Assembly: GCA_041946865.1 (NCBI GenBank)
Contig: JBHGBF010000028.1
Location: forward strand, 4,257 to 68,256
From: Acidobacteriota bacterium
GTDB lineage: Bacteria > Acidobacteriota > UBA6911 > RPQK01
DNA length: 64,000 nucleotides
Direction of reading: 5' to 3'
Shown piece after piece: positions 1 through 64,000 of the stretch. Position numbers and translations under genes: made by a program. Within the stretch, counting starts at the first letter, position 1; the number at the start of each line of letters is the position of its first letter. The notes under the pieces are model-generated. The model saw only the letters and a program-made list of their open reading frames with translations, searched no databases and was not told where the DNA came from.

Positions 1-83
1 CATCGACAAATTACGGGAACTGCAACCGGCTTGCGGCTTGGCCGGCTCGGCACATACCATATAAGCTCTGTGATCAGGAAGGA

Positions 84-530
84 GTGCCTATGCTGAAACG
101 GATTTCCCCGCTGCTGAGCCCTGACCTTCTCGCCGTTCTGTGCCGCATGGGGCATGGGGATGAGATCGTGCTTGCCGACGCTCACTTCCCCGGTGAGACC
201 TACGGAAAACGAGTGATTCGCGCTGACGGAATCAGAATCGCTCCTCTGCTGGACGCCATTCTGCCGCTGTTCGAGCTGGACAGTTACGTGGATGCGCCCG
301 TCGTGATGATGACCCCGGTCCCGGGTGATCAGTTCGACCCGGCCGTGGAGCGCGAGTATCGCGCGGCAATCGACCGTCACGCCCCACAGACGCCAAAAAT
401 CGCGCGCATCGGCCGCGCCGAGTTTTACGAGCGCACGAAAGGGGTCTTTGCCGTCGTGATGACCGGTGAGACCGCCAAATACGGGAACATCCTGTTGAAA
501 AAGGGCGTCACGCCCTACCAGCAGGATTAG
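84..530 (+). CDS. RbsD/FucU family sugar mutarotase (D-ribose pyranase / L-fucose mutarotase)
   Basis: The 148-aa ORF has the family-typical N-terminus ('[13 protein letters not shown]') and size. A GGAAGGAG ribosome-binding site lies 6 nt upstream of the ATG. Confidence 0.8.
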
Positions 531-785
531 GTGTTGAAAAGGTCCTCGGACTGGCGGCGCGAACCGGGACGGGGACAGGTGATCATCGTCCGGTAGCGGA
601 TGACCCGACGCGCTCCGCTAGACCGACGTTCCGCTGTCCGCTTGTAGTTCCGCCTTCAGTCCGGTTTTTGCAAACGTAGATCCTACTATCGACATAGCTC
701 TGAAGAGCCCGCCAGAAGGCGTAGCTACGAACGGGTCAGGGAGCGGCAGAGGGAGGCCGGCGCCTTGTCAGGAGCCCTTCCCCGG

Positions 786-2915
786 TCAGTCCGTCGTCCC
801 GACCTGTGCCAGGCGCATCGGCATCGAGCGGAGCCGCAGGCCGGTCGCGGCAAACACGGCGTTGCCGATGGCCGGGGCCAAACCGATGATCGGGGTCTCG
901 CCTCCGCCCGCCGACGGGATGTCCGTCTTGTTCATCAAGTGCACGTCGATCTTCGGGACGTCCCTGAATCGGGGCGCCCGGTAGGCCGTAAAACTCCCGT
1001 TCAGGATCTTGCCATCCTCGAACTGGATTTCCTCGAACAGCGCGCCACCGAGCGCCATCATGATGCATCCCTGGACCTGGGACAGCAGTCCTGCCGGGTT
1101 GAGGATCGGCCCGCACTCAAACACCTCGCAAACTTCACGGACACGGATCTCAGCTGCCTTCCGGTCGATCGCAACCTCGACGCAGGTGGCGACCACCGAA
1201 TTCTTCTCAGTCCCGCAGGCCAGCCCTACTCCCAGCTCGGGCGTCACTTTTTTCACTCGCTCGGCCCAGCCGAAACGCTGTGAGGCTTCCTGCAGCACGG
1301 CGCGCAGCCGGGGGTTCTGCAAATGTTTCAATCTGAAGCTGAGCGTGTCAAGGCCAGAGGCGGCGGCCAGCTCGTCCATGAACGACTCACGGGCGAAATT
1401 GTTGCCCGTGGCGGCCAGGCATCGGTAGGAGCCCTGGGGCACAGGTGAATCGGAGCCGACCGGCACAATGCGGGTATTCGGCACCTCGTAAGGAGTCGCA
1501 ATGGCGGCAGGTCCTCCGTTGATATTGGTGAACTCCCAGGCGACCAGGGACTGATTGCGATCCAGGCCCGCCTTGCATTCAATGACCGCAGCGGGCCGGC
1601 AGTAAGCCCAGGTGAACTCCTCGTTGCGAGTCCAGCGGACCCAGACCGGACGGCCTGCGGCCTTCGCTATCCGGGCGGCCTCTACGGCGGCCTCCGCGCT
1701 ATGCTTGCCGCCAAATCCGCCGCCCATGTCCGGAATAATGACCCGGACACGCTCGGGGGGCACGCCACAGGCCTGTGCCACATCTCGTCTGGCGCGGAAC
1801 GGCCCGTCACATCCGGCCCAAACGGTCACCTTCCCGTCGCTGCTCCATTCCGCGACCGCGGCGCGCGGCTCCATTGGGGCGTGCTGAATGTAGGCCAGGG
1901 TATAAGTAGCGCTGACCGTTTTCGCGGCAGCGGCAAACCCTTGCTCAATGGATCCCGTGGCGTTTGGGCGGGCCCGGCTATAGTCAACGTGTTCCTTGAG
2001 ATAACTGTGCAGATTCCGGTTCGACACCGGACGCGGCGCAGTCTTCCACTTCGCTGTCTTGGCAACCGCCTCCAAGGCCTGGGTAGCACGATGCGATGAC
2101 GGGGCGGCCAATCCCACAAAACCGCCGTCGCGGACCACGACCACGTCTTTCATCGCTTGCGCCGGCGAAAGATCGATAGATTCGAGCGTAGCCCCATAGG
2201 CGGGCGCCCGCAAGACTCTGGCGTAGAGCATGTTCGGCCGGATGATGTCCGAAGGAAACTGGTGTCGGCCCGTTATCAGATCCTGAGCCCCCGGCTTGGG
2301 GATGGACTGACCGAGCACCTTCCAGTCGCTGACGGCCGTTACGGCGACGTTTGGCCTCACATTTCCGGCAAAAGCCGTGACCACTTCCCTGGATTTGGCA
2401 AGGTCGGCATACGTCATCGACTGCCCGGTGGACTTGTTGGTGATGACGCCGTTGTTCACCTCCAGGCTGGCCGGGTCGACCTGCCACTGGCGGGCGGCGT
2501 GCTCGGTCAACAGCACGCGAGCCGTGGCCGCGGCCTGACGCATTGGAGGCACGTTGGCCGGAGTCGTGCGGCTGCCGGCTGTAATGCCGTCATCAGGCAC
2601 AACGTCAGTGTCTGCCATGATCAGGCGGATTCGCTCCACCGGGACACGCAATTCTTCGGCCGCCGCCTGCGAAAGCTCCGTGCGAGGGCCCTGGCCTTCC
2701 TCTACCTTGCCGCTTAGCGCCGTGATCGTTCCGTCCTCGTTCAGGTGCACCCGCGCCACTATGCTCGTGTCCGGCGTGCCTCCAAAACCCTGCGCTAAGG
2801 CCCGCCGGTCCGTTACCGTGATCAGAATCCCGGATCCGAGAACCTGTAGAAAGCCGCGCCGGCTGAGAGAAGCGGCGTCTGTCTGAAGAAGCGAAATCGG
2901 TAGCTTGCTTTCCAT
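786..2915 (-). CDS. Molybdopterin-dependent oxidoreductase large subunit (xanthine dehydrogenase/aldehyde oxidase family, IorB/CoxL-like) with twin-arginine signal
   Basis: The ORF 786..2981 has xanthine-dehydrogenase-family (molybdopterin-binding) motifs throughout. I trimmed the start to the internal Met at 2915 ('MESKLPISLL...RRGFLQVLGSG', a TAT motif). A GGAGG site sits 9 nt upstream, and this start lies 5 nt downstream of the small-subunit stop. Confidence 0.8.
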   Translation of the reverse strand: MESKLPISLLQTDAASLSRRGFLQVLGSGILITVTDRRALAQGFGGTPDTSIVARVHLNEDGTITALSGKVEEGQGPRTELSQAAAEELRVPVERIRLIMADTDVVPDDGITAGSRTTPANVPPMRQAAATARVLLTEHAARQWQVDPASLEVNNGVITNKSTGQSMTYADLAKSREVVTAFAGNVRPNVAVTAVSDWKVLGQSIPKPGAQDLITGRHQFPSDIIRPNMLYARVLRAPAYGATLESIDLSPAQAMKDVVVVRDGGFVGLAAPSSHRATQALEAVAKTAKWKTAPRPVSNRNLHSYLKEHVDYSRARPNATGSIEQGFAAAAKTVSATYTLAYIQHAPMEPRAAVAEWSSDGKVTVWAGCDGPFRARRDVAQACGVPPERVRVIIPDMGGGFGGKHSAEAAVEAARIAKAAGRPVWVRWTRNEEFTWAYCRPAAVIECKAGLDRNQSLVAWEFTNINGGPAAIATPYEVPNTRIVPVGSDSPVPQGSYRCLAATGNNFARESFMDELAAASGLDTLSFRLKHLQNPRLRAVLQEASQRFGWAERVKKVTPELGVGLACGTEKNSVVATCVEVAIDRKAAEIRVREVCEVFECGPILNPAGLLSQVQGCIMMALGGALFEEIQFEDGKILNGSFTAYRAPRFRDVPKIDVHLMNKTDIPSAGGGETPIIGLAPAIGNAVFAATGLRLRSMPMRLAQVGTTD

Positions 2916-2920
2916 GGCCT

Positions 2921-3388
2921 TTACCTCCCCGCCTTCGCAGCTCGACGGACCGCATTCGTGATCTTGACGTAACCGTTGCACCGGCAGATGTTTCCGTTCA
3001 TGCCGGCGACGATCTCCTCGTCAGTGGGATCAGGCTTCTCACGAAGCAACGCAACCGCTGACAGGATCATGCCGGGAGTGCAGTAGCCGCACTGCATAGC
3101 TCCCTCCTCCAGAAACGCCTGCTGGACCGGGTGAAGCTTACCGTTCCCGGCAAGTCCTTCGATTGTGACGATCGATCTCCGGACCGCGGCCGATACCGGG
3201 AGGCGGCAGGAGAAAACGCGTTTTCCGTCTATCAGGACAACACAGGCGCCACAGCGCCCCTCGCCGCATCCGTACTTCGTCCCCGTCAGATGCAGGTCTT
3301 CCCGCAGGACATCCAACAGCTTGCGCTCCGGATCTGTGGTCACAGTCCTTTCCACACCGTTGACATTAAGCACGAGGGTCACATCCAT
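2921..3388 (-). CDS. (2Fe-2S)-binding small subunit of molybdo-oxidoreductase (IorA/CoxS-like)
   Basis: The 155-aa ORF carries the plant-ferredoxin-like cysteines 'CGEGRCGAC' and a second 'CGYCTPG...CRCNGY' cluster. An AAGGAG ribosome-binding site is present. It is translationally coupled to the large subunit. Confidence 0.85.
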   Translation of the reverse strand: MDVTLVLNVNGVERTVTTDPERKLLDVLREDLHLTGTKYGCGEGRCGACVVLIDGKRVFSCRLPVSAAVRRSIVTIEGLAGNGKLHPVQQAFLEEGAMQCGYCTPGMILSAVALLREKPDPTDEEIVAGMNGNICRCNGYVKITNAVRRAAKAGR

Positions 3389-3405
3389 GGGCAGACTCCT
3401 TGGGG

Positions 3406-4233
3406 CTATTTTAGTTCAGAAGGACACTCCAGCAGAGATTTCCACTGATTCTGCTCGAGGAAACTGCCGGGCACATTCGCTTCCATTTCCTGGAAGAGCG
3501 CAAAAGGCACCGAAACGGTGACCAGGCCTCTGCCCAGACGTTTGAGCTGGCGGCGGGCGGAGATGTCATTGAGGCCGACGACGGCGCGCGGAGTCGAGGA
3601 ACGGGCCTCTCTGTAAGTGAAGATCCCGATCGACTGGCAGCCGGCGGCATGGGGGATAATCGCGTTTTCGCTGTCAGGACGGTCGTAGTTGGCCATGACG
3701 ACCAGTGCAGACATCTGGTCGGCATCAGCCAGGAATACGACCACGACGGGCTGTTCGTCCTTCTCGAGCTGCTGCAACTGCTTAAAAACGACGTACCGGG
3801 CGGGGACATCCATGATCGGCAGGCTGCTCTCCACCCAATGCTTCACCAGTTCGGGCGTCTTCCGGTAACGCTCGCCGTGCAGAAAGTGCTCCCGCAACTC
3901 GCCTCGCATCCACGAGGCACACTGGTCCGCGATCGCTTTTCCCGCCTTAGACTTCTCGTTTCCGTCCGACAAGAACCTGCAGAAAGAACTCACGCCGCCG
4001 GGAAAGCCGACATAGGCATTCCCAAAGCCGAGGCCGACGCCGCCACCCCAGCATCCGAAACTCCCTCGGCTGAAGGCGGCAACACGGCCGCGTTCGGCCA
4101 CAGTCCCGAAAATCGCCATCACGCAGCCCCATCTTCCTTCGGCAAAGAACAGCGCATTCGCGGGACGGTCGTCCGTCCAGAGGATGGCGACGGGCTGGTA
4201 TTTCAGTTTCAAGGCTCGGGCGAGAAGGCTCTC
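3406..4233 (-). CDS. DUF169 (COG2043) family protein
   Basis: The ORF 3406..4572 matches the DUF169 N-terminus from the internal Met 'MESLLARALKLKYQPVAILWTDD...GRWGCVMAI'. The 113-aa upstream extension is low-complexity and was rejected. Confidence 0.6.
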   Translation of the reverse strand, partial: ESLLARALKLKYQPVAILWTDDRPANALFFAEGRWGCVMAIFGTVAERGRVAAFSRGSFGCWGGGVGLGFGNAYVGFPGGVSSFCRFLSDGNEKSKAGKAIADQCASWMRGELREHFLHGERYRKTPELVKHWVESSLPIMDVPARYVVFKQLQQLEKDEQPVVVVFLADADQMSALVVMANYDRPDSENAIIPHAAGCQSIGIFTYREARSSTPRAVVGLNDISARRQLKRLGRGLVTVSVPFALFQEMEANVPGSFLEQNQWKSLLECPSELK

Positions 4234-4478
4234 CATGGGCGCCGGATTGTAACACAAATGCCTTATTTCACTCGGATAGTCACTTGACAACTGGAACAGG
4301 CTGAGAAATGTTGAGCTGACAAACGAGGGAAGCTTCGGGACACCTGCCCAACCGGCGAGTTGTGAGCGAGTCCCGGCTGGGCGAATTGCAAAACTTTGCG
4401 CCACCGAGTCGACGGGAAAGCGGGCTGCGCTTTGCCATCCCTCGCCACTGGTCCGTTCGGCGGCGGCGAGCGAATTGA

Positions 4479-5207
4479 GTGGAGACCTGGGCGGACCCTC
4501 AGACCCGTGAGGCGCTGATCCACGCATCCGGTGACAGTCGCCGCCTGGTTCGTGTCCGTGCGGCGGCGGCACTCGCCGAATGCCCTGCTAATCTGATTCC
4601 TGAGAGGTCGCGACCGAACGTCGAAGCGGCTCTGAACGAGCTCGAAAAGGCGCTCCGATCGCGACCGGACGACTGGGCGTCAAACTTCGACCTGGGCAAT
4701 TTCTACCTGGACCGGGGCCGGCTGAGCGAGGCCCGGCTGTCCTTCGAGCGCGCTACTCGGCTGCGCCCCGACACACTCATGCCGTGGGTCAATCTTTCGA
4801 TCACCTGTGCCCGGTCGGGCGACAATTTGGGCGCTGGCCAGGCGTTGCGCAGGGCGCTCCAAGTACAACCGGACAGCCCCGTCGCCAATTTCAATCTTGC
4901 GCTTTTGAAGGCTGAAGACGGTGAAACCGCCGAGGCTGAAAGGCTCTTACGGCAAGTTCTGAAAAGTGAGCCGGGGATGCATCAAGCAGCCTACAACCTG
5001 GCGGTTCTACTCGGCGAAAGAAAAGACTACCGCCAGGCGGTTCTCTGGTGCCGGCGAGCCGTGGCCTTGTGTCCGGAAGAAGGGCGCTACCGCGAGACTC
5101 TGGCCCTCTACCTCCAGCGAACAGGCCTGTCTACGCCCCCACCAACACGTCGTCAAGACGGACCGGGCGGTGTTCCCGATGGGACTGGGCGGCGGCCAGG
5201 GCCGTGA
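4479..5207 (+). CDS. HEAT/TPR repeat protein
   Basis: The 242-aa ORF has an N-terminal HEAT-like 'RLVRVRAAAALAE' segment followed by TPR-like 34-aa repeats. Its low-complexity C-terminus overlaps the convergent iolG-like gene by 77 nt. Confidence 0.45.
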   Translation: METWADPQTREALIHASGDSRRLVRVRAAAALAECPANLIPERSRPNVEAALNELEKALRSRPDDWASNFDLGNFYLDRGRLSEARLSFERATRLRPDTLMPWVNLSITCARSGDNLGAGQALRRALQVQPDSPVANFNLALLKAEDGETAEAERLLRQVLKSEPGMHQAAYNLAVLLGERKDYRQAVLWCRRAVALCPEEGRYRETLALYLQRTGLSTPPPTRRQDGPGGVPDGTGRRPGP

Positions 5208-6156
5208 CGACCGCCATGCGGGCATCTTCGCCGGTAACGGGCTCGGGAGCGTCGCGAAGAATGGCGTCGGTAAACGCCGACAATTCGGCCACGAAGCTGT
5301 CCGAGTACCGATCCATGAAGGAGCTCAAAGGGACATCGCGTCTGACGCCGCTGCTGTCACAGACAATAGCCTGGTTGGGATAGCTATTCAGCGTCATAAT
5401 CGATCCCCGGCTGCCGAAAACCTCAACCCGCTGATCGACCCCGTAGGCGGTTTGCCGGCTGTTGTCGATCGACCCGATGACGCCGTTAGCAAATCGCAGC
5501 ATGATCATCGCGGTATCGACGTCGCCTGCCCGGCCGATCCTCGGGTCGATTCGAACGCTCGCCGCTGTAAAGACCTCTTCGACTTCCGCGCCGATCAGAT
5601 AGCGGGCCATGTCGAAGTCGTGAATCGTCATGTCCAAGAACAATCCGCCGGAGGTTCGGATGTATTTTATCGAAGGTGGAGCCGGCTCCCGACTGACGAT
5701 GTGCAGCAGTGAGGGTTCGCCGATCTCCTGGGACACGATTGCTTCGCGCACGCGCTTGAAGCTCGGATCGAAACGCCGGTAAAAGCCCACCTGAAACTTC
5801 ACGCCGGCCTTCGCCACGACCTGCAGCGTTTCGCCGATCTCCGCCAGCGAGTGAGAGATCGGTTTGTCACACAAGACATGCTTTCCGGCAAGGGCGGCCT
5901 GCCGAGAAATGACCGCCTGGGTGGCAATTGGAGTGCAGACCAGGACAGCCTCGATGCCTGGATCGCTAAGGGCGTCCTGGTAGTCATCCGATACCCGCGG
6001 GACATCAAACAAGCCCGCCAGGCGCTGGGCCGCCTCGTAATCGGTGTCGACGACCAGCGACAGCGTGGCGCTGGGGATGCGCTGCGCAAGGTTCTGGGCA
6101 TGGATCCGACCCGTGCGCTCGGCGCCGATCAGTGCGACGTTGATTCCATCCGGCAT
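5131..6156 (-). CDS. iolG: Gfo/Idh/MocA family oxidoreductase, inositol 2-dehydrogenase-like
   Basis: A Rossmann N-terminus 'VALIGAERTGRIHAQNL' and a Gfo/Idh/MocA C-terminal domain are present. It is the last gene in the minus-strand iolD-iolB-mmsA cluster. A GGAAG ribosome-binding site precedes the ATG. Confidence 0.7.
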   Translation of the reverse strand: MPDGINVALIGAERTGRIHAQNLAQRIPSATLSLVVDTDYEAAQRLAGLFDVPRVSDDYQDALSDPGIEAVLVCTPIATQAVISRQAALAGKHVLCDKPISHSLAEIGETLQVVAKAGVKFQVGFYRRFDPSFKRVREAIVSQEIGEPSLLHIVSREPAPPSIKYIRTSGGLFLDMTIHDFDMARYLIGAEVEEVFTAASVRIDPRIGRAGDVDTAMIMLRFANGVIGSIDNSRQTAYGVDQRVEVFGSRGSIMTLNSYPNQAIVCDSSGVRRDVPLSSFMDRYSDSFVAELSAFTDAILRDAPEPVTGEDARMAVVTALAAAQSHREHRPVRLDDVLVGA

Positions 6157-6212
6157 AATTCTTCCGTTTCAGGTTCAACCTTACTCAGCGCCTCTTTGCG
6201 TGGTTTCTGGCT

Positions 6213-7703
6213 TCAGAATTTTCGCGACCATTCGGGGAGCCAGCGCTCGATGACCACCTTGGTCTGAGTGAAGAACTCGACGGCATGCTTGCCCTGCGCA
6301 TGCAAAGTCCCGAAGAAGCTGTTCTTCCATCCGCTGAAAGGGAAAAACGCCATAGGTGCAGCCACGCCGATATTGATCCCGACGTTGCCGGCCTGTGCTT
6401 CATAGCGGAACTTGCGGGCGGCGGCTCCGCTGATCGTGAACAAGCAGGCCATGTTCCCATACTCGCCGCTGTTAACCAATTCAATGGCTTCCTCGACTGT
6501 CCGGACATGCATCAGACCGAGCACGGGGCCAAAGATTTCCACGGTCGCCAGGATCCCGCCCGGTCGAATGCCCTCGAGCACGGTGGGACGCAGGAAATTG
6601 CCTCTTTCATAACCGGGAATCACGACTTCCCGGCCGTCGACCACAATCTCTGCCCCCTCCTCCAGACCCTTACCGATCGAGTTGGAAATGCGCGCTTTGC
6701 TTTCCGGGCTGATGACAGGGCCCATCTGCACGCCCGGATCCAGGCCGTACCCCACCACCCGGCTCGCGGCAGCCTCAGCGAGCGCTGGCCGGAAAATGCG
6801 GTCGGCTTCCCCCACGGTAATCGCCAGCGAGGCCGCCAGGCACCGTTGCCCGGCGTTCCCGAAGGCACTATCGGCAATGATGCCCGTGGTTATCGCCACG
6901 TCGGCGTCAGGCAGGACGATCAGGGCATTCTTGGCTCCTCCCTGCGCCTGTACCCGCTTGCCGTTTGCGGCGGCGCGAGCATAGACATGCCGTGCCACCC
7001 GGGTCGATCCCACAAAGGTCACGGCCTGAACCGCCGGATGATCAAGCAGCGCATTAACCGTGTCCGCGCCACCGTTCAGGAGATTCACGACTCCCGCGGG
7101 AAACTCCGTTTCCTCCACCAGACGAAACACTTTCTGCAGCGTGATCGGGGTCCGTTCCGAAGGCTTGACAATGACCGTATTACCGCAGGCCAGGGCGTAA
7201 GGCAGATACCAGAAAGGAATCATGCCGGGGAAGTTGAACGGGCAGAGGATGGCGGCCACGCCGACCGGTTGGCGGATCATGTACTCGTCCACACCCGGCG
7301 CCGCGTCCTCGCAAAAGTCACCCATCATCAGGCTGGGAATCCCGCAGGCCACTTCGACATTCTCGATGGCCCGGCGCATTTCGCCGCGCGCCTCGTCAAG
7401 GGTCTTGCCGTTTTCCATCGTGATCGTGCGCGCCAGATCCTCGAAGTTGGCCTCGAGCAGGGCTTTCAGTTTGAACAGAAACTGAATTCGGGTGGGGGCG
7501 GGGACTCGTCGCCAGGCAGGGAAGGCGGCCTCGGCGTGACGGACCGCCCGGTCGACCTCTGGGGCAGGCGTGAGCGGGACACAGCCGAGCAGGTCGGCCG
7601 TGGCGGGGTTACTGACCTGCAGATATTCCGCGCCTCCGGGCTCCACCCAGGCACCGTTCACGTAATTGAGAAGGTTGGTTTGACTAAGCATGGCTTTTGT
7701 CAT
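6213..7703 (-). CDS. mmsA: CoA-acylating methylmalonate-semialdehyde dehydrogenase (IolA/MmsA)
   Basis: This is an aldehyde dehydrogenase family protein ('NYVNGAWVE', catalytic-region 'FGNAGQRC'). I trimmed the start from 7871 to the Met at 7703 to give the typical ~497 aa. Confidence 0.85.
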
Positions 7704-7731
7704 TTGGGTTTTTGATCCGAAGCGGTTGCCG

Positions 7732-9630
7732 CTACTCCCCCGCCTCGAAGAAGTATCTCTCCTTCTTGCGCATTTCTTCCCAGGCCTTCCTGGCTTCCCG
7801 CACTCCGGGCATCTCGCTGACCTCAGCGACGTGGACGTCCCACCAGCTCTCGTACCCGGGCACCCCGACATAGCGGTCGCTGTTGATCGTGATCACCGTA
7901 GTCCGGTCGGTCTTCCTGGCTTCTTTCAAGGCGGAGGCCAGGTCCTGGTAGGTCAGGCAAGGAATGACGTGGGCGCCCAGGCTGCGGGCATTAGCGGCAA
8001 AATCGATCAGAAGAGGCTCGACCTCCTCGCCGGCGGAGTCTCCGGGCAAGACACCGTCTTTCCTATACGCGTACCGCGTCCCGAAGCCGTCCTGGCCGAG
8101 CGAGCGGCTCAAGCCTCCGATGCTTTTGAACCCCCCATTGTCAATCAGAACCACGATCAGCTTGTAACCTTCCTGGATCGAGGTGGCGAGATCGGACGAG
8201 AGCATGAGGTAGCTGCCGTCACCCACAATCACGTACACGTCTCGCTCCGGCGCCGCCATCTTCGCGCCCAGGCCTCCGGCGATCTCATAGCCCATGCAGC
8301 TGTAGCCGTACTCCATATGGAAATTCTTGGAGTGGCGCGCCCTCCAGAGCTTATGCAAATCTCCCGGAGCGCTGCCGGCGGCATTGATCATGATCGCATC
8401 CGGACCTGATAGCTCGTTGACGGCTCCCAGAATCTCGCCCTGGCTCGGCAAGGGCTCGTTTCGTATACCGTAAATCCGATCGACCTCTGCCTCCCACTCG
8501 TCGTGCAGGCGGCAGCTCTCCAGGCGGTACTGCCCGTCAACCTGCCAGCCCTCCAGCAGGCTGCCCATTTCCTGTAACGTCACGCGGGCATCCCCGATCA
8601 GGCACAAGGCAAAGTGTTTTCCGGCATCGAAACCGGTTACGTTGATATTAATAAAGCGAACGGCTGGGTTCTGAAACGCGGTCTTGGAGGCGGTGGTGAA
8701 ATCGCTATAGCGGGTTCCGACGCCGATGATCAGGTCCGCATCACGGGCGATCCGATTGGCGGCCAGCGTCCCGGTCACTCCGACAGCGCCCAGGTTTAAC
8801 GAATGGTCGTAACGAAGGCTTCCCTTCCCGGCCATCGTCTCGCCCACGGGAATGCCGGTTCGGTCGACCAGCTCGCGCAGCGTTTCGGTCGCGTCCGAGT
8901 AAATCACCCCGCCCCCGGCAATCAGCATGGGGCGACGGCTCGCCCGGATCAGCTCCACGGCGCGCACGATCGCCTCGCGGTCAGGCCGATTACGCGGAAT
9001 CCTCCACACCCGGCGGCGAAAGAACGCTTCCGGGTACTCGAACGCCTCCGCCTGAACGTCCTGGGGTAGCGCGAGGGTCACAGCGCCGGTCTCAGACGGG
9101 CTTGTCAGGACGCGCATCGTCTCCGGCAACGCGGTCAGAAGCTGGTCGGGACGGTTGATGCGGTCCCAGTACCGGCTCACCGGCTTGAAACAGTCGTTCA
9201 CCGAGATGTCCTGGCTCTGCTCCCACTCGAGCTGCTGCAGGACGGGCGCAACGTTGCGCCGGGCAAAAATGTCGCCGGGAAGGAGAAGGACCGGAAGGCG
9301 GTTGATCGTAGCGACAGCCGCACCGGTGATCATGTTCGTGGCGCCGGGACCGATGGAGGAAGTGCAAACCAGCGTCTGAAGCCGGTTCTTCACCTTCGCA
9401 TAGGCGACCGCGGTATGCACGGCCGCCTGCTCGTTCCGTGACTGGTAATAGCGGAAATCAGGCATCTGCTGCAAAGCCTGGCCAATACCGGCGATGTTGC
9501 CATGCCCGAAAATGCCGAAGCACCCGGCGAAAAACGGCACTTGTACGCCATCACGTTCGACCTGCTGTTGTTTCAAGAAAGCAAGGAGGGCCTGGGCCAT
9601 AGTCAGGCGCCGAGTCGCAGGCGCGGTCAT
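7732..9630 (-). CDS. iolD: 3D-(3,5/4)-trihydroxycyclohexane-1,2-dione acylhydrolase (TPP enzyme)
   Basis: The 632-aa protein has the thiamine-pyrophosphate enzyme fold ('[15 protein letters not shown]' N-terminal domain and a 'GDGSYLM' TPP-binding motif). It overlaps iolB by 4 nt. Confidence 0.8.
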
Positions 9631-10538
9631 AGTTTTCTTGCCTCCGTCAGGTTATAGACAGGCACCCGCGGGTCAGGGCTTGCGTACGAACCCTTCACCC
9701 ACGCGTACTGGGGGTCGTCAGTCGCGGCCAGGCTCTGGGCGCTGCCCGCCAGGACGTTCAGATAGTAGGTGGTGTAACCAACCGGGCTTGAAACGGGATG
9801 ATAGCCTTCCGGGATCAGCACGACATCATGGTCGCGGGCCGTGACCGTGGCGTCGATCGGGCGTCCTGCCAACTGCAACGGCGAATCCGGCCCCGTGTAG
9901 ACCCGCTGCAGGGCGTAGCCCCCCGGCCGGTCGAACCGGTAGTAGTAGATCTCGTCCAGATCAGCTTCGACCAGGGCGCCGGCGGCGTCTTCCCGATGGC
10001 GGTCGTGCTTGTGCGGGGGATAGCTCGACCAGTTTCCGCCGGGCGTGTAGACCTCGACCACCACGAGCCGTTCGGAAGGAAATCCCGGCGGCATGATGTT
10101 GTTGATCTGGCGTGTGGCATGGCCCCCGCCGCGGATTTCGACGCCCACCTGATCGGGAGTCACCAGGTGAGGGGGGAAGCTCGATCCCGCCGCGGCAGAA
10201 GCGATGGCCCATTCGCAGGGGGTAACGGCGCCGACGCAGAACGTGGTGTACGGCGGCAAATAGAGGGCGTAGGGAAGACCGGCGAAGACATCCGGACGCC
10301 GGCCTGCTCCGTGCCAGTCTCCGCGGTTCGAGCTGACATCAAGCACCCCACTGAGCACTACCAGGGCCAGTTCCTGCCCGCCCGTCTCGGACTGCCATTG
10401 TCCACCGGCGGCCAGTCGTCGGACCTGGAACCAGAGCGTATCCCAGCCCGCCTCTTCCGGGCGCACCTCGACAATCACGGCCGGGTCGTCGGATCGGCCG
10501 GGATGAATCATGAGGTTCGTGGAGTCGTACTGTTTCAT
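9627..10538 (-). CDS. iolB: 5-deoxy-glucuronate isomerase
   Basis: The 303-aa cupin-fold protein has the IolB-like 'YPPHKHDRH' metal-binding motif and sits within the iol cluster. Confidence 0.75.
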   Translation of the reverse strand: MKQYDSTNLMIHPGRSDDPAVIVEVRPEEAGWDTLWFQVRRLAAGGQWQSETGGQELALVVLSGVLDVSSNRGDWHGAGRRPDVFAGLPYALYLPPYTTFCVGAVTPCEWAIASAAAGSSFPPHLVTPDQVGVEIRGGGHATRQINNIMPPGFPSERLVVVEVYTPGGNWSSYPPHKHDRHREDAAGALVEADLDEIYYYRFDRPGGYALQRVYTGPDSPLQLAGRPIDATVTARDHDVVLIPEGYHPVSSPVGYTTYYLNVLAGSAQSLAATDDPQYAWVKGSYASPDPRVPVYNLTEARKL

Positions 10539-10581
10539 GGCACAACTGAAGGAGGAAGCCGCCTCGCACGCGCGTCAGCCT

Positions 10582-11679
10582 TCACCCTTCGCCCTGCTTC
10601 ACATCCGGATTCGGCAGCATGAAGTCCCGCACCACGGCCATCAGGTCGTGAACGGCTTCAATAAAGCCGCGCAGCGTGCGGACCGTGGCCCCAAATCCGT
10701 CGAACTCGGCGAGTGTCATCCCGTCCGGATCATAGGCTCGCCGGAAATCAGGGATCATCCGGTAGAGGGCATCGATGATTTCCGGGCTGACCGGACGGTC
10801 GATCGTCCTCTCCACTTTCAAGTCTGAGGCATTCGCCTTGCGTGCCCACTCGCAGGGCATCGAATGGATGAAATCGCCGCCAATCAGCTCCGTCCAGTGC
10901 CCCAAATGACGGTAAGCCGCCACAAGCAGCCGGGCCCGGTAACCGCGTTCCTGAAAGATGCCGTATGCCCGCTTGAACGTCGCAATCCCCGCCCACCTCA
11001 GGTAGGACGGATCTATATCGATCTCGTCCCGCCTGGCCAGGACTTGCATCCAGTCATCATTGCGTCCCACCATGATGGTCGCCACCGGCGACATGTGAGC
11101 GATGTCCAGACCGCCGGCCTCGCGGCGTTCCAGGCCGCGCTCAACAGCTTCCGCTACGGCCACAGCTTGAGAAACGGAAAAACTGACGGTCGCGTTAATG
11201 CTGACGCCCCGGAACGTGGCCTCTTCGATGGCCGGGATCCCCGCCGCTGTCGCCGGGATCTTCACCTGCATGTTGGGAGCAAGCGAATTGAAGTGATCGG
11301 CTTGTTGGACCAGGGTCTGGGTATTGCGGTAGTAGGCGGGGTTCGTCTGGATTGAAAGCCTCCCTTTCTTGCCCTGGTGCCGCTCGAATACAGGCAGAAG
11401 CAACCGGGCGCCGTGGGTGGCTATCTCCTCGATCAGCCGCCACGCAATCTCCGTCTCCGACCAGGTGGCGTTGCGCGTGATAATGCGGTTCAGCCGCTCA
11501 CGCCATTGCGGCATCTCCTTCTTCAGCACTCCCAGTACGATCACTGGATTGGTGGTGGCGCCGACAGCGCCGTGCTCAAGGCCGTACGACAACTCCTCAG
11601 TGGAACAAGAGTCGTTCCAGTAATCGGTAGGAGTGCTCGAGACCATCTGACGCAGGGGACTTAAAGCGACTTCAGGCAT
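10582..11679 (-). CDS. Transaldolase family protein (long Tal type)
   Basis: The 365-aa ORF has 'TTNPVIV', the catalytic-lysine region 'QVKIPATAAG' and 'INATVSFS', which are transaldolase signatures. Confidence 0.7.
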   Translation of the reverse strand: MPEVALSPLRQMVSSTPTDYWNDSCSTEELSYGLEHGAVGATTNPVIVLGVLKKEMPQWRERLNRIITRNATWSETEIAWRLIEEIATHGARLLLPVFERHQGKKGRLSIQTNPAYYRNTQTLVQQADHFNSLAPNMQVKIPATAAGIPAIEEATFRGVSINATVSFSVSQAVAVAEAVERGLERREAGGLDIAHMSPVATIMVGRNDDWMQVLARRDEIDIDPSYLRWAGIATFKRAYGIFQERGYRARLLVAAYRHLGHWTELIGGDFIHSMPCEWARKANASDLKVERTIDRPVSPEIIDALYRMIPDFRRAYDPDGMTLAEFDGFGATVRTLRGFIEAVHDLMAVVRDFMLPNPDVKQGEG

Positions 11680-11745
11680 GCCCTTCTCCAGAAAACTAGA
11701 AGTCTGATAGTTTCAAGCTAGCTGAGAACAGACGAAAGAACAAGG

Positions 11746-11825
11746 AAAGCGGGCGCCGCGGAGCCGCAAGCACAGCGCTTTTCAGCGGACCGTCAGCGGA
11801 CGGGGAGCGCGTCGGGTGCGTGCCG
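11746..11825 (-). repeat. GC-rich hairpin intergenic repeat, copy A (inverted relative to copy B)
   Basis: The reverse complement of this copy aligns with 61549..61623 at about 90% identity over ~75 nt (core 'CCGACGCGCTCCCCGTCCGCTGACGGTCCGCTGAAAAGCGCTGTGCTTGCGGCTCC'). It lies 62 nt upstream of the transaldolase start, in sense orientation. Confidence 0.55.
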
Positions 11826-11865
11826 TTAAGGAGTGCCCATTTCGAACGGTGCAGTGTCGAAGCCG

Positions 11866-13191
11866 TTACGAGAACCGGGTTCGCTTCCAGAGGGCGGCGG
11901 TGCAGACGGTCAGGACCGCCACGGTCGCCGTCACAAGCACAACCATCCAAAAGGGGTTCATGCTCAAGTCCGGAGTAACGGTCCCGAGACCTAACCAGAC
12001 GAAAACCGCCAGCGCGAGCACGATGATCAGGAAGTCCCACCAGGCGCGCTTGGGTGTTTCGCGCGACAGAGGGTCGTCCCCCGTAAGCGCCGCCTCGACA
12101 CGGGCCGGGTCTATGCCGTAACGCCCGCATTCCCGCATCATGGCCGCCCGCCAGGAAGCCTGCTCTGAGTGAGGCGCCTCGGCGCGGCTGATGGCCACGG
12201 CCCCACCGACAATGATCAAAGAGCCGAGAATCACCATCAACTGATAGGGTGCGCCTTTTCCGTGAAGCTCGCCGAAGACCAACGCGCCCCAGGCGAGGCC
12301 CCAGAGCTGGTTCGTGTTCGAAAGCGGAATTCCCCGCGCTATACCCACATATTTAGCGGCGTACTGTTGGAAAAGGTCCCCAATCACCCAGCAAAAGCCG
12401 CCCAGGAAGAGCCAGAACAGCGAAGAACGCAGCGCGGAGAGCTCGCCGCTGAACACCGAGACCCCCCCGACAAAGGAAATGGTGAGAATACCGATAGTGA
12501 CTAATTCGCCCAGGGTGAAAATCGTGACAAAGGAGAGCGGATTCATGCCGCTGATGTACGCCTTACGGTAGGGGATGTACATGGTGCCCCAGAGCAAGCC
12601 CGCGCCCAGCGCGGCCGCAAGGCCGGCGCCCGCCCGGTCAGACAGGCCGGCCGGTTGCTGGCTCGTCGCCAGGCCGAGCACGCATGCCCCTGCGACAATG
12701 GCAATGGCCCCCCCGAGGACTTTCGCCCACGGTCCAGCCCCCGCGCCCCGCAACTCCTTGAAAAGGAGGACGCCCCAGAAGAGGCCCACGAGGCTGTTCG
12801 TGTTCCAAAGGGGAAAGGCCACCGAGAGACCGATGTCCCGGATGGCAAAAATCGTCAGCGTGTTGGCCACCGCCCAGAGAGCGCCGGCCAGGATGGCCCA
12901 GGGGATCAAGTGCGGCTTCTCGCGCAGATCCCTCCACACGTAGGTAGTGCCCTTTAGCGCCATTGGCAGGGTCCAGCGGGCGACAAAGACACCGACCACC
13001 ATGCCCATCGAGATCAGGAATGGGGAGAAGCCCAAGGTGACGAGCTTCGTCGGGGCTTCTGCCGCGCCCAGCCACGCCCCTGCCGCAAGCCCGCACATGA
13101 CACCAAGCCGATGAAGAGAAAGCACACCAGTTTTGGGAAGAGTCGCCGAGCCTGTAGCCATTCGAGTCTCCTGCAAGCCGACCACGGACAC
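11866..13191 (-). CDS. DMT-superfamily sugar transporter (GRP / GlcU-RhaT-like) with C-terminal two-TM extension
   Basis: Two EamA-like halves each end in '...LFKELRG / ...VFGELHG' motifs typical of the glucose/ribose porter family. The protein has about 12 predicted TM segments. Confidence 0.55.
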   Translation of the reverse strand: MSVVGLQETRMATGSATLPKTGVLSLHRLGVMCGLAAGAWLGAAEAPTKLVTLGFSPFLISMGMVVGVFVARWTLPMALKGTTYVWRDLREKPHLIPWAILAGALWAVANTLTIFAIRDIGLSVAFPLWNTNSLVGLFWGVLLFKELRGAGAGPWAKVLGGAIAIVAGACVLGLATSQQPAGLSDRAGAGLAAALGAGLLWGTMYIPYRKAYISGMNPLSFVTIFTLGELVTIGILTISFVGGVSVFSGELSALRSSLFWLFLGGFCWVIGDLFQQYAAKYVGIARGIPLSNTNQLWGLAWGALVFGELHGKGAPYQLMVILGSLIIVGGAVAISRAEAPHSEQASWRAAMMRECGRYGIDPARVEAALTGDDPLSRETPKRAWWDFLIIVLALAVFVWLGLGTVTPDLSMNPFWMVVLVTATVAVLTVCTAALWKRTRFS

Positions 13192-13353
13192 AGGACCATG
13201 CTCAAGGAGGTGAAGTCCGTATCACGCGTTGGCTTGCGCTAGTGAATCAGCAGCAGCACCAGTATCCCGACGATCAAGACTCCGAGCGGAATCCAGAAAT
13301 GAACATCGGTGAGAATCTGCCGCCCGATCGAATTTGTCACCTCGTCACCCTGT

Positions 13354-14796
13354 TCAATGAATGCCGCTGCCGCCGCTCAATTCCTTGGCCAGAGCGCCGA
13401 CAACGGCTTTGGCATCCCCAAACAACATGAACGTTTTGTCGGCATAATACAGCTCGTTCTCGATGCCGGCAAATCCGGGATTCATCGTCCGTTTGATGGC
13501 AAAACACGTGCGGGCCTTGTCCGCGTCGATAATCGGCATCCCGTATATCGGGCTGCCCTTGTCGTGCCTTGCCGCCGGATTGACGACATCGTTTGCGCCG
13601 ATCACGAGCGCAACGTCCGCTTCCGGCATCTCCGGGTTTATCGAATCCATCTCGATCAGCTTATCGTACGGGATTTCCGCTTCGGCCAAAAGCACATTCA
13701 TGTGCCCGGGCATGCGCCCGGCCACCGGATGGATCGCGAATTTGACGTCAATGCCACGCCTGGTCAGCTGATCGAACAGCTCCCTGACCATGCGTTGGGC
13801 CTGGGCAACCGCCATCCCGTAACCCGGGATGATCACTACCAGCTGGGCCTGTTCGAGAATCTGGGCTGCCCCCTCGATTGTCTCGGTCTTCACGCTCTTC
13901 TTTTCGGCAACCGGCCCGGACGCGTGGACTTGCCCGAAGGCGCCGAAGAGCACGTTTGTGAAAGACCGGTTCATGGCCCGGCACATGATGACCGAAAGGA
14001 TGAAACCGGAAGAACCGTCCAGGGCGCCGGCCGTAATCAGCAATTGATTGTCGAGGACAAAACCCATCGCCACCGCCGAGAGGCCCGCATACGAGTTGAG
14101 CAGCGAGATCACGGTCGGCATGTCCGCGCCGCCGATCGGTATGATCAAGAGGATCCCGAACAGGAGGGAGAGCGCTATGACGGCGGGGAACAGGATCGAC
14201 CAGGTCGGGTTGATGACCAGCGCCACCCCGCAGCCTATCGCGATAGCAAGCAGCAGAAGGTTGACGACGTTCTGGCCTCGATACGTTACCGGACGTTGCG
14301 GGATCCAGGGCAGCTCCTGCAGCTTCCCGGCCGCCATGAGACTTCCGGTGAAAGTCAGGAAGCCCAGAATGATCTCCGCCGCAATAGCGGTCATGCGAAA
14401 GGCAGTCAGTTGTTCAGGGCCCTCCTGGAGCCACAGGTAGTACTTGGCCGTGCCGACCAGGCCGGCCGCCAGACCGCCGAAAGCGTGGGAAAGGGCCGTT
14501 CGCTGGGGAACGGCAGTGAGCGGTACCCAGGAGAGTGGAACACCGATCACCGTGCCGATGACGACGGCCACGGCGATTGATGTGTAATTGACCACGTCTG
14601 GATTAACCAGAGTGCCGATCACGGCAAGGAGCATGCCGCCCACGCCCGCGATGACACCGTGGCGGGCCGTTTTGGGGTCACTCATCCATTTCAGCGAGAA
14701 TATGAAAAGCGCCGTCGCGACCAGGTAGGCGAACTGGATCAGGTACAAGCTCGTACTGTGCCTGGTCGTAACAAGGAGAATCAAGCTGTCACTCAT
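13354..14796 (-). CDS. pntB: NAD(P) transhydrogenase subunit beta
   Basis: The 480-aa protein has an N-terminal multi-TM region and a C-terminal dIII NADP-binding domain ('GYGMAVAQAQ', 'VIGANDVVNPAA'). Confidence 0.9.
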   Translation of the reverse strand: MSDSLILLVTTRHSTSLYLIQFAYLVATALFIFSLKWMSDPKTARHGVIAGVGGMLLAVIGTLVNPDVVNYTSIAVAVVIGTVIGVPLSWVPLTAVPQRTALSHAFGGLAAGLVGTAKYYLWLQEGPEQLTAFRMTAIAAEIILGFLTFTGSLMAAGKLQELPWIPQRPVTYRGQNVVNLLLLAIAIGCGVALVINPTWSILFPAVIALSLLFGILLIIPIGGADMPTVISLLNSYAGLSAVAMGFVLDNQLLITAGALDGSSGFILSVIMCRAMNRSFTNVLFGAFGQVHASGPVAEKKSVKTETIEGAAQILEQAQLVVIIPGYGMAVAQAQRMVRELFDQLTRRGIDVKFAIHPVAGRMPGHMNVLLAEAEIPYDKLIEMDSINPEMPEADVALVIGANDVVNPAARHDKGSPIYGMPIIDADKARTCFAIKRTMNPGFAGIENELYYADKTFMLFGDAKAVVGALAKELSGGSGIH

Positions 14797-15074
14797 TGTC
14801 GGCCAGGCTCCCTTTTCTTGAACATTTTCAGCATGCGGTCAGTGATCAAAAAACCGCTCACGATGTTGGTCACCGACGCCACGACGGCCACCAGCCCGAG
14901 CACGTTGATGTAGGTCGGATGCTGGCCGCCGGCCAGGATAATCGACCCGACAACCGCAATGGCCGAAATGGCGTTCGTCAGCGACATCAAGGGGGTGTGC
15001 AGGAGCCGCGACACTCGCCGGATGACTTCAAACCCGATGAACGTCGCGAGCATGAATACAAACAGCATCGACAT
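14793..15074 (-). CDS. NAD(P) transhydrogenase subunit alpha part 2 (membrane segment)
   Basis: This small 3-TM protein lies between the pnt alpha-1 and beta genes. I trimmed the start to the internal Met 'MSMLFVFMLATFIG'; the ORF maximum is 15164. Confidence 0.7.
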   Translation of the reverse strand: MSMLFVFMLATFIGFEVIRRVSRLLHTPLMSLTNAISAIAVVGSIILAGGQHPTYINVLGLVAVVASVTNIVSGFLITDRMLKMFKKREPGRQ

Positions 15075-15287
15075 GTAGTCGAAGGTCGGATCCTGGCCGG
15101 CCTGCGGTGTCGATGCTGTACCGGTCTGCAGAGTCGCCACGAGCAGCGGCGGATGAAAAATCATGATTGTTTCTCCGTTTTTCTACTTTCCATCACATCG
15201 GGGAGCGCAGCAACCTGCCTGCCTGTGCGTCGAGAGCACCAATCTGACCGGCGCCACAAGCAGGCAAGACACCCGCGCCCCCAGGGA

Positions 15288-16439
15288 CTAGGACGCCTTG
15301 GCCAGGGCTTCCTTGGTCAGCGCATGACGGACTTCTCCCTCATGCGTGATTACCGCCTGGCTCAGGATTTCATCGCTCCAGTCACGGTTAAACTGATTGT
15401 CCTTCCAGAAGGCCATGACGAAAGCGGTCAGGTTGCGCGAATAGAGGGTGCTGGCATGGACCGGCATGGTCGAGGGAAGGTTCACGGGCGCAACGATTTT
15501 GACCCCGCCCTCGATGACCGTCTCGCCGGGCCGGCTCAGCTCGCAGTTCCCGCCCCCTTCCGCTGCCAGATCGACAATCAGTGACCCGGGGCGCATACTC
15601 CGGACCATTTCGGCGCTGATAAGCCTGGGCGCGATGACACCACGGATCAGCGCAGTCGTGATGACGACATCGGACACGGCCAACTGCTCGGCCAGCAGCT
15701 CCCGCTGCCGGCGGCGGTCGTCTTCGGACAGTTCCCGGGCGTAGCCGCCCCCGGCGGCTGCGCTTTCCTTGAGCTCAATGCCGACGTACCGGGCGCCGAC
15801 GCTTTCGATTTGCTCCTTTACCTCCGGCCGCACGTCCGTCGCGGTGACCGCCGCACCCAGGCGCCTGGCCGTGGCAATAGCCTGCAACCCGGCCACTCCC
15901 GCCCCAATGACAAAGACCTTGGCCGCAAACACCGTTCCCGCGGCGGTCATAAACATGGGGAAGTACTTGGGCAACTCCAGGGCCGCCAGCAGGACACCTT
16001 TATATCCCGAAATATTCGCCATCGAGGACAGCGTGTCCATGCCCTGGGCTCGGGTCGTCCGGGGAATGGCGTCCGTGGCAAAGGCGGTGACCTTACGCGC
16101 CAGCAACTGCCGCACGACCTCCAGATGACGGGTGGGCATGAGCGTTGCTAGAAGCATGCTGCCCGGGCGCATCAGCTCTACCTCGTTGATTCTTGCTGAA
16201 TCGACCAGGGGCGGTTGCACTTTGAGGACCAGGTCCGCTTCACCGTAAAGGGTCGCCGCGTCCGGGACCAGCGTCGCTCCGGCACTTGTATACACGTCAT
16301 TGTTCAGGAAAGCGTTAACGCCCGCATCGCGCTCGATCAGCACTTCAATCCCGGCGCCGGACAGTTTCTTGCATGATTCCGGGACGAGAGCGACTCGGTT
16401 TTCTCCAGGCCAGATCTCTTTCGGCACACCGATTTTCAT
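15288..16439 (-). CDS. pntA: NAD(P) transhydrogenase subunit alpha part 1 (dI, alanine-dehydrogenase-like)
   Basis: It has the 'MKIGVPKEIWPGENRVALVPES' N-terminus and a Rossmann 'VFVIGAGVAGLQAIATARRLGA' motif. The start was trimmed from 16505. Confidence 0.85.
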   Translation of the reverse strand: MKIGVPKEIWPGENRVALVPESCKKLSGAGIEVLIERDAGVNAFLNNDVYTSAGATLVPDAATLYGEADLVLKVQPPLVDSARINEVELMRPGSMLLATLMPTRHLEVVRQLLARKVTAFATDAIPRTTRAQGMDTLSSMANISGYKGVLLAALELPKYFPMFMTAAGTVFAAKVFVIGAGVAGLQAIATARRLGAAVTATDVRPEVKEQIESVGARYVGIELKESAAAGGGYARELSEDDRRRQRELLAEQLAVSDVVITTALIRGVIAPRLISAEMVRSMRPGSLIVDLAAEGGGNCELSRPGETVIEGGVKIVAPVNLPSTMPVHASTLYSRNLTAFVMAFWKDNQFNRDWSDEILSQAVITHEGEVRHALTKEALAKAS

Positions 16440-16501
16440 AACCTTCGTTTTTACAGGAAGATACTTTTGTTTGGAAGGATATCCGGGGTCGAAAAGGAAA
16501 G

Positions 16502-17776
16502 TCAAATAGAGGGTAAGCGCGCAGCCGGAATCTCTTCCAGTTTTTCCTGCGGATCAATCCAGAACCAGGCGGCGGCGGCGCCGAGGTAAAGGACGGCCAC
16601 AGTGTAAAGGGGCGCGTTCCAGGAGTGCCAATGGTCGAGAAGAACGCCGACCACGACTGGGCTCAGGGCGCCACCAAGATTCCCAAAGGTATTCATGGCG
16701 CCGCTGATAACACCCGCGTTCCGGCGTCCGATGTCGAGGCAGGTGGCCCAGGCCGGAGCGACTCCGAGAGCCGAGAAACCGGCAGCAACGGCGACTGCGA
16801 GCGCGGCTCCAACCGGACCGGGCGCTGTTACCGCCCGCACAATGGCGACTGCCGCCACGGGAAGGCCGATCAAGCCAGGCAGCCTCCTCCCCAAACGCGG
16901 CCCCCATCTGGTCACCAGGGCGTCGCTTACCCACCCTCCGGCCAGCACTCCGACGGCAATCGAGAGCAACGGCAGGGCCGACAGCCAGCCGACTGCTTTC
17001 AGCTCAAATCCGCGGGCGCGATACAGATAGTGGGGAAGCCACGTCAGGTAGAAATACCAGCCATAGATTGTCCCGCAGTACATCAGGCAGAGCGCCCGCA
17101 GGCTGCGGTTGCTCCACAGCCGGCGCCACGGAACGCGGACGTGCCCGATTTCAGTCGCATGGCTGCCGATGGCCGCCAGCTCGGCTTCGTTCACGGCCGG
17201 ATGAGCTCCCGGATTGTCCCGGAACCACCAGAACCACCCGACAGCCCAGATTATCCCTACCGCCCCGAACAGCGGAAAGACAGACCGCCAGCTGATGTAT
17301 CCGAGAAGCGTCACGACCAGCGGCTGAGTCAGCGAGGCCCCGAGCAAGCCGGCCATTACGGTCAAGCCGAACGCCCGCCCGCGATCCCGCTCCGAAAGCC
17401 AGCGTCCGTAGACCCAGGCCATCGAGGGGTAAGCCCCTGCCTCTCCCATCCCAAAGAGCATTCGAATCACGAACAACAAAAGAAAATTCCAGGCCATCCC
17501 CGTAGCGGCCGTCATTAACGACCAGGCCACCACGATCCGGGTCAGCATCCAGCGCGCACCGAATCGGTCCACCAACCAGCCGCCGGGCACTTCAAACAAG
17601 GCGTATGCCGCCGTGTAAATGCTGAACACATAACCCATCTGCGAGTCGGACAAGGCAAGCTCCGACTTGATCGCCAGGCTCGCCGTCGAAATGCAGACCC
17701 GATCGAGATAGACAATCGCCGAGAGAAGCAGTGTGAGGACCAGAACGATGTGGCGGGCTCGCGTCGCCTCAGGCAT
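16502..17776 (-). CDS. MFS transporter
   Basis: The 424-aa protein has 12 TM segments and the MFS signature 'GWLVDRFGARW' between TM2 and TM3. Confidence 0.8.
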   Translation of the reverse strand: MPEATRARHIVLVLTLLLSAIVYLDRVCISTASLAIKSELALSDSQMGYVFSIYTAAYALFEVPGGWLVDRFGARWMLTRIVVAWSLMTAATGMAWNFLLLFVIRMLFGMGEAGAYPSMAWVYGRWLSERDRGRAFGLTVMAGLLGASLTQPLVVTLLGYISWRSVFPLFGAVGIIWAVGWFWWFRDNPGAHPAVNEAELAAIGSHATEIGHVRVPWRRLWSNRSLRALCLMYCGTIYGWYFYLTWLPHYLYRARGFELKAVGWLSALPLLSIAVGVLAGGWVSDALVTRWGPRLGRRLPGLIGLPVAAVAIVRAVTAPGPVGAALAVAVAAGFSALGVAPAWATCLDIGRRNAGVISGAMNTFGNLGGALSPVVVGVLLDHWHSWNAPLYTVAVLYLGAAAAWFWIDPQEKLEEIPAARLPSI

Positions 17777-17943
17777 GGCGTGAAGTTATAGCTGAGGTCG
17801 TCGCTGACCTGCAAGCACGCCAAGACGTGGCGAAAAAGGGTCCTCGACCGAGCGGTGTTTTACCGCCCGTTCGCACTCCCCCGCCCTCAGGCGGGTCTCC
17901 GCATATTTCTGGACCCCGTTACCTTTTCTCGCCCGTGATTACA

Positions 17944-17959
17944 GAGCCGCTTGCGGCTC
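17944..17959. promoter_or_regulatory. Perfect 16-bp dyad GAGCCGC-TT-GCGGCTC (candidate operator) in the GH116 upstream region
   Basis: The palindrome is seen directly. Half-sites GAGCCGC/GCGGCTC recur in other intergenic regions (11757, 18093, 37083, 61597). Confidence 0.35.
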
Positions 17960-18129
17960 TTCCTGTAACGCGTTCTAGCCCCGGTTGCGGTTGGCTGCGG
18001 GGTTACTGTTACGCGGCTCCGAAATGCGTATAAAGTGCAGGGCAACGAGGGGCCGAGGTTTTATCAGGCCGCGAGGCGACAGAGGCGCCGGCGCTTGCGG
18101 CTCGGTGACCACGTCACTACAATCGGCCC

Positions 18130-20697
18130 ATGAGATTCGTCAGGCGGGATTTTCTCAAGATTTCAGGAGCGGTGCCGGGCTCTTGTCTCTTGAGTTCGGG
18201 CGCAGCACAACTCCGGGAACAGGCGGGAAAGCGACCGTTCAACGCGCCGTACCGGGACCTCCATCTGAACCGGGTGGCTTTTCCCATCGGCGGAATAGGC
18301 GCAGGGATGCTTTGTCTGGAGGGAACCGGGGCATTCTCGCACTTCAGCCTCCGTAACAAACCCGACATCTTTAACGAGCCGTGCACTTTCGCGGCGGTCT
18401 CGGTCAAGGGACTCGAAAACGGCGTCAAGGTTCTGGAGGGTCCGGTGCCCGACTGGAAGATTTTCGGAATGCGCGGCACGGGCAACGGCGCCGGCGGAAC
18501 CAGCTACGGCTTTCCCCGGTTCAAACAGGCCGAATTCGAGGTTCGATTCCCCTTCGCCCGTGTGAGCCTCCAGGATCCCGACGTCCCGCTCGTCATTCAA
18601 CTGACCGGATGGAGTCCATTCATCCCCGGAGATGCCGACAGCTCAAGCCTCCCGGTCGGCGGCTTCGAGTACGAATTCGAGAACACGGCAGGCCGCGACT
18701 TGTCTCTGCTCTTCTCGTACAACGCCAAGAACTTCATGGCCGTGGGGAAGACGGGAAACTCGATCCGCGCTTTCCCGCGAGGTTTCATTCTGGCGCAGGC
18801 CGGCGGCAAGGAGAAGCCCCAGGAGCAGGGCGAATTCGCCGCTTTTGTGGCTGAGCAGGCGGCGGTAGTCGACCACTGCTGGTTTCGCGGCGGCTGGTGG
18901 GACTCCGTGACCATGGTGTGGAAGACGATCCTCGAGCGTCAGCCCGTCTCTCGGCCCCCAGTAGAGGAGAAGGCGCCCGGCGCCTCGATCTTCGTGCCCT
19001 TTGATCTTCGAGCCGGTGAGAAGAAGACCATCCGCCTGATGTTCGCCTGGTTCGTACCGCAAACCGATCTCCGTTACGGGGAAGACCCGGAGGGTACCCC
19101 GGAGCCGAAAGGATGCGAGGGTGGCTCCCCCTGCTGCCCCGAACGGAAGTTCGACGTCCCCTGGTATGCCGGCCGGTTTGCCGGCATTGCGAAGGTGGCC
19201 GAGTACTGGCGCGACCACTACGATCAGCTCCGAGCCGGAAGCGCCCTCTTCCGCGACACTTTCTACGACACGACGCTGCCGCCCGAAGTCGTGGAGGCGA
19301 TCGCCGCCAACCTCACGATCCTGAAATCCCCGACGGTACGGCGACAATGCGACGGCCGGCTTTGGTGCTTTGAGGGCTGCGGTGACGACTGGGGCTGCTG
19401 CCATGGCTCCTGCACGCACGTCTGGAATTACGCCCAGGCCGTTCCCCACCTGTTTCCCGAACTGGAAAGAAGCCTTCGCCAGTCGGAGTTCGGCGAGAGC
19501 CAGGACAAACGCGGGCACCAGACCTTCCGGACCGCCCTCCCCATCCGACCGACCACGCACAGCTTTCACGCCGCTGCCGACGGCCAGCTCGGCGGCATAA
19601 TGAAAGTACACCGGGAATGGCGGATCTCCGGAGACGCGGAGTGGCTGAGAGACCTCTGGCCGCGCGTCAAGAAGAGCCTTGACTACTGCATTGAAACCTG
19701 GGATCCGGGCCACAAAGGGGTTGTCGAGGAGCCCCACCATAACACCTACGATATCGAGTTCTGGGGACCGGACGGCATGTGCACAAGCTTCTACCTGGGA
19801 GCGCTCACGGCCGCCATACGCATGGGAAGCGCCCTCGGCGAAGATACCACTCGCTATGCGCAACTGCTCGAAAAAGGCCGAGCCTTCATGGAACAGAGCC
19901 TTTTTGACGGCGAGTATTTCATCCAGCAGATCAAGTGGCAGGGGCTGAAAGCCAAGGATCCGGTAGAGGCCTCGAAGGGCGCCTGGAATTCCGACTACTC
20001 GCCCGAGGCCATCGAACTGCTGCAGAAAGAAGGGCCTAAATACCAGTACGGGAGGGGTTGCCTGTCGGACGGCGTCCTGGGCTTCTGGCTGGCCGAAATG
20101 TGCGGCCTGGGCAGGATCGTCAACCAGGATCAGCTGCGCAGGAATCTGAAGGCCATCTATCGCTATAACTTGAAGAAAGACTTGAGCGACCATTCCAACC
20201 CTCAACGTCCCTCCTATGCGATCGGCCGCGAAGGCGGACTCTTGCTCTGCACCTGGCCGAAGGGCGGGCAGCTGTCTCTGCCGTTCGTGTACAGCAACGA
20301 GGTCTGGACGGGCATCGAGTACCAGGTCGCTTCTCACCTGATGCTCGAAGGCATGCCTGAGGAAGGGCTCGATATCGTCAGGACCTGTCGCGAGCGGTAT
20401 GACGGAGTCATCCGCAACCCCTTTGACGAGTACGAATGCGGACACTGGTATGCGCGCGCCTTGTCGAGTTACGGGCTGATCCAAGGCTTGACCGGCGTTC
20501 GTTACGATGCCGTGGATCAGACGTTGTACATCGATTCGCGCGTCGGGAACGATTTCCGCGCATTTCTCGCGACCGCCTTTGGCTTTGGGACTGTCGGCCT
20601 GAAGAACGGACGCCCGTTCGTGCAAATGAAATCAGGCCGGCTCGAGGTCAAGAAATGCGTCGTGTCGGGGAAGGAAACGGAGCTCGAACGGGGTTGA
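18130..20697 (+). CDS. Glycoside hydrolase family 116 (GBA2-type beta-glucosidase/glucosylceramidase-like), TAT-exported
   Basis: The 855-aa protein carries the twin-arginine motif 'RRDFLKISGA'. Its N-terminal domain 'LNRVAFPIGGIGAGMLCLEGTGAFSHFSL' is typical of the GH116 N-domain, and the DUF608-like catalytic C-domain follows. Confidence 0.75.
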   Translation: MRFVRRDFLKISGAVPGSCLLSSGAAQLREQAGKRPFNAPYRDLHLNRVAFPIGGIGAGMLCLEGTGAFSHFSLRNKPDIFNEPCTFAAVSVKGLENGVKVLEGPVPDWKIFGMRGTGNGAGGTSYGFPRFKQAEFEVRFPFARVSLQDPDVPLVIQLTGWSPFIPGDADSSSLPVGGFEYEFENTAGRDLSLLFSYNAKNFMAVGKTGNSIRAFPRGFILAQAGGKEKPQEQGEFAAFVAEQAAVVDHCWFRGGWWDSVTMVWKTILERQPVSRPPVEEKAPGASIFVPFDLRAGEKKTIRLMFAWFVPQTDLRYGEDPEGTPEPKGCEGGSPCCPERKFDVPWYAGRFAGIAKVAEYWRDHYDQLRAGSALFRDTFYDTTLPPEVVEAIAANLTILKSPTVRRQCDGRLWCFEGCGDDWGCCHGSCTHVWNYAQAVPHLFPELERSLRQSEFGESQDKRGHQTFRTALPIRPTTHSFHAAADGQLGGIMKVHREWRISGDAEWLRDLWPRVKKSLDYCIETWDPGHKGVVEEPHHNTYDIEFWGPDGMCTSFYLGALTAAIRMGSALGEDTTRYAQLLEKGRAFMEQSLFDGEYFIQQIKWQGLKAKDPVEASKGAWNSDYSPEAIELLQKEGPKYQYGRGCLSDGVLGFWLAEMCGLGRIVNQDQLRRNLKAIYRYNLKKDLSDHSNPQRPSYAIGREGGLLLCTWPKGGQLSLPFVYSNEVWTGIEYQVASHLMLEGMPEEGLDIVRTCRERYDGVIRNPFDEYECGHWYARALSSYGLIQGLTGVRYDAVDQTLYIDSRVGNDFRAFLATAFGFGTVGLKNGRPFVQMKSGRLEVKKCVVSGKETELERG

Positions 20698-20913
20698 GGG
20701 CGAGGCCCGAAAGAGCCGCGCCGGAGTTACCTTAGTCCGAATTTGCCCCTGGAGATACTCGTCACACGGAGTCGAGCCGCCGGACTCCAGCGTGGTTCTG
20801 TGTACCGGCCCTTCGCGAAAAGCTCGTGATGGTCCCCCCGTTTGAGGTGCACCCGAAGACATGCCAGAATGGAGCAAAGCTTCCCAAGCTCTCAACTTCC
20901 CCAGGAGAGATTC

Positions 20914-22989
20914 ATGGGTTACAGGAGTTCATATCGTACCCTCTCGCTCGCCGTCCTCTCGGTTCTTCTCGTCGGGTTCTCCACAGAGGCCATCAAACAG
21001 TTGAATCGTCCAAGCTTCTCGAAGGTCGACTTTCTGACTCGCGAGCAGGTGGCCTTTGTCCGCCCCGGCCTCCAGTTGACCGTGCAGGACGTGTCTGTCA
21101 ACAACCGGACCGTTGCGGTGGTTTACCGAATCACTGACCCTCAGAGTTTGCCGCTTGATCGGCTGGGCGTCTTCACGCCCGGCGCCGTCAGCACCAACTT
21201 CGTTCTGGCCTATCTGCCACCCGAGCCGGCAGGAGTCCCCGACTATCAAGCCCTGACGCTTCGGCAGGTGACAAGTCCCCTGACCAACGTCACGACCCAG
21301 CAGCCGGGCACAGACCAGGGAGGGACGACCGAGGAGATAGAGCGGGGCACGTACCGGTACACCTTCAGGACCCAGCTTCCGGCGGAATTAGATCCGAGCG
21401 GCACTTATTCCGTCGGCATTTATGCGACCCGGGATCTGGCGGAATTTGATCTCGGTCCGTTTCACGCCAACCTGGTGGTGAACTTCAACCCGGCCAGCGG
21501 ACAGCCGCAGACAGTTCACGATGTCGTGAGCAACGCCGCCTGCCGTCAATGCCATGATCCTTCCATCCCCGACGCGGCGGTGGAAGCTCACGGTGGCGCC
21601 AGGCAGAAGATTGAGTTGTGCGTCCTCTGTCATACCCCGCAGCTGTTGGACCCGGACACCGGCCAGCCCCTCGACATGAAGATCATGACTCACAAGATCC
21701 ACATGGGAGAGCAGCTGCCTAGCGTGCAGGCGGGGCGGCCGTACCAGATCATCGGCTTTCAGCAGCGGACCATCGACTTTTCGCACGTGGTTTTCCCGCA
21801 GAGCATCATGAATTGCCAGACCTGCCACGGCGCCGGCCAAGAGGCGAACGAGCCGGGCGCTCCGGTGCAGCAGGAGGCGTTCCTGCTGCAGCCCGGCATG
21901 GAGGCTTGCGGGTCCTGCCACGACGACGTCAACTTCGCGACAGGCGAGAGCCATCACGGCATCCAGGTCACGTCAAATGCCCAGTGCCAGACCTGCCATC
22001 AGCCTTTTGGAGAGCACGAATTCGACGCTTCGATTCAGGGGGCGCACACTGTGGTGGCCGCATCCCAGCAACTCGAGGGGATCAACATCCAGATTCTGGA
22101 CGTAACCAGTTCCGGTCCCGGACAGAACCCATCGGTCCTGTTCAGCATGAAAAACCGTGCCGGCCAGGTGATTACTCCGAGCACGCTCAGTTTCTTCAAC
22201 CTGCTGATCGCCGGCCCCACGACCGACTACACCACGCTTATCAGCGAACCGGCTGCGACCGACTCAGTCGCCGCCGGCGAGAACTTCCGGTACACCTTCA
22301 AGGCGCCGATACCCGCCAATGCAGCCGGAACGTTCGCCGTGGGCGCCGAGGCCTATCGGAACCTCATGATCGACACGGGCGAACCGGAGTTGGCGCAGGT
22401 TCGCGAGACGGCTGAAAACCCTGTCAAGTATTTCGCGGTGACCGGCGAGGTTCAGCCAAGGCGAGTGGTCGTGACTGATGAACTGTGCGAATCCTGTCAT
22501 GAAAACCTGGCAATACACGGCGGGATCCGCCATAACGCCACCGAGTACTGCCAGTTCTGCCACAATCCGACGGCCACTGACGCTTCCCAGCGCCCGGCCG
22601 AACAGAATCCGCCGCAATCCATCGACCTGAAATTCCTGGTTCACAGGATCCACCGCGGAGAGCAACTGACCCGCGATTTCACAGTTTTCGGATTTGGTCG
22701 CCGGCCGATTAGCTTCAATGAGGTTCTCTTTCCGGGCGATCTGAGACTGTGCGCCAGTTGCCACGTGGACCAGACCTATCAGGTGCCGTCGATGGGCGTG
22801 GTGGCGACAACCGCGCCCAGGGAGTTTTACAGTCCGATTCCTCCCAACTCCTCGGCCTGCCTGGGCTGTCACGACACTCTGGACGCGGCCGCTCACACTT
22901 TCGTCAACACTTCGCAGTTCGGAGAATCGTGCGGCGCCTGCCACGGCCCGCAAGGGGAATTTGCAGTGGATAAGGAACACGCGCGGTAG
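20914..22989 (+). CDS. Decahaem c-type cytochrome, OmcA/MtrC-like four-domain architecture, secreted
   Basis: There are ten CXXCH motifs arranged 5+5 (CRQCH, CVLCH, CQTCH, CGSCH, CQTCH, then CESCH, CQFCH, CASCH, CLGCH, CGACH). Each pentahaem block is preceded by a haem-free domain of ~150-200 aa. The N-terminal signal peptide 'MGYRSSYRTLSLAVLSVLLVGFS' has no lipobox cysteine. AGGAGAG lies 5 nt upstream of the ATG. Confidence 0.7.
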   Translation: MGYRSSYRTLSLAVLSVLLVGFSTEAIKQLNRPSFSKVDFLTREQVAFVRPGLQLTVQDVSVNNRTVAVVYRITDPQSLPLDRLGVFTPGAVSTNFVLAYLPPEPAGVPDYQALTLRQVTSPLTNVTTQQPGTDQGGTTEEIERGTYRYTFRTQLPAELDPSGTYSVGIYATRDLAEFDLGPFHANLVVNFNPASGQPQTVHDVVSNAACRQCHDPSIPDAAVEAHGGARQKIELCVLCHTPQLLDPDTGQPLDMKIMTHKIHMGEQLPSVQAGRPYQIIGFQQRTIDFSHVVFPQSIMNCQTCHGAGQEANEPGAPVQQEAFLLQPGMEACGSCHDDVNFATGESHHGIQVTSNAQCQTCHQPFGEHEFDASIQGAHTVVAASQQLEGINIQILDVTSSGPGQNPSVLFSMKNRAGQVITPSTLSFFNLLIAGPTTDYTTLISEPAATDSVAAGENFRYTFKAPIPANAAGTFAVGAEAYRNLMIDTGEPELAQVRETAENPVKYFAVTGEVQPRRVVVTDELCESCHENLAIHGGIRHNATEYCQFCHNPTATDASQRPAEQNPPQSIDLKFLVHRIHRGEQLTRDFTVFGFGRRPISFNEVLFPGDLRLCASCHVDQTYQVPSMGVVATTAPREFYSPIPPNSSACLGCHDTLDAAAHTFVNTSQFGESCGACHGPQGEFAVDKEHAR

Positions 22990-23013
22990 ACCTGCGGATC
23001 AACGCGGACGTCA

Positions 23014-23050
23014 CGCCGATAGCGTCCGAATCAGCTCGGGGCTATCGGCG
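23014..23050. terminator. Bidirectional terminator-like hairpin between convergent cytochrome and M1-like genes
   Basis: CGCCGATAGC ... GCTATCGGCG forms a 10-bp perfect stem with an inner CCGA/TCGG stem. No clear U-tract is present, as is common in GC-rich genomes. Confidence 0.35.
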
Positions 23051-23070
23051 GGAGGTCCGGGTCCGCGGGT

Positions 23071-25062
23071 TTACCCAATGATGCTCTGCGGTTTGGTGAA
23101 CGGCTCCTTCAGGTATTTCTGCGCTTCGGCCTGGGCGCCGTTATAGTCGACTTTGGTATTGATTGCCTTCTGGTACTCCGCCGTCGCCCGCTCGCGCTGG
23201 TTCAGGATGTCGTAGATCTTACCCATGTAGATATGGGTCCAGGTCTCGACCCACTCGGGTTTCAGGTCGCCGTTCAGGGTATCGCGAAAAGCGTTGGCGG
23301 CGTTGGTGAAGCTGTGCTGCAGGAACATGACCTCGCCCAGCCGGTAGGCGGCCAGTGAGCTGCGAGGATCGGCTTCCCGGGCTTTTTCAAAAGCGCGCAC
23401 GGCCTCTACGTACTCGCCCTTCGCCTGGTATTCCTCGCCGAGAGCAATCTGCACCAGTACCTGCATCTGTTCGGAATTCCGCAGGATTTTCCCATCAGGA
23501 TCGAGCTTCATCCGAATAGGCAGCGTTTGCGTCGGGAAGTTGAAGGAGGTGCTCTTCCCATTCAGCGTGAGCGACTTTTTTTCCTCCTGGCCCTTCGTCT
23601 CGATCGTGATGTCAAGCGGCATGCGGAACAGCTCCTGGTCCTGTTTGACCTGCCCGCGAACGGCGAAAGTGCCGTCTTTTTTCTTCAGGATCTGGTAGTC
23701 GACGCGAAGATCCGGGATCCCGGTCGATTCGACCCACTGCATGAAGAACCACTTGTAGTCCTGCCCGGACCGCTCCTGGACGAACCTGACGAATTCGGGC
23801 GTCGTCTCCACGTTATCCGCGTGCTGCTTGTACCAGTCGACCAGCATGGCGTTCAGCTTGTCCTTGCCCATCAGCTGGCCGAGCATGTAGAGCACGTAGG
23901 CGCCTTTGCTGGCGATGATTGACTGATATTCGGGCGTCCCTTCTTCCAGCTCAAACCCTTTGCCGATCGCGGCCTTTTGCTCGTACTTCAGCGCGTTGAC
24001 CGCCTGCCTGGCCAGTTCGGTCTGATAGCGGTCAGGGTACCTGGTTTCGACGTAACGGAGGGCGGCATAGGTGGCAAAACCATCCTGCAGCCAGGCATCG
24101 TAGACTTCCTTCGGCCTGGCCGAATAGCCCCACCACTGGACCGCCAGCCTGCGAGCCAGGTCGACCACAGGGATCACCTTGGTCGTAAGAAACGAGTCCT
24201 CAAGGAGGACCAGGCCGGCTGCGCCCGGCGACGGCAGATTAACATTGCCAACCGCCGCGATGTTGAGGTGCTCGAACGGGAAACGGCCGTACTCCTTGTT
24301 CAGGAACTCGAGCACCTGGTTGATCTCGGTCAAGAGAGGCTTCAGGTCTTGGGACTGCTGCTCGCCGACAAAAAGGGTGGTCGGCACCGGCGCCTGTTCC
24401 ACCTCGTGGCGAAAGAAACGGGACACGATGACCGGAACGTGGGTGACCGGGACAGCGCTTTTCCACGTGAAAATCTCGGTGACACCGGAGATCTCGGTCG
24501 GCTGCAGAACTCCCGGTGCGACGACGCTAAAGCCCAGCGGGACCTTGATCTTGAGGTCGGCAGTGGCGGCATCGAGGGGGAGGCGATAGAACGGGAACCA
24601 GCGCCCTTCCGTCAAAAGCAGGGCGCCGTCTTGAAATATGACTGCTTTTTCCGACCGGGGGACATCGAGGAAGGCATATTCCTGGCGCTCGAGTGCCCCT
24701 TCGAAACGGAAAATCAGGGTCTTTTCGCTGCCCCCGCGAAACGGACCCTCGCCACGGACGGCGATCCGCTGGCTCTCAACACCATCGAAGCTGGTGGAAT
24801 AGGACGTGCCTTCGGGGTCCACGATTTCGGTAACGCTCAACCGGTTGTTCAGCTCGAACGGTATCGTCAACACGTCCTGCGGGACCATGAACCGAACTTT
24901 GGTCTCGCCTTTAAGAAAACCGTTCTCGGGCGTGATTTCCGCATCGATCTCGTAATGCAGGACGTCGATCTGGGGCTGCGGAGGGCCCTGGGACCTGGCC
25001 TGCGCGGCCAGGAAACCGGCCGAGGAGATCAATGCCAATAAGGTCATCAACAGTTTTTTCAT
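23071..25062 (-). CDS. M1 (aminopeptidase N/LTA4H-like) family pseudo-peptidase with C-terminal TPR domain; signal peptide
   Basis: The 663-aa protein has the signal peptide 'MKKLLMTLLALISSAGFLAA' and an M1 fold. The canonical HEXXH-(18)-E zinc site is replaced by 'RRLAV...WLQDGFA'. C-terminal TPR repeats follow. Confidence 0.7.
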   Translation of the reverse strand: MKKLLMTLLALISSAGFLAAQARSQGPPQPQIDVLHYEIDAEITPENGFLKGETKVRFMVPQDVLTIPFELNNRLSVTEIVDPEGTSYSTSFDGVESQRIAVRGEGPFRGGSEKTLIFRFEGALERQEYAFLDVPRSEKAVIFQDGALLLTEGRWFPFYRLPLDAATADLKIKVPLGFSVVAPGVLQPTEISGVTEIFTWKSAVPVTHVPVIVSRFFRHEVEQAPVPTTLFVGEQQSQDLKPLLTEINQVLEFLNKEYGRFPFEHLNIAAVGNVNLPSPGAAGLVLLEDSFLTTKVIPVVDLARRLAVQWWGYSARPKEVYDAWLQDGFATYAALRYVETRYPDRYQTELARQAVNALKYEQKAAIGKGFELEEGTPEYQSIIASKGAYVLYMLGQLMGKDKLNAMLVDWYKQHADNVETTPEFVRFVQERSGQDYKWFFMQWVESTGIPDLRVDYQILKKKDGTFAVRGQVKQDQELFRMPLDITIETKGQEEKKSLTLNGKSTSFNFPTQTLPIRMKLDPDGKILRNSEQMQVLVQIALGEEYQAKGEYVEAVRAFEKAREADPRSSLAAYRLGEVMFLQHSFTNAANAFRDTLNGDLKPEWVETWTHIYMGKIYDILNQRERATAEYQKAINTKVDYNGAQAEAQKYLKEPFTKPQSIIG

Positions 25063-26234
25063 TGTGGTCTAGAACCTTCCAGCAAAAGTGCGCCCAGGCA
25101 CTTCGCTGCCTCCTGGTAAGCATCGCGCTCACCGAGCCTTTGGAGCGCCTGTTTCAACCTGTCACGCAGCAAGCAATACTCAGCCTTGTCCGTCAACAGC
25201 CGGAGAATAAAACCGCCTATCTGGTCGGCAGTGGCCTGGCCCTGCACAAATTCCGGCACGATTCGTTTGCCGGCCACCAGATTGGCGAGGCAGTAAGTGT
25301 CTGTAGTAGCAAACGGCTTGGCAAAATACCAGCTCGGGAGCGCCATCTTGTATACCATTGCAAAGGGTACCTGAAGGGCCATGGCCTCCAAGGTCGAAGT
25401 ACCGCTCTTAATTATGGCACAATCGGCACTTGCGAGCAGGGAGACCGACTCCCCCTCGCAGATTTGAAGCGAGAGCGAGACGCCGTTGCGAGCCGTCCAA
25501 TTAGTATAGATGCAATCAAGTTGCTGTCGTCTCACCGGAGGGGCTTTCGCTACTGAAAAATCGACGTTAACCCGGTCGGCCAGGTATCGGGCGCTGTCGA
25601 GCAGCAACGGGAAAAGCCGCTCGACTTCCTTTTTTCGACTGCCGGGAAACAGGGCCACTCGAGCCGGCCGCCCGTCGACCGGCGGTTGGCGGTCTGTCTG
25701 AAGCCGGATCCTGCGACGAAGTGACGAGTAGGTAGGGTTCCCCACGTAGACCGCCTCCACTCCGTGGCGCTGGTAGAACTCCTGCTCGAAAGGGAAGATG
25801 ACGAGCATCAAATCGACGTATTTGCGGATCTGGTTGACCCGTCCTCCTCGCCACGCCCAGGCTTGGGGACCGATGAAATAGCACACCCGGACACCGAGTC
25901 GCTTGAGCCGTTTGGCAAGACGCAGGTTAAAGTCGGGAAAATCAACCAGAACCGCCAGGCCGGGCCTTCGGGATTGGACTTCACGGATCAGCCGGCGGTA
26001 GAGATGGACGTAGTGCCGAAGATGAGCCATCGCGTCCCAGGGGCCGATGGCGGCCAGCCGGGAGACGTCCTGGATCAGCTCGACTCCCTGCGCGGCCATC
26101 CGCGGCCCGCCGCTGCCAAACCAGTCGACCCGCAACTCGGGGAATTGACACTTGACCTGCTCAATCAGGCCGGCCCCATGCTGTTCGCCCGAGGCCTCAC
26201 CCGTCACAATCAGCACTGATCGTTCGCTGGTCAC
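25059..26234 (-). CDS. lpxB: Lipid-A-disaccharide synthase
   Basis: The 391-aa GT19 family protein has the N-terminus 'VLIVTGEASGEQHGAGLI'. Confidence 0.9.
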   Translation of the reverse strand: MTSERSVLIVTGEASGEQHGAGLIEQVKCQFPELRVDWFGSGGPRMAAQGVELIQDVSRLAAIGPWDAMAHLRHYVHLYRRLIREVQSRRPGLAVLVDFPDFNLRLAKRLKRLGVRVCYFIGPQAWAWRGGRVNQIRKYVDLMLVIFPFEQEFYQRHGVEAVYVGNPTYSSLRRRIRLQTDRQPPVDGRPARVALFPGSRKKEVERLFPLLLDSARYLADRVNVDFSVAKAPPVRRQQLDCIYTNWTARNGVSLSLQICEGESVSLLASADCAIIKSGTSTLEAMALQVPFAMVYKMALPSWYFAKPFATTDTYCLANLVAGKRIVPEFVQGQATADQIGGFILRLLTDKAEYCLLRDRLKQALQRLGERDAYQEAAKCLGALLLEGSRPQ

Positions 26235-27385
26235 GCGATTTCGCCTTCGTTACTGTTTTCCCTCTCCAGCTCCACAGCCTGCCGAATCCAGCCTCCACCC
26301 AGAACCCGGTCGGCGTCGTAAAAAACCGCCGCCTGACCAGGTGTCACAGCCATCTGCGGCGAATCAAACAGCACCCTGACATGGTCTTTTCTGACCTCGA
26401 GGGTGGCCTCAGCTTCGGGATGTCGAGCCCGGATCTTCACCGAAGCCCGCACGGGGCTGGGCGGCGCCGTTCCGGCAATCCAGCTCACCCGCTCGGCAAT
26501 CAGGCCCCGGCTGTAGACATCCTCCTTGTAGCCGACGATGACGGCGTTCCGGCCGAGATCCAGGCACAGCACATACAAAGGCCGCGGGTGACCGATACCC
26601 AGGCCCTTTCGCTGCCCGACTGTGAAGCGGTGGATGCCGGAGTGCCGTCCCAGCACGCTTCCGTCCTTCGTGAGTATGGGCCCCGGCCGGGCCGCGGCCT
26701 GCGCCTGTCGCCCCAGATCCACGTCGACCTCTGCCGCGTGACGCTGGATAAAGCCGGCGTAATCGCGATCCGGCACAAAGCAGATTTCCTGGCTTTCATG
26801 CTTAAAGGCCGTCTCCAGTCCCTGTTCGCGCGCCAGTTGGCGGACCTGGGGCTTCTTCAAATCGCCGACCGGGAACAGAGTCCGGGCCAGCTGTTGCTGT
26901 GTCAGCTCAAACAGGTAATAGGACTGATCTTTCGCCGGGTCCTTGCCCTTCAGGAGCTGGTAGCCGTTGCTTCCCGAGCGCTCGATGCGCGCGTAGTGGC
27001 CGGTCGCAACACACTCGATCCCGACTTGCCTGGCGAAATTCATCAACTTGTCGAACTTCAGGAAGCTGTTACAGAGTATACAGGGCGACGGGGTCTTGCC
27101 AGCCAGGTAATTGCCCATGAAGGGCTGAATGACGCGCTTTTGAAACTCTTCCTGGAGGTTGAGGACATAGAACGGAAATCCCAGGCGTTCGGCCACCCGG
27201 CGAGCATCGTAGACATCGTCAGTCGAGCAGCAGCTCCCGACCACGTGGGAGCCCTCGCGGACCGGGTTACGCCGGTAATCCCAGAGCTGCATGCTGCAGC
27301 CCACCACCTCATGGCCCTGAAGCTTCAGAATCAAAGCGGCCGTCGAACTGTCGACACCTCCGCTCATCGCGACAAGTACACGCAT
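26231..27385 (-). CDS. mnmA: tRNA 2-thiouridine(34) synthase
   Basis: The PP-loop 'VLVAMSGGVDSSTAA' and the conserved catalytic cysteines are present. The protein is 384 aa. Confidence 0.9.
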   Translation of the reverse strand: MRVLVAMSGGVDSSTAALILKLQGHEVVGCSMQLWDYRRNPVREGSHVVGSCCSTDDVYDARRVAERLGFPFYVLNLQEEFQKRVIQPFMGNYLAGKTPSPCILCNSFLKFDKLMNFARQVGIECVATGHYARIERSGSNGYQLLKGKDPAKDQSYYLFELTQQQLARTLFPVGDLKKPQVRQLAREQGLETAFKHESQEICFVPDRDYAGFIQRHAAEVDVDLGRQAQAAARPGPILTKDGSVLGRHSGIHRFTVGQRKGLGIGHPRPLYVLCLDLGRNAVIVGYKEDVYSRGLIAERVSWIAGTAPPSPVRASVKIRARHPEAEATLEVRKDHVRVLFDSPQMAVTPGQAAVFYDADRVLGGGWIRQAVELERENSNEGEIA

Positions 27386-27508
27386 AACACCGACCAGCTA
27401 TCCAACTGCAAGACTGACCTGGGCGCCTGCGGGCCGAAGGAAATGGGATCCAAGGCTCATACGACGATTTCAAGTCAGTCCGGTCAGTCGGTCAGTGGGC
27501 CAGTCGCT

Positions 27509-28360
27509 TTACCTCCACAAAATCGAACGTGAGACGATCTCGATTTGAGAATACGCGAGCGGAACCAGGTAGGGTTCAATCTGGCTCGCTTGGGCTTCGT
27601 AATCGGTCAGGACTTCGTTGTAGCGGTTCAAGAACTCACGGCAAAGCGCATCAAATCTCGTCTTTCCGTCCACGCCCATACCCTCGGCCAGAGGGCTGGG
27701 GGGAAAGGCGGAGATGGGCTGGTTCGCATCCAGCAGCATCCGGCTCATTTGCTCGCGCAGTGCATTGAACGTATCCTGAATTCGGATCGTGCGGCGCGCT
27801 CGCCAGCTCTCCGTCGGTTCCTCCCGCTCGGCCTGGCTGATCAGGCGCCTTTCCAGCTCGACAAAGCGGTGATAGAAGAGCTCTCGTACTTTCCGGAGGT
27901 CCTTTTCGCGCCGGTCGCGACACTCCTCCCGGCACCGATTGATGAAATCCGCCTGGCTTTCCCCACAATGGGAAAAAATCCCAAGAGTAAGGCTCTTCCA
28001 GGCGCGCGGCCGATAGTACCGGGTTAAGTACCGAATCACTTTCTGGTCCGCCAGCTCCGGCCAGCCTAATACGGTGGTGACCGGAGTCTCCACCAGCTCG
28101 GCCGGATCCAGCCATTTGACCATGTCTGCCGTCCACTCCAAATCAAGATCGTCTATCCAAGGGGCTTCGGCAAACAGACCCCAGTCGGAATAACGATAGC
28201 CCGAGCGCATATCCTGAAGATCGATCTTGAGCTCGAACAGAAGCGAAGGCACTGCCAGGGAATCACTGCTTCTAAACCGATAATGCTTCACCGCCCAGCT
28301 CCTCGTCGTTTCTGGAGGGGTCAAATTATAGCAAACCGGTGACGTTTTTGGACGGTCCAC
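27509..28360 (-). CDS. Hypothetical protein (no recognisable domain)
   Basis: The 283-aa ORF has codon usage consistent with its neighbours. It is the first gene of the minus-strand hyp-mnmA-lpxB-M1-like operon and is divergent from the ECF sigma gene. Confidence 0.5.
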   Translation of the reverse strand: MDRPKTSPVCYNLTPPETTRSWAVKHYRFRSSDSLAVPSLLFELKIDLQDMRSGYRYSDWGLFAEAPWIDDLDLEWTADMVKWLDPAELVETPVTTVLGWPELADQKVIRYLTRYYRPRAWKSLTLGIFSHCGESQADFINRCREECRDRREKDLRKVRELFYHRFVELERRLISQAEREEPTESWRARRTIRIQDTFNALREQMSRMLLDANQPISAFPPSPLAEGMGVDGKTRFDALCREFLNRYNEVLTDYEAQASQIEPYLVPLAYSQIEIVSRSILWR

Positions 28361-28378
28361 TCAATTGTCATACACCGC

Positions 28379-28395
28379 TGTCAAATCCTTTGACA
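28379..28395. promoter_or_regulatory. Dyad palindrome TGTCAAA-TCC-TTTGACA (candidate enhancer/operator), site 1
   Basis: This perfect 7-3-7 inverted repeat lies about 134 bp upstream of the sigma-54 -24 element. Confidence 0.4.
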
Positions 28396-28448
28396 CCTGG
28401 CTAAGACCTTGCTGCCGCTGGCGTTTCAGCCTGATCATCTCGGGCATG

Positions 28449-28465
28449 TGTCAAGCTGTTTGACA
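28449..28465. promoter_or_regulatory. Dyad palindrome TGTCAAG-CTG-TTTGACA, site 2
   Basis: This 7-3-7 inverted repeat has one mismatch. It lies 70 bp from site 1 and about 64 bp upstream of the sigma-54 -24 element. Confidence 0.4.
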
Positions 28466-28519
28466 CCGGCCCACCTCCGGCCCGGGCCGCAAACCCACCG
28501 CCGGCGGGGTTCTTCGCTT

Positions 28520-28535
28520 TGGCACGCGCTTTGCT
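28520..28535 (+). promoter_or_regulatory. Sigma-54 (RpoN) promoter TGGCAC-N5-TTGCT upstream of the ECF sigma gene
   Basis: The sequence is an exact match to the -24/-12 consensus (TGGCACGcgctTTGCT). The GGAGG ribosome-binding site and ATG at 28564 follow about 30 nt downstream. Confidence 0.55.
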
Positions 28536-28563
28536 AAGAGGAAAGGTGTACACGGAGGCGAGC

Positions 28564-29133
28564 ATGGGAACTTACATTGCGAGCGTTTCGCCCTTTGAAG
28601 CAGACCTGATGACCCGAATACAGGCCCGGGAAGACGGGGCCTTCACCGAGTTGTTCGAGCGCTTTGAGAACAAGATCTATCGCACCGCCCTGCGGATGTT
28701 GAAAGAAGAGCAGTCGGCCTATGACGCCCTGCAAGAGACGTTTTTGAACGTGTACCGTGCAGCCCGGTATTTCCGTGGCGACTCCAAGGTCGGCACCTGG
28801 ATCAACAGGATCGCGATTAACGTCTGCCTGGAGATGATCAGGAAGAACCGGCGGCACGAGAACCGGACGGACGAGGACATTTCCGAGAACCTGAGTTTAC
28901 CGGACGAGAGCTCAAAGAGCCCGTTACAGACAATCGAGCAGGCGGAGATTCGTGCCCGGGTCCGAAGGGGACTGTCACGCCTCGGCCGGAAGCACCGGAT
29001 CGTCGTGCGCATGCATGACCTGGAAGGCTTCACCATCCGTGAGATTGCCGAGCGCCTCGGCGTCGCCGAGGGCACCATCAAGTCTCGCCTGTTTTACGGG
29101 CGCGAAGAGCTCAAAAGATACCTCAGCAACTGA
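28564..29133 (+). CDS. RNA polymerase sigma-70 family ECF sigma factor
   Basis: Region 2 ('FTELFERFENKIYRTALRMLKEE...TFLNVYRAARYF') and region 4 ('TIREIAERLGVAEGTIKSRLFYGREEL') are both present. I chose the Met 'MGTYIAS', which has a GGAGG ribosome-binding site, over the ORF-track TTG at 28519 because that start would overlap the sigma-54 promoter. Confidence 0.85.
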   Translation: MGTYIASVSPFEADLMTRIQAREDGAFTELFERFENKIYRTALRMLKEEQSAYDALQETFLNVYRAARYFRGDSKVGTWINRIAINVCLEMIRKNRRHENRTDEDISENLSLPDESSKSPLQTIEQAEIRARVRRGLSRLGRKHRIVVRMHDLEGFTIREIAERLGVAEGTIKSRLFYGREELKRYLSN

Positions 29134-30467
29134 GAGGGCCGGGAAGGGGCAATGTCGTCCAGAATGAGCCTCTTCTCGAATTCCGCTACCTTTTCTTTCA
29201 ATCCCCCGGCGTTGGTCCCGCCGGTGCTGGACGCGAGCCGCACGCGTTCGGAAACCATAGACGGGGGAATCGGCTGATCGGGTTCGCACAAAATGACCAT
29301 GCGCTCGACCTCGTTTTCCAGCTCCCGAACGTTGCCCGGCCAGTCGAAGGCTCGCAGCAGCGCCAGGGTTTGCGGTTCAAACGACGGGACGGGCTTGTTC
29401 AATCGCCGCCGGCATCGATCCAGGAAGTAATGGCACAGGGCCACGATGTCGTCCCGCCGGGTGCGTAGCGGGGGGACAAACACTGCAAAGACGTTGAGGC
29501 GGAAAAAGAGATCCTGGCGGAACCGCCCCGCTTCAACCTCGCGGCTCAGCACCCGATTGGTTGACGCAATAATCCGCACGTCGACTTTCCGGGGCGCCTG
29601 GGCGCCTACGGGCAGGATCTCGGCATCCTGCAGCACGCGGAGAAGCTTCACCTGCAAGTCGAGCGGCGCTTCGCCGATCTCGTCCAGGTACAGGGTTCCC
29701 TGGTGCGCCAGCTCAAAATGACCCTTGCGATTCTCGATCGCGCCCGTGAAAGAGCCTTTCTTGTGGCCGAAAAAAGCGCTCTCGATCAGCTCTGACGGTA
29801 TGGCGCCGCAGTTGACGGCAATGAAGGGCTGGTCGGCCCTGGGGCTGTGATCGTGGATGTAGCGGGCCAGCAGTTCCTTCCCGGTTCCGGTCTCGCCCTG
29901 AATCAGAACCGTTGAATTAGTAGGGACGACGCGATCAATCAGGCGCATCAACTCCCGCATCTCCTGGCTCTCGAAAACCAGCTGCTTGCCCACCGGCTCG
30001 AGCGACTCGATCTCCTGGCGCAGCCGGAGGTTCTCTCTTTCAAGCTTCTCATTCGCCCGCCTTAACTCCTCGCTTAGCCGCTCGTTCTCCTTGCGCAGCT
30101 GCCATCGCTCGATTTCCTGTCGCAGGGCCTCCTTGAGAGCGACCGGTTCCCAGGGCTTGGTGATGTAGCGCTGCACCTGGCCCTGATTGATTGCGTCCAT
30201 GAGGTATTCGACGTCGGTGTAACCCGTGAGGATGATCCGTATGGTATCGGGCCGGACTTCCCGCGCCTGCCGCAGCAGGTTCACCCCGCTCATGCCCGGC
30301 ATTCTCTGATCGGTGATGATTGCGACGATCGGCCGCTCCTTGAGGATAAGCAGCGCTTCGTCCCCTGTCTTCGCCTCTTTGACGGTGTAGTCGGTCAGAA
30401 ACGTGCGTTTCAGTTTCTGCAGGTTCGCCGGTTCGTCATCGACGATCAGGATTTCGTGTTTGCTCAT
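29094..30467 (-). CDS. Sigma-54-dependent response regulator (NtrC family) apparently lacking a C-terminal HTH
   Basis: The protein has a receiver domain (the phospho-acceptor Asp lies in 'AIITDQRMPG'), an AAA+ sigma-54 activator domain ('GETGTGKE', 'GAFTGA'-like 'GSFTGA', 'ESAFFGH') and a short C-terminus without a Fis-type HTH. Its 3' end overlaps the ECF sigma 3' end by 40 nt, and the two genes are convergent. Confidence 0.85.
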   Translation of the reverse strand: MSKHEILIVDDEPANLQKLKRTFLTDYTVKEAKTGDEALLILKERPIVAIITDQRMPGMSGVNLLRQAREVRPDTIRIILTGYTDVEYLMDAINQGQVQRYITKPWEPVALKEALRQEIERWQLRKENERLSEELRRANEKLERENLRLRQEIESLEPVGKQLVFESQEMRELMRLIDRVVPTNSTVLIQGETGTGKELLARYIHDHSPRADQPFIAVNCGAIPSELIESAFFGHKKGSFTGAIENRKGHFELAHQGTLYLDEIGEAPLDLQVKLLRVLQDAEILPVGAQAPRKVDVRIIASTNRVLSREVEAGRFRQDLFFRLNVFAVFVPPLRTRRDDIVALCHYFLDRCRRRLNKPVPSFEPQTLALLRAFDWPGNVRELENEVERMVILCEPDQPIPPSMVSERVRLASSTGGTNAGGLKEKVAEFEKRLILDDIAPSRPSQLLRYLLSSSRP

Positions 30468-32593
30468 GCCGGTTTGACTGGTAGCTGGACTCGAAAAACG
30501 GTTCCCTCACCCTTCTGGCTCTGGGCCTCAATGGATCCGTGGTGTTGCTGGATGATTCCGTAACTGATGCTCAACCCGAGGCCGGTTCCCTGGCCGGCCG
30601 GCTTGGTCGTGAAGAAGGGCTCGAAGATCCGGCTCAGATCCTGCTTGTCGATCCCTACGCCGTTGTCTTCCACCTCGACGACGACTTTGCCGTTTCGGCA
30701 GCTGCTCCGGATCCAGATGTCCCCTTCCGCGACAATGGCCTGGCAGGCATTGCTGAGGAGATTGAGGAACACCTGGCTCATCTTGCCCGGATGGCATTCG
30801 ACCTGCGGAACCTGCCCGAACTCCTTGTGAATCCGGATGCGGTCGCGATACTCGTTGTGAAGGAGATTGAGGGCAAGATTGATCGGCTCGTGGATGTCCA
30901 CTGCCCGAAACTCCTCGCGTTCCAGCCGGGAGAAGGTCTTCAGATCGCTGATAATCGAGTGGATTCGCCCCGCGCCTTCCTCGAAATTCTTGACCAGCGT
31001 CTCGAGGTCCTCCAGCATGAACTCGTAGTTCATCTGTTCCTTGAGCCGTTGGATTTCTTCGGCGCCTGCCGGATTCAGACTGGCTTTGCTTTCGTATAAC
31101 GCAATCAGATGTTTCAGGTTGTGGATGTACTGCTTGAGGAAATCCGTGTTCCCGTAAATGAAGTTCAGCGGGTTCTTGATCTCATGGGCGATGCCGGACA
31201 CGAGTTGCCCGAGAGACGCCATTTTTTCGCTCTGGATCAGCTGGACCTGCGTTTCCTTCAGCTCCTCATAAGCTTTCTGGACCTCGCGGTTGCTTTTCTC
31301 GAGCTCTTGGGTGCGCTCGCGGACTTTTTCCTCGAGCCTCTTGTTCAAATCGATCAACGCCTGGCTCCGGTCTTCGAGCGAACGGGCCATCCGATTGAAA
31401 GTCTTGGCCAACTCGCCGATCTCGTCACTGCCGCTCACCACGACCCGCTGGCTGTAGTCTCCTCCCGCTATCACGCTCGCTCCTTGGGTCAGTCTCTTGA
31501 CAGGGATGGTGATACCGCGGGCGACCGAGTAAGTCAGGATAATGACCAGCAGGATCGAGACCGAAACCGCCCCAATCACGATGTTCTTCAGTTCCACAAC
31601 CGGGGCAAAAATCTGCTTTTCATCGATACCCACGGCGCAAACCCAGCGAAAGAACTCGTGGTTGACGGGCGCGATGCCGCTAATCCGGGCCACCCCGGCC
31701 GGGTACTCGTATTGGGCATTCTTTCTTCCCTGGAGGATCGCCTTGTGGAGATTCTCGAGGCTCAGCTCCTGGCTGAGCGTCCGGCCGTAGTTATTCTGGT
31801 CTGCAGATAGCTGCACCGGCGTCGAAAGCCCGAAGCGATTGGTCCTGAATCGGTCGCCGATAATGGTGTTGCGGTCTTCGGCCAGGAGAAAGGCATACCC
31901 GGAACTCAGCGACTGCTGCTCGAGGTCTTCCTCCACTTTGTCCAGAATTTCCTGGATGAACTCCCAGTTCATCAAACCGAGAACGCCGCCGATAACCTCG
32001 CCTTTTTCACTCAACACCGGCGCCGCGAAGCCAATCGAGTACTGCCGGGCCAGATCCTCGTTCTGATAGCCGTACATCTCCTCGACGAGCCGGGACTTGT
32101 GCCATTGAATGTATCCGAACCTCCCGCTCTGCACCTGCTTGAGCCAGTCGGAGCCCGGGGTAAAAGACAGGAGATTCTGCCCTTTGATCTGGTCGGCTCG
32201 GTCGGCATCGAGATGAATCCCGACTCGGTTGCGATCGGCCGTGTTCGATACCAGGATGTTCCCGTTCCGGTCAAACAGGACCAGCAGATCGTAGACTTCG
32301 TGAATTTCGACAAGGAAGTCGAGAAGCTGCTTCGGGTCTGGGCTTCGGTCGCCGCTCAGGTAGTCCCGGAAGTCACGATACAGGCTGGTGGAGATCATCT
32401 CCTCGGTCTTCTCGAGGAGAGTCAACTGAATGGTGTCGCTAATGTCACGGGCAATCTGTTCCAGAAAGAGCGCAATCCGATCCTCGGTGATCCGGTTCTT
32501 GGCTTGAAAGTAGGAGAAAACGGAAACGCCAATCAACGGAACCAGGCACAAAGGCAGAATCAGAAGAAGCAGTTTGTATTTCAGACTCTGCAT
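30464..32593 (-). CDS. Sensor histidine kinase (Cache-like periplasmic domain, HAMP, HisKA, HATPase_c)
   Basis: The 709-aa protein has an N-terminal TM segment, a large periplasmic domain, a second TM segment, HAMP, an H-box 'GIAHEIKNPLNFI', and N/G boxes in the C-terminus. Confidence 0.85.
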   Translation of the reverse strand: MQSLKYKLLLLILPLCLVPLIGVSVFSYFQAKNRITEDRIALFLEQIARDISDTIQLTLLEKTEEMISTSLYRDFRDYLSGDRSPDPKQLLDFLVEIHEVYDLLVLFDRNGNILVSNTADRNRVGIHLDADRADQIKGQNLLSFTPGSDWLKQVQSGRFGYIQWHKSRLVEEMYGYQNEDLARQYSIGFAAPVLSEKGEVIGGVLGLMNWEFIQEILDKVEEDLEQQSLSSGYAFLLAEDRNTIIGDRFRTNRFGLSTPVQLSADQNNYGRTLSQELSLENLHKAILQGRKNAQYEYPAGVARISGIAPVNHEFFRWVCAVGIDEKQIFAPVVELKNIVIGAVSVSILLVIILTYSVARGITIPVKRLTQGASVIAGGDYSQRVVVSGSDEIGELAKTFNRMARSLEDRSQALIDLNKRLEEKVRERTQELEKSNREVQKAYEELKETQVQLIQSEKMASLGQLVSGIAHEIKNPLNFIYGNTDFLKQYIHNLKHLIALYESKASLNPAGAEEIQRLKEQMNYEFMLEDLETLVKNFEEGAGRIHSIISDLKTFSRLEREEFRAVDIHEPINLALNLLHNEYRDRIRIHKEFGQVPQVECHPGKMSQVFLNLLSNACQAIVAEGDIWIRSSCRNGKVVVEVEDNGVGIDKQDLSRIFEPFFTTKPAGQGTGLGLSISYGIIQQHHGSIEAQSQKGEGTVFRVQLPVKPA

Positions 32594-32814
32594 GCCCGGA
32601 CCCTGGAGTCAAGACTCTTAACAGCGAACTGACAAGGGATCTTACACCCGCGGCCACGTCCGAGACAACCAGTGCCTCGACCCCTTGATCCGGTGGATAT
32701 AAAACAAGGGGCCATATTCTGGCGTTATCGAATTGCAGACCGGAAGCGTCTTTACTGCCCGTTTCCAAATCGCTTACCCCTCTGATTCGGCACGGTTTCC
32801 GGGTGTCGTCCGGG

Positions 32815-32843
32815 ATTGACTTAAGAGTACGAGGACTCTATGA
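32815..32843 (+). promoter_or_regulatory. Sigma-70-like promoter TTGACT-N17-TATGAT with dyad GAGT-N6-ACTC in the spacer
   Basis: The -35 and -10 hexamers are close to consensus. The promoter lies 24 nt upstream of the MerR/B12-like regulator start codon, and the dyad inside the spacer is typical of MerR-family auto-operators. Confidence 0.4.
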
Positions 32844-32866
32844 TCTAACCTTTCCCCCGGAAAAGC

Positions 32867-33742
32867 ATGGCCGAAAAAAAGTCGTACACTACCCGTGAAC
32901 TGGCCCAGATGTGGAACGTCAGCGAGTCAACGGTGAAGCGCTGGGCCGACATCGGCGAACTGAAATGCTACCGCACACCTGGAAAGCACCGCCGGTTCAC
33001 TCTGGACAACATCACGGAGTTTCAGACCACCAAGGGATTCGAAGCCACCGGCATTTTGATCGATCAGGATTGGGAGCTGCCCGATCTGGACACTTTTCTT
33101 AACCAGAAGAAATCGGACAAGATCCGGGAGGCGCTGTTCTTCCTCGCCATAAACAACCAGTCGAGCCGCATTCGTGAACTGTTCGAACGTCTTCACATCA
33201 GAGGCGTCAGCCTGGCCGAGATCTACGACGAAGTCGTCCTCCCCGTGCTCGGGACGCTCGAAAAAAGTCAAGAAAGCCAGAAGATCTCGTTCGGCCAGTA
33301 CCGAGTGGCCTGCAACAATCTCGAGGCCGGCCTCTCTTACTTCTTTCCCAAGACGATTCGGCGGCGGCCGAACGGAAACACCGCCCTGTGCGCTGCTCCG
33401 GACAGCAGCAGCCTCCTGGCCGTAAACGCGAGCGCCCGAGTGCTGGAGATTGAGGGTTGGGAATGCCTGAATCTCGGACCGAATGCCCCGTTCGCGGCCA
33501 TGGCAGAGATGGTCGAAAAGGAGCCGGTCAATCTCGTCTGCGTGAATATGAGCGGTGGCAAGACCGAAAAGCTGGCGGCCGAATTCCCCTGCCTTTGTGA
33601 AGCGGCGGACAACTACCGGATTCCCATCGTCCTGCTGGGGCGGGAGCTTGCCGATCCCAAAGACCGAAACCGCTTTGCGCGCGCTGAATACTTCCCCTCC
33701 CTGCGCGCCTTCCGCCAATATGTGGCAAGATTCAAGGGGTAG
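32867..33742 (+). CDS. MerR/excisionase-type HTH transcriptional regulator with B12-binding-like (CarH/LitR-like) C-terminal domain lacking the His ligand
   Basis: The N-terminal HTH 'YTTRELAQMWNVSESTVKRWADIGEL' is followed by a helical-bundle plus Rossmann-like module with 'NMSGG', but no DxHxxG motif is present. Confidence 0.6.
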   Translation: MAEKKSYTTRELAQMWNVSESTVKRWADIGELKCYRTPGKHRRFTLDNITEFQTTKGFEATGILIDQDWELPDLDTFLNQKKSDKIREALFFLAINNQSSRIRELFERLHIRGVSLAEIYDEVVLPVLGTLEKSQESQKISFGQYRVACNNLEAGLSYFFPKTIRRRPNGNTALCAAPDSSSLLAVNASARVLEIEGWECLNLGPNAPFAAMAEMVEKEPVNLVCVNMSGGKTEKLAAEFPCLCEAADNYRIPIVLLGRELADPKDRNRFARAEYFPSLRAFRQYVARFKG

Positions 33743-33832
33743 GCCGGAGGGCCACGCTGTTCTTAACGCAGAGACTACGCAGAGAGAAGTTTGTCAGCTG
33801 TCAGACAGCCAGTTCACCAGTTTGTCAGTCTG

Positions 33833-34798
33833 CTACTTCCGCATCACATTCTTCAGGATAAACAACACGTTGGCGGGACGTTCGGCCAGCCGGCGCATGT
33901 AGTACGGGGCCCAGTGGCGGCCGTACGGCACATACACGCGCATCTTGTAGCCCTGGCGCGCAATCTCGAGTTGATACTCCCTCCTCACTCCGTACAGCAT
34001 CTGAAATTCGTACTTGCTGGCAGGGATCTTCTTATCGGCCACAAATCTGCGGGCGTGGTCGATCATCCGGCTGTCATGGGTGGCGATCGCGGTGTATGCC
34101 GGAGATGTCAGCAGCAATTCAAGCAGCTTGACATAGTTTCGGTCGACGTCGCGCTTCTTGGGGAAGGCCACGCTTGCCGGTTCCATGTACGCGCCTTTGC
34201 ACAAACGGATGTTGCAGCCGTAGGCGCTCAACTTCCGGACATCGGCTTCGCTGCGGTACAGATAGGATTGAATGACGATTCCGACGTGCTCCAGGTAATC
34301 GTGCAACTGCTCCTCGAAGGTCCGAATTGTCAGCTCGGTATATCGCGAGCTTTCCATGTCGATTCTGACCATGTTGCCGAGCATCTTCGCTTTCTGAAGG
34401 ATCAGCTCCAGGTTCGAAGAGCAGGCTTCGCGGCTGATATCGAGGCCGAGCTGGGTGAGCTTGATCGAGACGTAGGCGTGCAGTTGATTGGCGGCAATGC
34501 AATCGAGCAGCTCCATGTAGGAGTAAGCGGCTTTCCGGGCCTCATCCTCATCCCTCACCCCCTCCCCGAGGAGGTCCAGGCAGGAAAGCATGCCTTGTGC
34601 CGCAAGCTCGCGGACGACTCGGATCGCGTCACCCATTGTCTCGCCGGCGATGAAGCGTTGCGCAATCCCGTAGCGGTTTCCAACTTTGTTAACGGAGTGC
34701 AGCAGGAGCCTGTTCGAGGCGAGCCTGAGCATCACACTACGGAGCATATGTCTCCAGTTTTCTGATGAGCTTCTTGTAGAGATCCACGCCTTGTTCAA
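33833..34798 (-). CDS. Proline dehydrogenase (monofunctional PutA-like)
   Basis: The 321-aa protein has the proline dehydrogenase TIM-barrel motifs ('SIKLTQLGLDI', 'RLCKGAY', 'YVPYGRHWAPYYMRRLAERP'). The start is uncertain: internal Mets at 34747 or 34732 would remove the 62-nt overlap with the upstream M20 gene. Confidence 0.8.
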   Translation of the reverse strand: MNKAWISTRSSSENWRHMLRSVMLRLASNRLLLHSVNKVGNRYGIAQRFIAGETMGDAIRVVRELAAQGMLSCLDLLGEGVRDEDEARKAAYSYMELLDCIAANQLHAYVSIKLTQLGLDISREACSSNLELILQKAKMLGNMVRIDMESSRYTELTIRTFEEQLHDYLEHVGIVIQSYLYRSEADVRKLSAYGCNIRLCKGAYMEPASVAFPKKRDVDRNYVKLLELLLTSPAYTAIATHDSRMIDHARRFVADKKIPASKYEFQMLYGVRREYQLEIARQGYKMRVYVPYGRHWAPYYMRRLAERPANVLFILKNVMRK

Positions 34799-35747
34799 GA
34801 GCCTTCTTGGCTATCTTCTCGTTGGGAGTATGAGCATCGAAAATCGAGCCGGGACCAAGCAGCAGCGGCTGACCCAGCGGCCGCAAGGCGGGGATGTCCG
34901 TGCCGTAAGCCACGACTTTTTGAGTGAAACCTTCGACGGCCAGCATTCTCTGGGGCTCGGTCGTCTTCGTGACAACGAGCCGGCATCGATCTGCCGTGAT
35001 CTGGCGCAAGCGTTCGACATAGGACGCGCTCGACGCCACCGTGCGAATCACGATCTCGGTCTGGGCGGAATCCGGAATGACGTTCATCGCGACGCCTCCC
35101 TGGATCGTCCCGATATTCACTGACGCCTGGCCAAGCAAAGGATCTGTGGGGAACTGCCACCGGAGGAGATCGCTGAGAGCCTCAACCAGCTTCGCGATCG
35201 CCGATTCTCCGCGCTCCGGATAGCCTGAGTGTGCTGCGATCCCGGTCGCTTCCAGTCGCGCGATCACCATCCCTTTGTGCCCGGTCACCAGATCGTTGTC
35301 CGTCGGCTCGCCGTCAATCACGAAGGGGACATGGCGAGTCAGGCGCGCAGCGGCGATCGCCCCGTCGCTGTAAGTCTCTTCACCCACGACAAAGAGCAAT
35401 CCAACGTCGGCACAGCCTTCGTCCAGCAACTCTTCGGTGGCGACGATCATGGCAGCCGCAATTCCCTTGGCGTCACAGGAGCCCCGGCCATAGACGAACT
35501 CGTCGTCCTCTCTGGAGAAAATAAAGGGGGGAACGGTATCGATGTGAGTGGTCAGAAGGACGCGCGGCGATTGCCTGAACGCCAGGACATTGAAACGGCC
35601 CTCGCTGACCGGCTGCCGCTCGCATTGCCAGCCCTGCTCAGACAACAGTCCGAAAAGAAAGGTGGCGGCCGCGCCTTCATTACCGGTTATGGAAGGGATA
35701 TCGACCAACCGACGGGTGAGAACTGTGAGGTCTTGGCGCCCGATCAT
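34737..35747 (-). CDS. M20 family metallopeptidase / ArgE-DapE-like deacylase
   Basis: The metal-ligand motifs 'LLTTHIDTVPP' and 'GRGSCDAKG' are present. I trimmed the start from the ORF maximum 35843 to the Met 'MIGRQDL', which avoids overlap with queF. Confidence 0.75.
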   Translation of the reverse strand: MIGRQDLTVLTRRLVDIPSITGNEGAAATFLFGLLSEQGWQCERQPVSEGRFNVLAFRQSPRVLLTTHIDTVPPFIFSREDDEFVYGRGSCDAKGIAAAMIVATEELLDEGCADVGLLFVVGEETYSDGAIAAARLTRHVPFVIDGEPTDNDLVTGHKGMVIARLEATGIAAHSGYPERGESAIAKLVEALSDLLRWQFPTDPLLGQASVNIGTIQGGVAMNVIPDSAQTEIVIRTVASSASYVERLRQITADRCRLVVTKTTEPQRMLAVEGFTQKVVAYGTDIPALRPLGQPLLLGPGSIFDAHTPNEKIAKKALEQGVDLYKKLIRKLETYAP

Positions 35748-35815
35748 GAAACGAAACCAGAAGTCACAAGCTCCTGGGACGGCACGCACTCCGCCTGCTC
35801 GCCCCGCGCGCTCCC

Positions 35816-36169
35816 CTATTTCCGCTGCCGGCGGTCGTAACACGCTCGAACGACGGTTTTGATGCCGCCCCTCACATTGAAATCACCGACCACCTCGCAC
35901 CGAAGAGGATCGCAGGCGGAGACAATGTCGTCAAGGATCTTGTTCGTCACGTGCTCGTGAAAAATGCCCTGGTCGCGATACGAAAAGATGTAAAGCTTCA
36001 GGGACTTCAGCTCAACAATCTTCGCGTCGGGGACATACTTGATTCGAATGACGCCGAAGTCCGGCTGTCCGGTCCGTGGGCAGACCGCCGTGAATTCCGG
36101 ACAGGTGATTTCCACCTCATACTCCCGGCCGGGATACTGGTTGGGAAAGGTCTCGAGTTGGCAGAACAC
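35816..36169 (-). CDS. queF: NADPH-dependent 7-cyano-7-deazaguanine reductase (type I QueF)
   Basis: The 117-aa protein has the catalytic Cys in 'TAVCPRTGQPDFG' and the 'E(S/L)K(S/L)(K/Y)(L/Y)(Y/F/W)' motif as 'ELKSLKLYIF'. Confidence 0.9.
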   Translation of the reverse strand: MFCQLETFPNQYPGREYEVEITCPEFTAVCPRTGQPDFGVIRIKYVPDAKIVELKSLKLYIFSYRDQGIFHEHVTNKILDDIVSACDPLRCEVVGDFNVRGGIKTVVRACYDRRQRK

Positions 36170-36990
36170 TAGTTGTCCCCGTAGACAGAAATGATGTTAA
36201 GTCCCGTCAAGGCTCGCAGCTCCACTTCAATCGCCACCGCTTCCTCGCGCGTCACTCGTTTCAACGGCCGTGCCGGGTAATCGACCCCGTCATGGCTTCC
36301 GCGCGTCTGGATGACCCAGCTCTGAGGATACGGTCGCGTCGGGGTGTTCAACTGCACCTCGTCCGGCTGTAACCGGTTCAGTATAGCCGCAAAATCCCGG
36401 ATTTCACCTATGTTGACCCGCGTGAACATCATCTGGATCCCGAGAAAGCCACGGTATGTCTGGCGAAAAGCAGCCGTAGCAGAAATGATTCCCTCGAGGC
36501 TGACTCCGGAGACCGGCCGGTTGATGCGGTGAAACGTCTGTTCGGTCGCCCCATCGAGCTTGACAAAGACTTTGTCGCAGTTGCTCAAATCCTCCCGGAC
36601 CTCGGGGAGGTGAAGGAGCGTCCCATTGGTCAGGACCAGCACCGGCTTTCGCGTGTAGGCCTTCAAACCCTCCACAATCGCGCCCAGGTTGGCCGCCAGC
36701 GTCGGCTCGCCGCTTCCCGAGACCGTCATGATGTCCGCCTCGCGCCACCGGCTCTCGCTCAGATCCCGCATGACTTTCTCAGTCGGAACGAACACTTGTC
36801 TCTCATTGATCCGGACCTGGATAAAACCGAGCTGGCAGTAAGTACAGTTGAACGAGCAGATCGAGTTGACGCAGATAGGGTCTATACCGAGAGACATACC
36901 GACGCGCCAGCTGCGGACCGGACCATAAACGGAGGAGACGTCTTCGAGCCGCTGAACCTTCACTACTTCCTGGCTGGAATTTCCTCGCAT
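36169..36990 (-). CDS. Radical SAM protein (PflA/NrdG-activase-like size and CX3CX2C spacing)
   Basis: The protein has the 'CSFNCTYCQ' cluster and a 'TVSGSGEP' SAM-binding motif. The stop abuts the queF start. The start is ambiguous (36897, 36990 or 37065). Confidence 0.7.
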   Translation of the reverse strand: MRGNSSQEVVKVQRLEDVSSVYGPVRSWRVGMSLGIDPICVNSICSFNCTYCQLGFIQVRINERQVFVPTEKVMRDLSESRWREADIMTVSGSGEPTLAANLGAIVEGLKAYTRKPVLVLTNGTLLHLPEVREDLSNCDKVFVKLDGATEQTFHRINRPVSGVSLEGIISATAAFRQTYRGFLGIQMMFTRVNIGEIRDFAAILNRLQPDEVQLNTPTRPYPQSWVIQTRGSHDGVDYPARPLKRVTREEAVAIEVELRALTGLNIISVYGDN

Positions 36991-37009
36991 GCCAAGCGTA
37001 TTATACCAA

Positions 37010-37086
37010 CCCGCCACTCGGGCTCCGGAGCGGCCGGCTAAAAAGCGCAGGCCTCTTGCCTGCATGTGGCCCTGCTTTGCGTCCGC
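37010..37086 (+). repeat. Degenerate copy D of the AAAAAGCGC...CTTGC...GTGGC..GCTTT intergenic element
   Basis: The segment 'ctAAAAAGCGCaggcctCTTGCctgcatGTGGCcctGCTTTGC' shares order and spacing with copies A and B. It lies about 70 nt upstream of the HD-domain gene, in sense orientation. Confidence 0.3.
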
Positions 37087-37155
37087 ACCTGACTTGCGAG
37101 AGCCGCTTAATGATATGATAGATCTAGCCTTATCTCAGAAAGGCCGCTCGACAGT

Positions 37156-37776
37156 ATGGACGACATCGGTCAAGCTCTCGCGCAGATAACGATGGGGCCC
37201 TATGTTGCTAAAGCCATGGCCCTTATCGGGAAGAGCCGCAAAGCCGGTAGCAACATGTTCCGCCATCAACTGGACACCATGGCAATTCTCGTCGATTACA
37301 AGATGATTGACCCGGTCCTTCTGAAGGCTGCTGTGATCCACGATCTCTTCGAAGAGTGCAGCGGGATGCCGGGCGTTTCCCGCAACGAGATTGTCGGCGT
37401 CGACGCCGATGGCCAGGCGGTTTACGACCTGGTCATGGAGGTGACGCTCAAGGAACGGGACGGCAAACGGGAGCCGAAGTCAGAGTTCCTGAAACGGATC
37501 ATGGAAGCAGGCAGCGGCCGGGCAAAAATGCTCAAGCTCGCTGATCGCATCAGCAACCTGATTTCGTTGGGATTCGTTCACGACGATCAGTTCGTCCGCG
37601 ATGTCCTCGCTGAGACCAGGCAGTTTATCCTTCCCTACGCAGAGAAGATTAACCCGAACATGTATCGAGAAATGTATGACCTGGTCGCCGATCGCGAGCA
37701 CAAGTTGATGTTGCGCAATCAGTGCCAGCTGAGCCGGGCCGTGGAAATGCCGGCTCCCGAGCAGAAGACCGCCTGA
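37156..37776 (+). CDS. HD-domain protein resembling the RelA/SpoT (p)ppGpp hydrolase domain (small alarmone hydrolase-like)
   Basis: The 206-aa protein has 'RHQLDTMAIL', 'AAVIHDLFEE' and 'KLADRISNLISL' (compare SpoT 'KLADRLHNMRT'). Confidence 0.6.
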   Translation: MDDIGQALAQITMGPYVAKAMALIGKSRKAGSNMFRHQLDTMAILVDYKMIDPVLLKAAVIHDLFEECSGMPGVSRNEIVGVDADGQAVYDLVMEVTLKERDGKREPKSEFLKRIMEAGSGRAKMLKLADRISNLISLGFVHDDQFVRDVLAETRQFILPYAEKINPNMYREMYDLVADREHKLMLRNQCQLSRAVEMPAPEQKTA

Positions 37777-37792
37777 AACAAGCCCCGGCGGA

Positions 37793-38749
37793 TCATGGCC
37801 GGCTCCGCAGCGCCACCAGCCCCGCAGGCAGAGCGAACTGGACATTCTCGGTTCGCGTCACCAGCTCTTCGATTTGGGCTCCCTGTTTTTTGAAGAAATC
37901 CAGGACCTGGCTGACCAGGATCTCGGGAGCAGAAGCGCCCGAAGTCAATCCCACAGTCTCGACGCCTTCAAGCCACTGGGGCGGGATCGAGTCCACATCA
38001 TTGATCAAGTACGAACGCGCACCCTCCTTCTTAGCCTCTTCCACGAGTCGATTGGAGTTGCTGCTGTTGGCTGCGCCAACGACCAGGATCAGATCCGCGC
38101 GGACTGCGAGCTCGCGTACCGCCAACTGCCGGTTCTGAGTCGCATAGCAGATGTCCTCGGAAGGCGGACCTTGGGCGGCAGGGTACTTCTTCCTCAGCGC
38201 CTGAACGATCTCCCTCGTATCTTCCAGGCTCAGGGTGGTCTGGGTCAGATAGGCCACTTTCTCGGGATCCGAAATTTCAAGGTTTTCGACATCCTCGACA
38301 CTGCTGACCAGACGCATGTGCTCGGGCGCCTCGCCCATCGTCCCCACAACTTCATCGTGTCCCTTGTGACCGATGAGGACGATCGTGCAATCGCGCCGCG
38401 CGTATCTGAGAGCCTCGACGTGCACCTTGGTGACCAGAGGGCACGTGGCGTCGATCACCTGAAGACGCCGGCTGCGAGCTTCCTCCCATACGCCGGGCGC
38501 GACGCCGTGAGCGCTGAAGATCACGGTTGCGCTTTCGGGCACCTCGTCCAGCGCCTCGACAAACACGGCCCCTTTGCGGCGTAACTCTTCCACCACGTAG
38601 GGGTTGTGGACGATCTCCTTGCGGACATAGACGGGCTTCGGAAAGGCCTCGAGCGCGAGGTTGACGATCTCAATCGCCCGAACCACGCCCGCGCAAAACC
38701 CCCTGGGGCTGGCCAGGATGATTTTCTTCACCATAGGGATTTCGTCCAT
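37793..38749 (-). CDS. ispH: 4-hydroxy-3-methylbut-2-enyl diphosphate reductase
   Basis: The 318-aa protein has the N-terminus 'ILASPRGFCAGVVRAIEIV' and the three conserved Cys/His regions. Confidence 0.9.
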   Translation of the reverse strand: MDEIPMVKKIILASPRGFCAGVVRAIEIVNLALEAFPKPVYVRKEIVHNPYVVEELRRKGAVFVEALDEVPESATVIFSAHGVAPGVWEEARSRRLQVIDATCPLVTKVHVEALRYARRDCTIVLIGHKGHDEVVGTMGEAPEHMRLVSSVEDVENLEISDPEKVAYLTQTTLSLEDTREIVQALRKKYPAAQGPPSEDICYATQNRQLAVRELAVRADLILVVGAANSSNSNRLVEEAKKEGARSYLINDVDSIPPQWLEGVETVGLTSGASAPEILVSQVLDFFKKQGAQIEELVTRTENVQFALPAGLVALRSRP

Positions 38750-38838
38750 GGTAGCACGGAAACAAAACTGAGGGCTGACGCGGGGAGCTTTTCACCCGTT
38801 CGTGCCCTTGCGGTGGTCTACTCCGGTGCTCTACAGTA

Positions 38839-39579
38839 GTGCTCGCTATCATGCGTGTTTCGCTATTTGTGACCTGTCTGATCGACCAGCTCTACCCACA
38901 GGTCGGAATCAGTGCGGTGAAAGTTCTCAGGAAGCTTGGAGTGTCGGTCGATTTCGACCGGCGTCAGACCTGCTGCGGGCAGCCGGCCTTCAACACGGGT
39001 TACACCGAGGAGGCACGGCACGTGGCGCGGCACATGTTGGCCATCTATTCCGGACACGACCAGCCGATTGTCGTTCCATCCGGCTCATGTGCCGGCATGG
39101 TCAAGGTTTTCGTCCCGACTCTTTTTGCCGAAGGGACTCGCGAGCGGACGGCTGCCGACCAACTCGCCGCACGCATCTACGAGTTCTCGGACTTTGTCGT
39201 TTCCGTGCTTGGCCGTGAAAAGACCGGCGCCAGGTTTCCCGAGCCGGTGACGTACCATGACTCCTGCCACTTGCTTCGCGAATTGCACATCTTTGAGCAG
39301 CCCCGAAGGCTGATCCGGCACGTCGAAGGAATCGACTTCCGGGAAATGGAAAGCTCCACCCGGTGCTGCGGCTTCGGCGGAACTTTCGCCGTCAAATTCC
39401 CAGAAGTATCCACCGCCATGGGCGAGGACAAGATCCGGTGGATTCAAAACAGCGGGGCCCGCTATGTGATCGGTAACGACGTCAGCTGTCTGATGCATTT
39501 GGACGGGTTGCTCAGACGCAGGAGCATTCCGGTCAAGACCCTGCACCTGGCTGAACTGCTGGCGAAATTCAATGATTGA
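38839..39579 (+). CDS. lutA: Lactate utilisation protein A ((Fe-S)-binding CCG-domain protein)
   Basis: The protein has 'VSLFVTCLIDQLYPQVG' and two cysteine-rich CCG domains. It is 246 aa. Confidence 0.85.
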   Translation: MLAIMRVSLFVTCLIDQLYPQVGISAVKVLRKLGVSVDFDRRQTCCGQPAFNTGYTEEARHVARHMLAIYSGHDQPIVVPSGSCAGMVKVFVPTLFAEGTRERTAADQLAARIYEFSDFVVSVLGREKTGARFPEPVTYHDSCHLLRELHIFEQPRRLIRHVEGIDFREMESSTRCCGFGGTFAVKFPEVSTAMGEDKIRWIQNSGARYVIGNDVSCLMHLDGLLRRRSIPVKTLHLAELLAKFND

Positions 39580-40978
39580 AATACGCCCCCAAATCAAGTC
39601 GGCCCTGGCCGATTCTCAGCTTCAGAAGAACCTCAGGGTCACCCTGTCGAAGACGGCCATGGCGCGCCAACAAGCGATTGCTGAAGTCGCCAACTGGGAA
39701 GAGCTGCGCCGGCACGCCAGGCAGGTTAAGGCTCACACCATGTCGCGGCTGGGCGAATACCTGGAGCGGTTCGAGAAGAACGTCATTGCCCGAGGAGGAA
39801 ACGTTGTCTGGGCGAACACGGGCCGCGAAGCGCTCGAATTCATCTTGCAGCTCGCGCTTCGAAAAGGAATCCGCAAGGTCGTCAAGAGCAAGAGCATGCT
39901 CGGCGAAGAGATTCGCCTTAACGAGGAGCTGGAGCGAGACGGCATCGAGCCGATCGAGACCGATCTGGGTGAGTACATCGTCCAGCTCGGACACGAGCAT
40001 CCCTCCCACATCGTGATGCCTGCGCTCCACAAGTCCAAGGAGCAGGTCGCGGCACTGTTTGAAGACAAGCTGGGGATGCCGCCGACCGACGACTGCGAGA
40101 AGATCACCGCTATGGCTCGCAAAGTGCTGCGCCGGCACTTCCTGAGCGCCCGGATGGGAATCTCAGGGGTCAATTTCGGTGTCGCTGAAACCGGTACGAT
40201 CGTTGTGGTCGAAAACGAGGGTAACGCCCGTCTGTCGGTTTCCGTCCCCGAGATCCACGTGGCGATCATGGGCCTGGAGAAGGTCATTCCCCGGGCTGTC
40301 GATCTGAGCGTCTTTCTGAAGCTCCTGACACGGAACGCTACGGCCCAGAAGATCAGCACCTACGTCAACCTGATTGACGGAAAGCGCCGGCCCGGCGAGT
40401 TGGACGGGCCGTCGGAATTCCATCTGGTGCTGGTGGACAACGGGCGAACCCGAATCCTGGCCGATGAGTATCTGCGCCAGACACTCTACTGCATCCGTTG
40501 CGGCGCCTGCCTCGACGTCTGCCCCGTTTACCAGACGATCGGGGGACACGCCTATCACTCCACTTACCAGGGCCCGATTGGAGCGATCCTGACGCCCCAG
40601 CTGTTGTCTCCCGGTGACGCGCCCGAACATCCTTTCGCTTCGTCCCTGTGCGGCGCTTGCCAGGAGATCTGTCCGGTCAAGATCGAAATACCGCACATCC
40701 TGCTGAAGCTGAGGGAGAAGGTTCAGGATCAGAAAAGCGCGCGAGCCGGCAAGCTGCCTCTGGAGCGCTGGGGACTGCAGGTCTGGAGCTGGATCATGAC
40801 CTCCTCGAGCCGCTATGCCTTCGTAAATCGTCTGGCCAGGTCCCTGGCGAGAGTCTTCGCCAGAAAGGGCCATGTACCGGTGCCGCCGCTCAGTGCCTGG
40901 ACCAGGAGCCGGGAGCTGCCCATATTGGCTCCCCGGACTTTCCGGGAGCTGTTTCAAGAGGAAGAGAGGGAATCGTGA
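39572..40978 (+). CDS. lutB: Lactate utilisation protein B (4Fe-4S ferredoxin-type + LUD domain)
   Basis: The 468-aa protein has 'CIRCGACLDVCPVY' and 'CGACQEICPV' ferredoxin motifs and overlaps lutA by 8 nt. Confidence 0.85.
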   Translation: MIEIRPQIKSALADSQLQKNLRVTLSKTAMARQQAIAEVANWEELRRHARQVKAHTMSRLGEYLERFEKNVIARGGNVVWANTGREALEFILQLALRKGIRKVVKSKSMLGEEIRLNEELERDGIEPIETDLGEYIVQLGHEHPSHIVMPALHKSKEQVAALFEDKLGMPPTDDCEKITAMARKVLRRHFLSARMGISGVNFGVAETGTIVVVENEGNARLSVSVPEIHVAIMGLEKVIPRAVDLSVFLKLLTRNATAQKISTYVNLIDGKRRPGELDGPSEFHLVLVDNGRTRILADEYLRQTLYCIRCGACLDVCPVYQTIGGHAYHSTYQGPIGAILTPQLLSPGDAPEHPFASSLCGACQEICPVKIEIPHILLKLREKVQDQKSARAGKLPLERWGLQVWSWIMTSSSRYAFVNRLARSLARVFARKGHVPVPPLSAWTRSRELPILAPRTFRELFQEEERES

Positions 40979-40986
40979 GCCGTTCA

Positions 40987-41664
40987 ATGATCATGGACAA
41001 GCTCCGGCGGCTGCAACAGGACGAGGGCGCTCCTGAGCTGCCTTCGCGTCTGCCCGAATTTCCCCGGTTTTCCGACCCGGTTGACCAGTTCAGGATCGAA
41101 CTTGAAAAAGTGTCAGGCGTATTCCTGGACGGCCGCAGCCCTGAGCTGATTTGTCAGGCCTTGGAACGAATGTTGAACGAGGCCAAAGCCAGCGAGATCT
41201 TCTGGGAGAGCGAAGAGCTGTTCACCAGGCACGGTATCCCCTGCCGGTTGCGTGACTCTGAAGCCTTTCGGCGCGGGCACCTGATCAGCAGCAACCATCC
41301 CCTCAGACAAGTGCGCCTTCCGCTGACGCTCTATTCGCGTCAATACAGCCGTGAGACCCTGGCCAGCCTCACCATCTCCGCCTCAAGCGCGATCTGCGGC
41401 ATAGCCGAAACCGGCTCAGTGCTCGAAGGCGCCGGCCCTCGTGTCGGCCGCCTGCTTTCAGTCCTGCCGCCGGTTCACGTCGCCTTCCTGCGCCAACGCG
41501 ACTTGCTTATGAACCAGGCGGAGCTCTTCTCTCGCATCACACTCGGAAACGGGGCAAGCTATCAGGTGCTCGTGACCGGACCCAGCCGGACGGCCGATAT
41601 CGAAAAAACCCTCGTCCTCGGCGTCCACGGCCCCCAAAAGCACTACGTCATTCTGACGGAGTAG
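40987..41664 (+). CDS. lutC: Lactate utilisation protein C (LUD/DUF162 domain)
   Basis: I trimmed the ORF from 40648 to the ATG 9 nt after the lutB stop, giving 225 aa. The N-terminus 'MIMDKLRRLQQ' fits LutC. Confidence 0.75.
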   Translation: MIMDKLRRLQQDEGAPELPSRLPEFPRFSDPVDQFRIELEKVSGVFLDGRSPELICQALERMLNEAKASEIFWESEELFTRHGIPCRLRDSEAFRRGHLISSNHPLRQVRLPLTLYSRQYSRETLASLTISASSAICGIAETGSVLEGAGPRVGRLLSVLPPVHVAFLRQRDLLMNQAELFSRITLGNGASYQVLVTGPSRTADIEKTLVLGVHGPQKHYVILTE

Positions 41665-41793
41665 GCTGGTGGTCCGACCTTCCAGAAAACAGACATCCTG
41701 CCGGAATGCATCAGGATCGTCGGGGCACGGGAGCACAACCTCAACGATTCCTCCCTGATATTGTCTGTGTGGCCAGGTACTGCACGCCTCAGC

Positions 41794-43509
41794 TTATGGC
41801 TTAAGGTCTTTTACTGCGCTTGACGACAACACCGTCTTCGGGATCGGCAGAGAAAGCATCTCGGACAGGCTCTGAGAATGAGAGACTGCCTCCCGGCACA
41901 GCAGCAGTTGCTGATCGCTTAGCCGGTCCCTTCTCGTAAAAAGCACTATGACGTCGCGATTGCGATACTCGTCCAACCCTTCAAAAACGCGAGTCAGACA
42001 GAAGCTCGCCCGGAAATCCGTTTGTTGAAGCAGTTCGGGATACAGGAGACTGGGTTCCCCCTCCCGTTCCACAACGGCCGCCAGCCAATGAGTCACCCCG
42101 CGGCGCCGAAGGTAACTCCATTCCAGAGGGTGACGCGCCAGGTAGTGGTCGTTGAGTCCCATAACGTCGACCACTTCGCGATCGGCATAGTACGGTATTT
42201 GCCCGGCTTGGTCGACTGCCAGCACAGCGTTTGCGGGGAGGTTCTCTTTGACCCATTTCCCGAGCACGAAAAGCGGCGTAGCGTGGCGCGCAGTCAGGGT
42301 TTGACGCACTCGCTCCATGCTCAGGAGAGGGAGCGTGCCGTAGAAGAGGGGATTTTGAAAGAACTGAGTGATTGGTTGGAAGGCGAGAAGAACAACAGCC
42401 AGAACCGGACTCCAGATTCGTCCCGGCCAGATGGTCTTCGCGCCCGCGAAATTCGGAAGTGGTTGCCCGACAACCACCATCAGGATTGGGACAACAGAGA
42501 GCACATTAATCAAACACCAGGTTACCTGGAAGAATCTGAATAGTGGCCAGAAATCACCGCCCACACTGGCTACAAAAACGAGGTTCGAGGCCATGACGAG
42601 ACCCACCAGGGAGAGCGCCCTGTAGGAAAGGTTTTTGAGCCAGATAAATCCGGCCAGGGCAAAGAGCATTTCCACCCCCAGTCTCTCCCGAAAGAATTGG
42701 CCGCTGTAACGAAGGCCGGTTTTCAATATTCCCACCCAGCTCCTGATATCCCCGTCGGCCCGGAGCGCAACCTTCGCGTAGAACGTATTCGGCAGCCACT
42801 CGCCATACAGAAAATGGCGCAGCAGCAGGAAACCAGTGAAGAGCAAAAAGAAGGGCAGAAGCCAATTCAACAATAGCCTTCGAAACAAAAGCTTCCGGAG
42901 TGTCACAAGCAAGAACAATCCCGCAACGCCCGCGTACAGGATCCCCTCCGGTCGGGTCAGCGCGACGGCAAGCCAGAGCAACATGTTCAGCAACTGGTTG
43001 CACGACCGAGGTTCCTGATCGGTCCTGAGCGTGTGCCACAAGCCGGCCAGAACGAGCGCCGTGAAGCTGACCGTCTCCATCCCGCTCTTGGTATAAACAA
43101 GAACCGAGGGGTTCAGAGCCACGAGCAAAGCAGCAAGCCCGGTCACCCATACCGGCGCGGCTTTTCCGGCCTTGCCGGTGATTTCTCGAAGGAGTTTTGC
43201 GCTAAAGAGACCCAGAGCAACCGCCGAAAAGAAGGACGCCAGCTTGATCCAGAGGAAGACCGAACCAGGCAGCCAGTAGAAACCGGCCGTGAGCAGCGTC
43301 CACAAAGGGTTCGAAAAGCCCTCCACGCGCGAATAACCGGAGACCGCCTGCTGCTGAAGAGTGAGAAAAAACGGACCGACCCCTCGCGCCAGGTTGCGCG
43401 CGTAGAGCATGCCTATAAACGAATCATCCCACAAGTCGTTGTTTCCGAACAGAAACTGGAGCCCAGCGAACAGGACGACCAGAATCGACACGTAAGCGGC
43501 GCGACGCAT
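41794..43509 (-). CDS. Polytopic membrane protein, glycosyltransferase-like (GT39/GT83/ArnT-PMT superfamily, tentative)
   Basis: The 571-aa protein has at least 12 TM segments and N-terminal loop motifs reminiscent of lipid-linked-sugar transferases. No stronger assignment is possible by eye. Confidence 0.45.
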   Translation of the reverse strand: MRRAAYVSILVVLFAGLQFLFGNNDLWDDSFIGMLYARNLARGVGPFFLTLQQQAVSGYSRVEGFSNPLWTLLTAGFYWLPGSVFLWIKLASFFSAVALGLFSAKLLREITGKAGKAAPVWVTGLAALLVALNPSVLVYTKSGMETVSFTALVLAGLWHTLRTDQEPRSCNQLLNMLLWLAVALTRPEGILYAGVAGLFLLVTLRKLLFRRLLLNWLLPFFLLFTGFLLLRHFLYGEWLPNTFYAKVALRADGDIRSWVGILKTGLRYSGQFFRERLGVEMLFALAGFIWLKNLSYRALSLVGLVMASNLVFVASVGGDFWPLFRFFQVTWCLINVLSVVPILMVVVGQPLPNFAGAKTIWPGRIWSPVLAVVLLAFQPITQFFQNPLFYGTLPLLSMERVRQTLTARHATPLFVLGKWVKENLPANAVLAVDQAGQIPYYADREVVDVMGLNDHYLARHPLEWSYLRRRGVTHWLAAVVEREGEPSLLYPELLQQTDFRASFCLTRVFEGLDEYRNRDVIVLFTRRDRLSDQQLLLCREAVSHSQSLSEMLSLPIPKTVLSSSAVKDLKP

Positions 43510-43575
43510 TAGATCACGGATTTTAGCATCAAGCGCCGGATCAAGGGTTCGAGTGAGCGGTGGCGGACTCGGGGA

Positions 43576-45210
43576 TCAGCTGGCTTGCTCCGCTACCTTG
43601 ATCAGCTGCCTGGCGGGAACGTTTCGCAAGGTTTGTTTACGGCCGGACGGCCAGACAACCTCCACTTCGTCGGCGTGGCTTCTGGGTCCAAGACCGAAAG
43701 TCAGTCGAAGCTGGGATTGGCTGCAATAGCTGGCGCCACTCTTCACCGTCTGAACCTGGCGCAGCGGCCCGGCCTTGACTCGGACCACCGCGCCGACCCC
43801 ATCGCGGTTGCTCGGGCTTCCTTTCAGTTCAAAGGCGACCCAGTTATTCCGGCTGCCGCCCTCGTTACGGAAAAGGGCCGCGGGGCCTCCAGACGTTGTG
43901 ATCAGGACGTCCAGGTCCCCGTCATTGTCGATGTCGCCATAGGCGGCGCCCCGGCCTACTCGAGGCGCGCTGAAATCCTTGCCCATGAGGTCGGTTACAT
44001 GCGCAAACCGGCCCCGGCCTTTGTTCTCAAACAGGTGGGGCGGCTGCGCATAGGTCACCCGCTTCTGGACGCGGTTGATATCGTTCTCGACGTGGCCGTT
44101 GGCGACATATATATCCGGCCGCCCGTCGAGGTTGTAGTCGAAAAAGAAACATCCAAACGCAAGCGTGAGGAGACTTGCGGGACCGAGGGCCGAACGAGGC
44201 GCCTCGTCAATAAAAAACCCGGTGCCCTCGTTATGGTAAAGAGCCAGCATCTGGTTGGAGAAGTTGCCGATTACGACGCTCAGATGGCCTGAGCCGTCAT
44301 AGTCGGCAGCATCGATTCCCATCGCGCCGCGCGCCACTCCGTCCTCGCTGAACGCCACCCCCGCCATCACTCCGACCTCGGCGAAGGTCCCGTCGTGCTT
44401 GTTTTCCCACAGTTTGTTCGGCTGGGTGTCGTTGGCCTGGAGGACGTCGGGCCACCCGTCCCAGTTGTAATCAAAGACCAGAACTCCGAGCCCCTTGTTT
44501 GTCTCGTCAAAGAGCTTCGCCTCCTTGGTCACATCCTTGAAGCGTCCACGGCCGAGGTTTTTGTAGAGTCGAGGTGACACACCCGGGTACGATTCGGGCG
44601 TGCAATAGGACTTGGATTCACCGTCCAAGGTGCAGAAAAGGTCGCTTTCGCGACCCCACTTCACGTAATTGGCCACAAACAGGTCGAGCTGCCCGTCGCG
44701 GTTGTAATCCAGCCAGGCTGCGCTGCTGCCGAAGTCCGGATTCCCCAAACCCGCCGCCCGGGTCACGTCATGAAAAACACCGTTGCCCTGGTTCTGAAAC
44801 AGGCGATCAGCCCCGAGAGCGGTCACGTAGATATCCTGATCACCGTCGTTGTCGTAATCGGCGATGGCACATCCCATCCCATACATCTCGACGGCAAGAC
44901 CCGCCGGTCTGGTCACGTCAGTGAAAGTTCCGTTCTTGTTGTTCCGATAAAGACTGGAATAGCTGATTTTCTTCTTCCGTTCCGGCCAGTCGCTCCCGTT
45001 CACCAGGAAGATGTCGAGCCAGCCGTCGTTGTTGTAGTCGAGGAAGGCACAGCCGGCGCCCATCGTCTCGGGCAGGTACTTCTTTCCGTAAGCTCCGTTA
45101 TTGTGAACGAAATTAATGCCTGCCTGGCGGGTTACGTTGGTAAAACGCACCTGCGCGGCGACCGGGACCAGGAAGCCCGTCAGCAGCCAAATCCAGAGAA
45201 GTCGCTTCAT
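43576..45210 (-). CDS. CRTAC1 family protein (FG-GAP/VCBS repeats + ASPIC/UnbV C-terminal domain), secreted
   Basis: The signal peptide 'MKRLLWIWLLTGFLVPVAAQ' is followed by repeated 'DYNNDGWLD / DYDNDGDQD / DYNRDGQLD' calcium-binding FG-GAP loops, and the C-terminal 'WPSGRKQTL' region is ASPIC-like. Confidence 0.8.
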   Translation of the reverse strand: MKRLLWIWLLTGFLVPVAAQVRFTNVTRQAGINFVHNNGAYGKKYLPETMGAGCAFLDYNNDGWLDIFLVNGSDWPERKKKISYSSLYRNNKNGTFTDVTRPAGLAVEMYGMGCAIADYDNDGDQDIYVTALGADRLFQNQGNGVFHDVTRAAGLGNPDFGSSAAWLDYNRDGQLDLFVANYVKWGRESDLFCTLDGESKSYCTPESYPGVSPRLYKNLGRGRFKDVTKEAKLFDETNKGLGVLVFDYNWDGWPDVLQANDTQPNKLWENKHDGTFAEVGVMAGVAFSEDGVARGAMGIDAADYDGSGHLSVVIGNFSNQMLALYHNEGTGFFIDEAPRSALGPASLLTLAFGCFFFDYNLDGRPDIYVANGHVENDINRVQKRVTYAQPPHLFENKGRGRFAHVTDLMGKDFSAPRVGRGAAYGDIDNDGDLDVLITTSGGPAALFRNEGGSRNNWVAFELKGSPSNRDGVGAVVRVKAGPLRQVQTVKSGASYCSQSQLRLTFGLGPRSHADEVEVVWPSGRKQTLRNVPARQLIKVAEQAS

Positions 45211-48028
45211 AGTTTTTCAGTCGTGAGACATCCGCGAGCGTTTCCAGCCGTACGCTCGAATGCTCGTGAATGGCCTGTCGCTCATTGTTGTTTTCGGGAT
45301 GCGCCAGTCGATGCGGTCCGGTGATGGCCTGCGAGCTTTCATCGGCCTTGAACCGCAGGTACAGCTTCTGTTCGCGCTCCGCCAGCGCCCGGTTGCCCAT
45401 TCCCCGATAAGCCAGCATCAGGTTGTAATGAGCCTGCAGGTCCTCGGGATCGATCCGCAAAACACGATTCAGCACTTCCACCGCTTCCTTGAACTGGCGC
45501 TTCAAGAACAGGATCCGGCCGATCTGGTTCAATACCATGCGGTCCTGGGGGTACTTCGACTCCGCTTTCCACAGATGTTCCAGGGCTTTTTCATAATTCC
45601 CCTGCGTCTTGTACGTCATGCCAAGGAAGAAATGGGTTTTGGCCAGTTCGGGATCAAGCCTGAGTGCATCCAGCAGGACTTCCTGGGCCTCCTGGGTCCG
45701 GCCTTCCTGAGCACGGACGCGGCCGATATTCACATAGCCGTCGACATACTTCGGATTGATTTGCACAACCCGTTTGAAAATCTCCTCCGCCGCCTTCAAA
45801 TCGCCCTGCAGTAACAGACCAATCCCATAATCGTTCCAGCGGATCAGGTCTTTCGGGTTGAGCACCGCCTCTTGGTGGGAAACGTCCGTGCCGGCGGGAA
45901 CGACTTTCAGCTGAGCCGTGGTTTCCGCCATGACGACAATGGGGAGATCCGGAATCTCCTTGAGCTTTCCCGAAACCTTGGAAAGGTCCCCGGTGAAGAC
46001 CCATTTCCCATCGTCATATCCGGGAGCGATCGAGACCGCAACCTGGCTCGGATCCCGCACCCCGGCATAGGCCCATTGCGTATTCCACCACGCGAATTTG
46101 CGGTAATTGACCTTGGCTTTGAGCGTGATTGTCCCGCCGGCATCCCCGGGAATCTTGAGTCGATAATGCACGGTGTCGGCGGCCCCAGGCGGGATCAGCC
46201 GCACGTACAAAACCGACCGCGCCATCCAGGCGTTGCGTTTGTTGATGTGATTGCCGTTTGCGTCGAGCAGGAAGGAGCGGTAAAAATGAGCGGAGGGCTC
46301 GACCGGCCCCTTGCGTCCTGACTCGTCTTCGGGCACGTAGCCGCTCCAGAAGATGGTTTTCCCGCGCTCGTCGACCGCCTGCAGCTCCACCCAGACATCG
46401 AATCCGTCGACTGTCCCGCCCGGGAAGAAGTGGCCGACGTTTTTCGTCCTCACGACGACATCCACACGGACGTCATCCCCGGCCTGTACCAGGGGGTTGA
46501 CGCGGTTTACCGGCGCCAGGATCTTTGCCGCTTCCGTATACCCGGCTCCGACGCCGACCGCGAAGCCCATCTGGTCGCCTTCCGCAAATGTGCTGGAGAT
46601 CTGCGGCTCGTCCGCACTTGCCGCCCGGCGCCCGGCAGACTCCTCCCCGACAACTTCCCCCGCCTCGCTGACCGCGAAAATATCCACCCCGACCTGGTCG
46701 CTTTTCAGAAACTTGATCACCGTCTCGAGCTGCTCGTGATCTTTGTTGGCAAAGGGGAGAGCCGTGTTGGCGGCCGGGAAGCGGTGGCTGTGTACGAATC
46801 CATTGAGGTTGCCGGCATCGTTCGAGGCGACCAGCGGCATATGACAATCGGCGCATTTCTTCGACTGTTTCGGGTAGTAGAACGAACGTGCGGAATGCCC
46901 CGAAATCCCGCTGTTCTGCCAGGCGTCATAGTCATTGAAACCCCTGGTCCACCGGTAATTGTTGACCGGAATATCCAGATGCACCTTGTGACAGCTCGAG
47001 CAGTAATCGGGAGTCTGGCTCCGGAAAAACGGCTTCAGGAACGTCCGGCGATGCGGGCCGGGATCGAGCCGGACCACAAAATCGTGGACCCCCTTGATCA
47101 GCCGGTTCTCGCTGGTCGCCAGATCGTGGAGCGGCGGGTATTCAATCACGAAATGCCCGTTACCCATCGTGCTCCCTACCGACACGATCGAGTGGCACGA
47201 CGTACACGTCAAACCGGCCTGCGCCTCGGGCGTGTGGATCTGGTCCTTGATTGGTCGATCCATCATGCCGTTGAAGAAAACCGCATGATCGTGACAGCCG
47301 CCGCACCACTTGGACGGCTTGGTTCCCACCACGTCCTGCATGTATTCGATCGATTTCCGGTACCACTGGTTGTTGAAAGAGGAGAAGTGATGCGCGCTCG
47401 AGGCCCATTGCCTGTAAATGTCGGGGTGACATCCCTTGCTGGCGCACGACTCCGGCTTCATGAAAAACGCCGACGGAATCGTCCGGTTCACGTCGGTATT
47501 GGCCGAAGAGGGGAAAAACGGGCTCTCCGCCCCCGCGCCTTCCTCTTCCATTCGAACCGGAACCGCCGTCGGATTGACGATCTCCCAGCTGGGATTCGGG
47601 TAGTAACGGTACCAGGTCTGAACACCCAGCGGCAGCGCCAGCCCGATAACCAGCGCCGCCACCAGGAGCGCCCGGCTCCGGCCCGAGATGAGACTGGCCA
47701 TCACAAAGAGCACGAATCCGCTGCCGACAACCACGATATGAGCCAGGAGGAGCCAGTAGTATGGACGGGTCGCGCCCGTTATGACCAGCGCTGTGCCGAG
47801 CAGCCCGCCGGCGATCATCAGGATGACCGCCAGCCGGCTTAACCAGGAGGCCTGTCGAAGCGAACCGCGCAAAAAAGCGACCAGGCCCACCAGGACCAGC
47901 GCCCCCAGCCCCAAGTGCAACAGGAGATTCGCGACGTAGAAAAGCGTCGGTGAATCAAAACTGTACAGGTAAGCGCTGTTGATCACCAGCAGAGCCAGGG
48001 CAGCCGACAGCCGACGAGTCATAGGCAT
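45113..48028 (-). CDS. Membrane-anchored multihaem cytochrome c (c554-like haem block) fused to a C-terminal TPR domain
   Basis: The N-terminus has five predicted TM helices. A periplasmic block follows with CGGCH, CTSCH, CSSCH, CADCH and an atypical CASKGCH (CX4CH). The C-terminal ~250 aa are TPR repeats. The start was taken at the Met 'MPMTRRLSAAL' (ORF maximum 48067, TTG). The 3' end overlaps the CRTAC1 start by 98 nt. Confidence 0.75.
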   Translation of the reverse strand: MPMTRRLSAALALLVINSAYLYSFDSPTLFYVANLLLHLGLGALVLVGLVAFLRGSLRQASWLSRLAVILMIAGGLLGTALVITGATRPYYWLLLAHIVVVGSGFVLFVMASLISGRSRALLVAALVIGLALPLGVQTWYRYYPNPSWEIVNPTAVPVRMEEEGAGAESPFFPSSANTDVNRTIPSAFFMKPESCASKGCHPDIYRQWASSAHHFSSFNNQWYRKSIEYMQDVVGTKPSKWCGGCHDHAVFFNGMMDRPIKDQIHTPEAQAGLTCTSCHSIVSVGSTMGNGHFVIEYPPLHDLATSENRLIKGVHDFVVRLDPGPHRRTFLKPFFRSQTPDYCSSCHKVHLDIPVNNYRWTRGFNDYDAWQNSGISGHSARSFYYPKQSKKCADCHMPLVASNDAGNLNGFVHSHRFPAANTALPFANKDHEQLETVIKFLKSDQVGVDIFAVSEAGEVVGEESAGRRAASADEPQISSTFAEGDQMGFAVGVGAGYTEAAKILAPVNRVNPLVQAGDDVRVDVVVRTKNVGHFFPGGTVDGFDVWVELQAVDERGKTIFWSGYVPEDESGRKGPVEPSAHFYRSFLLDANGNHINKRNAWMARSVLYVRLIPPGAADTVHYRLKIPGDAGGTITLKAKVNYRKFAWWNTQWAYAGVRDPSQVAVSIAPGYDDGKWVFTGDLSKVSGKLKEIPDLPIVVMAETTAQLKVVPAGTDVSHQEAVLNPKDLIRWNDYGIGLLLQGDLKAAEEIFKRVVQINPKYVDGYVNIGRVRAQEGRTQEAQEVLLDALRLDPELAKTHFFLGMTYKTQGNYEKALEHLWKAESKYPQDRMVLNQIGRILFLKRQFKEAVEVLNRVLRIDPEDLQAHYNLMLAYRGMGNRALAEREQKLYLRFKADESSQAITGPHRLAHPENNNERQAIHEHSSVRLETLADVSRLKNYEATSLDLAADGLPGPGRRAGAFYQRNPPGRH

Positions 48029-48144
48029 ACTCTTCTCACGATCACCTCGGGATCGCCAACCGGTCAATCATCCATCGTCTTGGCCTGGGATGCCTCAAGA
48101 TAGGGGGCCGCAACGATCGCTCGTGGCGGGATACTTTTTGTAGA

Positions 48145-48160
48145 GCAAACTCCGTGCCGA
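48145..48160 (-). promoter_or_regulatory. Candidate sigma-54 promoter (minus strand CGGCAC-N5-TTGCT) upstream of the cytochrome-TPR/CRTAC1 genes
   Basis: The reverse complement of 48140..48164 reads cacttcGGCACggagtTTGCtctac. The GG and GC dinucleotides are correctly spaced, with one mismatch to TGGCAC. It lies about 100 nt upstream of the cytochrome start. Confidence 0.4.
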
Positions 48161-48371
48161 AGTGTGTGACATCATCATAACCCACGATCCGCCTTCAAGT
48201 TAAGCAGACTGCAACAAGAAATGACCCGGGAAACGTGTATTTACATGTCTGGTTGTTCATCATTTATATGCACCTATTTTGAAACACACGCCGGCGAGTT
48301 ACGCGCCGGAGAGAACGGGGGCGGTCAGGTTGTCAAGGCTGCCCGCTTAGTGGTATCTTCTCATATATTTT

Positions 48372-50006
48372 ATGAATGGCCTCCGCGAGCGGCTGAAGAA
48401 GGACACTTCGAGCCTGAAGATTACCGTGGTGCTTTTTGCGGTCCTGCTCGCGATTAACTGCGCGGCGGTCTGGTTCATCCTGGTCTCACGCCGCAATGTT
48501 CAGCAAATCGCGGCCCAGGACTTGCAGCTGCAAACGACTGCCCAGGCGCGCTCGATCGAAGCCTTGCTGGCGAATTTGCGAGGCGAGTTTCTTTTCCTGT
48601 CGCAGTCGGCCCCACAGTCGACGGCCGTAACGGTCCTCTCCGACCCGAACCCGCTCGTGAAGCGCTGGGGCCGGCTGGATGTGGAAGGCATTTTCCTCCG
48701 CTTTCTCCAAGCCCGCCCGGAAGTCTTACGGCTGATCCTGCGTGACGGCGCAGGCAAGCCGCTTATCGTGGCGGGGCGCCGGGAGGGCGCTCCTGTGCTT
48801 CTGCCCCCTGGGGATTTCACCCAGGCGGCGACCAGCGGCGGCAACGTGTGGGCCAGCCAGTGGCCGATTGCGGCGGGCCCGCCGGAAAACGGCATCTTGG
48901 AGACGTTGCTGGACGTCTCGGAGCTGCTTTCCGTCGTGGCGCCGGGCAGCGAGTCCAAGCTGAAAATCGTTCAGGAACGCCGGCCGCTCGTTCGACCGCC
49001 CTCCGACGACTCGCTGGTGGCCTCGGTGCCGATTCGAGACGAACACTGGACCACCCCCATACACTGGACCTTGATTCGGACCGAGAATCAAAGCCAGCTG
49101 GTCTCGTCGGTCGCCAACCTGGCGGCGCATTACCGGGCGACGATTATCCTCAACCTTTTGGTCATAAGCCTGACGCTGGTCCTGGGCGCTCTGGCGTTCC
49201 GGCAGGTTCGACGCTCGGCGATTCTTGAGGCAGAGAATCGGCATCAGGCCAGGGTCCGGGAGCTGGAACGCCAAATGCTCCATACGGAGCGGCTGGCGAG
49301 CGTCGGTCGACTGGCAGCCGGCCTGGCCCATGAGATCAACAATCCGCTGGAGGGCATCGGGAACTATCTGAGCCTCTTGGAGGAAGACCTGAAGGACGGA
49401 CGGGCAGAGGGCTGTCTGGAGCTGACCGCAGGCGTCCGAGAGGGGCTCAATCGTGCGGCGGGGATCACGCGCCAGGTTCTGGCTCTCTCCGACCCGGGCA
49501 GAAGCCCCAAAACGGCAATGAGCATGAACGCCGTGGCCAGGGAGACCTTCGATTTTGTCAGGTCTAATCCGGCTTTTCGGCACGTCCGCATGGAGCTGCG
49601 TGTTCCCGATGATGACCTGATCATTCTCGGGAACGCGATTACCCTGGGCCAGGTCGTCTTGAATCTGATCCTCAACGCCTGTGAGTATCAGGAGCAGGGA
49701 GGCCAGGTCGAGGTGGTGTTGGACCGCGTGGACGCCAAGGCGCGCTTGAGGGTGAGCGATCGGGGGCCTGGCATTCCCGAAGACGCATTACCAAGGATTT
49801 TTGAGCCCTTCTTTTCGACCCGAGGCTCGACGGGACTCGGGCTGTCGCTTTGCCATTCGATCGTGACCGACCATGCCGGGCAGGTGACGGCCGCCAACCG
49901 CGGCGATGGGCAGGGCGCGGTCTTCACGGTGGAAATCCCGCTAAGCGAACCGCGAGCCGCCGACACCGAGCCTGCTGGGGTCAAGGAGAAGGAACTGACA
50001 GGCTGA
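48372..50006 (+). CDS. Sensor histidine kinase (two TM segments, periplasmic sensor, HisKA, HATPase_c)
   Basis: The 544-aa protein has the H-box 'GLAHEINNPLEGI' and G-boxes 'DRGPGIPED' and 'GSTGLGLSL'. A TTGTCA-N18-TATCTT sigma-70-like promoter lies just upstream. Confidence 0.85.
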   Translation: MNGLRERLKKDTSSLKITVVLFAVLLAINCAAVWFILVSRRNVQQIAAQDLQLQTTAQARSIEALLANLRGEFLFLSQSAPQSTAVTVLSDPNPLVKRWGRLDVEGIFLRFLQARPEVLRLILRDGAGKPLIVAGRREGAPVLLPPGDFTQAATSGGNVWASQWPIAAGPPENGILETLLDVSELLSVVAPGSESKLKIVQERRPLVRPPSDDSLVASVPIRDEHWTTPIHWTLIRTENQSQLVSSVANLAAHYRATIILNLLVISLTLVLGALAFRQVRRSAILEAENRHQARVRELERQMLHTERLASVGRLAAGLAHEINNPLEGIGNYLSLLEEDLKDGRAEGCLELTAGVREGLNRAAGITRQVLALSDPGRSPKTAMSMNAVARETFDFVRSNPAFRHVRMELRVPDDDLIILGNAITLGQVVLNLILNACEYQEQGGQVEVVLDRVDAKARLRVSDRGPGIPEDALPRIFEPFFSTRGSTGLGLSLCHSIVTDHAGQVTAANRGDGQGAVFTVEIPLSEPRAADTEPAGVKEKELTG

Positions 50007-50121
50007 GAACTGGGAGCCGGAGGGCATCCAACCTGCCGCTGGTCCGCCGGCCAAACGCCGGCGTTTTTCCGAACGGAGCAGGCCAATGATGTCCCTTCCT
50101 CCCGGCATTTGAAAGGTCTAC

Positions 50122-51516
50122 ATGAGCGCAAGGACGAACACCAAGGGCACGGTCTTGATCGTGGATGACGAAACCTACGTACGGGACTCCCTGGCCACGG
50201 TGATGAGACGCAAAGGGTACATGGTGCGAACTGCACCGGGCGCGGAGCAGCTCATCGCCTCAGGAGCGCTGCAAGGGGTCGACGTGGTCGTCACCGATCT
50301 TCGCATGCCGGGGCAGGACGGGCTTACCTTCCTGCGTTCTCTTGCGGAAACCGAGTCGACGATTCCCGTCATCGTCCTCACGGGCCACGGCACTGTTCCC
50401 TCGGCGGTCGAGTGCATGAAAGCCGGCGCCTTCGATTACCTGCTCAAGCCTTCGACCCCCGACGAGCTGGACCTGGTCATCGACCGGGCGATCAACCAGA
50501 CGACAATGAAACGGGAGCTTGAGTACTTCCGTTCCGCCGACGCCCGGAAGCCTGGACCGTCAGGGCCCGTCGGCGTGAGCGCCGGCTGGAAGCAGGTGTT
50601 ACGGCTGGTTGAAGCGGCGGCGCCGGCGGACACGACGGTGCTTCTCCTCGGCGAGTCGGGAACCGGAAAGGGCGAAGCGGCTCGTCTGGTTCATCAATGC
50701 AGCCGCCGCAACAAGAAGCCGTTCGTTCGTGTGAACTGCGCCGCCATCCCGATCGATCTTTTCGAGAGCGAATTTTTCGGGCACCGGCGGGGATCTTTTA
50801 CGGGGGCGACGGCCGATCGCGAAGGACGTTTTCGAGTCGCGCACCAGGGGACGCTGTTCATGGACGAGATCACCTCCATGCCGGCAGCCGCGCAGGCCAA
50901 GGTGCTCCGGGTGCTGGAGGACGGAGTCTTTGAACGGGTGGGAGACAGCAATCCCACGACCGTCGACGTCCGGCTGGTGGCCGCCTGCAACGTGGACCTG
51001 CAGGCCGAAGTGGATGCCGGACGGTTTCGCCAGGACCTGTTTTACCGCATAAATGTCATGACCATTCATATCCCTCCACTGCGGGAACGCAGGGAGGATA
51101 TCCCGGTCCTGGCCCAGAGTTTTCTCGATGAGTTCCGCGCGAGACTGGCACGGCCTGTGCATTCTTTCGATCCCGAAACCATGAAGATCCTCGAAGCGTA
51201 CCACTGGCCGGGCAACATTCGCGAGTTGCGCAATGTAATCGAGCGCGCCGTTCTTCTGGAGACCGGCCCCGAGCTGATGCCCGATAGCCTGCCCTTCGGG
51301 TTCCAGCAGGAAGGACGTTCCCCGGGTGCGCATCCGCCTGAAGATCTCAACCTTCGAAGTGCCCTGGCGGCCGAGGAGTGCCGGATACTGAAAGCGGCGC
51401 TGGCGCGGTCGAACGGGGTTCGCCGTGAAGCGGCCCGCCTGCTGGGAATTGACGAACGGAATCTCTCCTACTTCCTCAAGAAGCATGGACTGAGCGGAAC
51501 GGGAGGGCGCGCATGA
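50122..51516 (+). CDS. Sigma-54-dependent response regulator (NtrC family) with C-terminal Fis-type HTH
   Basis: The protein has a receiver domain ('VVVTDLRMPG'), AAA+ motifs ('GESGTGKG', 'GSFTGA', 'ESEFFGH') and the HTH 'AARLLGIDERNLSYFLKKHGL'. Confidence 0.9.
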   Translation: MSARTNTKGTVLIVDDETYVRDSLATVMRRKGYMVRTAPGAEQLIASGALQGVDVVVTDLRMPGQDGLTFLRSLAETESTIPVIVLTGHGTVPSAVECMKAGAFDYLLKPSTPDELDLVIDRAINQTTMKRELEYFRSADARKPGPSGPVGVSAGWKQVLRLVEAAAPADTTVLLLGESGTGKGEAARLVHQCSRRNKKPFVRVNCAAIPIDLFESEFFGHRRGSFTGATADREGRFRVAHQGTLFMDEITSMPAAAQAKVLRVLEDGVFERVGDSNPTTVDVRLVAACNVDLQAEVDAGRFRQDLFYRINVMTIHIPPLRERREDIPVLAQSFLDEFRARLARPVHSFDPETMKILEAYHWPGNIRELRNVIERAVLLETGPELMPDSLPFGFQQEGRSPGAHPPEDLNLRSALAAEECRILKAALARSNGVRREAARLLGIDERNLSYFLKKHGLSGTGGRA

Positions 51517-53351
51517 GGCGCGTCTTCTTCCAGGAGAGCGCAGGGATCCTGCCTGCGCGGGTATCCTGCCTGCTGCTTCTGGTCCCGGCCCTCTTCCTCG
51601 CCGGCTGTCAAAGCCAACCCGAACCCTCAAAGCCGGGAGAGAGGGCCGGCAGCAGGCCGGAACAAGCGAGAGACGAGGTTCAGAAGCCGCAAGCGGCGCC
51701 GCCTGCGGCCCCGGGCAGAGCCGAAGTCTCTACTCCCAAGGCGCCGGCGTCCCCGCCGGCCGGCGCTTTCCTTTTCACCGACATGACGGCGTACTCGGGG
51801 ATTGTCTTCACGCATTTCAACGACGCGACACCCCGCAAGTATCTTCCCGAGACCATGGGCGCCGGGGTCGCCCTCCTGGATTACGACAACGACGGCCTCG
51901 TCGATATTTACCTGGTCAACGGCGCCAGACTGAAACCTCCCCGGGATGTCCCCGGCGCACCGACCGGGGCGCTGTACCGGAATCTGGGCAACTGGAAGTT
52001 CCAGGCCGTTACGGCGCAGGCGGGCCTGGACCAGCCCATGTTCGGGATGGGCATCGCCGTCGGCGACTATGACAACGACGGCTTCACCGATCTCTTTATC
52101 AACGGCGTGGATGGCGATCGCCTTTACCGGAATGCGGGGAACGGCACTTTCGAGGATGTGAGCGAGCGCGTCGGGCTGAACGATTCCGGCTTCGGTTCGA
52201 GCGCCGCTTTCCTTGACTATGATCGCGACGGCTACCTGGACCTCTTTGTCGGCCGTTACGTCGAATGGACACGCGAGACCGACATTACCTGCAGCCCGGA
52301 CGGCGTCCACCGGGTGTACTGCACGCCGGAGGCGTATCACGGCGAGAGCAACCGGCTTTACAGGAATATGGGGGGCCGCCGTTTCAAGGATGTCACCCGC
52401 TCCTCGGGGATCTGGCAGCAGGACGGCAAGACGCTCGGCGTCGCCATCATGGATCATAACCATGACGGCTGGCCGGACATTGCAGTCGCCAACGACACCG
52501 TTCGCAATTTCCTGTTCGTGAACAACCGGGACGGCACCTTTACCGAAAGCGGGGTCGCGACCGGAATGGCGTACAGCGAGTCCGGCGCCACGCGAGGCGG
52601 AATGGGTATCGACGCGGGTGATGCCGACGGAGACGGCTTCACGGACATCGTCGTAGGGAACTTCTCCCAGGAAATGAGCGCCCTTTACCGTGGGTCGGCA
52701 GCGGGCTTTTTCGTCGATGACGCGCCGCAGGCGGGAATCGGCCTGCCCACGCTTATGACCCTGGCTTTTGGAACCCTTTTCTTCGACTACGACAACGACG
52801 GCCTGCTGGACCTGCTGATTGCCAACGGCCACATTGAGCCCGAGATCAACAAGACGCAACGGCTCCAGCAGTACGCTCAGCCTCCCCAGCTTTTCAGGAA
52901 CGAGGGCGACGGCAATTTCAGGCAGATGACCGACAGTGCGGGCAGCCCGCTCAGAGAGCCGCTGGTCGGCCGGGGCCTGGCTTCGGGTGACCTGGATGGT
53001 GACGGCGACCTCGACATTGTCATTACACAGAACGGGCATCGGGCCAAGGTCTGGCGGAACAACGCGAGGCGCCAATCCTGGCTTCGGGTCCAGTTGTGCG
53101 GCAATCGAAGCAACCGAACCGGCTACGGGGCAGTCATCAAGGCGGTTGCCGGGAAGAAGACCTGGGTGCGAATGTTCAGCTCAGGACGCTCGTATCTCTC
53201 GGCGTGCGAACCCATAACGAGCATCGGGCTCGGCTCGGTCACCGCGCTGGACCGGCTCGAAATCACCTGGCCTTCCGGCCAGGTCCAGACGATACAGCGC
53301 CCGCCGCTGAACCAGCTTTTGAAGGTGAAAGAAGCTCCGGCAGCCACCTGA
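51513..53351 (+). CDS. CRTAC1 family lipoprotein (FG-GAP repeats + ASPIC/UnbV domain)
   Basis: The lipobox 'LFLAGCQSQ' is followed by a Pro/Ala-rich linker, then repeated 'DYDNDGxxD' FG-GAP loops and a C-terminal 'ITWPSGQVQT' ASPIC-like domain. It overlaps the regulator stop by 4 nt and is co-transcribed with it. Confidence 0.8.
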   Translation: MRRVFFQESAGILPARVSCLLLLVPALFLAGCQSQPEPSKPGERAGSRPEQARDEVQKPQAAPPAAPGRAEVSTPKAPASPPAGAFLFTDMTAYSGIVFTHFNDATPRKYLPETMGAGVALLDYDNDGLVDIYLVNGARLKPPRDVPGAPTGALYRNLGNWKFQAVTAQAGLDQPMFGMGIAVGDYDNDGFTDLFINGVDGDRLYRNAGNGTFEDVSERVGLNDSGFGSSAAFLDYDRDGYLDLFVGRYVEWTRETDITCSPDGVHRVYCTPEAYHGESNRLYRNMGGRRFKDVTRSSGIWQQDGKTLGVAIMDHNHDGWPDIAVANDTVRNFLFVNNRDGTFTESGVATGMAYSESGATRGGMGIDAGDADGDGFTDIVVGNFSQEMSALYRGSAAGFFVDDAPQAGIGLPTLMTLAFGTLFFDYDNDGLLDLLIANGHIEPEINKTQRLQQYAQPPQLFRNEGDGNFRQMTDSAGSPLREPLVGRGLASGDLDGDGDLDIVITQNGHRAKVWRNNARRQSWLRVQLCGNRSNRTGYGAVIKAVAGKKTWVRMFSSGRSYLSACEPITSIGLGSVTALDRLEITWPSGQVQTIQRPPLNQLLKVKEAPAAT

Positions 53352-53373
53352 AACGTCATCTGGAGGAACAAGC

Positions 53374-54123
53374 ATGCCCGTCTACGTCGGCGCCTCCGGC
53401 TGGCAATACAAGGACTGGTCCCGAACTTTCTATCCGCCCGGCACGGGATCGTTGCTTGAGTACTACTCGGCCAGGTTCAGAACCGTCGAGATCAATGCCA
53501 CCTTCTACCGCCTGCCTGAGAAGCCCGTGTTCGAGAAATGGGACGCCGAGGCTTCCGGAGACTTCCGGTTTGCGGTCAAGGCCAGCCGCTTCCTTACTCA
53601 CATGAAAAAGCTCAAAGATCCCGAGGAACCTGTCGCCCGACTGCTCGAACGGTGCGCGGGACTGAAGCGCAAGCTGGCCGTGATTCTCGTGCAACTCCCT
53701 GGCAACTTCCCGCGACATGACGAGCGCCTGGAGGCCACACTGGCTGCTTTCCCGAAAAACATGCGGATTGCGGTCGAATTCCGGCACGAATCGTGGTTCT
53801 CCGACGAAGTCAAGAACCTGCTCAGCCGGTACAAGGCCGCGCTCTGTCTCGCTGATCGCGGCGGCCGGCTTCTTACGCCTTGCTGGAAGACGTGCGACTG
53901 GGGCTATCTTCGAATGCATCAAGGAGAACAGCGACCGCTTCCCTGCTATAACGCTTCGACTCTGAAGGAGCGCGCCCGGATGCTTGCCGGCTTGTGGAAG
54001 CCCCGCCAGGACATCTTTGTCTATTTCAACAACGATACCGGCGGCTGCGCCATTCGGGACGCGGTGGCTTTTGCCCGGGCAGCCGAGGAGGCAGGCCTCT
54101 CCCCGACCCGCGCGCTCCTGTAG
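53374..54123 (+). CDS. DUF72 (YecE-like) family protein
   Basis: The N-terminus 'VYVGASGWQYKDWSRTFYP' and the 'SARFRTVEINATFYR' region are hallmark DUF72 sequences. Confidence 0.85.
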   Translation: MPVYVGASGWQYKDWSRTFYPPGTGSLLEYYSARFRTVEINATFYRLPEKPVFEKWDAEASGDFRFAVKASRFLTHMKKLKDPEEPVARLLERCAGLKRKLAVILVQLPGNFPRHDERLEATLAAFPKNMRIAVEFRHESWFSDEVKNLLSRYKAALCLADRGGRLLTPCWKTCDWGYLRMHQGEQRPLPCYNASTLKERARMLAGLWKPRQDIFVYFNNDTGGCAIRDAVAFARAAEEAGLSPTRALL

Positions 54124-54335
54124 ACGCAGGCCGCAGTCATTCCCAATACGGCTCGACTCCGTAAAACTGGTGAATGTGGATCCCCGGAAGCTTACTGAGA
54201 ATCGGTGAGAATGGGCAGAGAGCGGGGCTGCGGGTTACAGAGCACAGGCGGCAGGCGACCGCGCGGCACTTTGCTCGAAACGCGCCCGCCTGGGTGTGAC
54301 TACATGAACAGAGGAAGGCTCCGTGACCGAACGGC

Positions 54336-56273
54336 TCAACTTTCCGGCGTAAGCTCGGCCATCAACCTTTCCCACTCCTGGTAGAGGGCGGCGAGATCGG
54401 TGTCCAGTCTCTCGTGCTCCTCCGAAAGCTCGTGCAGGCGGGTGAAGTCGTCGTAGCCCTCCTGCAGCTCGGCGACAACCTTCTGCTGAGCAGCTTCCAA
54501 ATCGGCGATCCGGGTCTCGATTTCATGGAGCCGGCGCTCGCGGCGCAGGCGCTCGTTCTTGGAGAGTCCTGGGGCAGGCCTGGAAGGCGTGGCTTCGCGA
54601 AAAGGCGGCTCAGCGTCTCGGCCTTGCTCCTCGACGGGCCGGCTTGGTTGAGGCGGCTCGCGCTCCTCGATCAGCCGCTGCAGCTCCTCAATGCTGTCGG
54701 CAGGGACCAGACGCCGATCCCGAATCAGAAGGAAGCGCTCCACGACGTTGCGCAGGAAGTAAAGGTCGTGAGAAATGACGATCAGTGTTCCCTCGTAGCT
54801 GCCGAGCGCCTCTTCCAGAGCCTCTCGACTCTGAATATCGAGGTGGTTGGTCGGCTCGTCCAGAAGCAGGACATTCGAGGGATGGAAGAACAAGCGGGCC
54901 AGGGCCAGCCTGCTCTGTTCGCCACCACTCAGCCGGGAGACCTTCTTGAAGACGTCATCTTCCTGAAACAGGAACCTGGCGGCCAGGTTCCGGATCTCGA
55001 GGTCCGTGCAGGCTGAATCGAGTTCTCGCAAGCGGTCATAAACCGTCGCGTTCGGGTCTTCGATGGTTTGAGACTGCGCGAAATAGGCCGGGTAGTTGTT
55101 GACACCCCAGTCCAGGTGCCCGCCGAGCAGCCTGACCTCGCCCAGGAGGCTCTTGAGGAGAGTGGTCTTGCCGGTCCCGTTTCCGCCCACAAAAGCCACG
55201 CGCTCGCCCCGGCGGACCGTCAGTTTAACGTCCTCTATAAGCGGCCGCCCCTGCTCGTAGCCGATGACGCCCTGCCGGATACGCAAGCTGTCGGATCCGC
55301 CGCGCCCCGCCTCGGCGATCTTCAGCTTGATTTCCCGGGTGTCGTGATGCGGCCGTTCCAGCCAATCCGTCCGCTCCAGCTGCTTCAGACGCGACTGGGC
55401 CTGTTTGGTCTTTTGCCCGGCCATGTTCCGCCGAATGTAGTCCTCGGTTTTCGCCTTCCATTCCTGCTGTTTTTCGTACTGTTTCAGCTCAAATGCGATC
55501 CGTTCCTGTTTCAGGGCTCGGGAGCGGGTAAAGCCGGCCGGGTAATCGAACAGCCGGCCGGCCTCAAGCTCCCAGGTTCTTTCGGTGACGCGGTCGAGGA
55601 AGAGCCGGTCGTGGCTGATGACGATAAACGAAGTCTTGACCTGGCGCAGATATTCGGTCAGCCAGATTATCCCTTGAATGTCCAGATGGTTGGTCGGCTC
55701 GTCGAGGAGGAGGAGGTCCGCGCCGCGCAGGAGCGCCTCCGACAGCAGGAGGCGGCTCTGTTGCCCGCCGCTCAGATGGCTGGTCGGCAGGTCCAGGGTT
55801 TCCTTGTCGAACCCGAGACCCAACAGGACAGCCTCGGTTCGCGCCGCATAGTCGTATCCGCCTTGAAGGCGGTAGCGATGTCTCAAAGACTCGTATTCCG
55901 CCGCCAGGCTGTCCGGCAGATGCCCGGAGATCTTCGCCATTTCCGCTTCCAGTTCGTGCATCCGCAGCTCCATGGAGTGCAGGTGATCGAAGACCCGAAG
56001 CGCCTCCTGGCGCACTGTCGGATCTCCACGGAACTCGGCGATCTGGGCGACCCGGGAGATGACCAATCCCGAAGCGCGATAAACCTGCCCGGCGTCCGGC
56101 GACTGTCGGCCTTCAATCAGCTCGATGAGCGTAGTTTTCCCGGTCCCGTTTCGGCCTATCAGCCCGATCCGGTCACCTGGGTTGCACTGCACGGACAGGT
56201 CGCGGAACAGCCAGTCGCCGCCAAATTCCCGTCCTACGGATTCAAGTCGGAATAGCATCGGTTGGCGATTCAT
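54336..56273 (-). CDS. ABC-F family ATPase (tandem ABC domains, no TMD; Uup/YheS/EttA-like)
   Basis: There are two Walker A motifs ('GRNGTGKTT', 'GGNGTGKTT'), two ABC signatures ('LSGGQQSR', 'LSGGEQSR') and an inter-domain linker. The start was trimmed to the Met 'MNRQPMLFRLES'. Confidence 0.85.
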   Translation of the reverse strand: MNRQPMLFRLESVGREFGGDWLFRDLSVQCNPGDRIGLIGRNGTGKTTLIELIEGRQSPDAGQVYRASGLVISRVAQIAEFRGDPTVRQEALRVFDHLHSMELRMHELEAEMAKISGHLPDSLAAEYESLRHRYRLQGGYDYAARTEAVLLGLGFDKETLDLPTSHLSGGQQSRLLLSEALLRGADLLLLDEPTNHLDIQGIIWLTEYLRQVKTSFIVISHDRLFLDRVTERTWELEAGRLFDYPAGFTRSRALKQERIAFELKQYEKQQEWKAKTEDYIRRNMAGQKTKQAQSRLKQLERTDWLERPHHDTREIKLKIAEAGRGGSDSLRIRQGVIGYEQGRPLIEDVKLTVRRGERVAFVGGNGTGKTTLLKSLLGEVRLLGGHLDWGVNNYPAYFAQSQTIEDPNATVYDRLRELDSACTDLEIRNLAARFLFQEDDVFKKVSRLSGGEQSRLALARLFFHPSNVLLLDEPTNHLDIQSREALEEALGSYEGTLIVISHDLYFLRNVVERFLLIRDRRLVPADSIEELQRLIEEREPPQPSRPVEEQGRDAEPPFREATPSRPAPGLSKNERLRRERRLHEIETRIADLEAAQQKVVAELQEGYDDFTRLHELSEEHERLDTDLAALYQEWERLMAELTPES

Positions 56274-56340
56274 CCATGCTATCCGTTTTGTTCGTCGGCC
56301 GCTTGATTCAAGGCCAACGGACAGCACGGATTGCGCGGAA

Positions 56341-57714
56341 TCATTCTTTAATCTTGATAAACCCTGGATTCAGTATTCCCTTGGGATCGTAGAACCTTTT
56401 CCATCCGATCAAGCGGCCCCACCGGTCCCCAAAGTGGTTCTTCCATTGCTTCTGATCGAAATTGATCCAGCCGGAGAGGCAGCGCTTGCCGCCCATCTCG
56501 ATACTCAGCTCGCTTGCTTTCATGAGCATCGGGAGCACCATGGGCAGGAGCTGGCGAGGCACGGCCGGCAGGATTCCGAAGTGAACCATTCGTTCGCCTT
56601 CCGGGAGCATGAGCAGCGGGAGAGGTGGGCTCTGCTGAGGCAACGGGGCCAGAATGATCTGCCCGCCCGTGAGCAGGTTCGGCGGAAGGCTTCGAAGCAC
56701 ACCTTGGATAAAGGGTCCGGCGTTCCTCCAGGGAAGAACCGTTTCCACCCAGGGATGAGCGAGTGACCACGTCCCGGTTTCCCGCCAGAACGAGTATAGG
56801 GCGTCATGACGCGTGGCAAAGCCGAGCATCCCGGAATCTTCCACATGCGTCTTGCGGAAGTACCGCAGGCCGTCCAGCAGGCGCTCGTCGTGAGGCGGCG
56901 TGTGCCCGTGCTCGACCGACACCTGCAGCAGATAGAACCATTCGGCGAACTGGACCCTCGTCTCGCCCATACTCTTGAAGCCAAGCGAACACGGGACAGC
57001 AAAAGCCTCCAGGTAGTCAAACCGCTCCTCGATCATCAGGAGCTCGCAATCGCGCATTAACGCGGGAAGGTTATCGTACAGGAGATAGTACGTCCGCACC
57101 TGGGGCGCGCACACCCGCAGGTGGACCTTGGCCCGCGTGACAACCGAGAACTGTCCCAACCCCGCCCTGGTACAGTTGAAGAGCTCCGGATTCTCGTCCG
57201 GTGAACAACGGGCCGTGTGCCCCTCGCCTGTGATCACCTCGAGCTCTTCCAGGTAAAGAACCAGGTGGCCGCGTTTAAAGCTCGATGCGCCCAGCCCGCC
57301 CATCGATACCGTCCCGCCCACCGTCACGTCGAGATAACTGGGAAACACCGGCGGGACCAGGTTCTCTTCGACAGCCATCCGGACGAGATCGCTCCAGAGA
57401 GCGCCGGCCTGAACCCAGGCCGAATGTCGCCCGATTCGCTCGATTCGATTCAGCGGTCCCATGTCAAGGAGGATCCCGCCTTGGCTCAGCGACTGGCCGC
57501 TCTGGGAATGGGACATCCCGCGCGTCGTCACAGCCCAGCCCTCGGCAGCCGCGGTCTTGATGAGCGTGCAAACGTCTTTGGTCGAGTAGGGCACGGCGAC
57601 GGCTGCCGGCGAGCAGGCAACCAGCCCTCCGAAGTCGGTTTGGACCTCGGCCAGAGTCTCCTCGTCGGTGAGAATCTGGCCTTGAAATGCTTCTTTCAGT
57701 TTCTCGAAAGCCAT
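56341..57714 (-). CDS. FAD-linked oxidase (PCMH-type FAD-binding domain; cytokinin dehydrogenase / BBE-like)
   Basis: The FAD-binding N-domain ('TRGMSHSQSGQS') and the C-terminal '...DPKGILNPGF' motif are typical of this family. The protein is 457 aa. Confidence 0.75.
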   Translation of the reverse strand: MAFEKLKEAFQGQILTDEETLAEVQTDFGGLVACSPAAVAVPYSTKDVCTLIKTAAAEGWAVTTRGMSHSQSGQSLSQGGILLDMGPLNRIERIGRHSAWVQAGALWSDLVRMAVEENLVPPVFPSYLDVTVGGTVSMGGLGASSFKRGHLVLYLEELEVITGEGHTARCSPDENPELFNCTRAGLGQFSVVTRAKVHLRVCAPQVRTYYLLYDNLPALMRDCELLMIEERFDYLEAFAVPCSLGFKSMGETRVQFAEWFYLLQVSVEHGHTPPHDERLLDGLRYFRKTHVEDSGMLGFATRHDALYSFWRETGTWSLAHPWVETVLPWRNAGPFIQGVLRSLPPNLLTGGQIILAPLPQQSPPLPLLMLPEGERMVHFGILPAVPRQLLPMVLPMLMKASELSIEMGGKRCLSGWINFDQKQWKNHFGDRWGRLIGWKRFYDPKGILNPGFIKIKE

Positions 57715-57856
57715 CTGGCGCCCCGTGCTAAACTTCTGAGTTTACCACGTTAGCAGTGAGACCGGACGAGCCTTTTGTCGGGCCGACTTGCCTGCGCGCG
57801 ACGTACTGAGCCTGTCGCGGCCGGCCGGATGCCGGACCGAGGCGCCGGAGCAGTCT

Positions 57857-58834
57857 ATGACAGCCGACCTGCCCAAGCAAATCCTGATCATCAGGACCGG
57901 CGGCGTGGGAGATTTCATCCTCAGCCTCCCCGTGATCCGCGCTCTCGCGGAGTGCTGGCCGGAGGCCGAGCTGGAGATTCTGGGAAGGCCCGCTATTGCT
58001 GAATTGGCCGGCTCTCGTGTGAAGCGCATCACCTCGGTTGACGATCGCCGCTTTGCAAGTCTCTTCACCGACGCCGCGCTGAGCGGTTCTGACCCCGCCA
58101 CGGTGTACCTGTCCTCGTTCGATCTGGCGGTCAGTTTCCTCGGCGTTCCGGAATCGGATTTCGGCGCCAGGCTGCGGTCCCTGGTTCCTCGGACGTTTTT
58201 CATTTCCCCACCGAAAGCATCGGGAACCAGACACGCCGTCACTCACTTCCTTCAGGCGCTCGAGCCTGCGGGAATCGTGACTGCGGATCCGATCCCGCGA
58301 GTCGAGCTTCCGGGGGAGGCCCGAGAGGCCGGGCGACGGCTGCTGCAAAGAGCCGCCGGAACAGCCGCGTTCGACCCGCCGGTCATCATTCATCCCGGAA
58401 GCGGCGGCCGTCACAAAAACTGGCCTCCCCGGCTGTTTGCACAGACAATCGGACTTTTCAAGGCGACCGGACCCCAGCCGGTCCTGCTCCAAGGCGAGGC
58501 CGACGAAGCAACGATCGGGGAAGTCATGGATCAGCTGGGACGAAACCAGGCGCCGGTGCTGAAAGACGCGCGGCTGGTCGAAGTCGCGGGCGCCATTGCC
58601 TGCAGTCAGCTCGTGGTAGGCAATGACAGCGGCATCAGCCATCTGGCCGCGGCTCTCGGCATCCCTCTCGTCTGCCTGTTCGGTCCCACCGACCCGAAGG
58701 TCTGGCGCCCCTTAGGCCCTCGCGTGCGTGTCCTGACCTTCGACGAGGCAACCCCCGAGCGAGTGCAAGAAGCAGGCATCGCCTTAATGCGAGGCAGTCG
58801 TCAGGAGCCGGACAGGCGCACATCAGCGACCTGA
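57857..58834 (+). CDS. Glycosyltransferase family 9 (heptosyltransferase-like)
   Basis: The protein has 'KQILIIRTGGVGDFILSLPVIRAL' and the C-terminal 'GNDSGISHLAAALGIPLVCLFGPTDP' region. The start was trimmed to the Met 'MTADLPKQ'. Confidence 0.75.
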   Translation: MTADLPKQILIIRTGGVGDFILSLPVIRALAECWPEAELEILGRPAIAELAGSRVKRITSVDDRRFASLFTDAALSGSDPATVYLSSFDLAVSFLGVPESDFGARLRSLVPRTFFISPPKASGTRHAVTHFLQALEPAGIVTADPIPRVELPGEAREAGRRLLQRAAGTAAFDPPVIIHPGSGGRHKNWPPRLFAQTIGLFKATGPQPVLLQGEADEATIGEVMDQLGRNQAPVLKDARLVEVAGAIACSQLVVGNDSGISHLAAALGIPLVCLFGPTDPKVWRPLGPRVRVLTFDEATPERVQEAGIALMRGSRQEPDRRTSAT

Positions 58835-58965
58835 TCCGGGCAGGAGACACGAGCGGTTCGTAGTCCCGCCTTCTGCGAGGGCTTTTCATGGTTTGTCCAG
58901 TCCGCCTCGGCGTATACTGAGCGGACGTTTTCAACTGCTGATCCAGGCAGGGGGATTCCGGAGGG

Positions 58966-59826
58966 ATGGGTCAATCGGTTTTTGCGACGACTGTGATTTC
59001 ACGCCGGCAGGCCATCGTGCTGCTCCTCTTTGCCGCCGTTTTCTGGAGTCTGGGAGGACTTCTCATCAAATCGGTCCAGTGGAACCCGCTCGCCATAGCC
59101 GGCTGCCGAAGCGCGATTGCCGCCGCTTTGATCGCGCTGATCGTGCGCCGCCCGAATCTCCACTGGTCGGCGGTGCAAATCGGCGGCGCTTTTGCCTACG
59201 CGGGGACGGTCATCCTTTTCGTCGTCGCGACCAGGTTGACAACGGCCGCGAATGCGATCCTCCTGCAATACACGGCCCCCATTTACGTGGCGCTGCTCTC
59301 GCACTGGCTTCTTCGGGAGAAGATCCGTTGGATCGATTGGGCCACGATCGCAGCCGCTCTTGCGGGGATGGCGCTTTTCTTCCTTGACAGCCTTTCACCG
59401 GCCGGATTCTGGGGCAACGCTGCGGCCGTGGCCAGCGGGGTCACGTTCGCCTGGTTGGTCCTGCTCATGCGCAAGCAGAAAGGAGGATCGACTATTGAAT
59501 CCGTCCTGCTCGGCAATATCCTGACGGCTGTCCTGTGCTCGCCTTTTTTCTTCACAGGATTCCCCACGCAATGGTCTGACTGGTCTGTTCTCCTGACGCT
59601 CGGCCTCTTCCAGCTGGGCCTGTCCTATCTCCTCTATTCCCTGGCGATCAAGTCTGTCACGGCCATTGAAGCCATACTGATCCCCGTGATCGAGCCGATC
59701 CTCAACCCTGTCTGGGTGCTTCTGTTTCTGGGCGAGAGGCCAGGCGCCTGGGCGATGGCTGGCGGGGCCATCGTGCTCGCCGCCGTCACCCTGCGTAGCG
59801 TCGCGTTGACGATTCACGATCGTTGA
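58966..59826 (+). CDS. DMT family transporter (two EamA domains)
   Basis: The 286-aa protein has 10 TM segments and duplicated EamA halves. Confidence 0.8.
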   Translation: MGQSVFATTVISRRQAIVLLLFAAVFWSLGGLLIKSVQWNPLAIAGCRSAIAAALIALIVRRPNLHWSAVQIGGAFAYAGTVILFVVATRLTTAANAILLQYTAPIYVALLSHWLLREKIRWIDWATIAAALAGMALFFLDSLSPAGFWGNAAAVASGVTFAWLVLLMRKQKGGSTIESVLLGNILTAVLCSPFFFTGFPTQWSDWSVLLTLGLFQLGLSYLLYSLAIKSVTAIEAILIPVIEPILNPVWVLLFLGERPGAWAMAGGAIVLAAVTLRSVALTIHDR

Positions 59827-59899
59827 TCGATCATGGGTTCTGTCGCGATGAGGAGTCAGTCGTCAACCGTTAAACGTCAGTCAGCAAATCGGATGGAGT

Positions 59900-60670
59900 A
59901 TGAGGAACATGAACGGAAGAATCTTCTGGCTTGTGCCGGCTCTGGTTGCGCTGGTCTTGATTCTTGGGCCGAACTTCCTGACTTCGGACGCTCAGACCGG
60001 AGCTCCAGCTGGCTTTGTCTCTATTTTTGACGGAAAGACCTTTGCAGGGTGGAAAGTCCCCGAGGGTGACAACGGCCATTGGAAGATCGTCAATCGAGTC
60101 ATCGATTACGACGCCGAGAGTGAAGCCAAGGGCGATAAGAACCTGTGGACCGTAAAGGAGTACGGGGACTTCGTGGTCAGGGTCGACTGGCGGATCAAAG
60201 CTACGCCGTACAAGAACCCCGATGTCCCGATCATCTTGCCGACCGGGGATCACAAGCTCGACGAAAACGGAAAGGAGATCCGCATGGTGGTTCCGGATTC
60301 CGACTCGGGCATCCTGCTGCGCGGACAGCCGAAATCCCAGGTGAACATTTGGTGTTGGCCGGTCGGCTCGGGAGAAGTGTACGGCTATCGGATGGACAAG
60401 ACCATGCCCGCCGAGGTACGAGCCCGAGTCACACCCAAAGTCCTTGCCGACAAGAACATCGGCGAGTGGAATACGTACGAAATCACCATGCGCGGCGACC
60501 GGCTCACCGTGGTCCTCAACGGCAAGACCGTCATTGAAAACGCCCAACTCCCGGGCATTGCCAGGCGCGGCCCGCTCGGCCTGCAGCACCACGGGGCTAA
60601 AACAAACGGCCAATGGAACACCCCGCCCGCCCTCGTGCAGTTCAGGAACATTTATGTGAAAGAGCTGTAA
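59900..60670 (+). CDS. DUF1080 (3-keto-disaccharide hydrolase / LamG-like) domain protein, secreted
   Basis: The signal peptide 'MNGRIFWLVPALVALVLIL' is followed by 'FDGKTFAGWK...NGHWKI' and a C-terminal '...FRNIYVKEL', which is characteristic of DUF1080. Confidence 0.75.
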   Translation: MRNMNGRIFWLVPALVALVLILGPNFLTSDAQTGAPAGFVSIFDGKTFAGWKVPEGDNGHWKIVNRVIDYDAESEAKGDKNLWTVKEYGDFVVRVDWRIKATPYKNPDVPIILPTGDHKLDENGKEIRMVVPDSDSGILLRGQPKSQVNIWCWPVGSGEVYGYRMDKTMPAEVRARVTPKVLADKNIGEWNTYEITMRGDRLTVVLNGKTVIENAQLPGIARRGPLGLQHHGAKTNGQWNTPPALVQFRNIYVKEL

Positions 60671-60825
60671 GAACCCTCAGACGAAACGGACGGGGAGCGC
60701 GCAGGCTGGAGGTCTGCCGCTCCCAGCGTCCCCGTCACCCCGCGCTTCCCCTCAGTCAGTAATCCCGATCACTGATCTGGAATTTTCTGCCCGCTAATCT
60801 TCTGCCGCTTACGAAGAGGGGGAGC

Positions 60826-61239
60826 GTGCCGATCTGCCTGTACTTTCCGGAGTTCGCGATCGAGAGAGAACTGGTCCGTGAAGTCTGCCGAAGAAGCGGT
60901 TTGCCGGCTCCCCGTTACGTCTTCCCCGCGCCGGATCTGCTGGCTCAGATCGAGAACGCCTTGAAAGTCCTGGATGCGGTAGAGAAAGCCTGCCTGCCTG
61001 AAATTGTCCAGAGGCGGTGCCGCTTTTTCATCCAGGAATATGTCCTGCCCGAGCTTGAAAACTTCCTCCACCTTGCGCGAGCGATCGCCGAGACGCCTCG
61101 CGGCAGCGAGGCCGAGGCCCGCGTGCTCGAACGCTTCGGCATCTCGGTCGAGCTGGGAATCATCAGGCGCAACTCCAGGACCAAGGCCCTCAGCAGATCC
61201 GACCAGGAATTCCTCCAAGGCTTCAACATCGTGTGGTGA
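60826..61239 (+). CDS. Hypothetical protein (GTG start)
   Basis: The 137-aa ORF has AGGGGGAG 5 nt upstream of the GTG and no recognisable domain. Confidence 0.45.
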   Translation: MPICLYFPEFAIERELVREVCRRSGLPAPRYVFPAPDLLAQIENALKVLDAVEKACLPEIVQRRCRFFIQEYVLPELENFLHLARAIAETPRGSEAEARVLERFGISVELGIIRRNSRTKALSRSDQEFLQGFNIVW

Positions 61240-61548
61240 AGCGGGGGCCGTTCGGCACCCGAACCGACCATACGGGCTACCGCCTCGACGAAAGCCTCCT
61301 GATCGCTGGAAAAGGGGCCGTAACCGCTCAGTCTTGTTCGTAGCTCCGCTTTTGGGCCGGTTCGCTCAAAGCACTACGGGGAGCGAGGCGAATGGATTGT
61401 AAGGCTTGATTCAAAGCCCGCCCGAAGGCGGAACGACAAACAAAACTGGGACTTAGCCCCACTGATTTGGAGGTGAAAGGGCGAATGGCGCAGCGAGATC
61501 CACACCCGCGCCGGATGCGTGCGTTCAAAACGAATCGATCCTGGTTCC

Positions 61549-61623
61549 GGCACTCACCCGACACGCTCCCCGTCCGCTGACGGTCCGCAAAAAGCGCTCC
61601 GCTTGCGGCTCTGTGGCGCTTTC
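61549..61623 (+). repeat. GC-rich hairpin intergenic repeat, copy B
   Basis: This copy is about 90% identical to the reverse complement of 11746..11825. It contains AAAAAGCGC-tccg-CTTGCGGCTC-tgtg-GCGCTTTC, which can form an AAAGCGC/GCGCTTT stem. It lies about 140 nt upstream of the nitroreductase-like gene. Confidence 0.55.
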
Positions 61624-61759
61624 AGAGCCTCGCCGTACGAAGACTGGAGGGTTACCAGGGGGCCACAGAATTTGCTTGCTTCTCGGTTTCGATTTCGGTA
61701 GCTTTCACTCACTCGTTCATACCGGTCTGGGGCCCGCGGATTTGCGAGAGGAGTACAGG

Positions 61760-62914
61760 ATGAAAGCCAGATGGCCTTCAGACGGGATCTTCCACCGACA
61801 GCTCTTGGCCCTGATCAGGCTGGCCACGTTGGCGCCTTCAAAATACAACACGCAACCCTGGACCTTCGCGATTGAAAAGAACGCTGTGCGGATCTGCCCG
61901 AATCTATCCCGACGGCTTCCGGTCGCCGACCCGCACAACCGCGCGCTGTACATAAGCCTCGGCTGCGCGCTCGAGAACCTGCTCATCGGCGCCGCGTGTT
62001 ACGGTCTCCGCGCGGAGGTTGAGTACCACCTCGAGAACGACCGGGCCCACTCGATCCTGGTCCGTCTGACCCGTACGCCGGCCCGCCAGGGCGATCCCCA
62101 ATTGCTGCGGGCTATTGCCGACCGCCAGACTACACGCGGAAAGTACAGCGGAGACAGGATTGCATCGGCGGATCTGCGCTTGCTGGTCCACGCCAGCCGG
62201 GAAGAGGGAGTCCATTTCGGACTTCTTACCGGCCCCCACGAGGTCCGACCGATCTTTGCAGCCGTCCGGGAATCCAATCGCCGCGTACTCGCCGACAACG
62301 GCTTTCTCAGCGAGATCCTGTCCTGGATCCGCTTCACGCGGAAAGAGGCGGAGGCCACGCACGACGGACTCAGCAACACCGTCCTCGGGCTTCCACCGTT
62401 GCCCTCATGGCTCGCTGGGAAGGCCACGCGCAAGTTCGTGGTCCGTTGCCGGCTTCGCGACCGGGAGAAGCTCATTCCCGGGTCAGCAGCCGTGATGCTC
62501 TTTGCAGTCGCGCGCAACGACCCGCTGCATTGGATCGCAGCAGGACGAAGCTTCGAGAGGGTTGCCTTGACAGCTGCGAACTTGCACATCCGGCACTCTC
62601 ACCTGACTCCGGCCTGTGACGTCGTCCAGACTCGGATCCGGCTTTCGAGCTTCCTGGGGCTTTCCGACAGCGAGACCCCGGTGCTGCTGCTCCGGATCGG
62701 TTATGCAGACCCGTTGTCGGCTTCGCTGCGGCGGCCCGTAGCCGACGTTCTGGCGCCGCCGACCAGCACGGAGCCTGCCGGGGGCAGGCGCGCGGCGCAA
62801 TCATGGCTTCACACGGCGGGTGATTCCATCCACGGAGTGCATGGGGACAAGCTTCGAGGCATCCGGCTGGCCCTGGAAAAAGAAGGGCTGAGGAGCCCCG
62901 AGAGTCGCATGTAA
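61760..62914 (+). CDS. Nitroreductase family protein (two-domain, Acg-like)
   Basis: The start was trimmed to the Met 'MKARWPS' (GGAG ribosome-binding site). 'SKYNTQPWTF' and 'CALENLLIGAACYGL' are nitroreductase-fold signatures. Confidence 0.65.
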   Translation: MKARWPSDGIFHRQLLALIRLATLAPSKYNTQPWTFAIEKNAVRICPNLSRRLPVADPHNRALYISLGCALENLLIGAACYGLRAEVEYHLENDRAHSILVRLTRTPARQGDPQLLRAIADRQTTRGKYSGDRIASADLRLLVHASREEGVHFGLLTGPHEVRPIFAAVRESNRRVLADNGFLSEILSWIRFTRKEAEATHDGLSNTVLGLPPLPSWLAGKATRKFVVRCRLRDREKLIPGSAAVMLFAVARNDPLHWIAAGRSFERVALTAANLHIRHSHLTPACDVVQTRIRLSSFLGLSDSETPVLLLRIGYADPLSASLRRPVADVLAPPTSTEPAGGRRAAQSWLHTAGDSIHGVHGDKLRGIRLALEKEGLRSPESRM

Positions 62915-62921
62915 GTATCCC

Positions 62922-62950
62922 CCGGCAGAGCCGGGCGCTTTAGTTTCGTG
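62922..62950 (+). terminator. Intrinsic terminator-like hairpin CCCGGC-AGA-GCCGGG followed by CGCUUUAGUUU
   Basis: It lies 8 nt after the nitroreductase-like stop. The stem is 6 bp and is followed by a U-rich tract. Confidence 0.4.
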
Positions 62951-62956
62951 AGCCCT

Positions 62957-63119
62957 CAAAGCGGCGTGAGGTAGCCGCTGGCGCGCCTACTTGCGCCGCT
63001 GGCCTTAACGAACCCGCTTGCTTCGCTGAAAAGCGCTCGCGCGCGATCGAGCGTGCGGGTAGGCTTTTATCGTGGCCGGACTCTCCAGAGTCCGGTTGCC
63101 GGGCTCGCGAGAGCCCGGC
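62957..63119. repeat. Cluster of GC-rich hairpins / short direct repeats (REP-like)
   Basis: The cluster comprises a GCGGC...GCCGC hairpin (62961-62978), a 'GCCGCTGGC' direct repeat (62974 and 62995), a CGCTCG...CGAGCG hairpin (63034-63053), and tandem perfect hairpins CCGGACTC-TCCA-GAGTCCGG (63076-63095) and GCCGGGCTC-GCGA-GAGCCCGGC (63098-63119). Confidence 0.45.
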
Positions 63120-63120
63120 C

Positions 63121-64000
63121 ATCACCGGTAAGCCGCTCGGTGCGACTGCCGGCGCCAGGATTTTCGAACAGGGCGGTAATGCGATCGATTCCGCCTGCGC
63201 GATGCTGGCCGTTGTGTGCACCATGTATGACACCCTGAGCTGGGGTGGCGAGACGCAGGCGCTGATCTATAACCCGTTGACCAAAAAAGTCGTGGGCATC
63301 AACGGCCTGGGCGTTGCTCCCACTGGCGCCACCCCCGAATTTTTCAAACAGAAGAACCTGCGATTTCCCCCGGCTGAGGGGCCGCTTGCCGCCGTCACAC
63401 CCGGCAACCCGGGTGCGCTGATGGTCATGCTCGCCGAGTTCGGTACGCTTTCCCTCACACAGGTGCTGGCCCCAGCCCTCGAGATGGCCGGCGAAGGATA
63501 CCCCATCGAGGCGGAGCTGGTCAGGAGCATCAAACTCCACAGGAACAAGCTCAAGCAGTGGCCTTACTCGAGAAAAGTGTTTTTCCCTCATGCCGACCGG
63601 TCCGACGAACCCCCGCAGCCCGGCGAAATCTGGCGGCAGCCTGACCTGGCTGACACGCTCAGAAAGCTGGTCCAGGCCGAGGCCGACGCGCTCAAGGCGG
63701 GAAAGGACCGCAAACAGGCGATCTACGCCGCATACGACCGCTTTTATAAAGGCGACATCGCCGCCGAATTCTGCCGCGGCTCTCAGGAGCAGGGCGGGCT
63801 CCACACCCCGGCCGACCTCGCCAACTGGAAGGTCAAGATCGAAGAGCCCGTTATGACTACGTACAAGGGGATCGAGGTTTACAAGCTCACTTGTTGGACC
63901 CAGGGGCCGGTGATGCTCCAGGCGCTGAACATCCTCGAGCCGTTTGACCTGCAGGGAATGGGATACAATAGCGCTCGTTATATCCACACCCTCTACCAGG
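63121..64000 (+). CDS. Gamma-glutamyltransferase family protein, partial at window end; 5' end lacks canonical start/signal peptide
   Basis: An uninterrupted reading frame to the window edge carries GGT N-terminal signatures ('FEQGGNAIDSACAMLAVVCTMYDTLSWGGETQALIY'). The supplied track lists no ORF here. The frame is closed by a TAG at 62941, with no ATG/GTG/TTG before the conserved region. Confidence 0.6.
   Translation, partial: MTGKPLGATAGARIFEQGGNAIDSACAMLAVVCTMYDTLSWGGETQALIYNPLTKKVVGINGLGVAPTGATPEFFKQKNLRFPPAEGPLAAVTPGNPGALMVMLAEFGTLSLTQVLAPALEMAGEGYPIEAELVRSIKLHRNKLKQWPYSRKVFFPHADRSDEPPQPGEIWRQPDLADTLRKLVQAEADALKAGKDRKQAIYAAYDRFYKGDIAAEFCRGSQEQGGLHTPADLANWKVKIEEPVMTTYKGIEVYKLTCWTQGPVMLQALNILEPFDLQGMGYNSARYIHTLYQ

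Follow-up and report, generated by a model that had tools for sequence, protein, structure and literature searches.

The window, by which we mean the whole 64-kb stretch of DNA analysed (G+C, 60.6%), comes from an uncultured Acidobacteriota MAG and carries two related intergenic sequences, copies A and B. Their positions are as follows, where arm, spacer and 245-nt unit refer to parts of the repeat family described further below.

11760-11824, minus strand: copy A, a lone arm (arm HMM positions 1-64, E = 3.9e-17), between a sugar-transporter gene (11866-13191, stop-codon side) and a transaldolase-family gene (10582-11679, start-codon side)
61507-61523, plus strand: copy B, 17 nt from the inner end of the left arm, CGCGCCGGATGCGTGCG (nhmmer with the 245-nt unit)
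61524-61548, plus strand: copy B, spacer remnant of ~25 nt (nhmmer with the 245-nt unit)
61549-61614, plus strand: copy B, complete right arm (arm HMM positions 1-66, E = 5e-18), in a 520-nt gap with a conserved 137-aa ORF (60826-61239) upstream and a nitroreductase-like gene downstream

Copy A lies 41 nt past the transporter stop codon and ends 66-80 nt before the transaldolase ATG (11679). Copy B ends ~140 nt before the ATG at 61760, which is likely the start of the nitroreductase-like gene. Both neighbors of copy A belong to an inositol-catabolism-like cluster (5131-13191) whose members are a GFO/IDH/MocA oxidoreductase, an aldehyde dehydrogenase, a TPP enzyme, a KduI/IolB-family protein, the transaldolase-family protein and the sugar transporter; the cluster is syntenic in several related metagenome contigs. 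The 137-aa ORF upstream of copy B (equivalent to 1791-2204 of locus L037) carries no Pfam domain and precedes the nitroreductase-like gene in all relatives examined, and it is inverted in RPQK01, a related Acidobacteria MAG, compared with other lineages.

An earlier note, made from the sequence of this window, had proposed that A and B are copies of one element in opposite orientations, and blastn within the window bore this out: positions 11825-11753 and 61548-61619 align with 89% identity over 73 nt (E = 1.4e-19), so the two are a true, mutually inverted repeat pair. Each also shares polarity with its own downstream gene (transaldolase for A, nitroreductase-like for B), as had been described. 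The same note had observed that short ORFs across A and B translate to a common peptide. One frame of both copies does read GTHPTRSPSADGP, but this is a trivial outcome of the identical DNA, and the frames part right after a 1-nt indel. We rejected GTHPTRSPSADGP as a small gene: the frame is lost past that indel, the RPQK01 arms change residues in it, and the ORF at copy A overlaps the 3' end of the transporter gene.

Two further sites that had been counted as members, copy C (37010-37086) and copy D (63008-63035), are at chance level and lie outside the family. Copy C, on the plus strand, gave E = 3.6 with blastn and E = 0.35 with a profile built from A and B, and may overlap the 5' end of a radical-SAM ORF (36169-37065). 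Copy D is a 14-nt exact match only (blastn E = 0.4; A+B profile E = 0.57). The family profile found nothing at either site at E <= 200, and two other borderline matches of the A+B-only profile in the window score about the same as C and D. The degenerate motif given in the earlier note matches exactly A, B and C, with 0 matches expected by chance; since it had been written from A, B and C themselves, this test is circular and we gave it no weight. Beside copy D lies a different palindromic module, GGCTTTTATCGTGGCCGGACTCTCCAGAGTCCGG... (63041-63119), found in inverted pairs at L041 and at L062, and as one copy in L037/L038. A 306-aa ORF on the minus strand here (63067-63987) has no Pfam match and is probably spurious. 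From ~63117 the plus strand is 81-86% identical over 144 nt to related loci, inside or just upstream of their gamma-glutamyltranspeptidase genes, and the plus-strand frame 63117-64000 is open through the window end.

A genome scan with a 21-mer from the core of the repeat, CCCCGTCCGCTGACGGTCCGC, over one representative genome per species returned 21 loci: 16 contigs of RPQK01, 2 from the Acidobacteriota MAG DAOTAI01 and 3 from Actinobacteria. The Actinobacteria loci (L005, L008 and L012) match over the exact 21-mer only, with no similarity past the core, and were set aside as chance. In RPQK01 the core matches are often paired plus/minus, 84-106 nt apart, and many copies sit at contig ends, a location typical of an assembly-breaking repeat. 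A metagenome scan with a 25-mer found 26 stretches only, mostly from the source sample of RPQK01. This implies that the family is narrowly distributed.

Alignment of the loci defined the arm as 66 nt, GGCACGCATCCGACGCGCTCCCCGTCCGCTGACGGTCCGCAAAAAACGCTGCGCTTGCGGCTCTGT, with termini ACAGAGCCGC...GCGGCTCTGT. Its outer ends read ACAGAGCC.../...GGCTCTGT and its inner end GGCAC. The arm core holds GTCCGC twice, 11 nt apart, and the arm contains a small internal CCGTC-CGCT-GACGG hairpin. The intact unit consists of two inverted 66-nt arms flanking a spacer of ~24 nt, which makes it a near-perfect palindrome. This ~24-nt spacer occurs in both orientations, and other copies have different spacers of 43-130 nt, giving a range of 24-130 nt. 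RPQK01 and its source metagenome contain at least 16 distinct full elements, 131-251 nt long, plus lone arms; in most of 16 full elements the two arms are ~93-97% complementary. ORFs across full elements are short and inconsistent. As single-stranded DNA, the element of L009 folds into a hairpin of ~70 bp (-94.6 kcal/mol, z = -18.6), and the variant of L026 reaches -67.4 kcal/mol (z = -14.4). In RPQK01, most copies sit within a unit of ~245 nt that has ~20-nt terminal inverted repeats (TIRs) of its own, CTGCACTTTATACACATCT...AGATGTGTATAAAGTGCAG, and more repeated modules adjoin.

Copy A is 86-92% identical to the RPQK01 arms, and the same range holds for arm identity between the window and RPQK01 in general, compared with 70-79% for orthologous coding DNA and flanking intergenic DNA that cannot be aligned. 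Arm identity is partly inflated because the loci were found by exact 21- to 25-mer matches. The rest of the excess suggests either insertion after the lineages split or horizontal spread.

The family profile and the 245-nt-unit profile match only A and B in the window. By the latter, copy A is again a lone arm (11759-11829), and copy B corresponds to model positions 87-195 of the RPQK01 unit, on 61507-61616 (nhmmer, E = 1.3e-20 to 1.9e-22). Other remnants, possible remnants and related modules in the window are the following.

602-772, plus strand: mosaic remnant within the intergenic region 531-785
602-618, plus strand: short-type arm fragment, GACCCGACGCGCTCCGC, of the same type as in L026
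637-735, plus strand: palindromic 'H' module (blastn to L003/L059 in both orientations, E = 2e-10, and to L041)
745-772, plus strand: G-like module (blastn matches in RPQK01 loci)
17777-18129: third region, the intergenic DNA between a GH116 gene and an MFS gene, with several related pieces
17941-17960, inverted repeat without strand: collapsed palindrome, ACAGAGCCGCTTGCGGCTCT, outer ends of both arms fused, the interior missing
18015-18040, plus strand: TIR-like module, GGCTCCGAAATGCGTATAAAGTGCAG, resembling the TIR of the 245-nt unit (alone, nhmmer E = 0.16)
18041-18080, plus strand: 'G' module, GGCAACGAGGGGCCGAGGTTTTATCAGGCCGCGAGGCGAC, adjoining the TIR-like module
18092-18106, plus strand: outer-end fragment of a lone arm, CGCTTGCGGCTCGGT, with a 12-nt exact direct repeat of 17948-17959
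60687-60701, minus strand: possible 15-nt arm fragment, CGGACGGGGAGCGCG (15/15 exact against copy A, E = 0.005; arm HMM E = 0.18; borderline)
61413-61449, plus strand: H-like module, AAAGCCCGCCCGAAGGCGGAAC (blastn to RPQK01-type loci, E <= 1e-4)

In the third region, the outer ends of the collapsed palindrome match the arm termini, and it forms a small hairpin with z = -3.4. The TIR-like and 'G' modules together (18015-18080) are 87% identical to L001 over 61 nt (blastn, E = 1.5e-14) and also match L011, L016, L018, L007, L047 and L057. The fragment at 18092-18106, which corresponds to arm HMM positions 51-64, is weak when taken alone (E = 8.8). At the first mosaic, the A+B profile gave E = 0.075 on 593-652, and the 'H' module found there also occurs inside the element of L003. 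The H-like module near copy B lies ~60 nt upstream of the arm remnant and resembles a spacer sequence of L003, GTTCCGCCTTTAGGCGGGCTTT. The borderline fragment at 60687-60701 is 17 nt past the stop of a 3-keto-disaccharide hydrolase gene. Taken as a whole, the window contains no intact element but several decayed mosaics that belong to a single modular system of repeats.

Upstream of copy B, ~260 nt of extra intergenic DNA (61240-61506) is absent from all orthologous loci and matches no fetched locus except via the H-like module. Two other intergenic matches, 15201-15284 (73% to L002 over 84 nt) and 27474-27506 (94% to L050 over 33 nt), may represent conserved spacers at orthologous positions and not repeats. 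The window's own genome is represented here by the 64-kb window plus two short contigs. These Logan contigs, from independent short-read assemblies of the same strain, begin inside the copies (L022 in A, L065 in B); such breaks would be in keeping with more copies in that genome or in relatives that occur alongside it.

Close homologues of the proteins on either side led us to orthologous loci, and we compared the gaps at three sites.

Transporter-transaldolase gap (copy A): 186 nt in the window; 95 nt in L027-29 and 115 nt in L023-25, element absent; 262 nt in L026, with a two-armed variant
Gap from the 137-aa ORF to the nitroreductase-like gene (copy B): 520 nt in the window; 135, 176, 205 and 296 nt in relatives, element absent in 4/4 lineages (L032-L038)
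GH116/MFS gap (third region): 353 nt in the window; 55-159 nt in orthologues, element absent and unrelated palindromes in its place

From these comparisons, the repeat is a lineage-specific insertion at all three sites. The variant in L026 has shorter arms without CCGTCCGCTGACGGTC and a different spacer of 43 nt. Its presence in the same intergenic region as copy A could reflect old vertical inheritance followed by decay, as opposed to recent mobility. At the GH116/MFS spacer, L066/L068 and L069 carry unrelated palindromes at the same divergent site, the one in L069 (~750-880) being near-perfect and ~100 nt long. Three different palindromes in three lineages at this one spacer imply that several families exist and replace one another at the same spacers. 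Adjoining a GH116 glycosidase gene, window positions 20842-22989 encode a 715-aa multihaem cytochrome with MtrC/MtrF-like domains II/IV.

What the orthologous loci do share with the window lies between the repeat and the gene. At the transaldolase site, a block CCTTGTTCTTTC..TTCTCAGCTAGCTTGA.. stands directly before the start codon in all lineages, and at the nitroreductase site, a block of ~100 nt directly before the start codon is common to the three closer lineages. These host blocks (11680-11745 and 61656-61759) are kept with or without the repeat. Both could be read as TTGnnn-17 nt-TAGCTT, a weak promoter-like pattern that a consensus promoter scan did not call. We consider the blocks likely to be the true, if putative, promoter or leader regions of the two genes.

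The earlier note had described A and B as GC-rich hairpins closed by AAAGCGC/GCGCTTT and had taken this core as the defining trait of the family. Neither description held up. Folded as RNA, both strands of the two copies gave z = -0.17 to +1.04 against dinucleotide shuffles. Moreover, the GCGCTTT (3') half of the stem at copy A is host flank, since it can be aligned to the element-free orthologous site in L027. Rfam models returned 0 matches in the window at gathering thresholds. An E-value scan of the full elements L007, L009 and L026 hit generic long-hairpin models only (snaR-A and miRNA precursors), with 25-41 bits against cut-offs of 70-150 bits. In the arm-arm helix of 13 full elements, 97.3% of cells are paired and 45/60 pairs are invariant, and covariation was not above that of shuffles; because the copies are too similar, that test is uninformative. 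Invariant pairing fits recent copying of a DNA palindrome and provides no evidence for a selected RNA structure. A promoter scan around A and B found nothing relevant, and we discarded GGCAC...GC as a sigma-54 -24/-12 promoter, as its spacing is wrong. An intrinsic terminator scan found none in 11000-12500 and one in 60700-62200, at 61447-61461 on the minus strand, outside copy B.

The placement of A and B in sense orientation upstream of genes had been put forward as a rule. It stands on two cases, and it breaks down among the lone arms of related genomes, all of which are intergenic and which occur in every orientation. They are sense and upstream of a gene at A, B and L013, antisense at L002 and L019, between convergent genes at L050, and downstream of a gene at L048. 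Because lone arms face every way, we regard the sense-orientation pattern as a small-sample effect. The genes beside 20 related copies are unrelated housekeeping genes, including those for an ABC transporter, a chromate transporter, Ku, an M19 peptidase, a GH20 protein and an epimerase.

We also looked for an enzyme that could move the element. No transposase domain, Y1_Tnp included, was found in the ~48 ORFs of the window or in 20 ORFs beside related copies. Across ~60 loci, no arm pair encloses a gene or ORF, even when distant inverted pairs are included, and there is no candidate among the fetched loci for an autonomous insertion sequence with the same ends. In L010, L015, L026 and L003, no consistent direct repeat flanks the ACAGAG.../...CTCTGT ends; most RPQK01 copies have common flanks, being embedded in a larger unit that is itself repeated. 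The absence of a recognizable target-site duplication would fit, weakly, an enzyme of the HUH/RAYT type.

Taken together, we believe, with a probability of about 0.8, that copies A and B are decayed and probably immobile half-copies of a small, non-coding, selfish and mobile palindromic repeat of REPIN/MITE type, which occurs in a narrow clade of uncultured Acidobacteriota. Of the two options in the earlier note, the REP/MITE-like element is therefore the one we retain: A and B are arms of a multi-copy palindromic intergenic repeat with presence/absence differences between related genomes. In the mechanism that we propose, a transposase acting in trans would copy the unit by recognizing the arms or the long hairpin that they form in single-stranded DNA; it might belong to the HUH/RAYT-like tyrosine transposases or to the DDE enzymes. 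As long palindromes are presumably unstable, an instability discussed for REP dimers in PMC3733652, copies would then decay: A would have lost one arm, B most of one, and the copy at 17941-17960 its entire interior. These remnants would have no dedicated function; they lie upstream of host start-codon blocks whose conservation extends to loci without the element.

REPINs are REP doublets that form hairpins, decay to REP singlets and are mobilized by RAYT tyrosine transposases (Bertels & Rainey 2011, PMC3116915; PMC3337134). The family resembles them in having two inverted repeats and a short spacer that give a long hairpin (16 doublets in related genomes, remnants in the window). It is likewise multi-copy, strictly intergenic and non-coding, and its lone units look like doublet remnants, with copy B keeping a piece of its partner arm. 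Unlike REPIN/REP units of ~20-40 nt, however, the arms here are 66 nt and lack a terminal GTAG/CGTC tag: where GTAG does occur, in some copies, it is an internal variant (GGGTAGCG), and CGTC lies inside the stem. There is also no RAYT gene in the window or beside related copies, and most RPQK01 copies are embedded in the ~245-nt unit with its ~20-nt terminal repeats. REPINs have been described as mostly vertically inherited (bioRxiv 10.1101/2022.05.22.493013). Here, by contrast, similarity between genomes is higher for the arm than for the DNA around it, and this suggests horizontal spread. The GTAG- and CGTC-tagged REP super-families (PMC3733652) are also intergenic palindromes, often as head-to-head dimers. 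Their rules (stems of 8-9 bp opening with complementary A/T, loops of 4-5 nt and a CCA tail) do not hold here, where CGTC is in the stem rather than in an unpaired terminal tag and the unit is about twice as long.

Long inverted repeats are also known from the same phylum. In cultured Acidobacteria, genes for a RAYT-like tyrosine transposase ("TIRYT") are reported to be flanked by long TIRs (Di Nocera et al. 2013, PMC3733652), and TIR repeat families linked to such genes are described from other phyla too. In Koribacter versatilis, the TIR set of ORF 1552 is part of a family of repeated DNA (PMC3733652). Such repeats occur as singles, dimers and clusters at moderate copy number, and some are self-complementary, as in the family described here. 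Unlike them, the arm does not contain the GGGGWSAS motif but has GGGGAGCG or GGGTAGCG, and no tyrosine transposase gene lies between or beside arms in any locus examined. We consider it plausible that the TIRYT-associated repeats are a relative of the arm family.

MITEs are short (about 50-500 bp) and non-coding, with terminal inverted repeats; bacterial ones with an extended palindromic structure include ERIC/IRU, Correia elements and RUP. Compared with bacterial MITEs as surveyed in PMC11602168, our elements are similar in size (130-250 nt), short and non-coding, with inverted repeats that give a long stem-loop and no ORF. Their copies are dispersed, intergenic and assembly-breaking, and they show presence/absence at orthologous sites (three in the window). 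They differ in having no recognized target-site duplication and no parent insertion sequence with matching ends among the fetched loci, and nearly the whole element is palindromic rather than the ends alone. The architecture is closest to REPINs with their decayed singlets and to strongly palindromic MITEs. The family seems to be a so far undescribed representative of a well-known type of element.

We weighed other explanations against the half-copy reading. The remnants might have been co-opted, either as a 3'-end mRNA stabilizer or terminator for the upstream gene or as a protein-binding site. REP-type repeats are reported to lie mostly downstream of coding regions, with a hypothesized role in transcription termination and mRNA stabilization (PMC3733652). 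Copy A would fit this, at its short distance past the transporter stop, as would the lone arms at L002, L019, L048 and L050, which lie 4-85 nt past stop codons. A 24-nt core that is identical in three different genomes and contains GTCCGC twice could also point to such a site. However, the core identity is an artefact of searching with the core, and arms found by synteny (L026 and window 602-618) lack CCGTCCGCTGACGGTC entirely. In addition, the scan found no terminator-like site at A, lone arms have no strong structure, and the element is dispensable at orthologous loci. Co-option is therefore improbable in our view.

It is just as doubtful that A and B are lone TIRs that remained when a full-length insertion sequence was excised or deleted, rather than derivatives of a non-autonomous palindrome. 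The arms do behave as long TIRs around a variable center of 24-130 nt, and the RAYT-like genes with long TIRs in Acidobacteria, such as Koribacter versatilis ORF 1552 (PMC3733652), provide a precedent. Against this stand the ~60 loci in which no arm pair encloses an ORF, the short spacer kept by copy B, which is typical of a non-autonomous doublet, and the lack of transposase domains nearby.

A more elaborate version, which we would hold no more firmly than these two, has the arm, the H and G modules and the TATAAAG-containing terminal repeats form a clade-specific modular palindrome system, spread between species by an unrecognized enzyme. Some lone arms would then persist since their 25-31-nt core, with its two GTCCGC motifs 11 nt apart, became a binding site for a host protein.

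The other option in the earlier note was a shared cis-acting RNA or attenuator. In the form weighed here, A and B would be transcribed within the 5' UTR of the gene that follows, whether as attenuator, riboswitch-like leader or sRNA. This reading is effectively refuted: although both copies are sense and 66-140 nt upstream of a start codon, and a local AAAGCG/CGCUUU-closed hairpin can be drawn for A, orthologous genes (75-89% protein identity) in four to five lineages lack the element yet keep the start-codon block downstream of it, lone arms elsewhere are antisense or between convergent genes, part of the stem at A is host DNA, and neither Rfam, excess fold stability nor covariation of the arm pairing speaks for an RNA.

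We regard the finding as real but ordinary; it opens no new biological question. For annotation, the practical advice is to mask such sequences as repeats instead of listing them as candidate riboswitches or leaders; the repeats also account for the contig breaks found when this lineage is assembled. The family could be useful as a marker of strains, and a complete genome could lead to its transposase. For the biology of the group, the finding shows that long palindromic intergenic repeats exist in uncultured Acidobacteriota as lineage-specific families, with fast turnover at the same sites.

Follow-up and report, generated by a model that had tools for sequence, protein, structure and literature searches.

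The region analysed here, called the window throughout, comprises 64,000 bp out of a 76,679-bp contig of an Acidobacteriota bacterium. On its forward strand lies the gene of a decahaem c-type cytochrome, preceded by that of a GH116 glycosidase. The original prediction had described the latter as TAT-exported, encoded on the same strand and separated from the cytochrome start by 216 nt, and the sequence agrees in all these respects. The features of interest are the following, in window coordinates:

18130–20697, + strand: GH116 glycosidase (PF12215 and PF04685), with the N-terminus MRFVRRDFLK, which carries a twin-arginine motif
20842–20870, + strand: conserved promoter-like element, from an alignment of five upstream regions
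20903–20908, + strand: ribosome-binding site AGGAGA, read in the sequence 5 nt before the ATG
20914–22989, + strand: coding sequence of the decahaem c-type cytochrome, OmcA/MtrC family (691 aa; stop codon included)
20914–20991, + strand: predicted signal peptide of the Sec/SPase-I type, about aa 1–26 (by inspection and the −3/−1 rule)
21061–21513, + strand: Domain I, split beta-barrel, about aa 50–200 (strands 54–191 of the AlphaFold2 model, pLDDT mostly >90)
21514–22038, + strand: Domain II, pentahaem, haems 1–5 (CxxCH at aa 210, 236, 301, 332 and 358; PF22113, PF14522)
22039–22458, + strand: Domain III, second beta-barrel, about aa 376–515 (strands 391–508 of the model, pLDDT >90)
22459–22986, + strand: Domain IV, pentahaem, haems 6–10 (CxxCH at aa 525, 546, 613, 649 and 673; PF22113)

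The promoter-like element consists of a −35 block, TTGAGG (20842–20847), a 17-nt spacer that includes the TG of an extended −10 (20862–20863) and a −10 block, CAGAAT (20865–20870); 43 nt separate its end from the start codon. In the alignment of the five upstream regions, which are otherwise diverged, the −35, TG and −10 blocks are the sole invariant ones. The pattern TTGAGR-N14-TGNNANAAT, which was built from the same five subclade sequences on which it was counted, occurs once in the window (0.01 expected) and, among 90 fetched loci, is confined to the five loci of the subclade described below, always just upstream of the cytochrome. A scan of positions 20500–23300 with generic sigma-70 and terminator consensus sequences found nothing; the element itself matches the former at 8 of 12 positions. 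This conservation suggests that the element may act as the cytochrome's own promoter. A sigma-54 promoter upstream of the gene was also considered and dropped, as inspection by eye found no GG-N10-GC match. The GGAG core of the ribosome-binding site is found at the equivalent place in three relatives (L087, L088 and L089).

The surroundings of the cytochrome include housekeeping genes (LpxB, MnmA and PntAB), and sigma-54 activators also occur near it. The sole further cytochrome in the window is a 4-haem TPR protein (45113–48067, − strand). Neither MtrA nor MtrB was found by Pfam scans of all plausible genes in the 64 kb, and clade-specific HMMs, which gave 1e-108 to 1e-241 on their positive controls, detected no MtrA-like or MtrB-like ORFs in the six-frame translation of the same stretch. 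The predicted absence of porin-cytochrome (MtrA/MtrB-like) genes from the window was thus confirmed. Type II secretion genes were likewise absent from the 64 kb.

Family, fold and N-terminus of the cytochrome

It had been predicted that the gene encodes an OmcA/MtrC-type decahaem cytochrome, with the profile TIGR03507 and a comparison of a structural model with MtrC proposed as checks. The profile aligns with the window protein over its positions 4–672 of 672 and scores 431.1 bits, well over the cut-off of 209.3, while PF22113 gives 163.7 bits (cut-off 30) in two stretches, the better of which covers residues 517–689 in Domain IV and profile positions 1–175 of 176. Searches against PDB sequences matched MtrF (1.6e-28), OmcA (4e-22), UndA (8.5e-16) and MtrC (5e-7). 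When the AlphaFold2 model (pLDDT 83.9, pTM 0.76) was compared with the PDB by Foldseek, the best 16 matches were all OmcA, UndA, MtrC or MtrF, with probability 1.0, and the 15 full-length chains among them gave TM scores of 0.54–0.67. The model thus resembles not only MtrC but also OmcA, UndA and MtrF over its full length, and, together with the profile score, these structural matches are decisive for the family assignment. Judging by sequence and model, the window gene is a ten-haem OmcA/MtrC-family cytochrome from a large acidobacterial branch of the family. An identical protein (P0001, 100% identity), from an Acidobacteriota MAG, is named 'OmcA/MtrC family decaheme c-type cytochrome [Acidobacteriota bacterium]' at NCBI; the existing annotation is therefore already correct, and the gene is an ordinary family member.

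The protein contains exactly ten CxxCH motifs, arranged in two blocks of five, each with about 150–200 haem-free residues ahead of it. In the model, the strands of the two barrels alternate with helices at residues 207–361 and 522–690, so that the motif positions and the strand and helix blocks bear out the predicted order of beta-domain, five haems, beta-domain and five haems. Domain I aligns with domain I of OmcA and MtrC in the Foldseek comparison, and a clade-wide motif, FSKxDxLTxxQxAFxRPGL, sits ahead of it, after the signal peptide. An alignment of 42 sequences has 20 invariant histidines, ten within the CxxCH motifs and ten more that conservation marks as candidate distal ligands, one per haem, of presumably bis-His haems: H226, H260, H263, H347 and H378 in Domain II, and H535, H577, H580, H661 and H689 in Domain IV.

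All 20 cysteines of the protein lie inside haem motifs, the first at residue 210, so there is no lipobox cysteine, as had been predicted for the signal peptide. The N-terminus, MGYRSSYRTLSLAVLSVLLVGFSTEA, followed after the putative cleavage site by IK, has two arginines, a hydrophobic core of about 14 residues and small residues at −3 and −1, and it reads as a Sec/SPase-I signal, with a cleavage site that we infer by the −3/−1 rule. The short core, followed by the small residues, makes it unlikely that this segment is a transmembrane anchor. The absence of a lipobox had been presented as a distinguishing trait, pointing either to a soluble electron shuttle or to an undescribed use of the fold. 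Neither idea is supported as stated. Of the 120 closest homologues (acidobacterial wherever the source is named), just 4, all among the more distant ones, have a lipobox-like motif, and the N-termini read in two GTDB relatives with mtrA and an mtrB-like gene directly downstream (L007 and L010) are of the same type as that of the window protein. As this N-terminus is shared by these MtrAB-linked relatives, the missing lipobox alone is evidence neither of a shuttle nor of a novel function for the fold. A lipid anchor is also dispensable for the function of MtrC, since soluble MtrC joins MtrAB spontaneously and the resulting complex is functional (PMC8415449).

The Shewanella proteins MtrC and MtrF (PDB 4LM8, 6QYC, 6R2Q and 3PMQ) are homologous to the window protein (Foldseek probability 1.0, TM about 0.6) and share with it two beta-barrels and ten bis-His haems in a 5+5 arrangement, bis-His coordination being predicted here, but the structural alignments give an identity of only 15–20%. 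Unlike them, the window protein has no LxxC lipoprotein signal, its gene does not adjoin mtrAB, and it has no domain III CX8C disulfide, which acts as a redox switch for flavin binding in the Shewanella proteins (PMC4486940). In fact, no disulfide of that kind (CX8–15C) could form in Domain III, as the protein has no non-haem cysteines at all; nor do 111 of 118 full-length homologues. Thus, two features on which the Shewanella model is built, lipid anchor and redox-switch disulfide, are mostly missing from the close acidobacterial homologues. The top structural matches are OmcA and UndA (PDB 4LMH and 3UCP; for 4LMH, E=1e-28 and TM 0.65). Both of them are lipoproteins that contain one or two disulfides, and their genes form part of the mtr cluster (PMC4486940, PMC4417206), whereas the window gene is isolated and its product unlipidated and free of non-haem cysteines.

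Acidobacterial relatives and their partner genes

Acidobacterial mtrCAB clusters and MtrC homologues have already been reported (PMC8805035, Group 5; PMC3669403). The branch nevertheless extends far beyond the five genomes of the 2022 study (PMC8805035), as at least 589 loci with relatives of the window protein occur among GTDB species representatives. In most of the best 80 of these, a decahaem gene of the DmsE/MtrA family comes directly after the cytochrome, and the two such genes tested gave 207–223 bits with TIGR03508 (cut-off 192). The third gene in those clusters encodes a beta-barrel of about 650 aa, for which PF11854 (MtrB_PioB) matched in 14 of 36 cases, with a best E of 4e-8. A profile search of these proteins against PDB sequences returned no MtrB match, merely a designed beta-barrel (E=0.058). 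We therefore call them MtrB-like, by their gene position, size and partial PF11854 matches.

The MtrC of these acidobacterial mtrCAB clusters ('Group 5' of Baker et al. 2022, PMC8805035) belongs to the same branch as the window protein and shares its four-domain, ten-haem layout, its non-lipoprotein Sec-type N-terminus with the motif after the signal, and its lack of non-haem cysteines. In contrast to those genes, the window gene is not followed by mtrA or mtrB, neither of which occurs at any place in the 64 kb, and it differs additionally in its subclade-specific promoter-like element and in replacements in domains I–II and by haem 5. In a neighbour-joining tree, the window protein falls inside a tight subclade, whose members are 69–84% identical to it, and this subclade is sister to an MtrAB-linked clade. 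Its identity to MtrAB-linked members of the branch is 51–57%. All four subclade members whose downstream DNA can be read (the window, L002, L087 and L088) stand alone, without MtrA or MtrB; more generally, about one in five of the fetched loci that could be evaluated lacks conduit genes within about 10 kb. From these comparisons, the window protein and the MtrC of acidobacterial mtrCAB clusters are paralogues. The window protein is mildly unusual in a single respect, namely that its small branch has shifted away from the outer-membrane partner genes adjoining its closest relatives.

Some traces of this shift may be visible in the proteins themselves. At columns conserved in MtrAB-linked proteins, all eight subclade-specific replacements lie in domains I–II and none in domains III–IV; this is a small set of eight sites, for a subclade grouped by a distance tree, and control clades gave 0–4 in the same count. 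The flank of haem 5 reads PFGEHEFDAS in the subclade and mostly P(E/Q)GE(L/F/M)EFDAS in MtrAB-linked acidobacterial proteins (e.g., PEGELEFD). In Shewanella, the haem-5 region of MtrC is the MtrA-docking region (PMC7198977). These observations are suggestive of a changed constraint on the MtrAB-facing half of the subclade proteins, although the acidobacterial interface may differ from that of Shewanella.

Possible roles of the cytochrome

Acidobacteriota are among the most abundant bacteria of soils and sediments, and their role in the reduction of iron, manganese and humic substances is poorly pinned down. We consider it most likely, with a probability of about 0.5, that the window protein is an OmcA-like accessory module of extracellular electron transfer. 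The precursor would be exported by Sec and its signal peptide cleaved, ten bis-His haems would be loaded in the periplasm, and the cytochrome, like its homologues, would be transferred to the cell exterior. To our knowledge, the substrates of type II secretion carry no sequence signature, so the extracellular location is taken solely from homology. Outside the cell, the cytochrome would serve as an accessory electron distributor: a porin-cytochrome conduit, with its genes at another place in the genome, would supply electrons, and the cytochrome would hand them on to external acceptors such as Fe(III) or Mn(IV) minerals and humic substances. This is the part played in Shewanella by OmcA and UndA, which are paralogues that form no integral part of the MtrAB conduit and serve as additional terminal reductases, and there is a precedent for such off-conduit paralogues, as OmcA takes electrons from MtrC (PMC8415449; PMC4486940). 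Without a lipid anchor, the window protein would rely on protein–protein contacts to be kept at the surface. If the stand-alone copies are indeed OmcA-like accessories, they would represent routine diversification through gene duplication.

With neither a lipid anchor nor a nearby conduit, however, the protein might just as well remain periplasmic or leave the cell. A decahaem protein that is exported by Sec and never passes the outer membrane might, as a soluble protein, carry or store electrons on their way from quinol oxidases of the inner membrane to acceptors in the periplasm or outer membrane. The Sec signal without a lipid anchor, the lack of adjacent secretion or porin genes and the setting of a stand-alone gene with a separate promoter-like element amid LpxB, MnmA and PntAB are consistent with this idea, which we nonetheless judge unlikely, because all characterised members of the family (MtrC, MtrF, OmcA and UndA) are extracellular (PMC4486940, PMC7198977) and conservation is high in both beta-barrel domains, to which the handling of external substrates is attributed. 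Moreover, the N-terminal design and post-signal motif shared with MtrAB-linked acidobacterial relatives argue for a shared location, and the place expected of an MtrC from an mtrCAB cluster is the cell surface. Alternatively, the cytochrome might be released freely and diffuse as an electron shuttle between cell and minerals, with neither an anchor nor an MtrAB partner. Replacing the lipoprotein signal of Shewanella MtrC by a Sec signal did yield a soluble protein (PMC4486940), and the missing lipobox, the stand-alone position of the subclade and its specific changes in domains I–II and in the haem-5 flank would also fit. Yet the lipobox is missing across the acidobacterial branch, in proteins with adjoining MtrAB as well, so its absence is not a derived trait of release; a 72-kDa protein with ten haems would be costly as a diffusible carrier, and reduction outside the cell would still demand some conduit, all of which makes a shuttle rather improbable. 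In a broader version, which we find similarly doubtful, an Acidobacteriota lineage with this stand-alone, unlipidated and disulfide-free MtrC-type decahaem cytochrome would have no MtrAB-type conduit at all and would use either a released shuttle or an unrecognised outer-membrane partner. In that case, the replacements in domains I–II and on the haem-5 side would mark a re-purposed electron-entry face. Metagenome surveys take homologues of decahaem cytochromes as markers of iron or humic reduction (e.g., PMC3669403); should stand-alone copies function conduit-free, inferring iron reduction from such marker genes would have to be reconsidered.

Two further explanations have very little left in their favour. 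The original prediction had noted the adjacent glycosidase. The cytochrome might be co-transcribed with it and functionally coupled to it, for instance as a redox partner in carbohydrate turnover. The short gap on one strand fits such a partnership, as does the order GH116, cytochrome, M1 peptidase and LpxB, which is seen again in L087 and L088, and a polysaccharide lyase-like gene lies upstream of the cytochrome in L002. This synteny is, however, confined to the close relatives L087 and L088, and in L087 opposite-strand PadR and MacB genes already stand between GH116 and the cytochrome, while L002 and L089 have no GH116 and unrelated upstream genes (on the opposite strand in L089). By contrast, the promoter-like element accompanies the cytochrome in all five contexts. 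GH116 enzymes are, moreover, hydrolases with no redox requirement. As PntAB, an MFS transporter, LpxB and MnmA are conserved as a whole flank, the adjacency looks like ordinary vertical synteny. Because this synteny breaks and the promoter-like element is independent of it, a functional link is rejected as highly improbable; judged by gene order, the GH116 neighbour is unrelated to the function of the cytochrome. Decay after the loss of mtrAB, in turn, could be suspected from a sister clade with these genes and a subclade without them, but such a remnant is effectively refuted. The ORF is intact, its ten CxxCH motifs and ten candidate distal histidines are all kept, and the promoter-like element and the ribosome-binding site are conserved. 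The dN/dS against relatives, 0.07–0.10 at a synonymous divergence near saturation, indicates that the gene is functional and under strong purifying selection. Additionally, the ten CxxCH motifs are retained in all nine protein clusters at 69–84% identity, seven of which are complete and two of which are short of a called N-terminus only.

A decahaem cytochrome of the OmcA/MtrC family

The cytochrome is encoded by the following feature:
20914-22989, + strand, decahaem cytochrome coding sequence (translation, 691 residues)

An RBS (AGGAGA) is found 5 nt 5′ of its ATG; a longer ORF with a TTG start, from 20842, lacks comparable RBS support. The protein has exactly ten CxxCH motifs, in two sets of five (residues 210-362 and 525-677), and, because these contain all 20 of its cysteines, there is neither a lipobox cysteine nor a spare cysteine pair. 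By inspection, the N-terminus (MGYRSSYRTLSLAVLSVLLVGFSTEA, followed after the putative cleavage site by IK), with two Arg, a hydrophobic core of ~14 residues and small residues at -3/-1, is read as a cleavable Sec signal.

The membership in the OmcA/MtrC family that had been proposed from the sequence held when profiles and structures were searched. The protein spans the entire TIGR03507 profile (NCBIfam, OmcA/MtrC decahaem; 431 bits vs. a cut-off of 209) and matches PF22113 (Pfam, MtrC/MtrF domains II/IV) twice, while the best matches of a PDB sequence search were MtrF (1.6e-28), OmcA (4e-22), UndA (8.5e-16) and MtrC (~5e-7). An AlphaFold2 model obtained with a 42-sequence alignment (pLDDT 83.9, pTM 0.76) has strands at residues 54-191, helices at 207-361, strands at 391-508 and helices at 522-690. 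Its top 16 Foldseek matches in the PDB were all OmcA, UndA, MtrC or MtrF (probability 1.0; TM 0.54-0.67 for the 15 full-length chains), with no other credible match in that database. Additionally, 20 His are invariant in the alignment, corresponding to ten proximal and ten candidate distal ligands. These results show that the protein is an OmcA/MtrC family member with ten haem motifs and ten candidate distal His. Its public annotation is already correct: the identical NCBI protein, on a 76,679-bp contig, is named 'MAG: OmcA/MtrC family decaheme c-type cytochrome [Acidobacteriota bacterium]'.

The lack of a lipobox had been put forward as a distinguishing trait, which is true with respect to Shewanella but not within the acidobacterial branch where, judging from the sequences, it is the norm. 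Of the 120 closest homologues (45-84% identity; acidobacterial wherever a source gives a name), only four have a lipobox-like motif, and the remaining ones present the same short hydrophobic signal as the window protein and then a conserved ...F/YSKxDKxxYLTxxQxAFxRPGL. Non-haem cysteines are absent in 111 of the 118 full-length homologues; therefore, the CX8C disulfide that governs flavin binding in Shewanella proteins (PMC4486940) is missing from these homologues, as it is from the window protein. The two N-termini read among AB-linked relatives (those with mtrA and mtrB-like genes directly downstream; here, loci L007 and L010) are of the same lipobox-free type, and a soluble Shewanella MtrC devoid of the lipid attachment site spontaneously forms a functional complex with MtrAB, its authors assigning no structural role to the lipid anchor (PMC8415449). 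Consequently, a new use of the fold cannot be argued from the missing lipobox.

Relatives with and without MtrA and MtrB

At least 589 relatives were found among GTDB species representatives, and the best 80 all carry the label Acidobacteriota (Bryobacterales, Solibacteraceae, Thermoanaerobaculia, Blastocatellia, Holophagales and Terriglobia). Where the downstream sequence is long enough, two genes come directly after that of the cytochrome in most loci. The first codes for a ~300-aa decahaem protein of the DmsE/MtrA family (TIGR03508, 207 and 223 bits vs. a cut-off of 192 in the two tested), and the second for a ~650-aa MtrB-like protein with no strong Pfam match; PF11854 (MtrB_PioB) was matched by 14 of 36 such proteins (best E 4e-8), and others matched generic outer-membrane beta-barrel families. 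Acidobacterial MtrC homologues were named candidate iron reducers already in 2013 (PMC3669403), and acidobacterial mtrCAB, from five genomes, constitutes 'Group 5' (PMC8805035).

Some of these clusters have further genes. Beside mtrCAB, L004 carries a CbcL-like cytochrome b/multihaem fusion, a NapC/NirT-type cytochrome and a monohaem cytochrome (5525-9452, -), and L006 a Rieske protein, a cytochrome b and a multihaem cytochrome (7119-9652, +), which are candidate inner-membrane electron-input modules for acidobacterial mtrCAB; in a 2022 survey, none of the acidobacterial clusters examined had a quinol oxidase nearby (PMC8805035). In L007, a ~700-aa multihaem cytochrome ORF directly 3′ of the mtrB-like gene (12429-14531, +; E=2.7e-23 to the MtrA-like HMM) may be the extra cytochrome reported at that position in acidobacterial clusters, there called tetrahaem. 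The MtrC-like gene is duplicated in tandem in L012, L038, L076 and L079, and tandem or nearby copies include those of L080 and L067, the latter with two complete mtrCAB sets ~5 kb apart; in the same survey, the acidobacterial group was free of mtrC duplications (PMC8805035).

MtrA/B are absent within roughly 10 kb in about 15 of the loci that could be evaluated. A neighbour-joining tree places the window protein in a tight group with homologues P0002-P0009 and L002 (69-84% identity), and the sister group is an AB-linked clade that includes L007, L010, P0011, P0015 and P0017. A six-frame translation of the 64 kb yielded no MtrA/B with clade-specific HMMs (positive controls, 1e-108 to 1e-241), as the original prediction had stated. 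Neither were they found in the 10 kb to each side of the gene in L002 (P0007, 75% identity) and L087 (P0005, 78%), nor in 10 kb upstream and 3.3 kb downstream in L088 (P0008, 74%); L089 (P0009, 69%) was left out of the downstream judgement because its contig stops 174 nt past the gene. A second, independent stand-alone clade, in Bryobacterales and Solibacteraceae, comprises L034, L035, L039, L041, L045, L062 and L083. The difference from Shewanella is real, but it does not mark a new kind of system: missing MtrAB is a trait of a modest stand-alone subclade.

The GH116 neighbour and the upstream region

Two features precede the cytochrome gene:
18130-20697, + strand, GH116 glycosidase (PF12215 and PF04685)
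20842-20870, + strand, promoter-like element (conserved block in a five-locus alignment, ending 43 nt before the start codon)

The GH116 protein has a twin-arginine motif (MRFVRRDFLK), and its gene is separated from that of the cytochrome by 216 nt; with this, every observed detail of the original prediction (the ORF, ten CxxCH motifs, no lipobox, no MtrAB and this neighbour) was borne out. The gene order PntAB - MFS transporter - GH116 - cytochrome - M1 peptidase/TPR - LpxB - MnmA is also found in L087 and L088. Nevertheless, a functional coupling of the cytochrome to GH116 is highly improbable, as the synteny is interrupted in L087 by PadR and MacB-type genes on the opposite strand, the gene 5′ of the cytochrome is heparinase II/III-like in L002 and an amidohydrolase on the opposite strand in L089, and the cytochrome has a conserved promoter-like element of its own. 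The association is synteny only and incidental.

In the five-locus alignment, nearly all of the upstream sequence has diverged except TTGAG(G/A)T-N13-TG-n-(C/A)A(G/A)AAT, which has the form of a -35 box separated by a 17-nt spacer from a -10 hexamer with an extended -10 TG. The window contains a single copy of this pattern (0.01 expected) and, among 90 fetched loci, only the five of the subclade have it; as it was derived from these same sequences, its weight lies in its absence elsewhere, not in its presence here. We infer that the element would act as a promoter, the cytochrome being its own transcription unit with this putative promoter. The gene call of P0008 (659 aa, L088 about 9905-10000) lacks its true N-terminus; starting instead at an in-frame ATG 96 nt further upstream gives a normal signal peptide (MSTRRFYRPLSLVLLSLLLLGFSTQA) and leaves the promoter-like element at the usual distance.

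Constraint, proposed role and other genes

With synonymous sites near saturation, dN/dS of the window gene vs. L087, L002 and L089 is 0.07-0.10, and no haem motif or candidate ligand has been lost. These comparisons show that the gene is kept by purifying selection, and a decaying remnant is practically excluded because of the low dN/dS and the intact motifs. In Shewanella, MtrC docks to MtrAB through a conserved sequence near haem 5, 8 Å from haem 10 of MtrA (PMC7198977). The haem-5 flank is PFGE(H/N)EFDAS in the window subclade, mostly P(E/Q)GE(L/F/M)EFDAS in AB-linked acidobacterial proteins and differently changed (GELPFD) in the second stand-alone clade. In eight columns (residues 95, 116, 128, 135, 165, 211, 223 and 253), at least 70% of AB-linked proteins share one residue, whereas another is fixed in the subclade; all of these columns are in domains I-II and none in III-IV, and control clades have 0-4 of the kind. 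This would fit an altered constraint on the conduit-facing half, a lead only, with small numbers and a Shewanella-based interface.

The protein, then, has a lipobox-free N-terminus of Sec type, is encoded by a stand-alone gene and belongs to a subclade whose sister clade is AB-linked. We propose that the precursor would be exported by Sec, with signal cleavage and haem attachment in the periplasm, and that the decahaem would then be moved to the cell exterior, like its characterised homologues. There, similarly to OmcA/UndA, it would act as an accessory reductase, distributing to minerals or humics the electrons supplied by a conduit encoded elsewhere. To this whole proposal, we assign a probability of about 0.5. 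A periplasmic carrier seems unlikely, and a freely released extracellular shuttle somewhat more so. It is equally doubtful that the stand-alone copies work independently of any conduit; if true, this would be more interesting.

Within the 64 kb, the one further cytochrome ORF (45113-48067, -) codes for a 984-aa protein with four CxxCH that is weakly similar to cytochrome c554 and carries a TPR array at its C-terminus. It adjoins an FG-GAP/ASPIC-UnbV gene (43576-45210; shared region 43576-48067, -), and is divergent from a histidine kinase and sigma-54 response regulator pair (48372-51516, +), after which a second FG-GAP/ASPIC-UnbV protein is encoded (51513-53351, +); the multihaem-TPR and FG-GAP/UnbV proteins may form a functional module under sigma-54 control. 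The proton-translocating transhydrogenase is encoded by three genes (13354-16505, -), for the PntA dehydrogenase domains, a 4-TM PntA segment (14793-15164) and PntB; in L087, this region is split into more ORFs, probably by long-read frameshifts. A cluster at 5131-13191 (-), with a GFO/IDH/MocA oxidoreductase, an aldehyde dehydrogenase, an IolD-like TPP enzyme, KduI/IolB, a transaldolase/FSA-like protein and a sugar transporter, is likely devoted to myo-inositol or sugar catabolism, and its TPP enzyme, KduI/IolB, transaldolase-like and transporter genes are syntenic in L088. Finally, 38839-41664 (+) contains LutA-like (CCG domains) and LutB-like (LUD and 4Fe-4S) lactate-utilisation genes, followed by an ORF that is probably LutC-like.

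Follow-up and report, generated by a model that had tools for sequence, protein, structure and literature searches.

A predicted sigma-54-dependent control region of an ECF sigma factor gene in Acidobacteriota, conserved with a kinase/NtrC-type regulator module and rearranged in one genome

Is an ECF sigma factor gene of Acidobacteriota controlled by sigma-54 and, if so, which activator acts at its promoter? The question is raised by positions 28361-28563 of a 64,000-nucleotide stretch of contig JBHGBF010000028.1 (the whole stretch is hereafter called the window), for which the original prediction proposed a sigma-54 promoter preceded by two palindromes. We find that this observation is real and that its earlier interpretation is well supported. 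On comparison with orthologous loci, the region is most probably the enhancer-dependent control region of the ECF gene, within an Acidobacteriota module composed of a kinase, an NtrC-type regulator, a sigma-54 promoter and an ECF sigma factor. The features of the locus are listed in Table 1.

Table 1. Features of the ECF locus and its surroundings (positions are those of the window)
Feature	Position	Strand	Remarks
Conserved 260-aa protein gene	27509-28291	-	start GTG at 28291, set by orthologue comparison
Extended -10 promoter of the 260-aa gene, TGCTATAAT	28333 to 28325	-	TGnTATAAT
Left inversion junction	28357-28370	.	reversed promoter of the 260-aa gene on the left, forward ECF cassette on the right
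Distal dyad UAS-1, TGTCAAAtccTTTGACA (TGTCAAATCCTTTGACA)	28379-28395	.	perfect 7-3-7 palindrome; centre 134 bp upstream of the -24 GG
Proximal dyad UAS-2, TGTCAAGctgTTTGACA (TGTCAAGCTGTTTGACA)	28449-28465	.	perfect palindrome; centre 64 bp upstream of the -24 GG
Predicted sigma-54 promoter TGGCACG-N4-TTGCT, TGGCACGcgctTTGCT = TGGCACGCGCTTTGCT	28520-28535	+	-24 GG at 28521-28522, -12 GC at 28533-28534
Shine-Dalgarno sequence GGAGG	28554-28558	+	5 nt before the ATG; GGAG invariant in alignment A1
ECF (group 4) sigma factor gene	28564-29133	+	189 aa; sigma-2 and sigma-4 domains only
Right inversion junction	29134-29137	.	directly after the ECF stop codon; activator gene reversed beyond it
NtrC-family response regulator/sigma-54 activator gene, truncated	29094-30467	-	457 aa; REC and AAA+ domains, with GSFTGA and lid
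Sensor histidine kinase gene, dCache-HAMP-HisKA-HATPase_c	30464-32593	-	domains from Pfam; in an operon with the activator gene (4-nt overlap)
Putative autoregulatory operator of the kinase-activator operon	32607-32646	-	dyad TGTTAAGAGTCTTGACT (32623 to 32607)
Degenerate second copy of the operator dyad, TGTAAGATCCCTTGTCA	32646 to 32630	-	23 bp upstream; contains a TGnTAAGAT-type -10, TGTAAGAT

The ECF protein matched Sigma70_r2, Sigma70_r4_2 and Sigma70_ECF in Pfam, and SigH, SigE and SigW in the PDB. In NCBIfam, only the cut-off of the TIGR02937 superfamily was passed (104.9 bits versus 42.9). The protein is identical to NCBI MFB3902869.1, a sequence of 189 aa from an Acidobacteriota metagenome-assembled genome, on a contig of 76.7 kb. 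Its length and its restriction to sigma-2 and sigma-4 domains agree with those of group 4 factors (about 170-220 aa). The mechanically produced list of open reading frames starts the gene at a TTG at 28519, which is in frame with the ATG at 28564 but overlaps the -24 element, inside the promoter. Nearly all of the 120 best homologues are 187-192 aa long; these lengths and the NCBI annotation place the start of the protein at the ATG, as had been proposed, and the TTG was rejected. No anti-sigma domain was detected in the products of the neighbouring genes with Pfam, NCBIfam or the PDB, and the statement that no anti-sigma gene adjoins the ECF gene therefore holds: the neighbours encode a 260-aa protein with no family match and a sigma-54 activator. 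Co-transcription with an anti-sigma gene is usual among ECF genes, although exceptions exist. Rfam and tRNA scans of the window were empty.

The GG and GC doublets of the predicted promoter are exactly 10 bp apart and the element fits the extended consensus TGGCACG-N4-TTGCW, with a score of 10/10 against TGGCAC-N5-TTGC. The exact match to the RpoN -24/-12 consensus reported earlier was thus recovered, and it is the sole exact match in the window (one in 64 kb, versus 0.12 expected). One exact match was also reached by 12 of 100 shuffled sequences, and the count with one mismatch allowed was at chance level in the window (4 versus 4.3 expected). Taken alone, the match within the window is only suggestive. 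What decides in favour of the predicted promoter and dyads is their conservation at orthologous loci, rather than the statistics of the window.

A genome scan yielded 30 loci, about 22 of which were Acidobacteriota orthologues at 45-90% identity, and more loci were obtained by exact-protein look-ups. Among the 27 Acidobacteriota loci carrying an ECF relative, about 23 have a GG-N10-GC element (9-10/10 against TGGCAC-N5-TTGC) located 39-47 bp from the ATG, counted from the first T; in L016 and L017 the distance, counted in the same way, is 72-74 bp. The motif is kept at a fixed distance from the ATG across ECF identities of 55% to 90%. When the six closest sequences are aligned (alignment A1), the flanks prove to have diverged freely and the invariant positions are the two dyads, TGGCAC...TGC, GGAG and the ATG, with no other conserved block. 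The frequency with which shuffled sequences reach a single exact match would leave room for a fortuitous resemblance, the ECF gene being read from a sigma-70-type or autoregulated ECF promoter, possibly with translation from the TTG. Such a reading is hardly credible in the face of the conservation of the motif at its fixed distance, the lengths of the homologues and the lack of any other block in alignment A1; moreover, promoter prediction placed no sigma-70-type element ahead of the ECF gene. From the usual geometry of sigma-54 promoters, with a start some 12 nt beyond the GC, transcription of the ECF gene would begin at about 28545-28547. No RpoN box was found within the 64-kb window, and the two sigma-54 activators encoded there imply that rpoN is present elsewhere in the genome.

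The two dyads are both 17 bp long and their starts are 70 bp apart. The exact sequence TGTCAA-N5-TTGACA occurs twice in the window, both times in these dyads (28379-28465). When up to two mismatches are allowed, seven occurrences are found, versus 1.15 expected, and none of 100 shuffled sequences reaches seven. The two near-identical palindromes described earlier, 70 bp apart and at about -64 and -134 from the -24 element, were recovered at the stated positions. Inverted repeats some 80-200 bp upstream of a sigma-54 promoter are characteristic of a UAS, and the centres of the dyads, at 64 and 134 bp, agree with this arrangement. A dyad at the proximal position (-67 to -73 from the first T of TGGCAC) is present in about 25 of the 27 loci, and its columns are invariant in alignment A1. 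The distal position (-137 to -142 from the same T) is occupied in about 17 orthologous loci, others having instead a pair of dyads at about -152 and -174. The consensus of the dyad family across loci is [T/C]GTnnA-N5-TnnAC[A/G]. Overall, the dyads and the sigma-54 promoter are conserved across about 25 related genomes, and the dyads keep to positions near -70 and -140 relative to the -24 element. The conservation of both elements in relatives, on which the original prediction had been made to depend, was thus confirmed, and sigma-54 control of the ECF gene is supported by the start codon, the promoter and the dyads alike. A point against this reading is that the 70-bp spacing of the dyads corresponds to a non-integral number of helical turns.

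The genes around the control region identify a candidate activator. According to tblastn searches with the window proteins and locus look-ups, more than 20 loci share one order of genes on one strand: kinase, activator, the dyads and sigma-54 promoter, ECF gene, 260-aa gene, mnmA, lpxB and an M1/TPR peptidase gene. The cognate NtrC-type activator and its kinase, which adjoin the ECF gene here and lie directly upstream of it in most relatives, had been overlooked. Pfam identified REC, Sigma54_activat and AAA_lid_14 domains in the window activator, but not HTH_8, and the best NCBIfam match, ntrC, was below the equivalog cut-off. The orthologues, of 465-477 aa, have the HTH_8 domain and end in a Fis-type helix-turn-helix (HTH), ...LGI(S/T)RQTIIAKLKQY, a full-length paralogue being expected to end in ...GISRQTIIAKLKQY; the window protein has 457 aa, versus about 476 aa. 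Group 1 bEBPs combine REC, AAA+ and HTH domains, the last of which is missing from the window protein; an HTH-bearing cognate activator, as expected for a UAS, is encoded at the orthologous loci but not in the window. A second activator encoded in the window (50122-51516) is 39% identical to the first and has an HTH_8 domain, but its HTH is different.

The HTH and the dyads vary together. The residue preceding RQT in the motif GI[S/T]RQT tracks the type of half-site across loci: activators of the Ser type are associated with TGTC.. half-sites (C at position 4 in 31/56), and those of the Thr type with [C/T]GT[A/T]AA half-sites (C at position 4 in 5/54). This correlation would tie the dyads to the activator, but it is supportive only, as it is confounded by phylogeny. 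In L002 and L003, the dyads and the promoter are kept with no kinase or activator gene within 6 kb, indicating that the activator can act in trans. Dyads of the same family are also found at the promoter of the kinase-activator operon, where they are conserved in L001, L031, L004, L007, L025 and L019. NtrC represses its own operon, and activator sites lying over a sigma-70-type promoter give autorepression in the NtrC system. The dyads of the kinase-operon promoter likewise suggest autorepression by the activator.

Where the usual layout is kept, the 260-aa gene comes next after the ECF gene; in the window the two are divergent. Its product has no match in Pfam, NCBIfam or the PDB. The TGnTATAAT element upstream is conserved in 18 loci, and the gene is missing from L004 and L006. 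The protein was considered as a hidden anti-sigma factor and rejected; with no domain, PDB or NCBIfam match, a promoter of its own and its absence from two loci, such a function is unlikely. An ECF-type target promoter was sought upstream of the 260-aa gene and of mnmA, but only sigma-A-type -10 elements were found. In the window, only about 45 bp separate the distal dyad from the -10 of the 260-aa gene, and the dyads could thus be read as operators for another regulator, that of the divergent gene for example, their spacing from the sigma-54 promoter being incidental. We consider this very unlikely, because the juxtaposition exists only after an inversion (described below), whereas in collinear relatives the whole ECF gene lies in between and the distance from dyad to -24 element is nevertheless kept. 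The dyad family also recurs on the operon of the activator itself and tracks its HTH variant.

The evidence therefore supports a module that is best described as a putative cascade from a two-component system to sigma-54 and on to an ECF sigma factor with no anti-sigma partner. The elements, their conservation and geometry, the linkage of the genes and the correlation between HTH and half-sites are the observations on which the following scheme is built; for binding, looping, start site, autoregulation and regulon it follows the behaviour of NtrC-type systems (PMC7175178 and general knowledge). In the standard layout, the kinase would sense a periplasmic signal and phosphorylate the REC domain of the activator, dimers of which, bound to the two 17-bp dyads (UAS-1 and UAS-2), would assemble the AAA+ ring. 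DNA looping would then bring the GSFTGA loops, the motif for which is present in the window activator, to sigma-54 RNA polymerase in a closed complex on TGGCACG-N4-TTGCT, which would be opened at the expense of ATP. Transcription from near 28546 would give a short leader with GGAGG and translation from the ATG at 28564. The ECF sigma factor, with no anti-sigma factor to hold it, would be active once made and would redirect core polymerase to its regulon. The activator would probably also repress its own operon, via the dyads over the sigma-A-type promoter.

The closest precedent for this logic is HrpL (ECF32), an ECF sigma factor with no anti-sigma factor that is controlled only at the level of transcription, by a sigma-54 promoter and an enhancer-binding protein (PMC8999054, PMC5263251). 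The cascades from HrpR/HrpS to HrpL in Pseudomonas syringae and from HrpX/Y through HrpS to HrpL in Erwinia/Pantoea follow the same logic as the Acidobacteriota module. However, HrpR/S are group 4 activators with no receiver domain (PMC7175178), whereas a REC-containing NtrC-type regulator with its own kinase is found here, and the systems belong to different phyla. No HrpL model was among the best 25 of the 103 NCBIfam matches of the window ECF protein, and alignment A1 gave no sign of negative autoregulation by the ECF factor at the window promoter, another point of difference from HrpL. The arrangement had been called an uncommon regulatory layering; uncommon it is, but it is not new, as HrpL is already known to be under sigma-54 control without an anti-sigma factor.

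The NtrB/NtrC system, acting at glnAp2 in enteric bacteria, likewise has a kinase and a REC-AAA+-Fis-HTH activator, and its sigma-54 promoter is likewise preceded by 17-bp dyads of the 7-3-7 type. It differs in its half-site (TGCACC, versus TGTCAA here), in the spacing of its dyads (about 32 bp at glnAp2, versus 70 bp), in its kinase (cytoplasmic NtrB, versus a periplasmic dCache sensor) and in its targets (nitrogen-assimilation genes, versus a sigma-factor gene). In Streptomyces coelicolor, the two-component system CseB/CseC also turns on an ECF factor with no anti-sigma factor, SigE (ECF39; PMC8999054), but CseB is of the OmpR type and its target promoter of the sigma-70 type, with no sigma-54 tier such as that of the Acidobacteriota module. 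In the Rrp2-RpoN-RpoS pathway of Borrelia burgdorferi, an NtrC-type regulator and sigma-54 drive another sigma factor (PMC1976401); the target of Rrp2 is RpoS, a group 2 sigma factor, and the geometry of the enhancer is different, whereas the target here is an ECF factor. No description of an acidobacterial sigma-54-to-ECF module was found in the literature covered, which did not extend to the supplements of the ECF reclassification. The module differs from these known cascades in its combination, in which a classical kinase/REC activator pair is joined to sigma-54 and ECF tiers, in Acidobacteriota.

What it adds to the known cascades is incremental rather than conceptual: the HrpL paradigm of purely transcriptional control of an ECF factor with no anti-sigma factor is extended to another phylum and to an activator controlled by phosphorylation. 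Acidobacteriota are abundant in soil and hardly tractable genetically, and a conserved, well-delimited three-tier circuit, for which operators, promoter and start codon have all been predicted, provides an entry point to their signal transduction.

The window departs from the standard layout in a way that had been overlooked, in that the cassette has been inverted and the activator has lost its HTH. In blastn comparisons with L036, L039, L040 and L041, positions 28371-29133 of the window aligned in the forward orientation, whereas 27000-28356 and 29137-31000 aligned in reverse; the cassette consisting of the dyads, the promoter and the ECF gene is thus inverted in place. Sequence was deleted at both junctions. 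One deletion took away about 187 nt downstream of the ECF stop codon, and the other about 100 nt of the 3' coding sequence of the activator gene, together with some of the spacer that precedes the distal dyad. The activator homology ends at 29137, with the codons for ...RRHG and three bases past the ECF stop codon, but a 1-nt insertion near 29157, about 20 nt before this end, already shifts the frame. The protein reads ...EFEKRLILD followed by 20 unrelated residues, the codons for which are antisense to the 3'-terminal part of the ECF gene. The entire HTH is lost, and no remnant of its coding sequence was found elsewhere in the window. With the HTH cut off at the right junction, the adjacent activator could no longer be tethered to cis elements that are themselves intact.

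The close relatives L001, L031, L036, L039 and L041 are all collinear, with an intact activator. The same inverted topology is found in L019, a complete chromosome from another clade, in which the HTH is intact. In a neighbour-joining tree based on the REC and AAA+ part of the activator, the window is nested among collinear genomes and L019 lies next to the collinear L007; the separation of the two in this tree indicates that the two inversions are independent. It could be argued that faulty assembly produced both the inversion and the activator lacking an HTH, and that the real genome is collinear, with a 476-aa activator and a normal cascade. The collinearity and intactness of the five closest relatives (ECF identity of at least 87-90%) are in line with this argument, as is the sparse record of the arrangement: public metagenome contigs yielded no match to the junction sequence, and the one recorded source of the window ECF protein is a single NCBI contig, an exact look-up for others being negative. 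An artefact is nonetheless unlikely. No convincing flanking inverted repeats that might explain a programmed or repeat-mediated inversion, or mislead an assembler, were found around the cassette (window, L036, L039 and L019), both junctions bear deletions and the activator stub a 1-nt insertion, all other genes of the region are full length, and L019 provides an independent, completely assembled instance of the same topology.

If the inversion is accepted as real, the cognate activator of this genome has no DNA-binding domain and the enhancer may be non-functional here. The module might even be dead, with the ECF gene silent for want of tethering and the dyads and promoter persisting as fossils of a recent rearrangement. 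This is possible but doubtful. The loss of the HTH and the frameshift in the remaining stub would be in keeping with it, as would the loss of the terminator region of the ECF gene and the convergent overlap, by 40 nt, of the ECF and activator genes. Yet both dyads are perfect palindromes, the promoter is a 10/10 match, and the ECF gene, the REC+AAA+ part and the kinase gene are intact, with dN/dS values of 0.05, 0.04 and 0.03, respectively, equal to those between intact relatives. No signal of relaxed selection on the truncated activator was detected, but the power of this comparison is low, as the branch in its entirety has a dS of about 0.9, a value at which the dN/dS ratio cannot date the truncation. 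Activators with no DNA-binding domain are, moreover, known to work, as in the case of FlgR and CtcC (PMC7175178).

For the module as it stands in this genome, our best guess is that the REC-AAA+ stump would activate the promoter untethered, from solution, and probably more weakly. Alternatively, a paralogue encoded outside the window might supply the activation, or the module may be on its way to decay. FlgR of Helicobacter/Campylobacter and CtcC of Chlamydia are group 5 activators consisting, like the window protein, of REC and AAA+ domains with no DNA-binding domain (PMC7175178). They are ancestrally domain-less and enhancer-free, whereas the loss here is recent and secondary, affects one genome and leaves the dyads in place. 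It is conceivable, although quite improbable, that the sigma-54/ECF cassette can invert repeatedly, having flipped independently in two Acidobacteriota lineages (those of the window and of L019), and that its flip in this genome created a working REC-AAA+ activator that, like FlgR and CtcC, needs no enhancer. Were this so, the window would be a natural snapshot of the origin of a domain-less activator, caught with its dyads still present. It might also represent a rewiring, in which ECF transcription antisense into the kinase-activator operon would constitute a new negative feedback. With no terminator predicted after the ECF gene in the window, its transcription may continue into the activator gene in the antisense direction. 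In any event, the window variant, with its cis sites intact and its DNA-binding domain lost, is a natural experiment on the weight of the enhancer-binding domain.

With respect to how the cassette came to be inverted, a 24-nt imperfect repeat in L036, beginning at the activator breakpoint, was considered and discarded: its partner lies inside the ECF gene and does not fit the junctions. In the collinear relatives, the cassette is flanked on either side by hairpin-forming palindromic elements, at the places that correspond to the deletions in the window.

In the collinear relatives, heptamer palindromes lie on both sides of the ECF cassette, in the same places as the inversion junctions and deletions of the window. 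These intergenic elements consist of short tandem heptamers of the GACTGAC or CTGCCCG type, which fold as long hairpins, the longest of them (up to 53+33 nt, perfect) being found in the relative L039. The cassette of dyads, promoter and ECF gene is also inverted in L019, a distant Acidobacteriota chromosome (OZ241897.1, 4957-10369), with dyads at -163, -141 and -71 from the -24 element and with an intact activator HTH. The L019 inversion is an event separate from that in the window.

Since the inversion in the window, the ECF gene overlaps convergently, over 40 nt (29094-29133), with the activator gene's frameshifted tail. No terminator was found downstream of the ECF gene on the + strand of the window, and ECF transcription may therefore read antisense into the activator-kinase operon. 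In two further Acidobacteriota loci, L002 and L003 (ECF identity 77-79%), the kinase-activator operon is absent from the 6 kb upstream (region 1-6000), with the dyads and the sigma-54 promoter perfectly retained; the genes of the module can therefore be unlinked.

The conserved 260-aa protein gave no matches in Pfam, NCBIfam or PDB. The extended -10 element (TGnTATAAT) of its gene is universally conserved, being present upstream in 18 loci. A TATAAT motif lies just 6-7 nt upstream of the mnmA start codon in many relatives (upstream of mnmA in L009-L018; 27386-27388 region in the window), a spacing that suggests leaderless mnmA transcripts in these relatives.

Elsewhere in the window, a second sigma-54-like element is divergent from a second pair of kinase and NtrC-type activator genes, and this arrangement probably constitutes a further enhancer-dependent unit. 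The domain content of a multihaem cytochrome hints at a capacity for extracellular electron transfer.

Features of the window and of collinear relatives (L001, L036, L039)
Feature	Location	Strand	Remarks
715-aa multihaem cytochrome	window 20842-22989	+	MtrC/MtrF-like domains II/IV, cytochrome c7 motifs
Intergenic palindromic elements	window 27386-27508		
Intergenic palindromic elements	L036 5630-5758 and 3709-3791		
Intergenic palindromic elements	L039 3621-3804 and 4658-4748		
Intergenic palindromic elements	L001 about 1960-2060		
260-aa conserved protein gene	window 27509-28333	-	adjoins ECF gene in most Acidobacteriota loci
984-aa TPR/cytochrome-c554-like gene	window 45113-48067	-	sigma-54-like element 78 nt upstream
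Second sigma-54-like element, CGGCACGGAGTTTGC	window 48145-48159	-	one mismatch
Second kinase gene	window 48372-50006	+	
Second NtrC-type activator gene	window 50122-51516	+	HTH_8 intact
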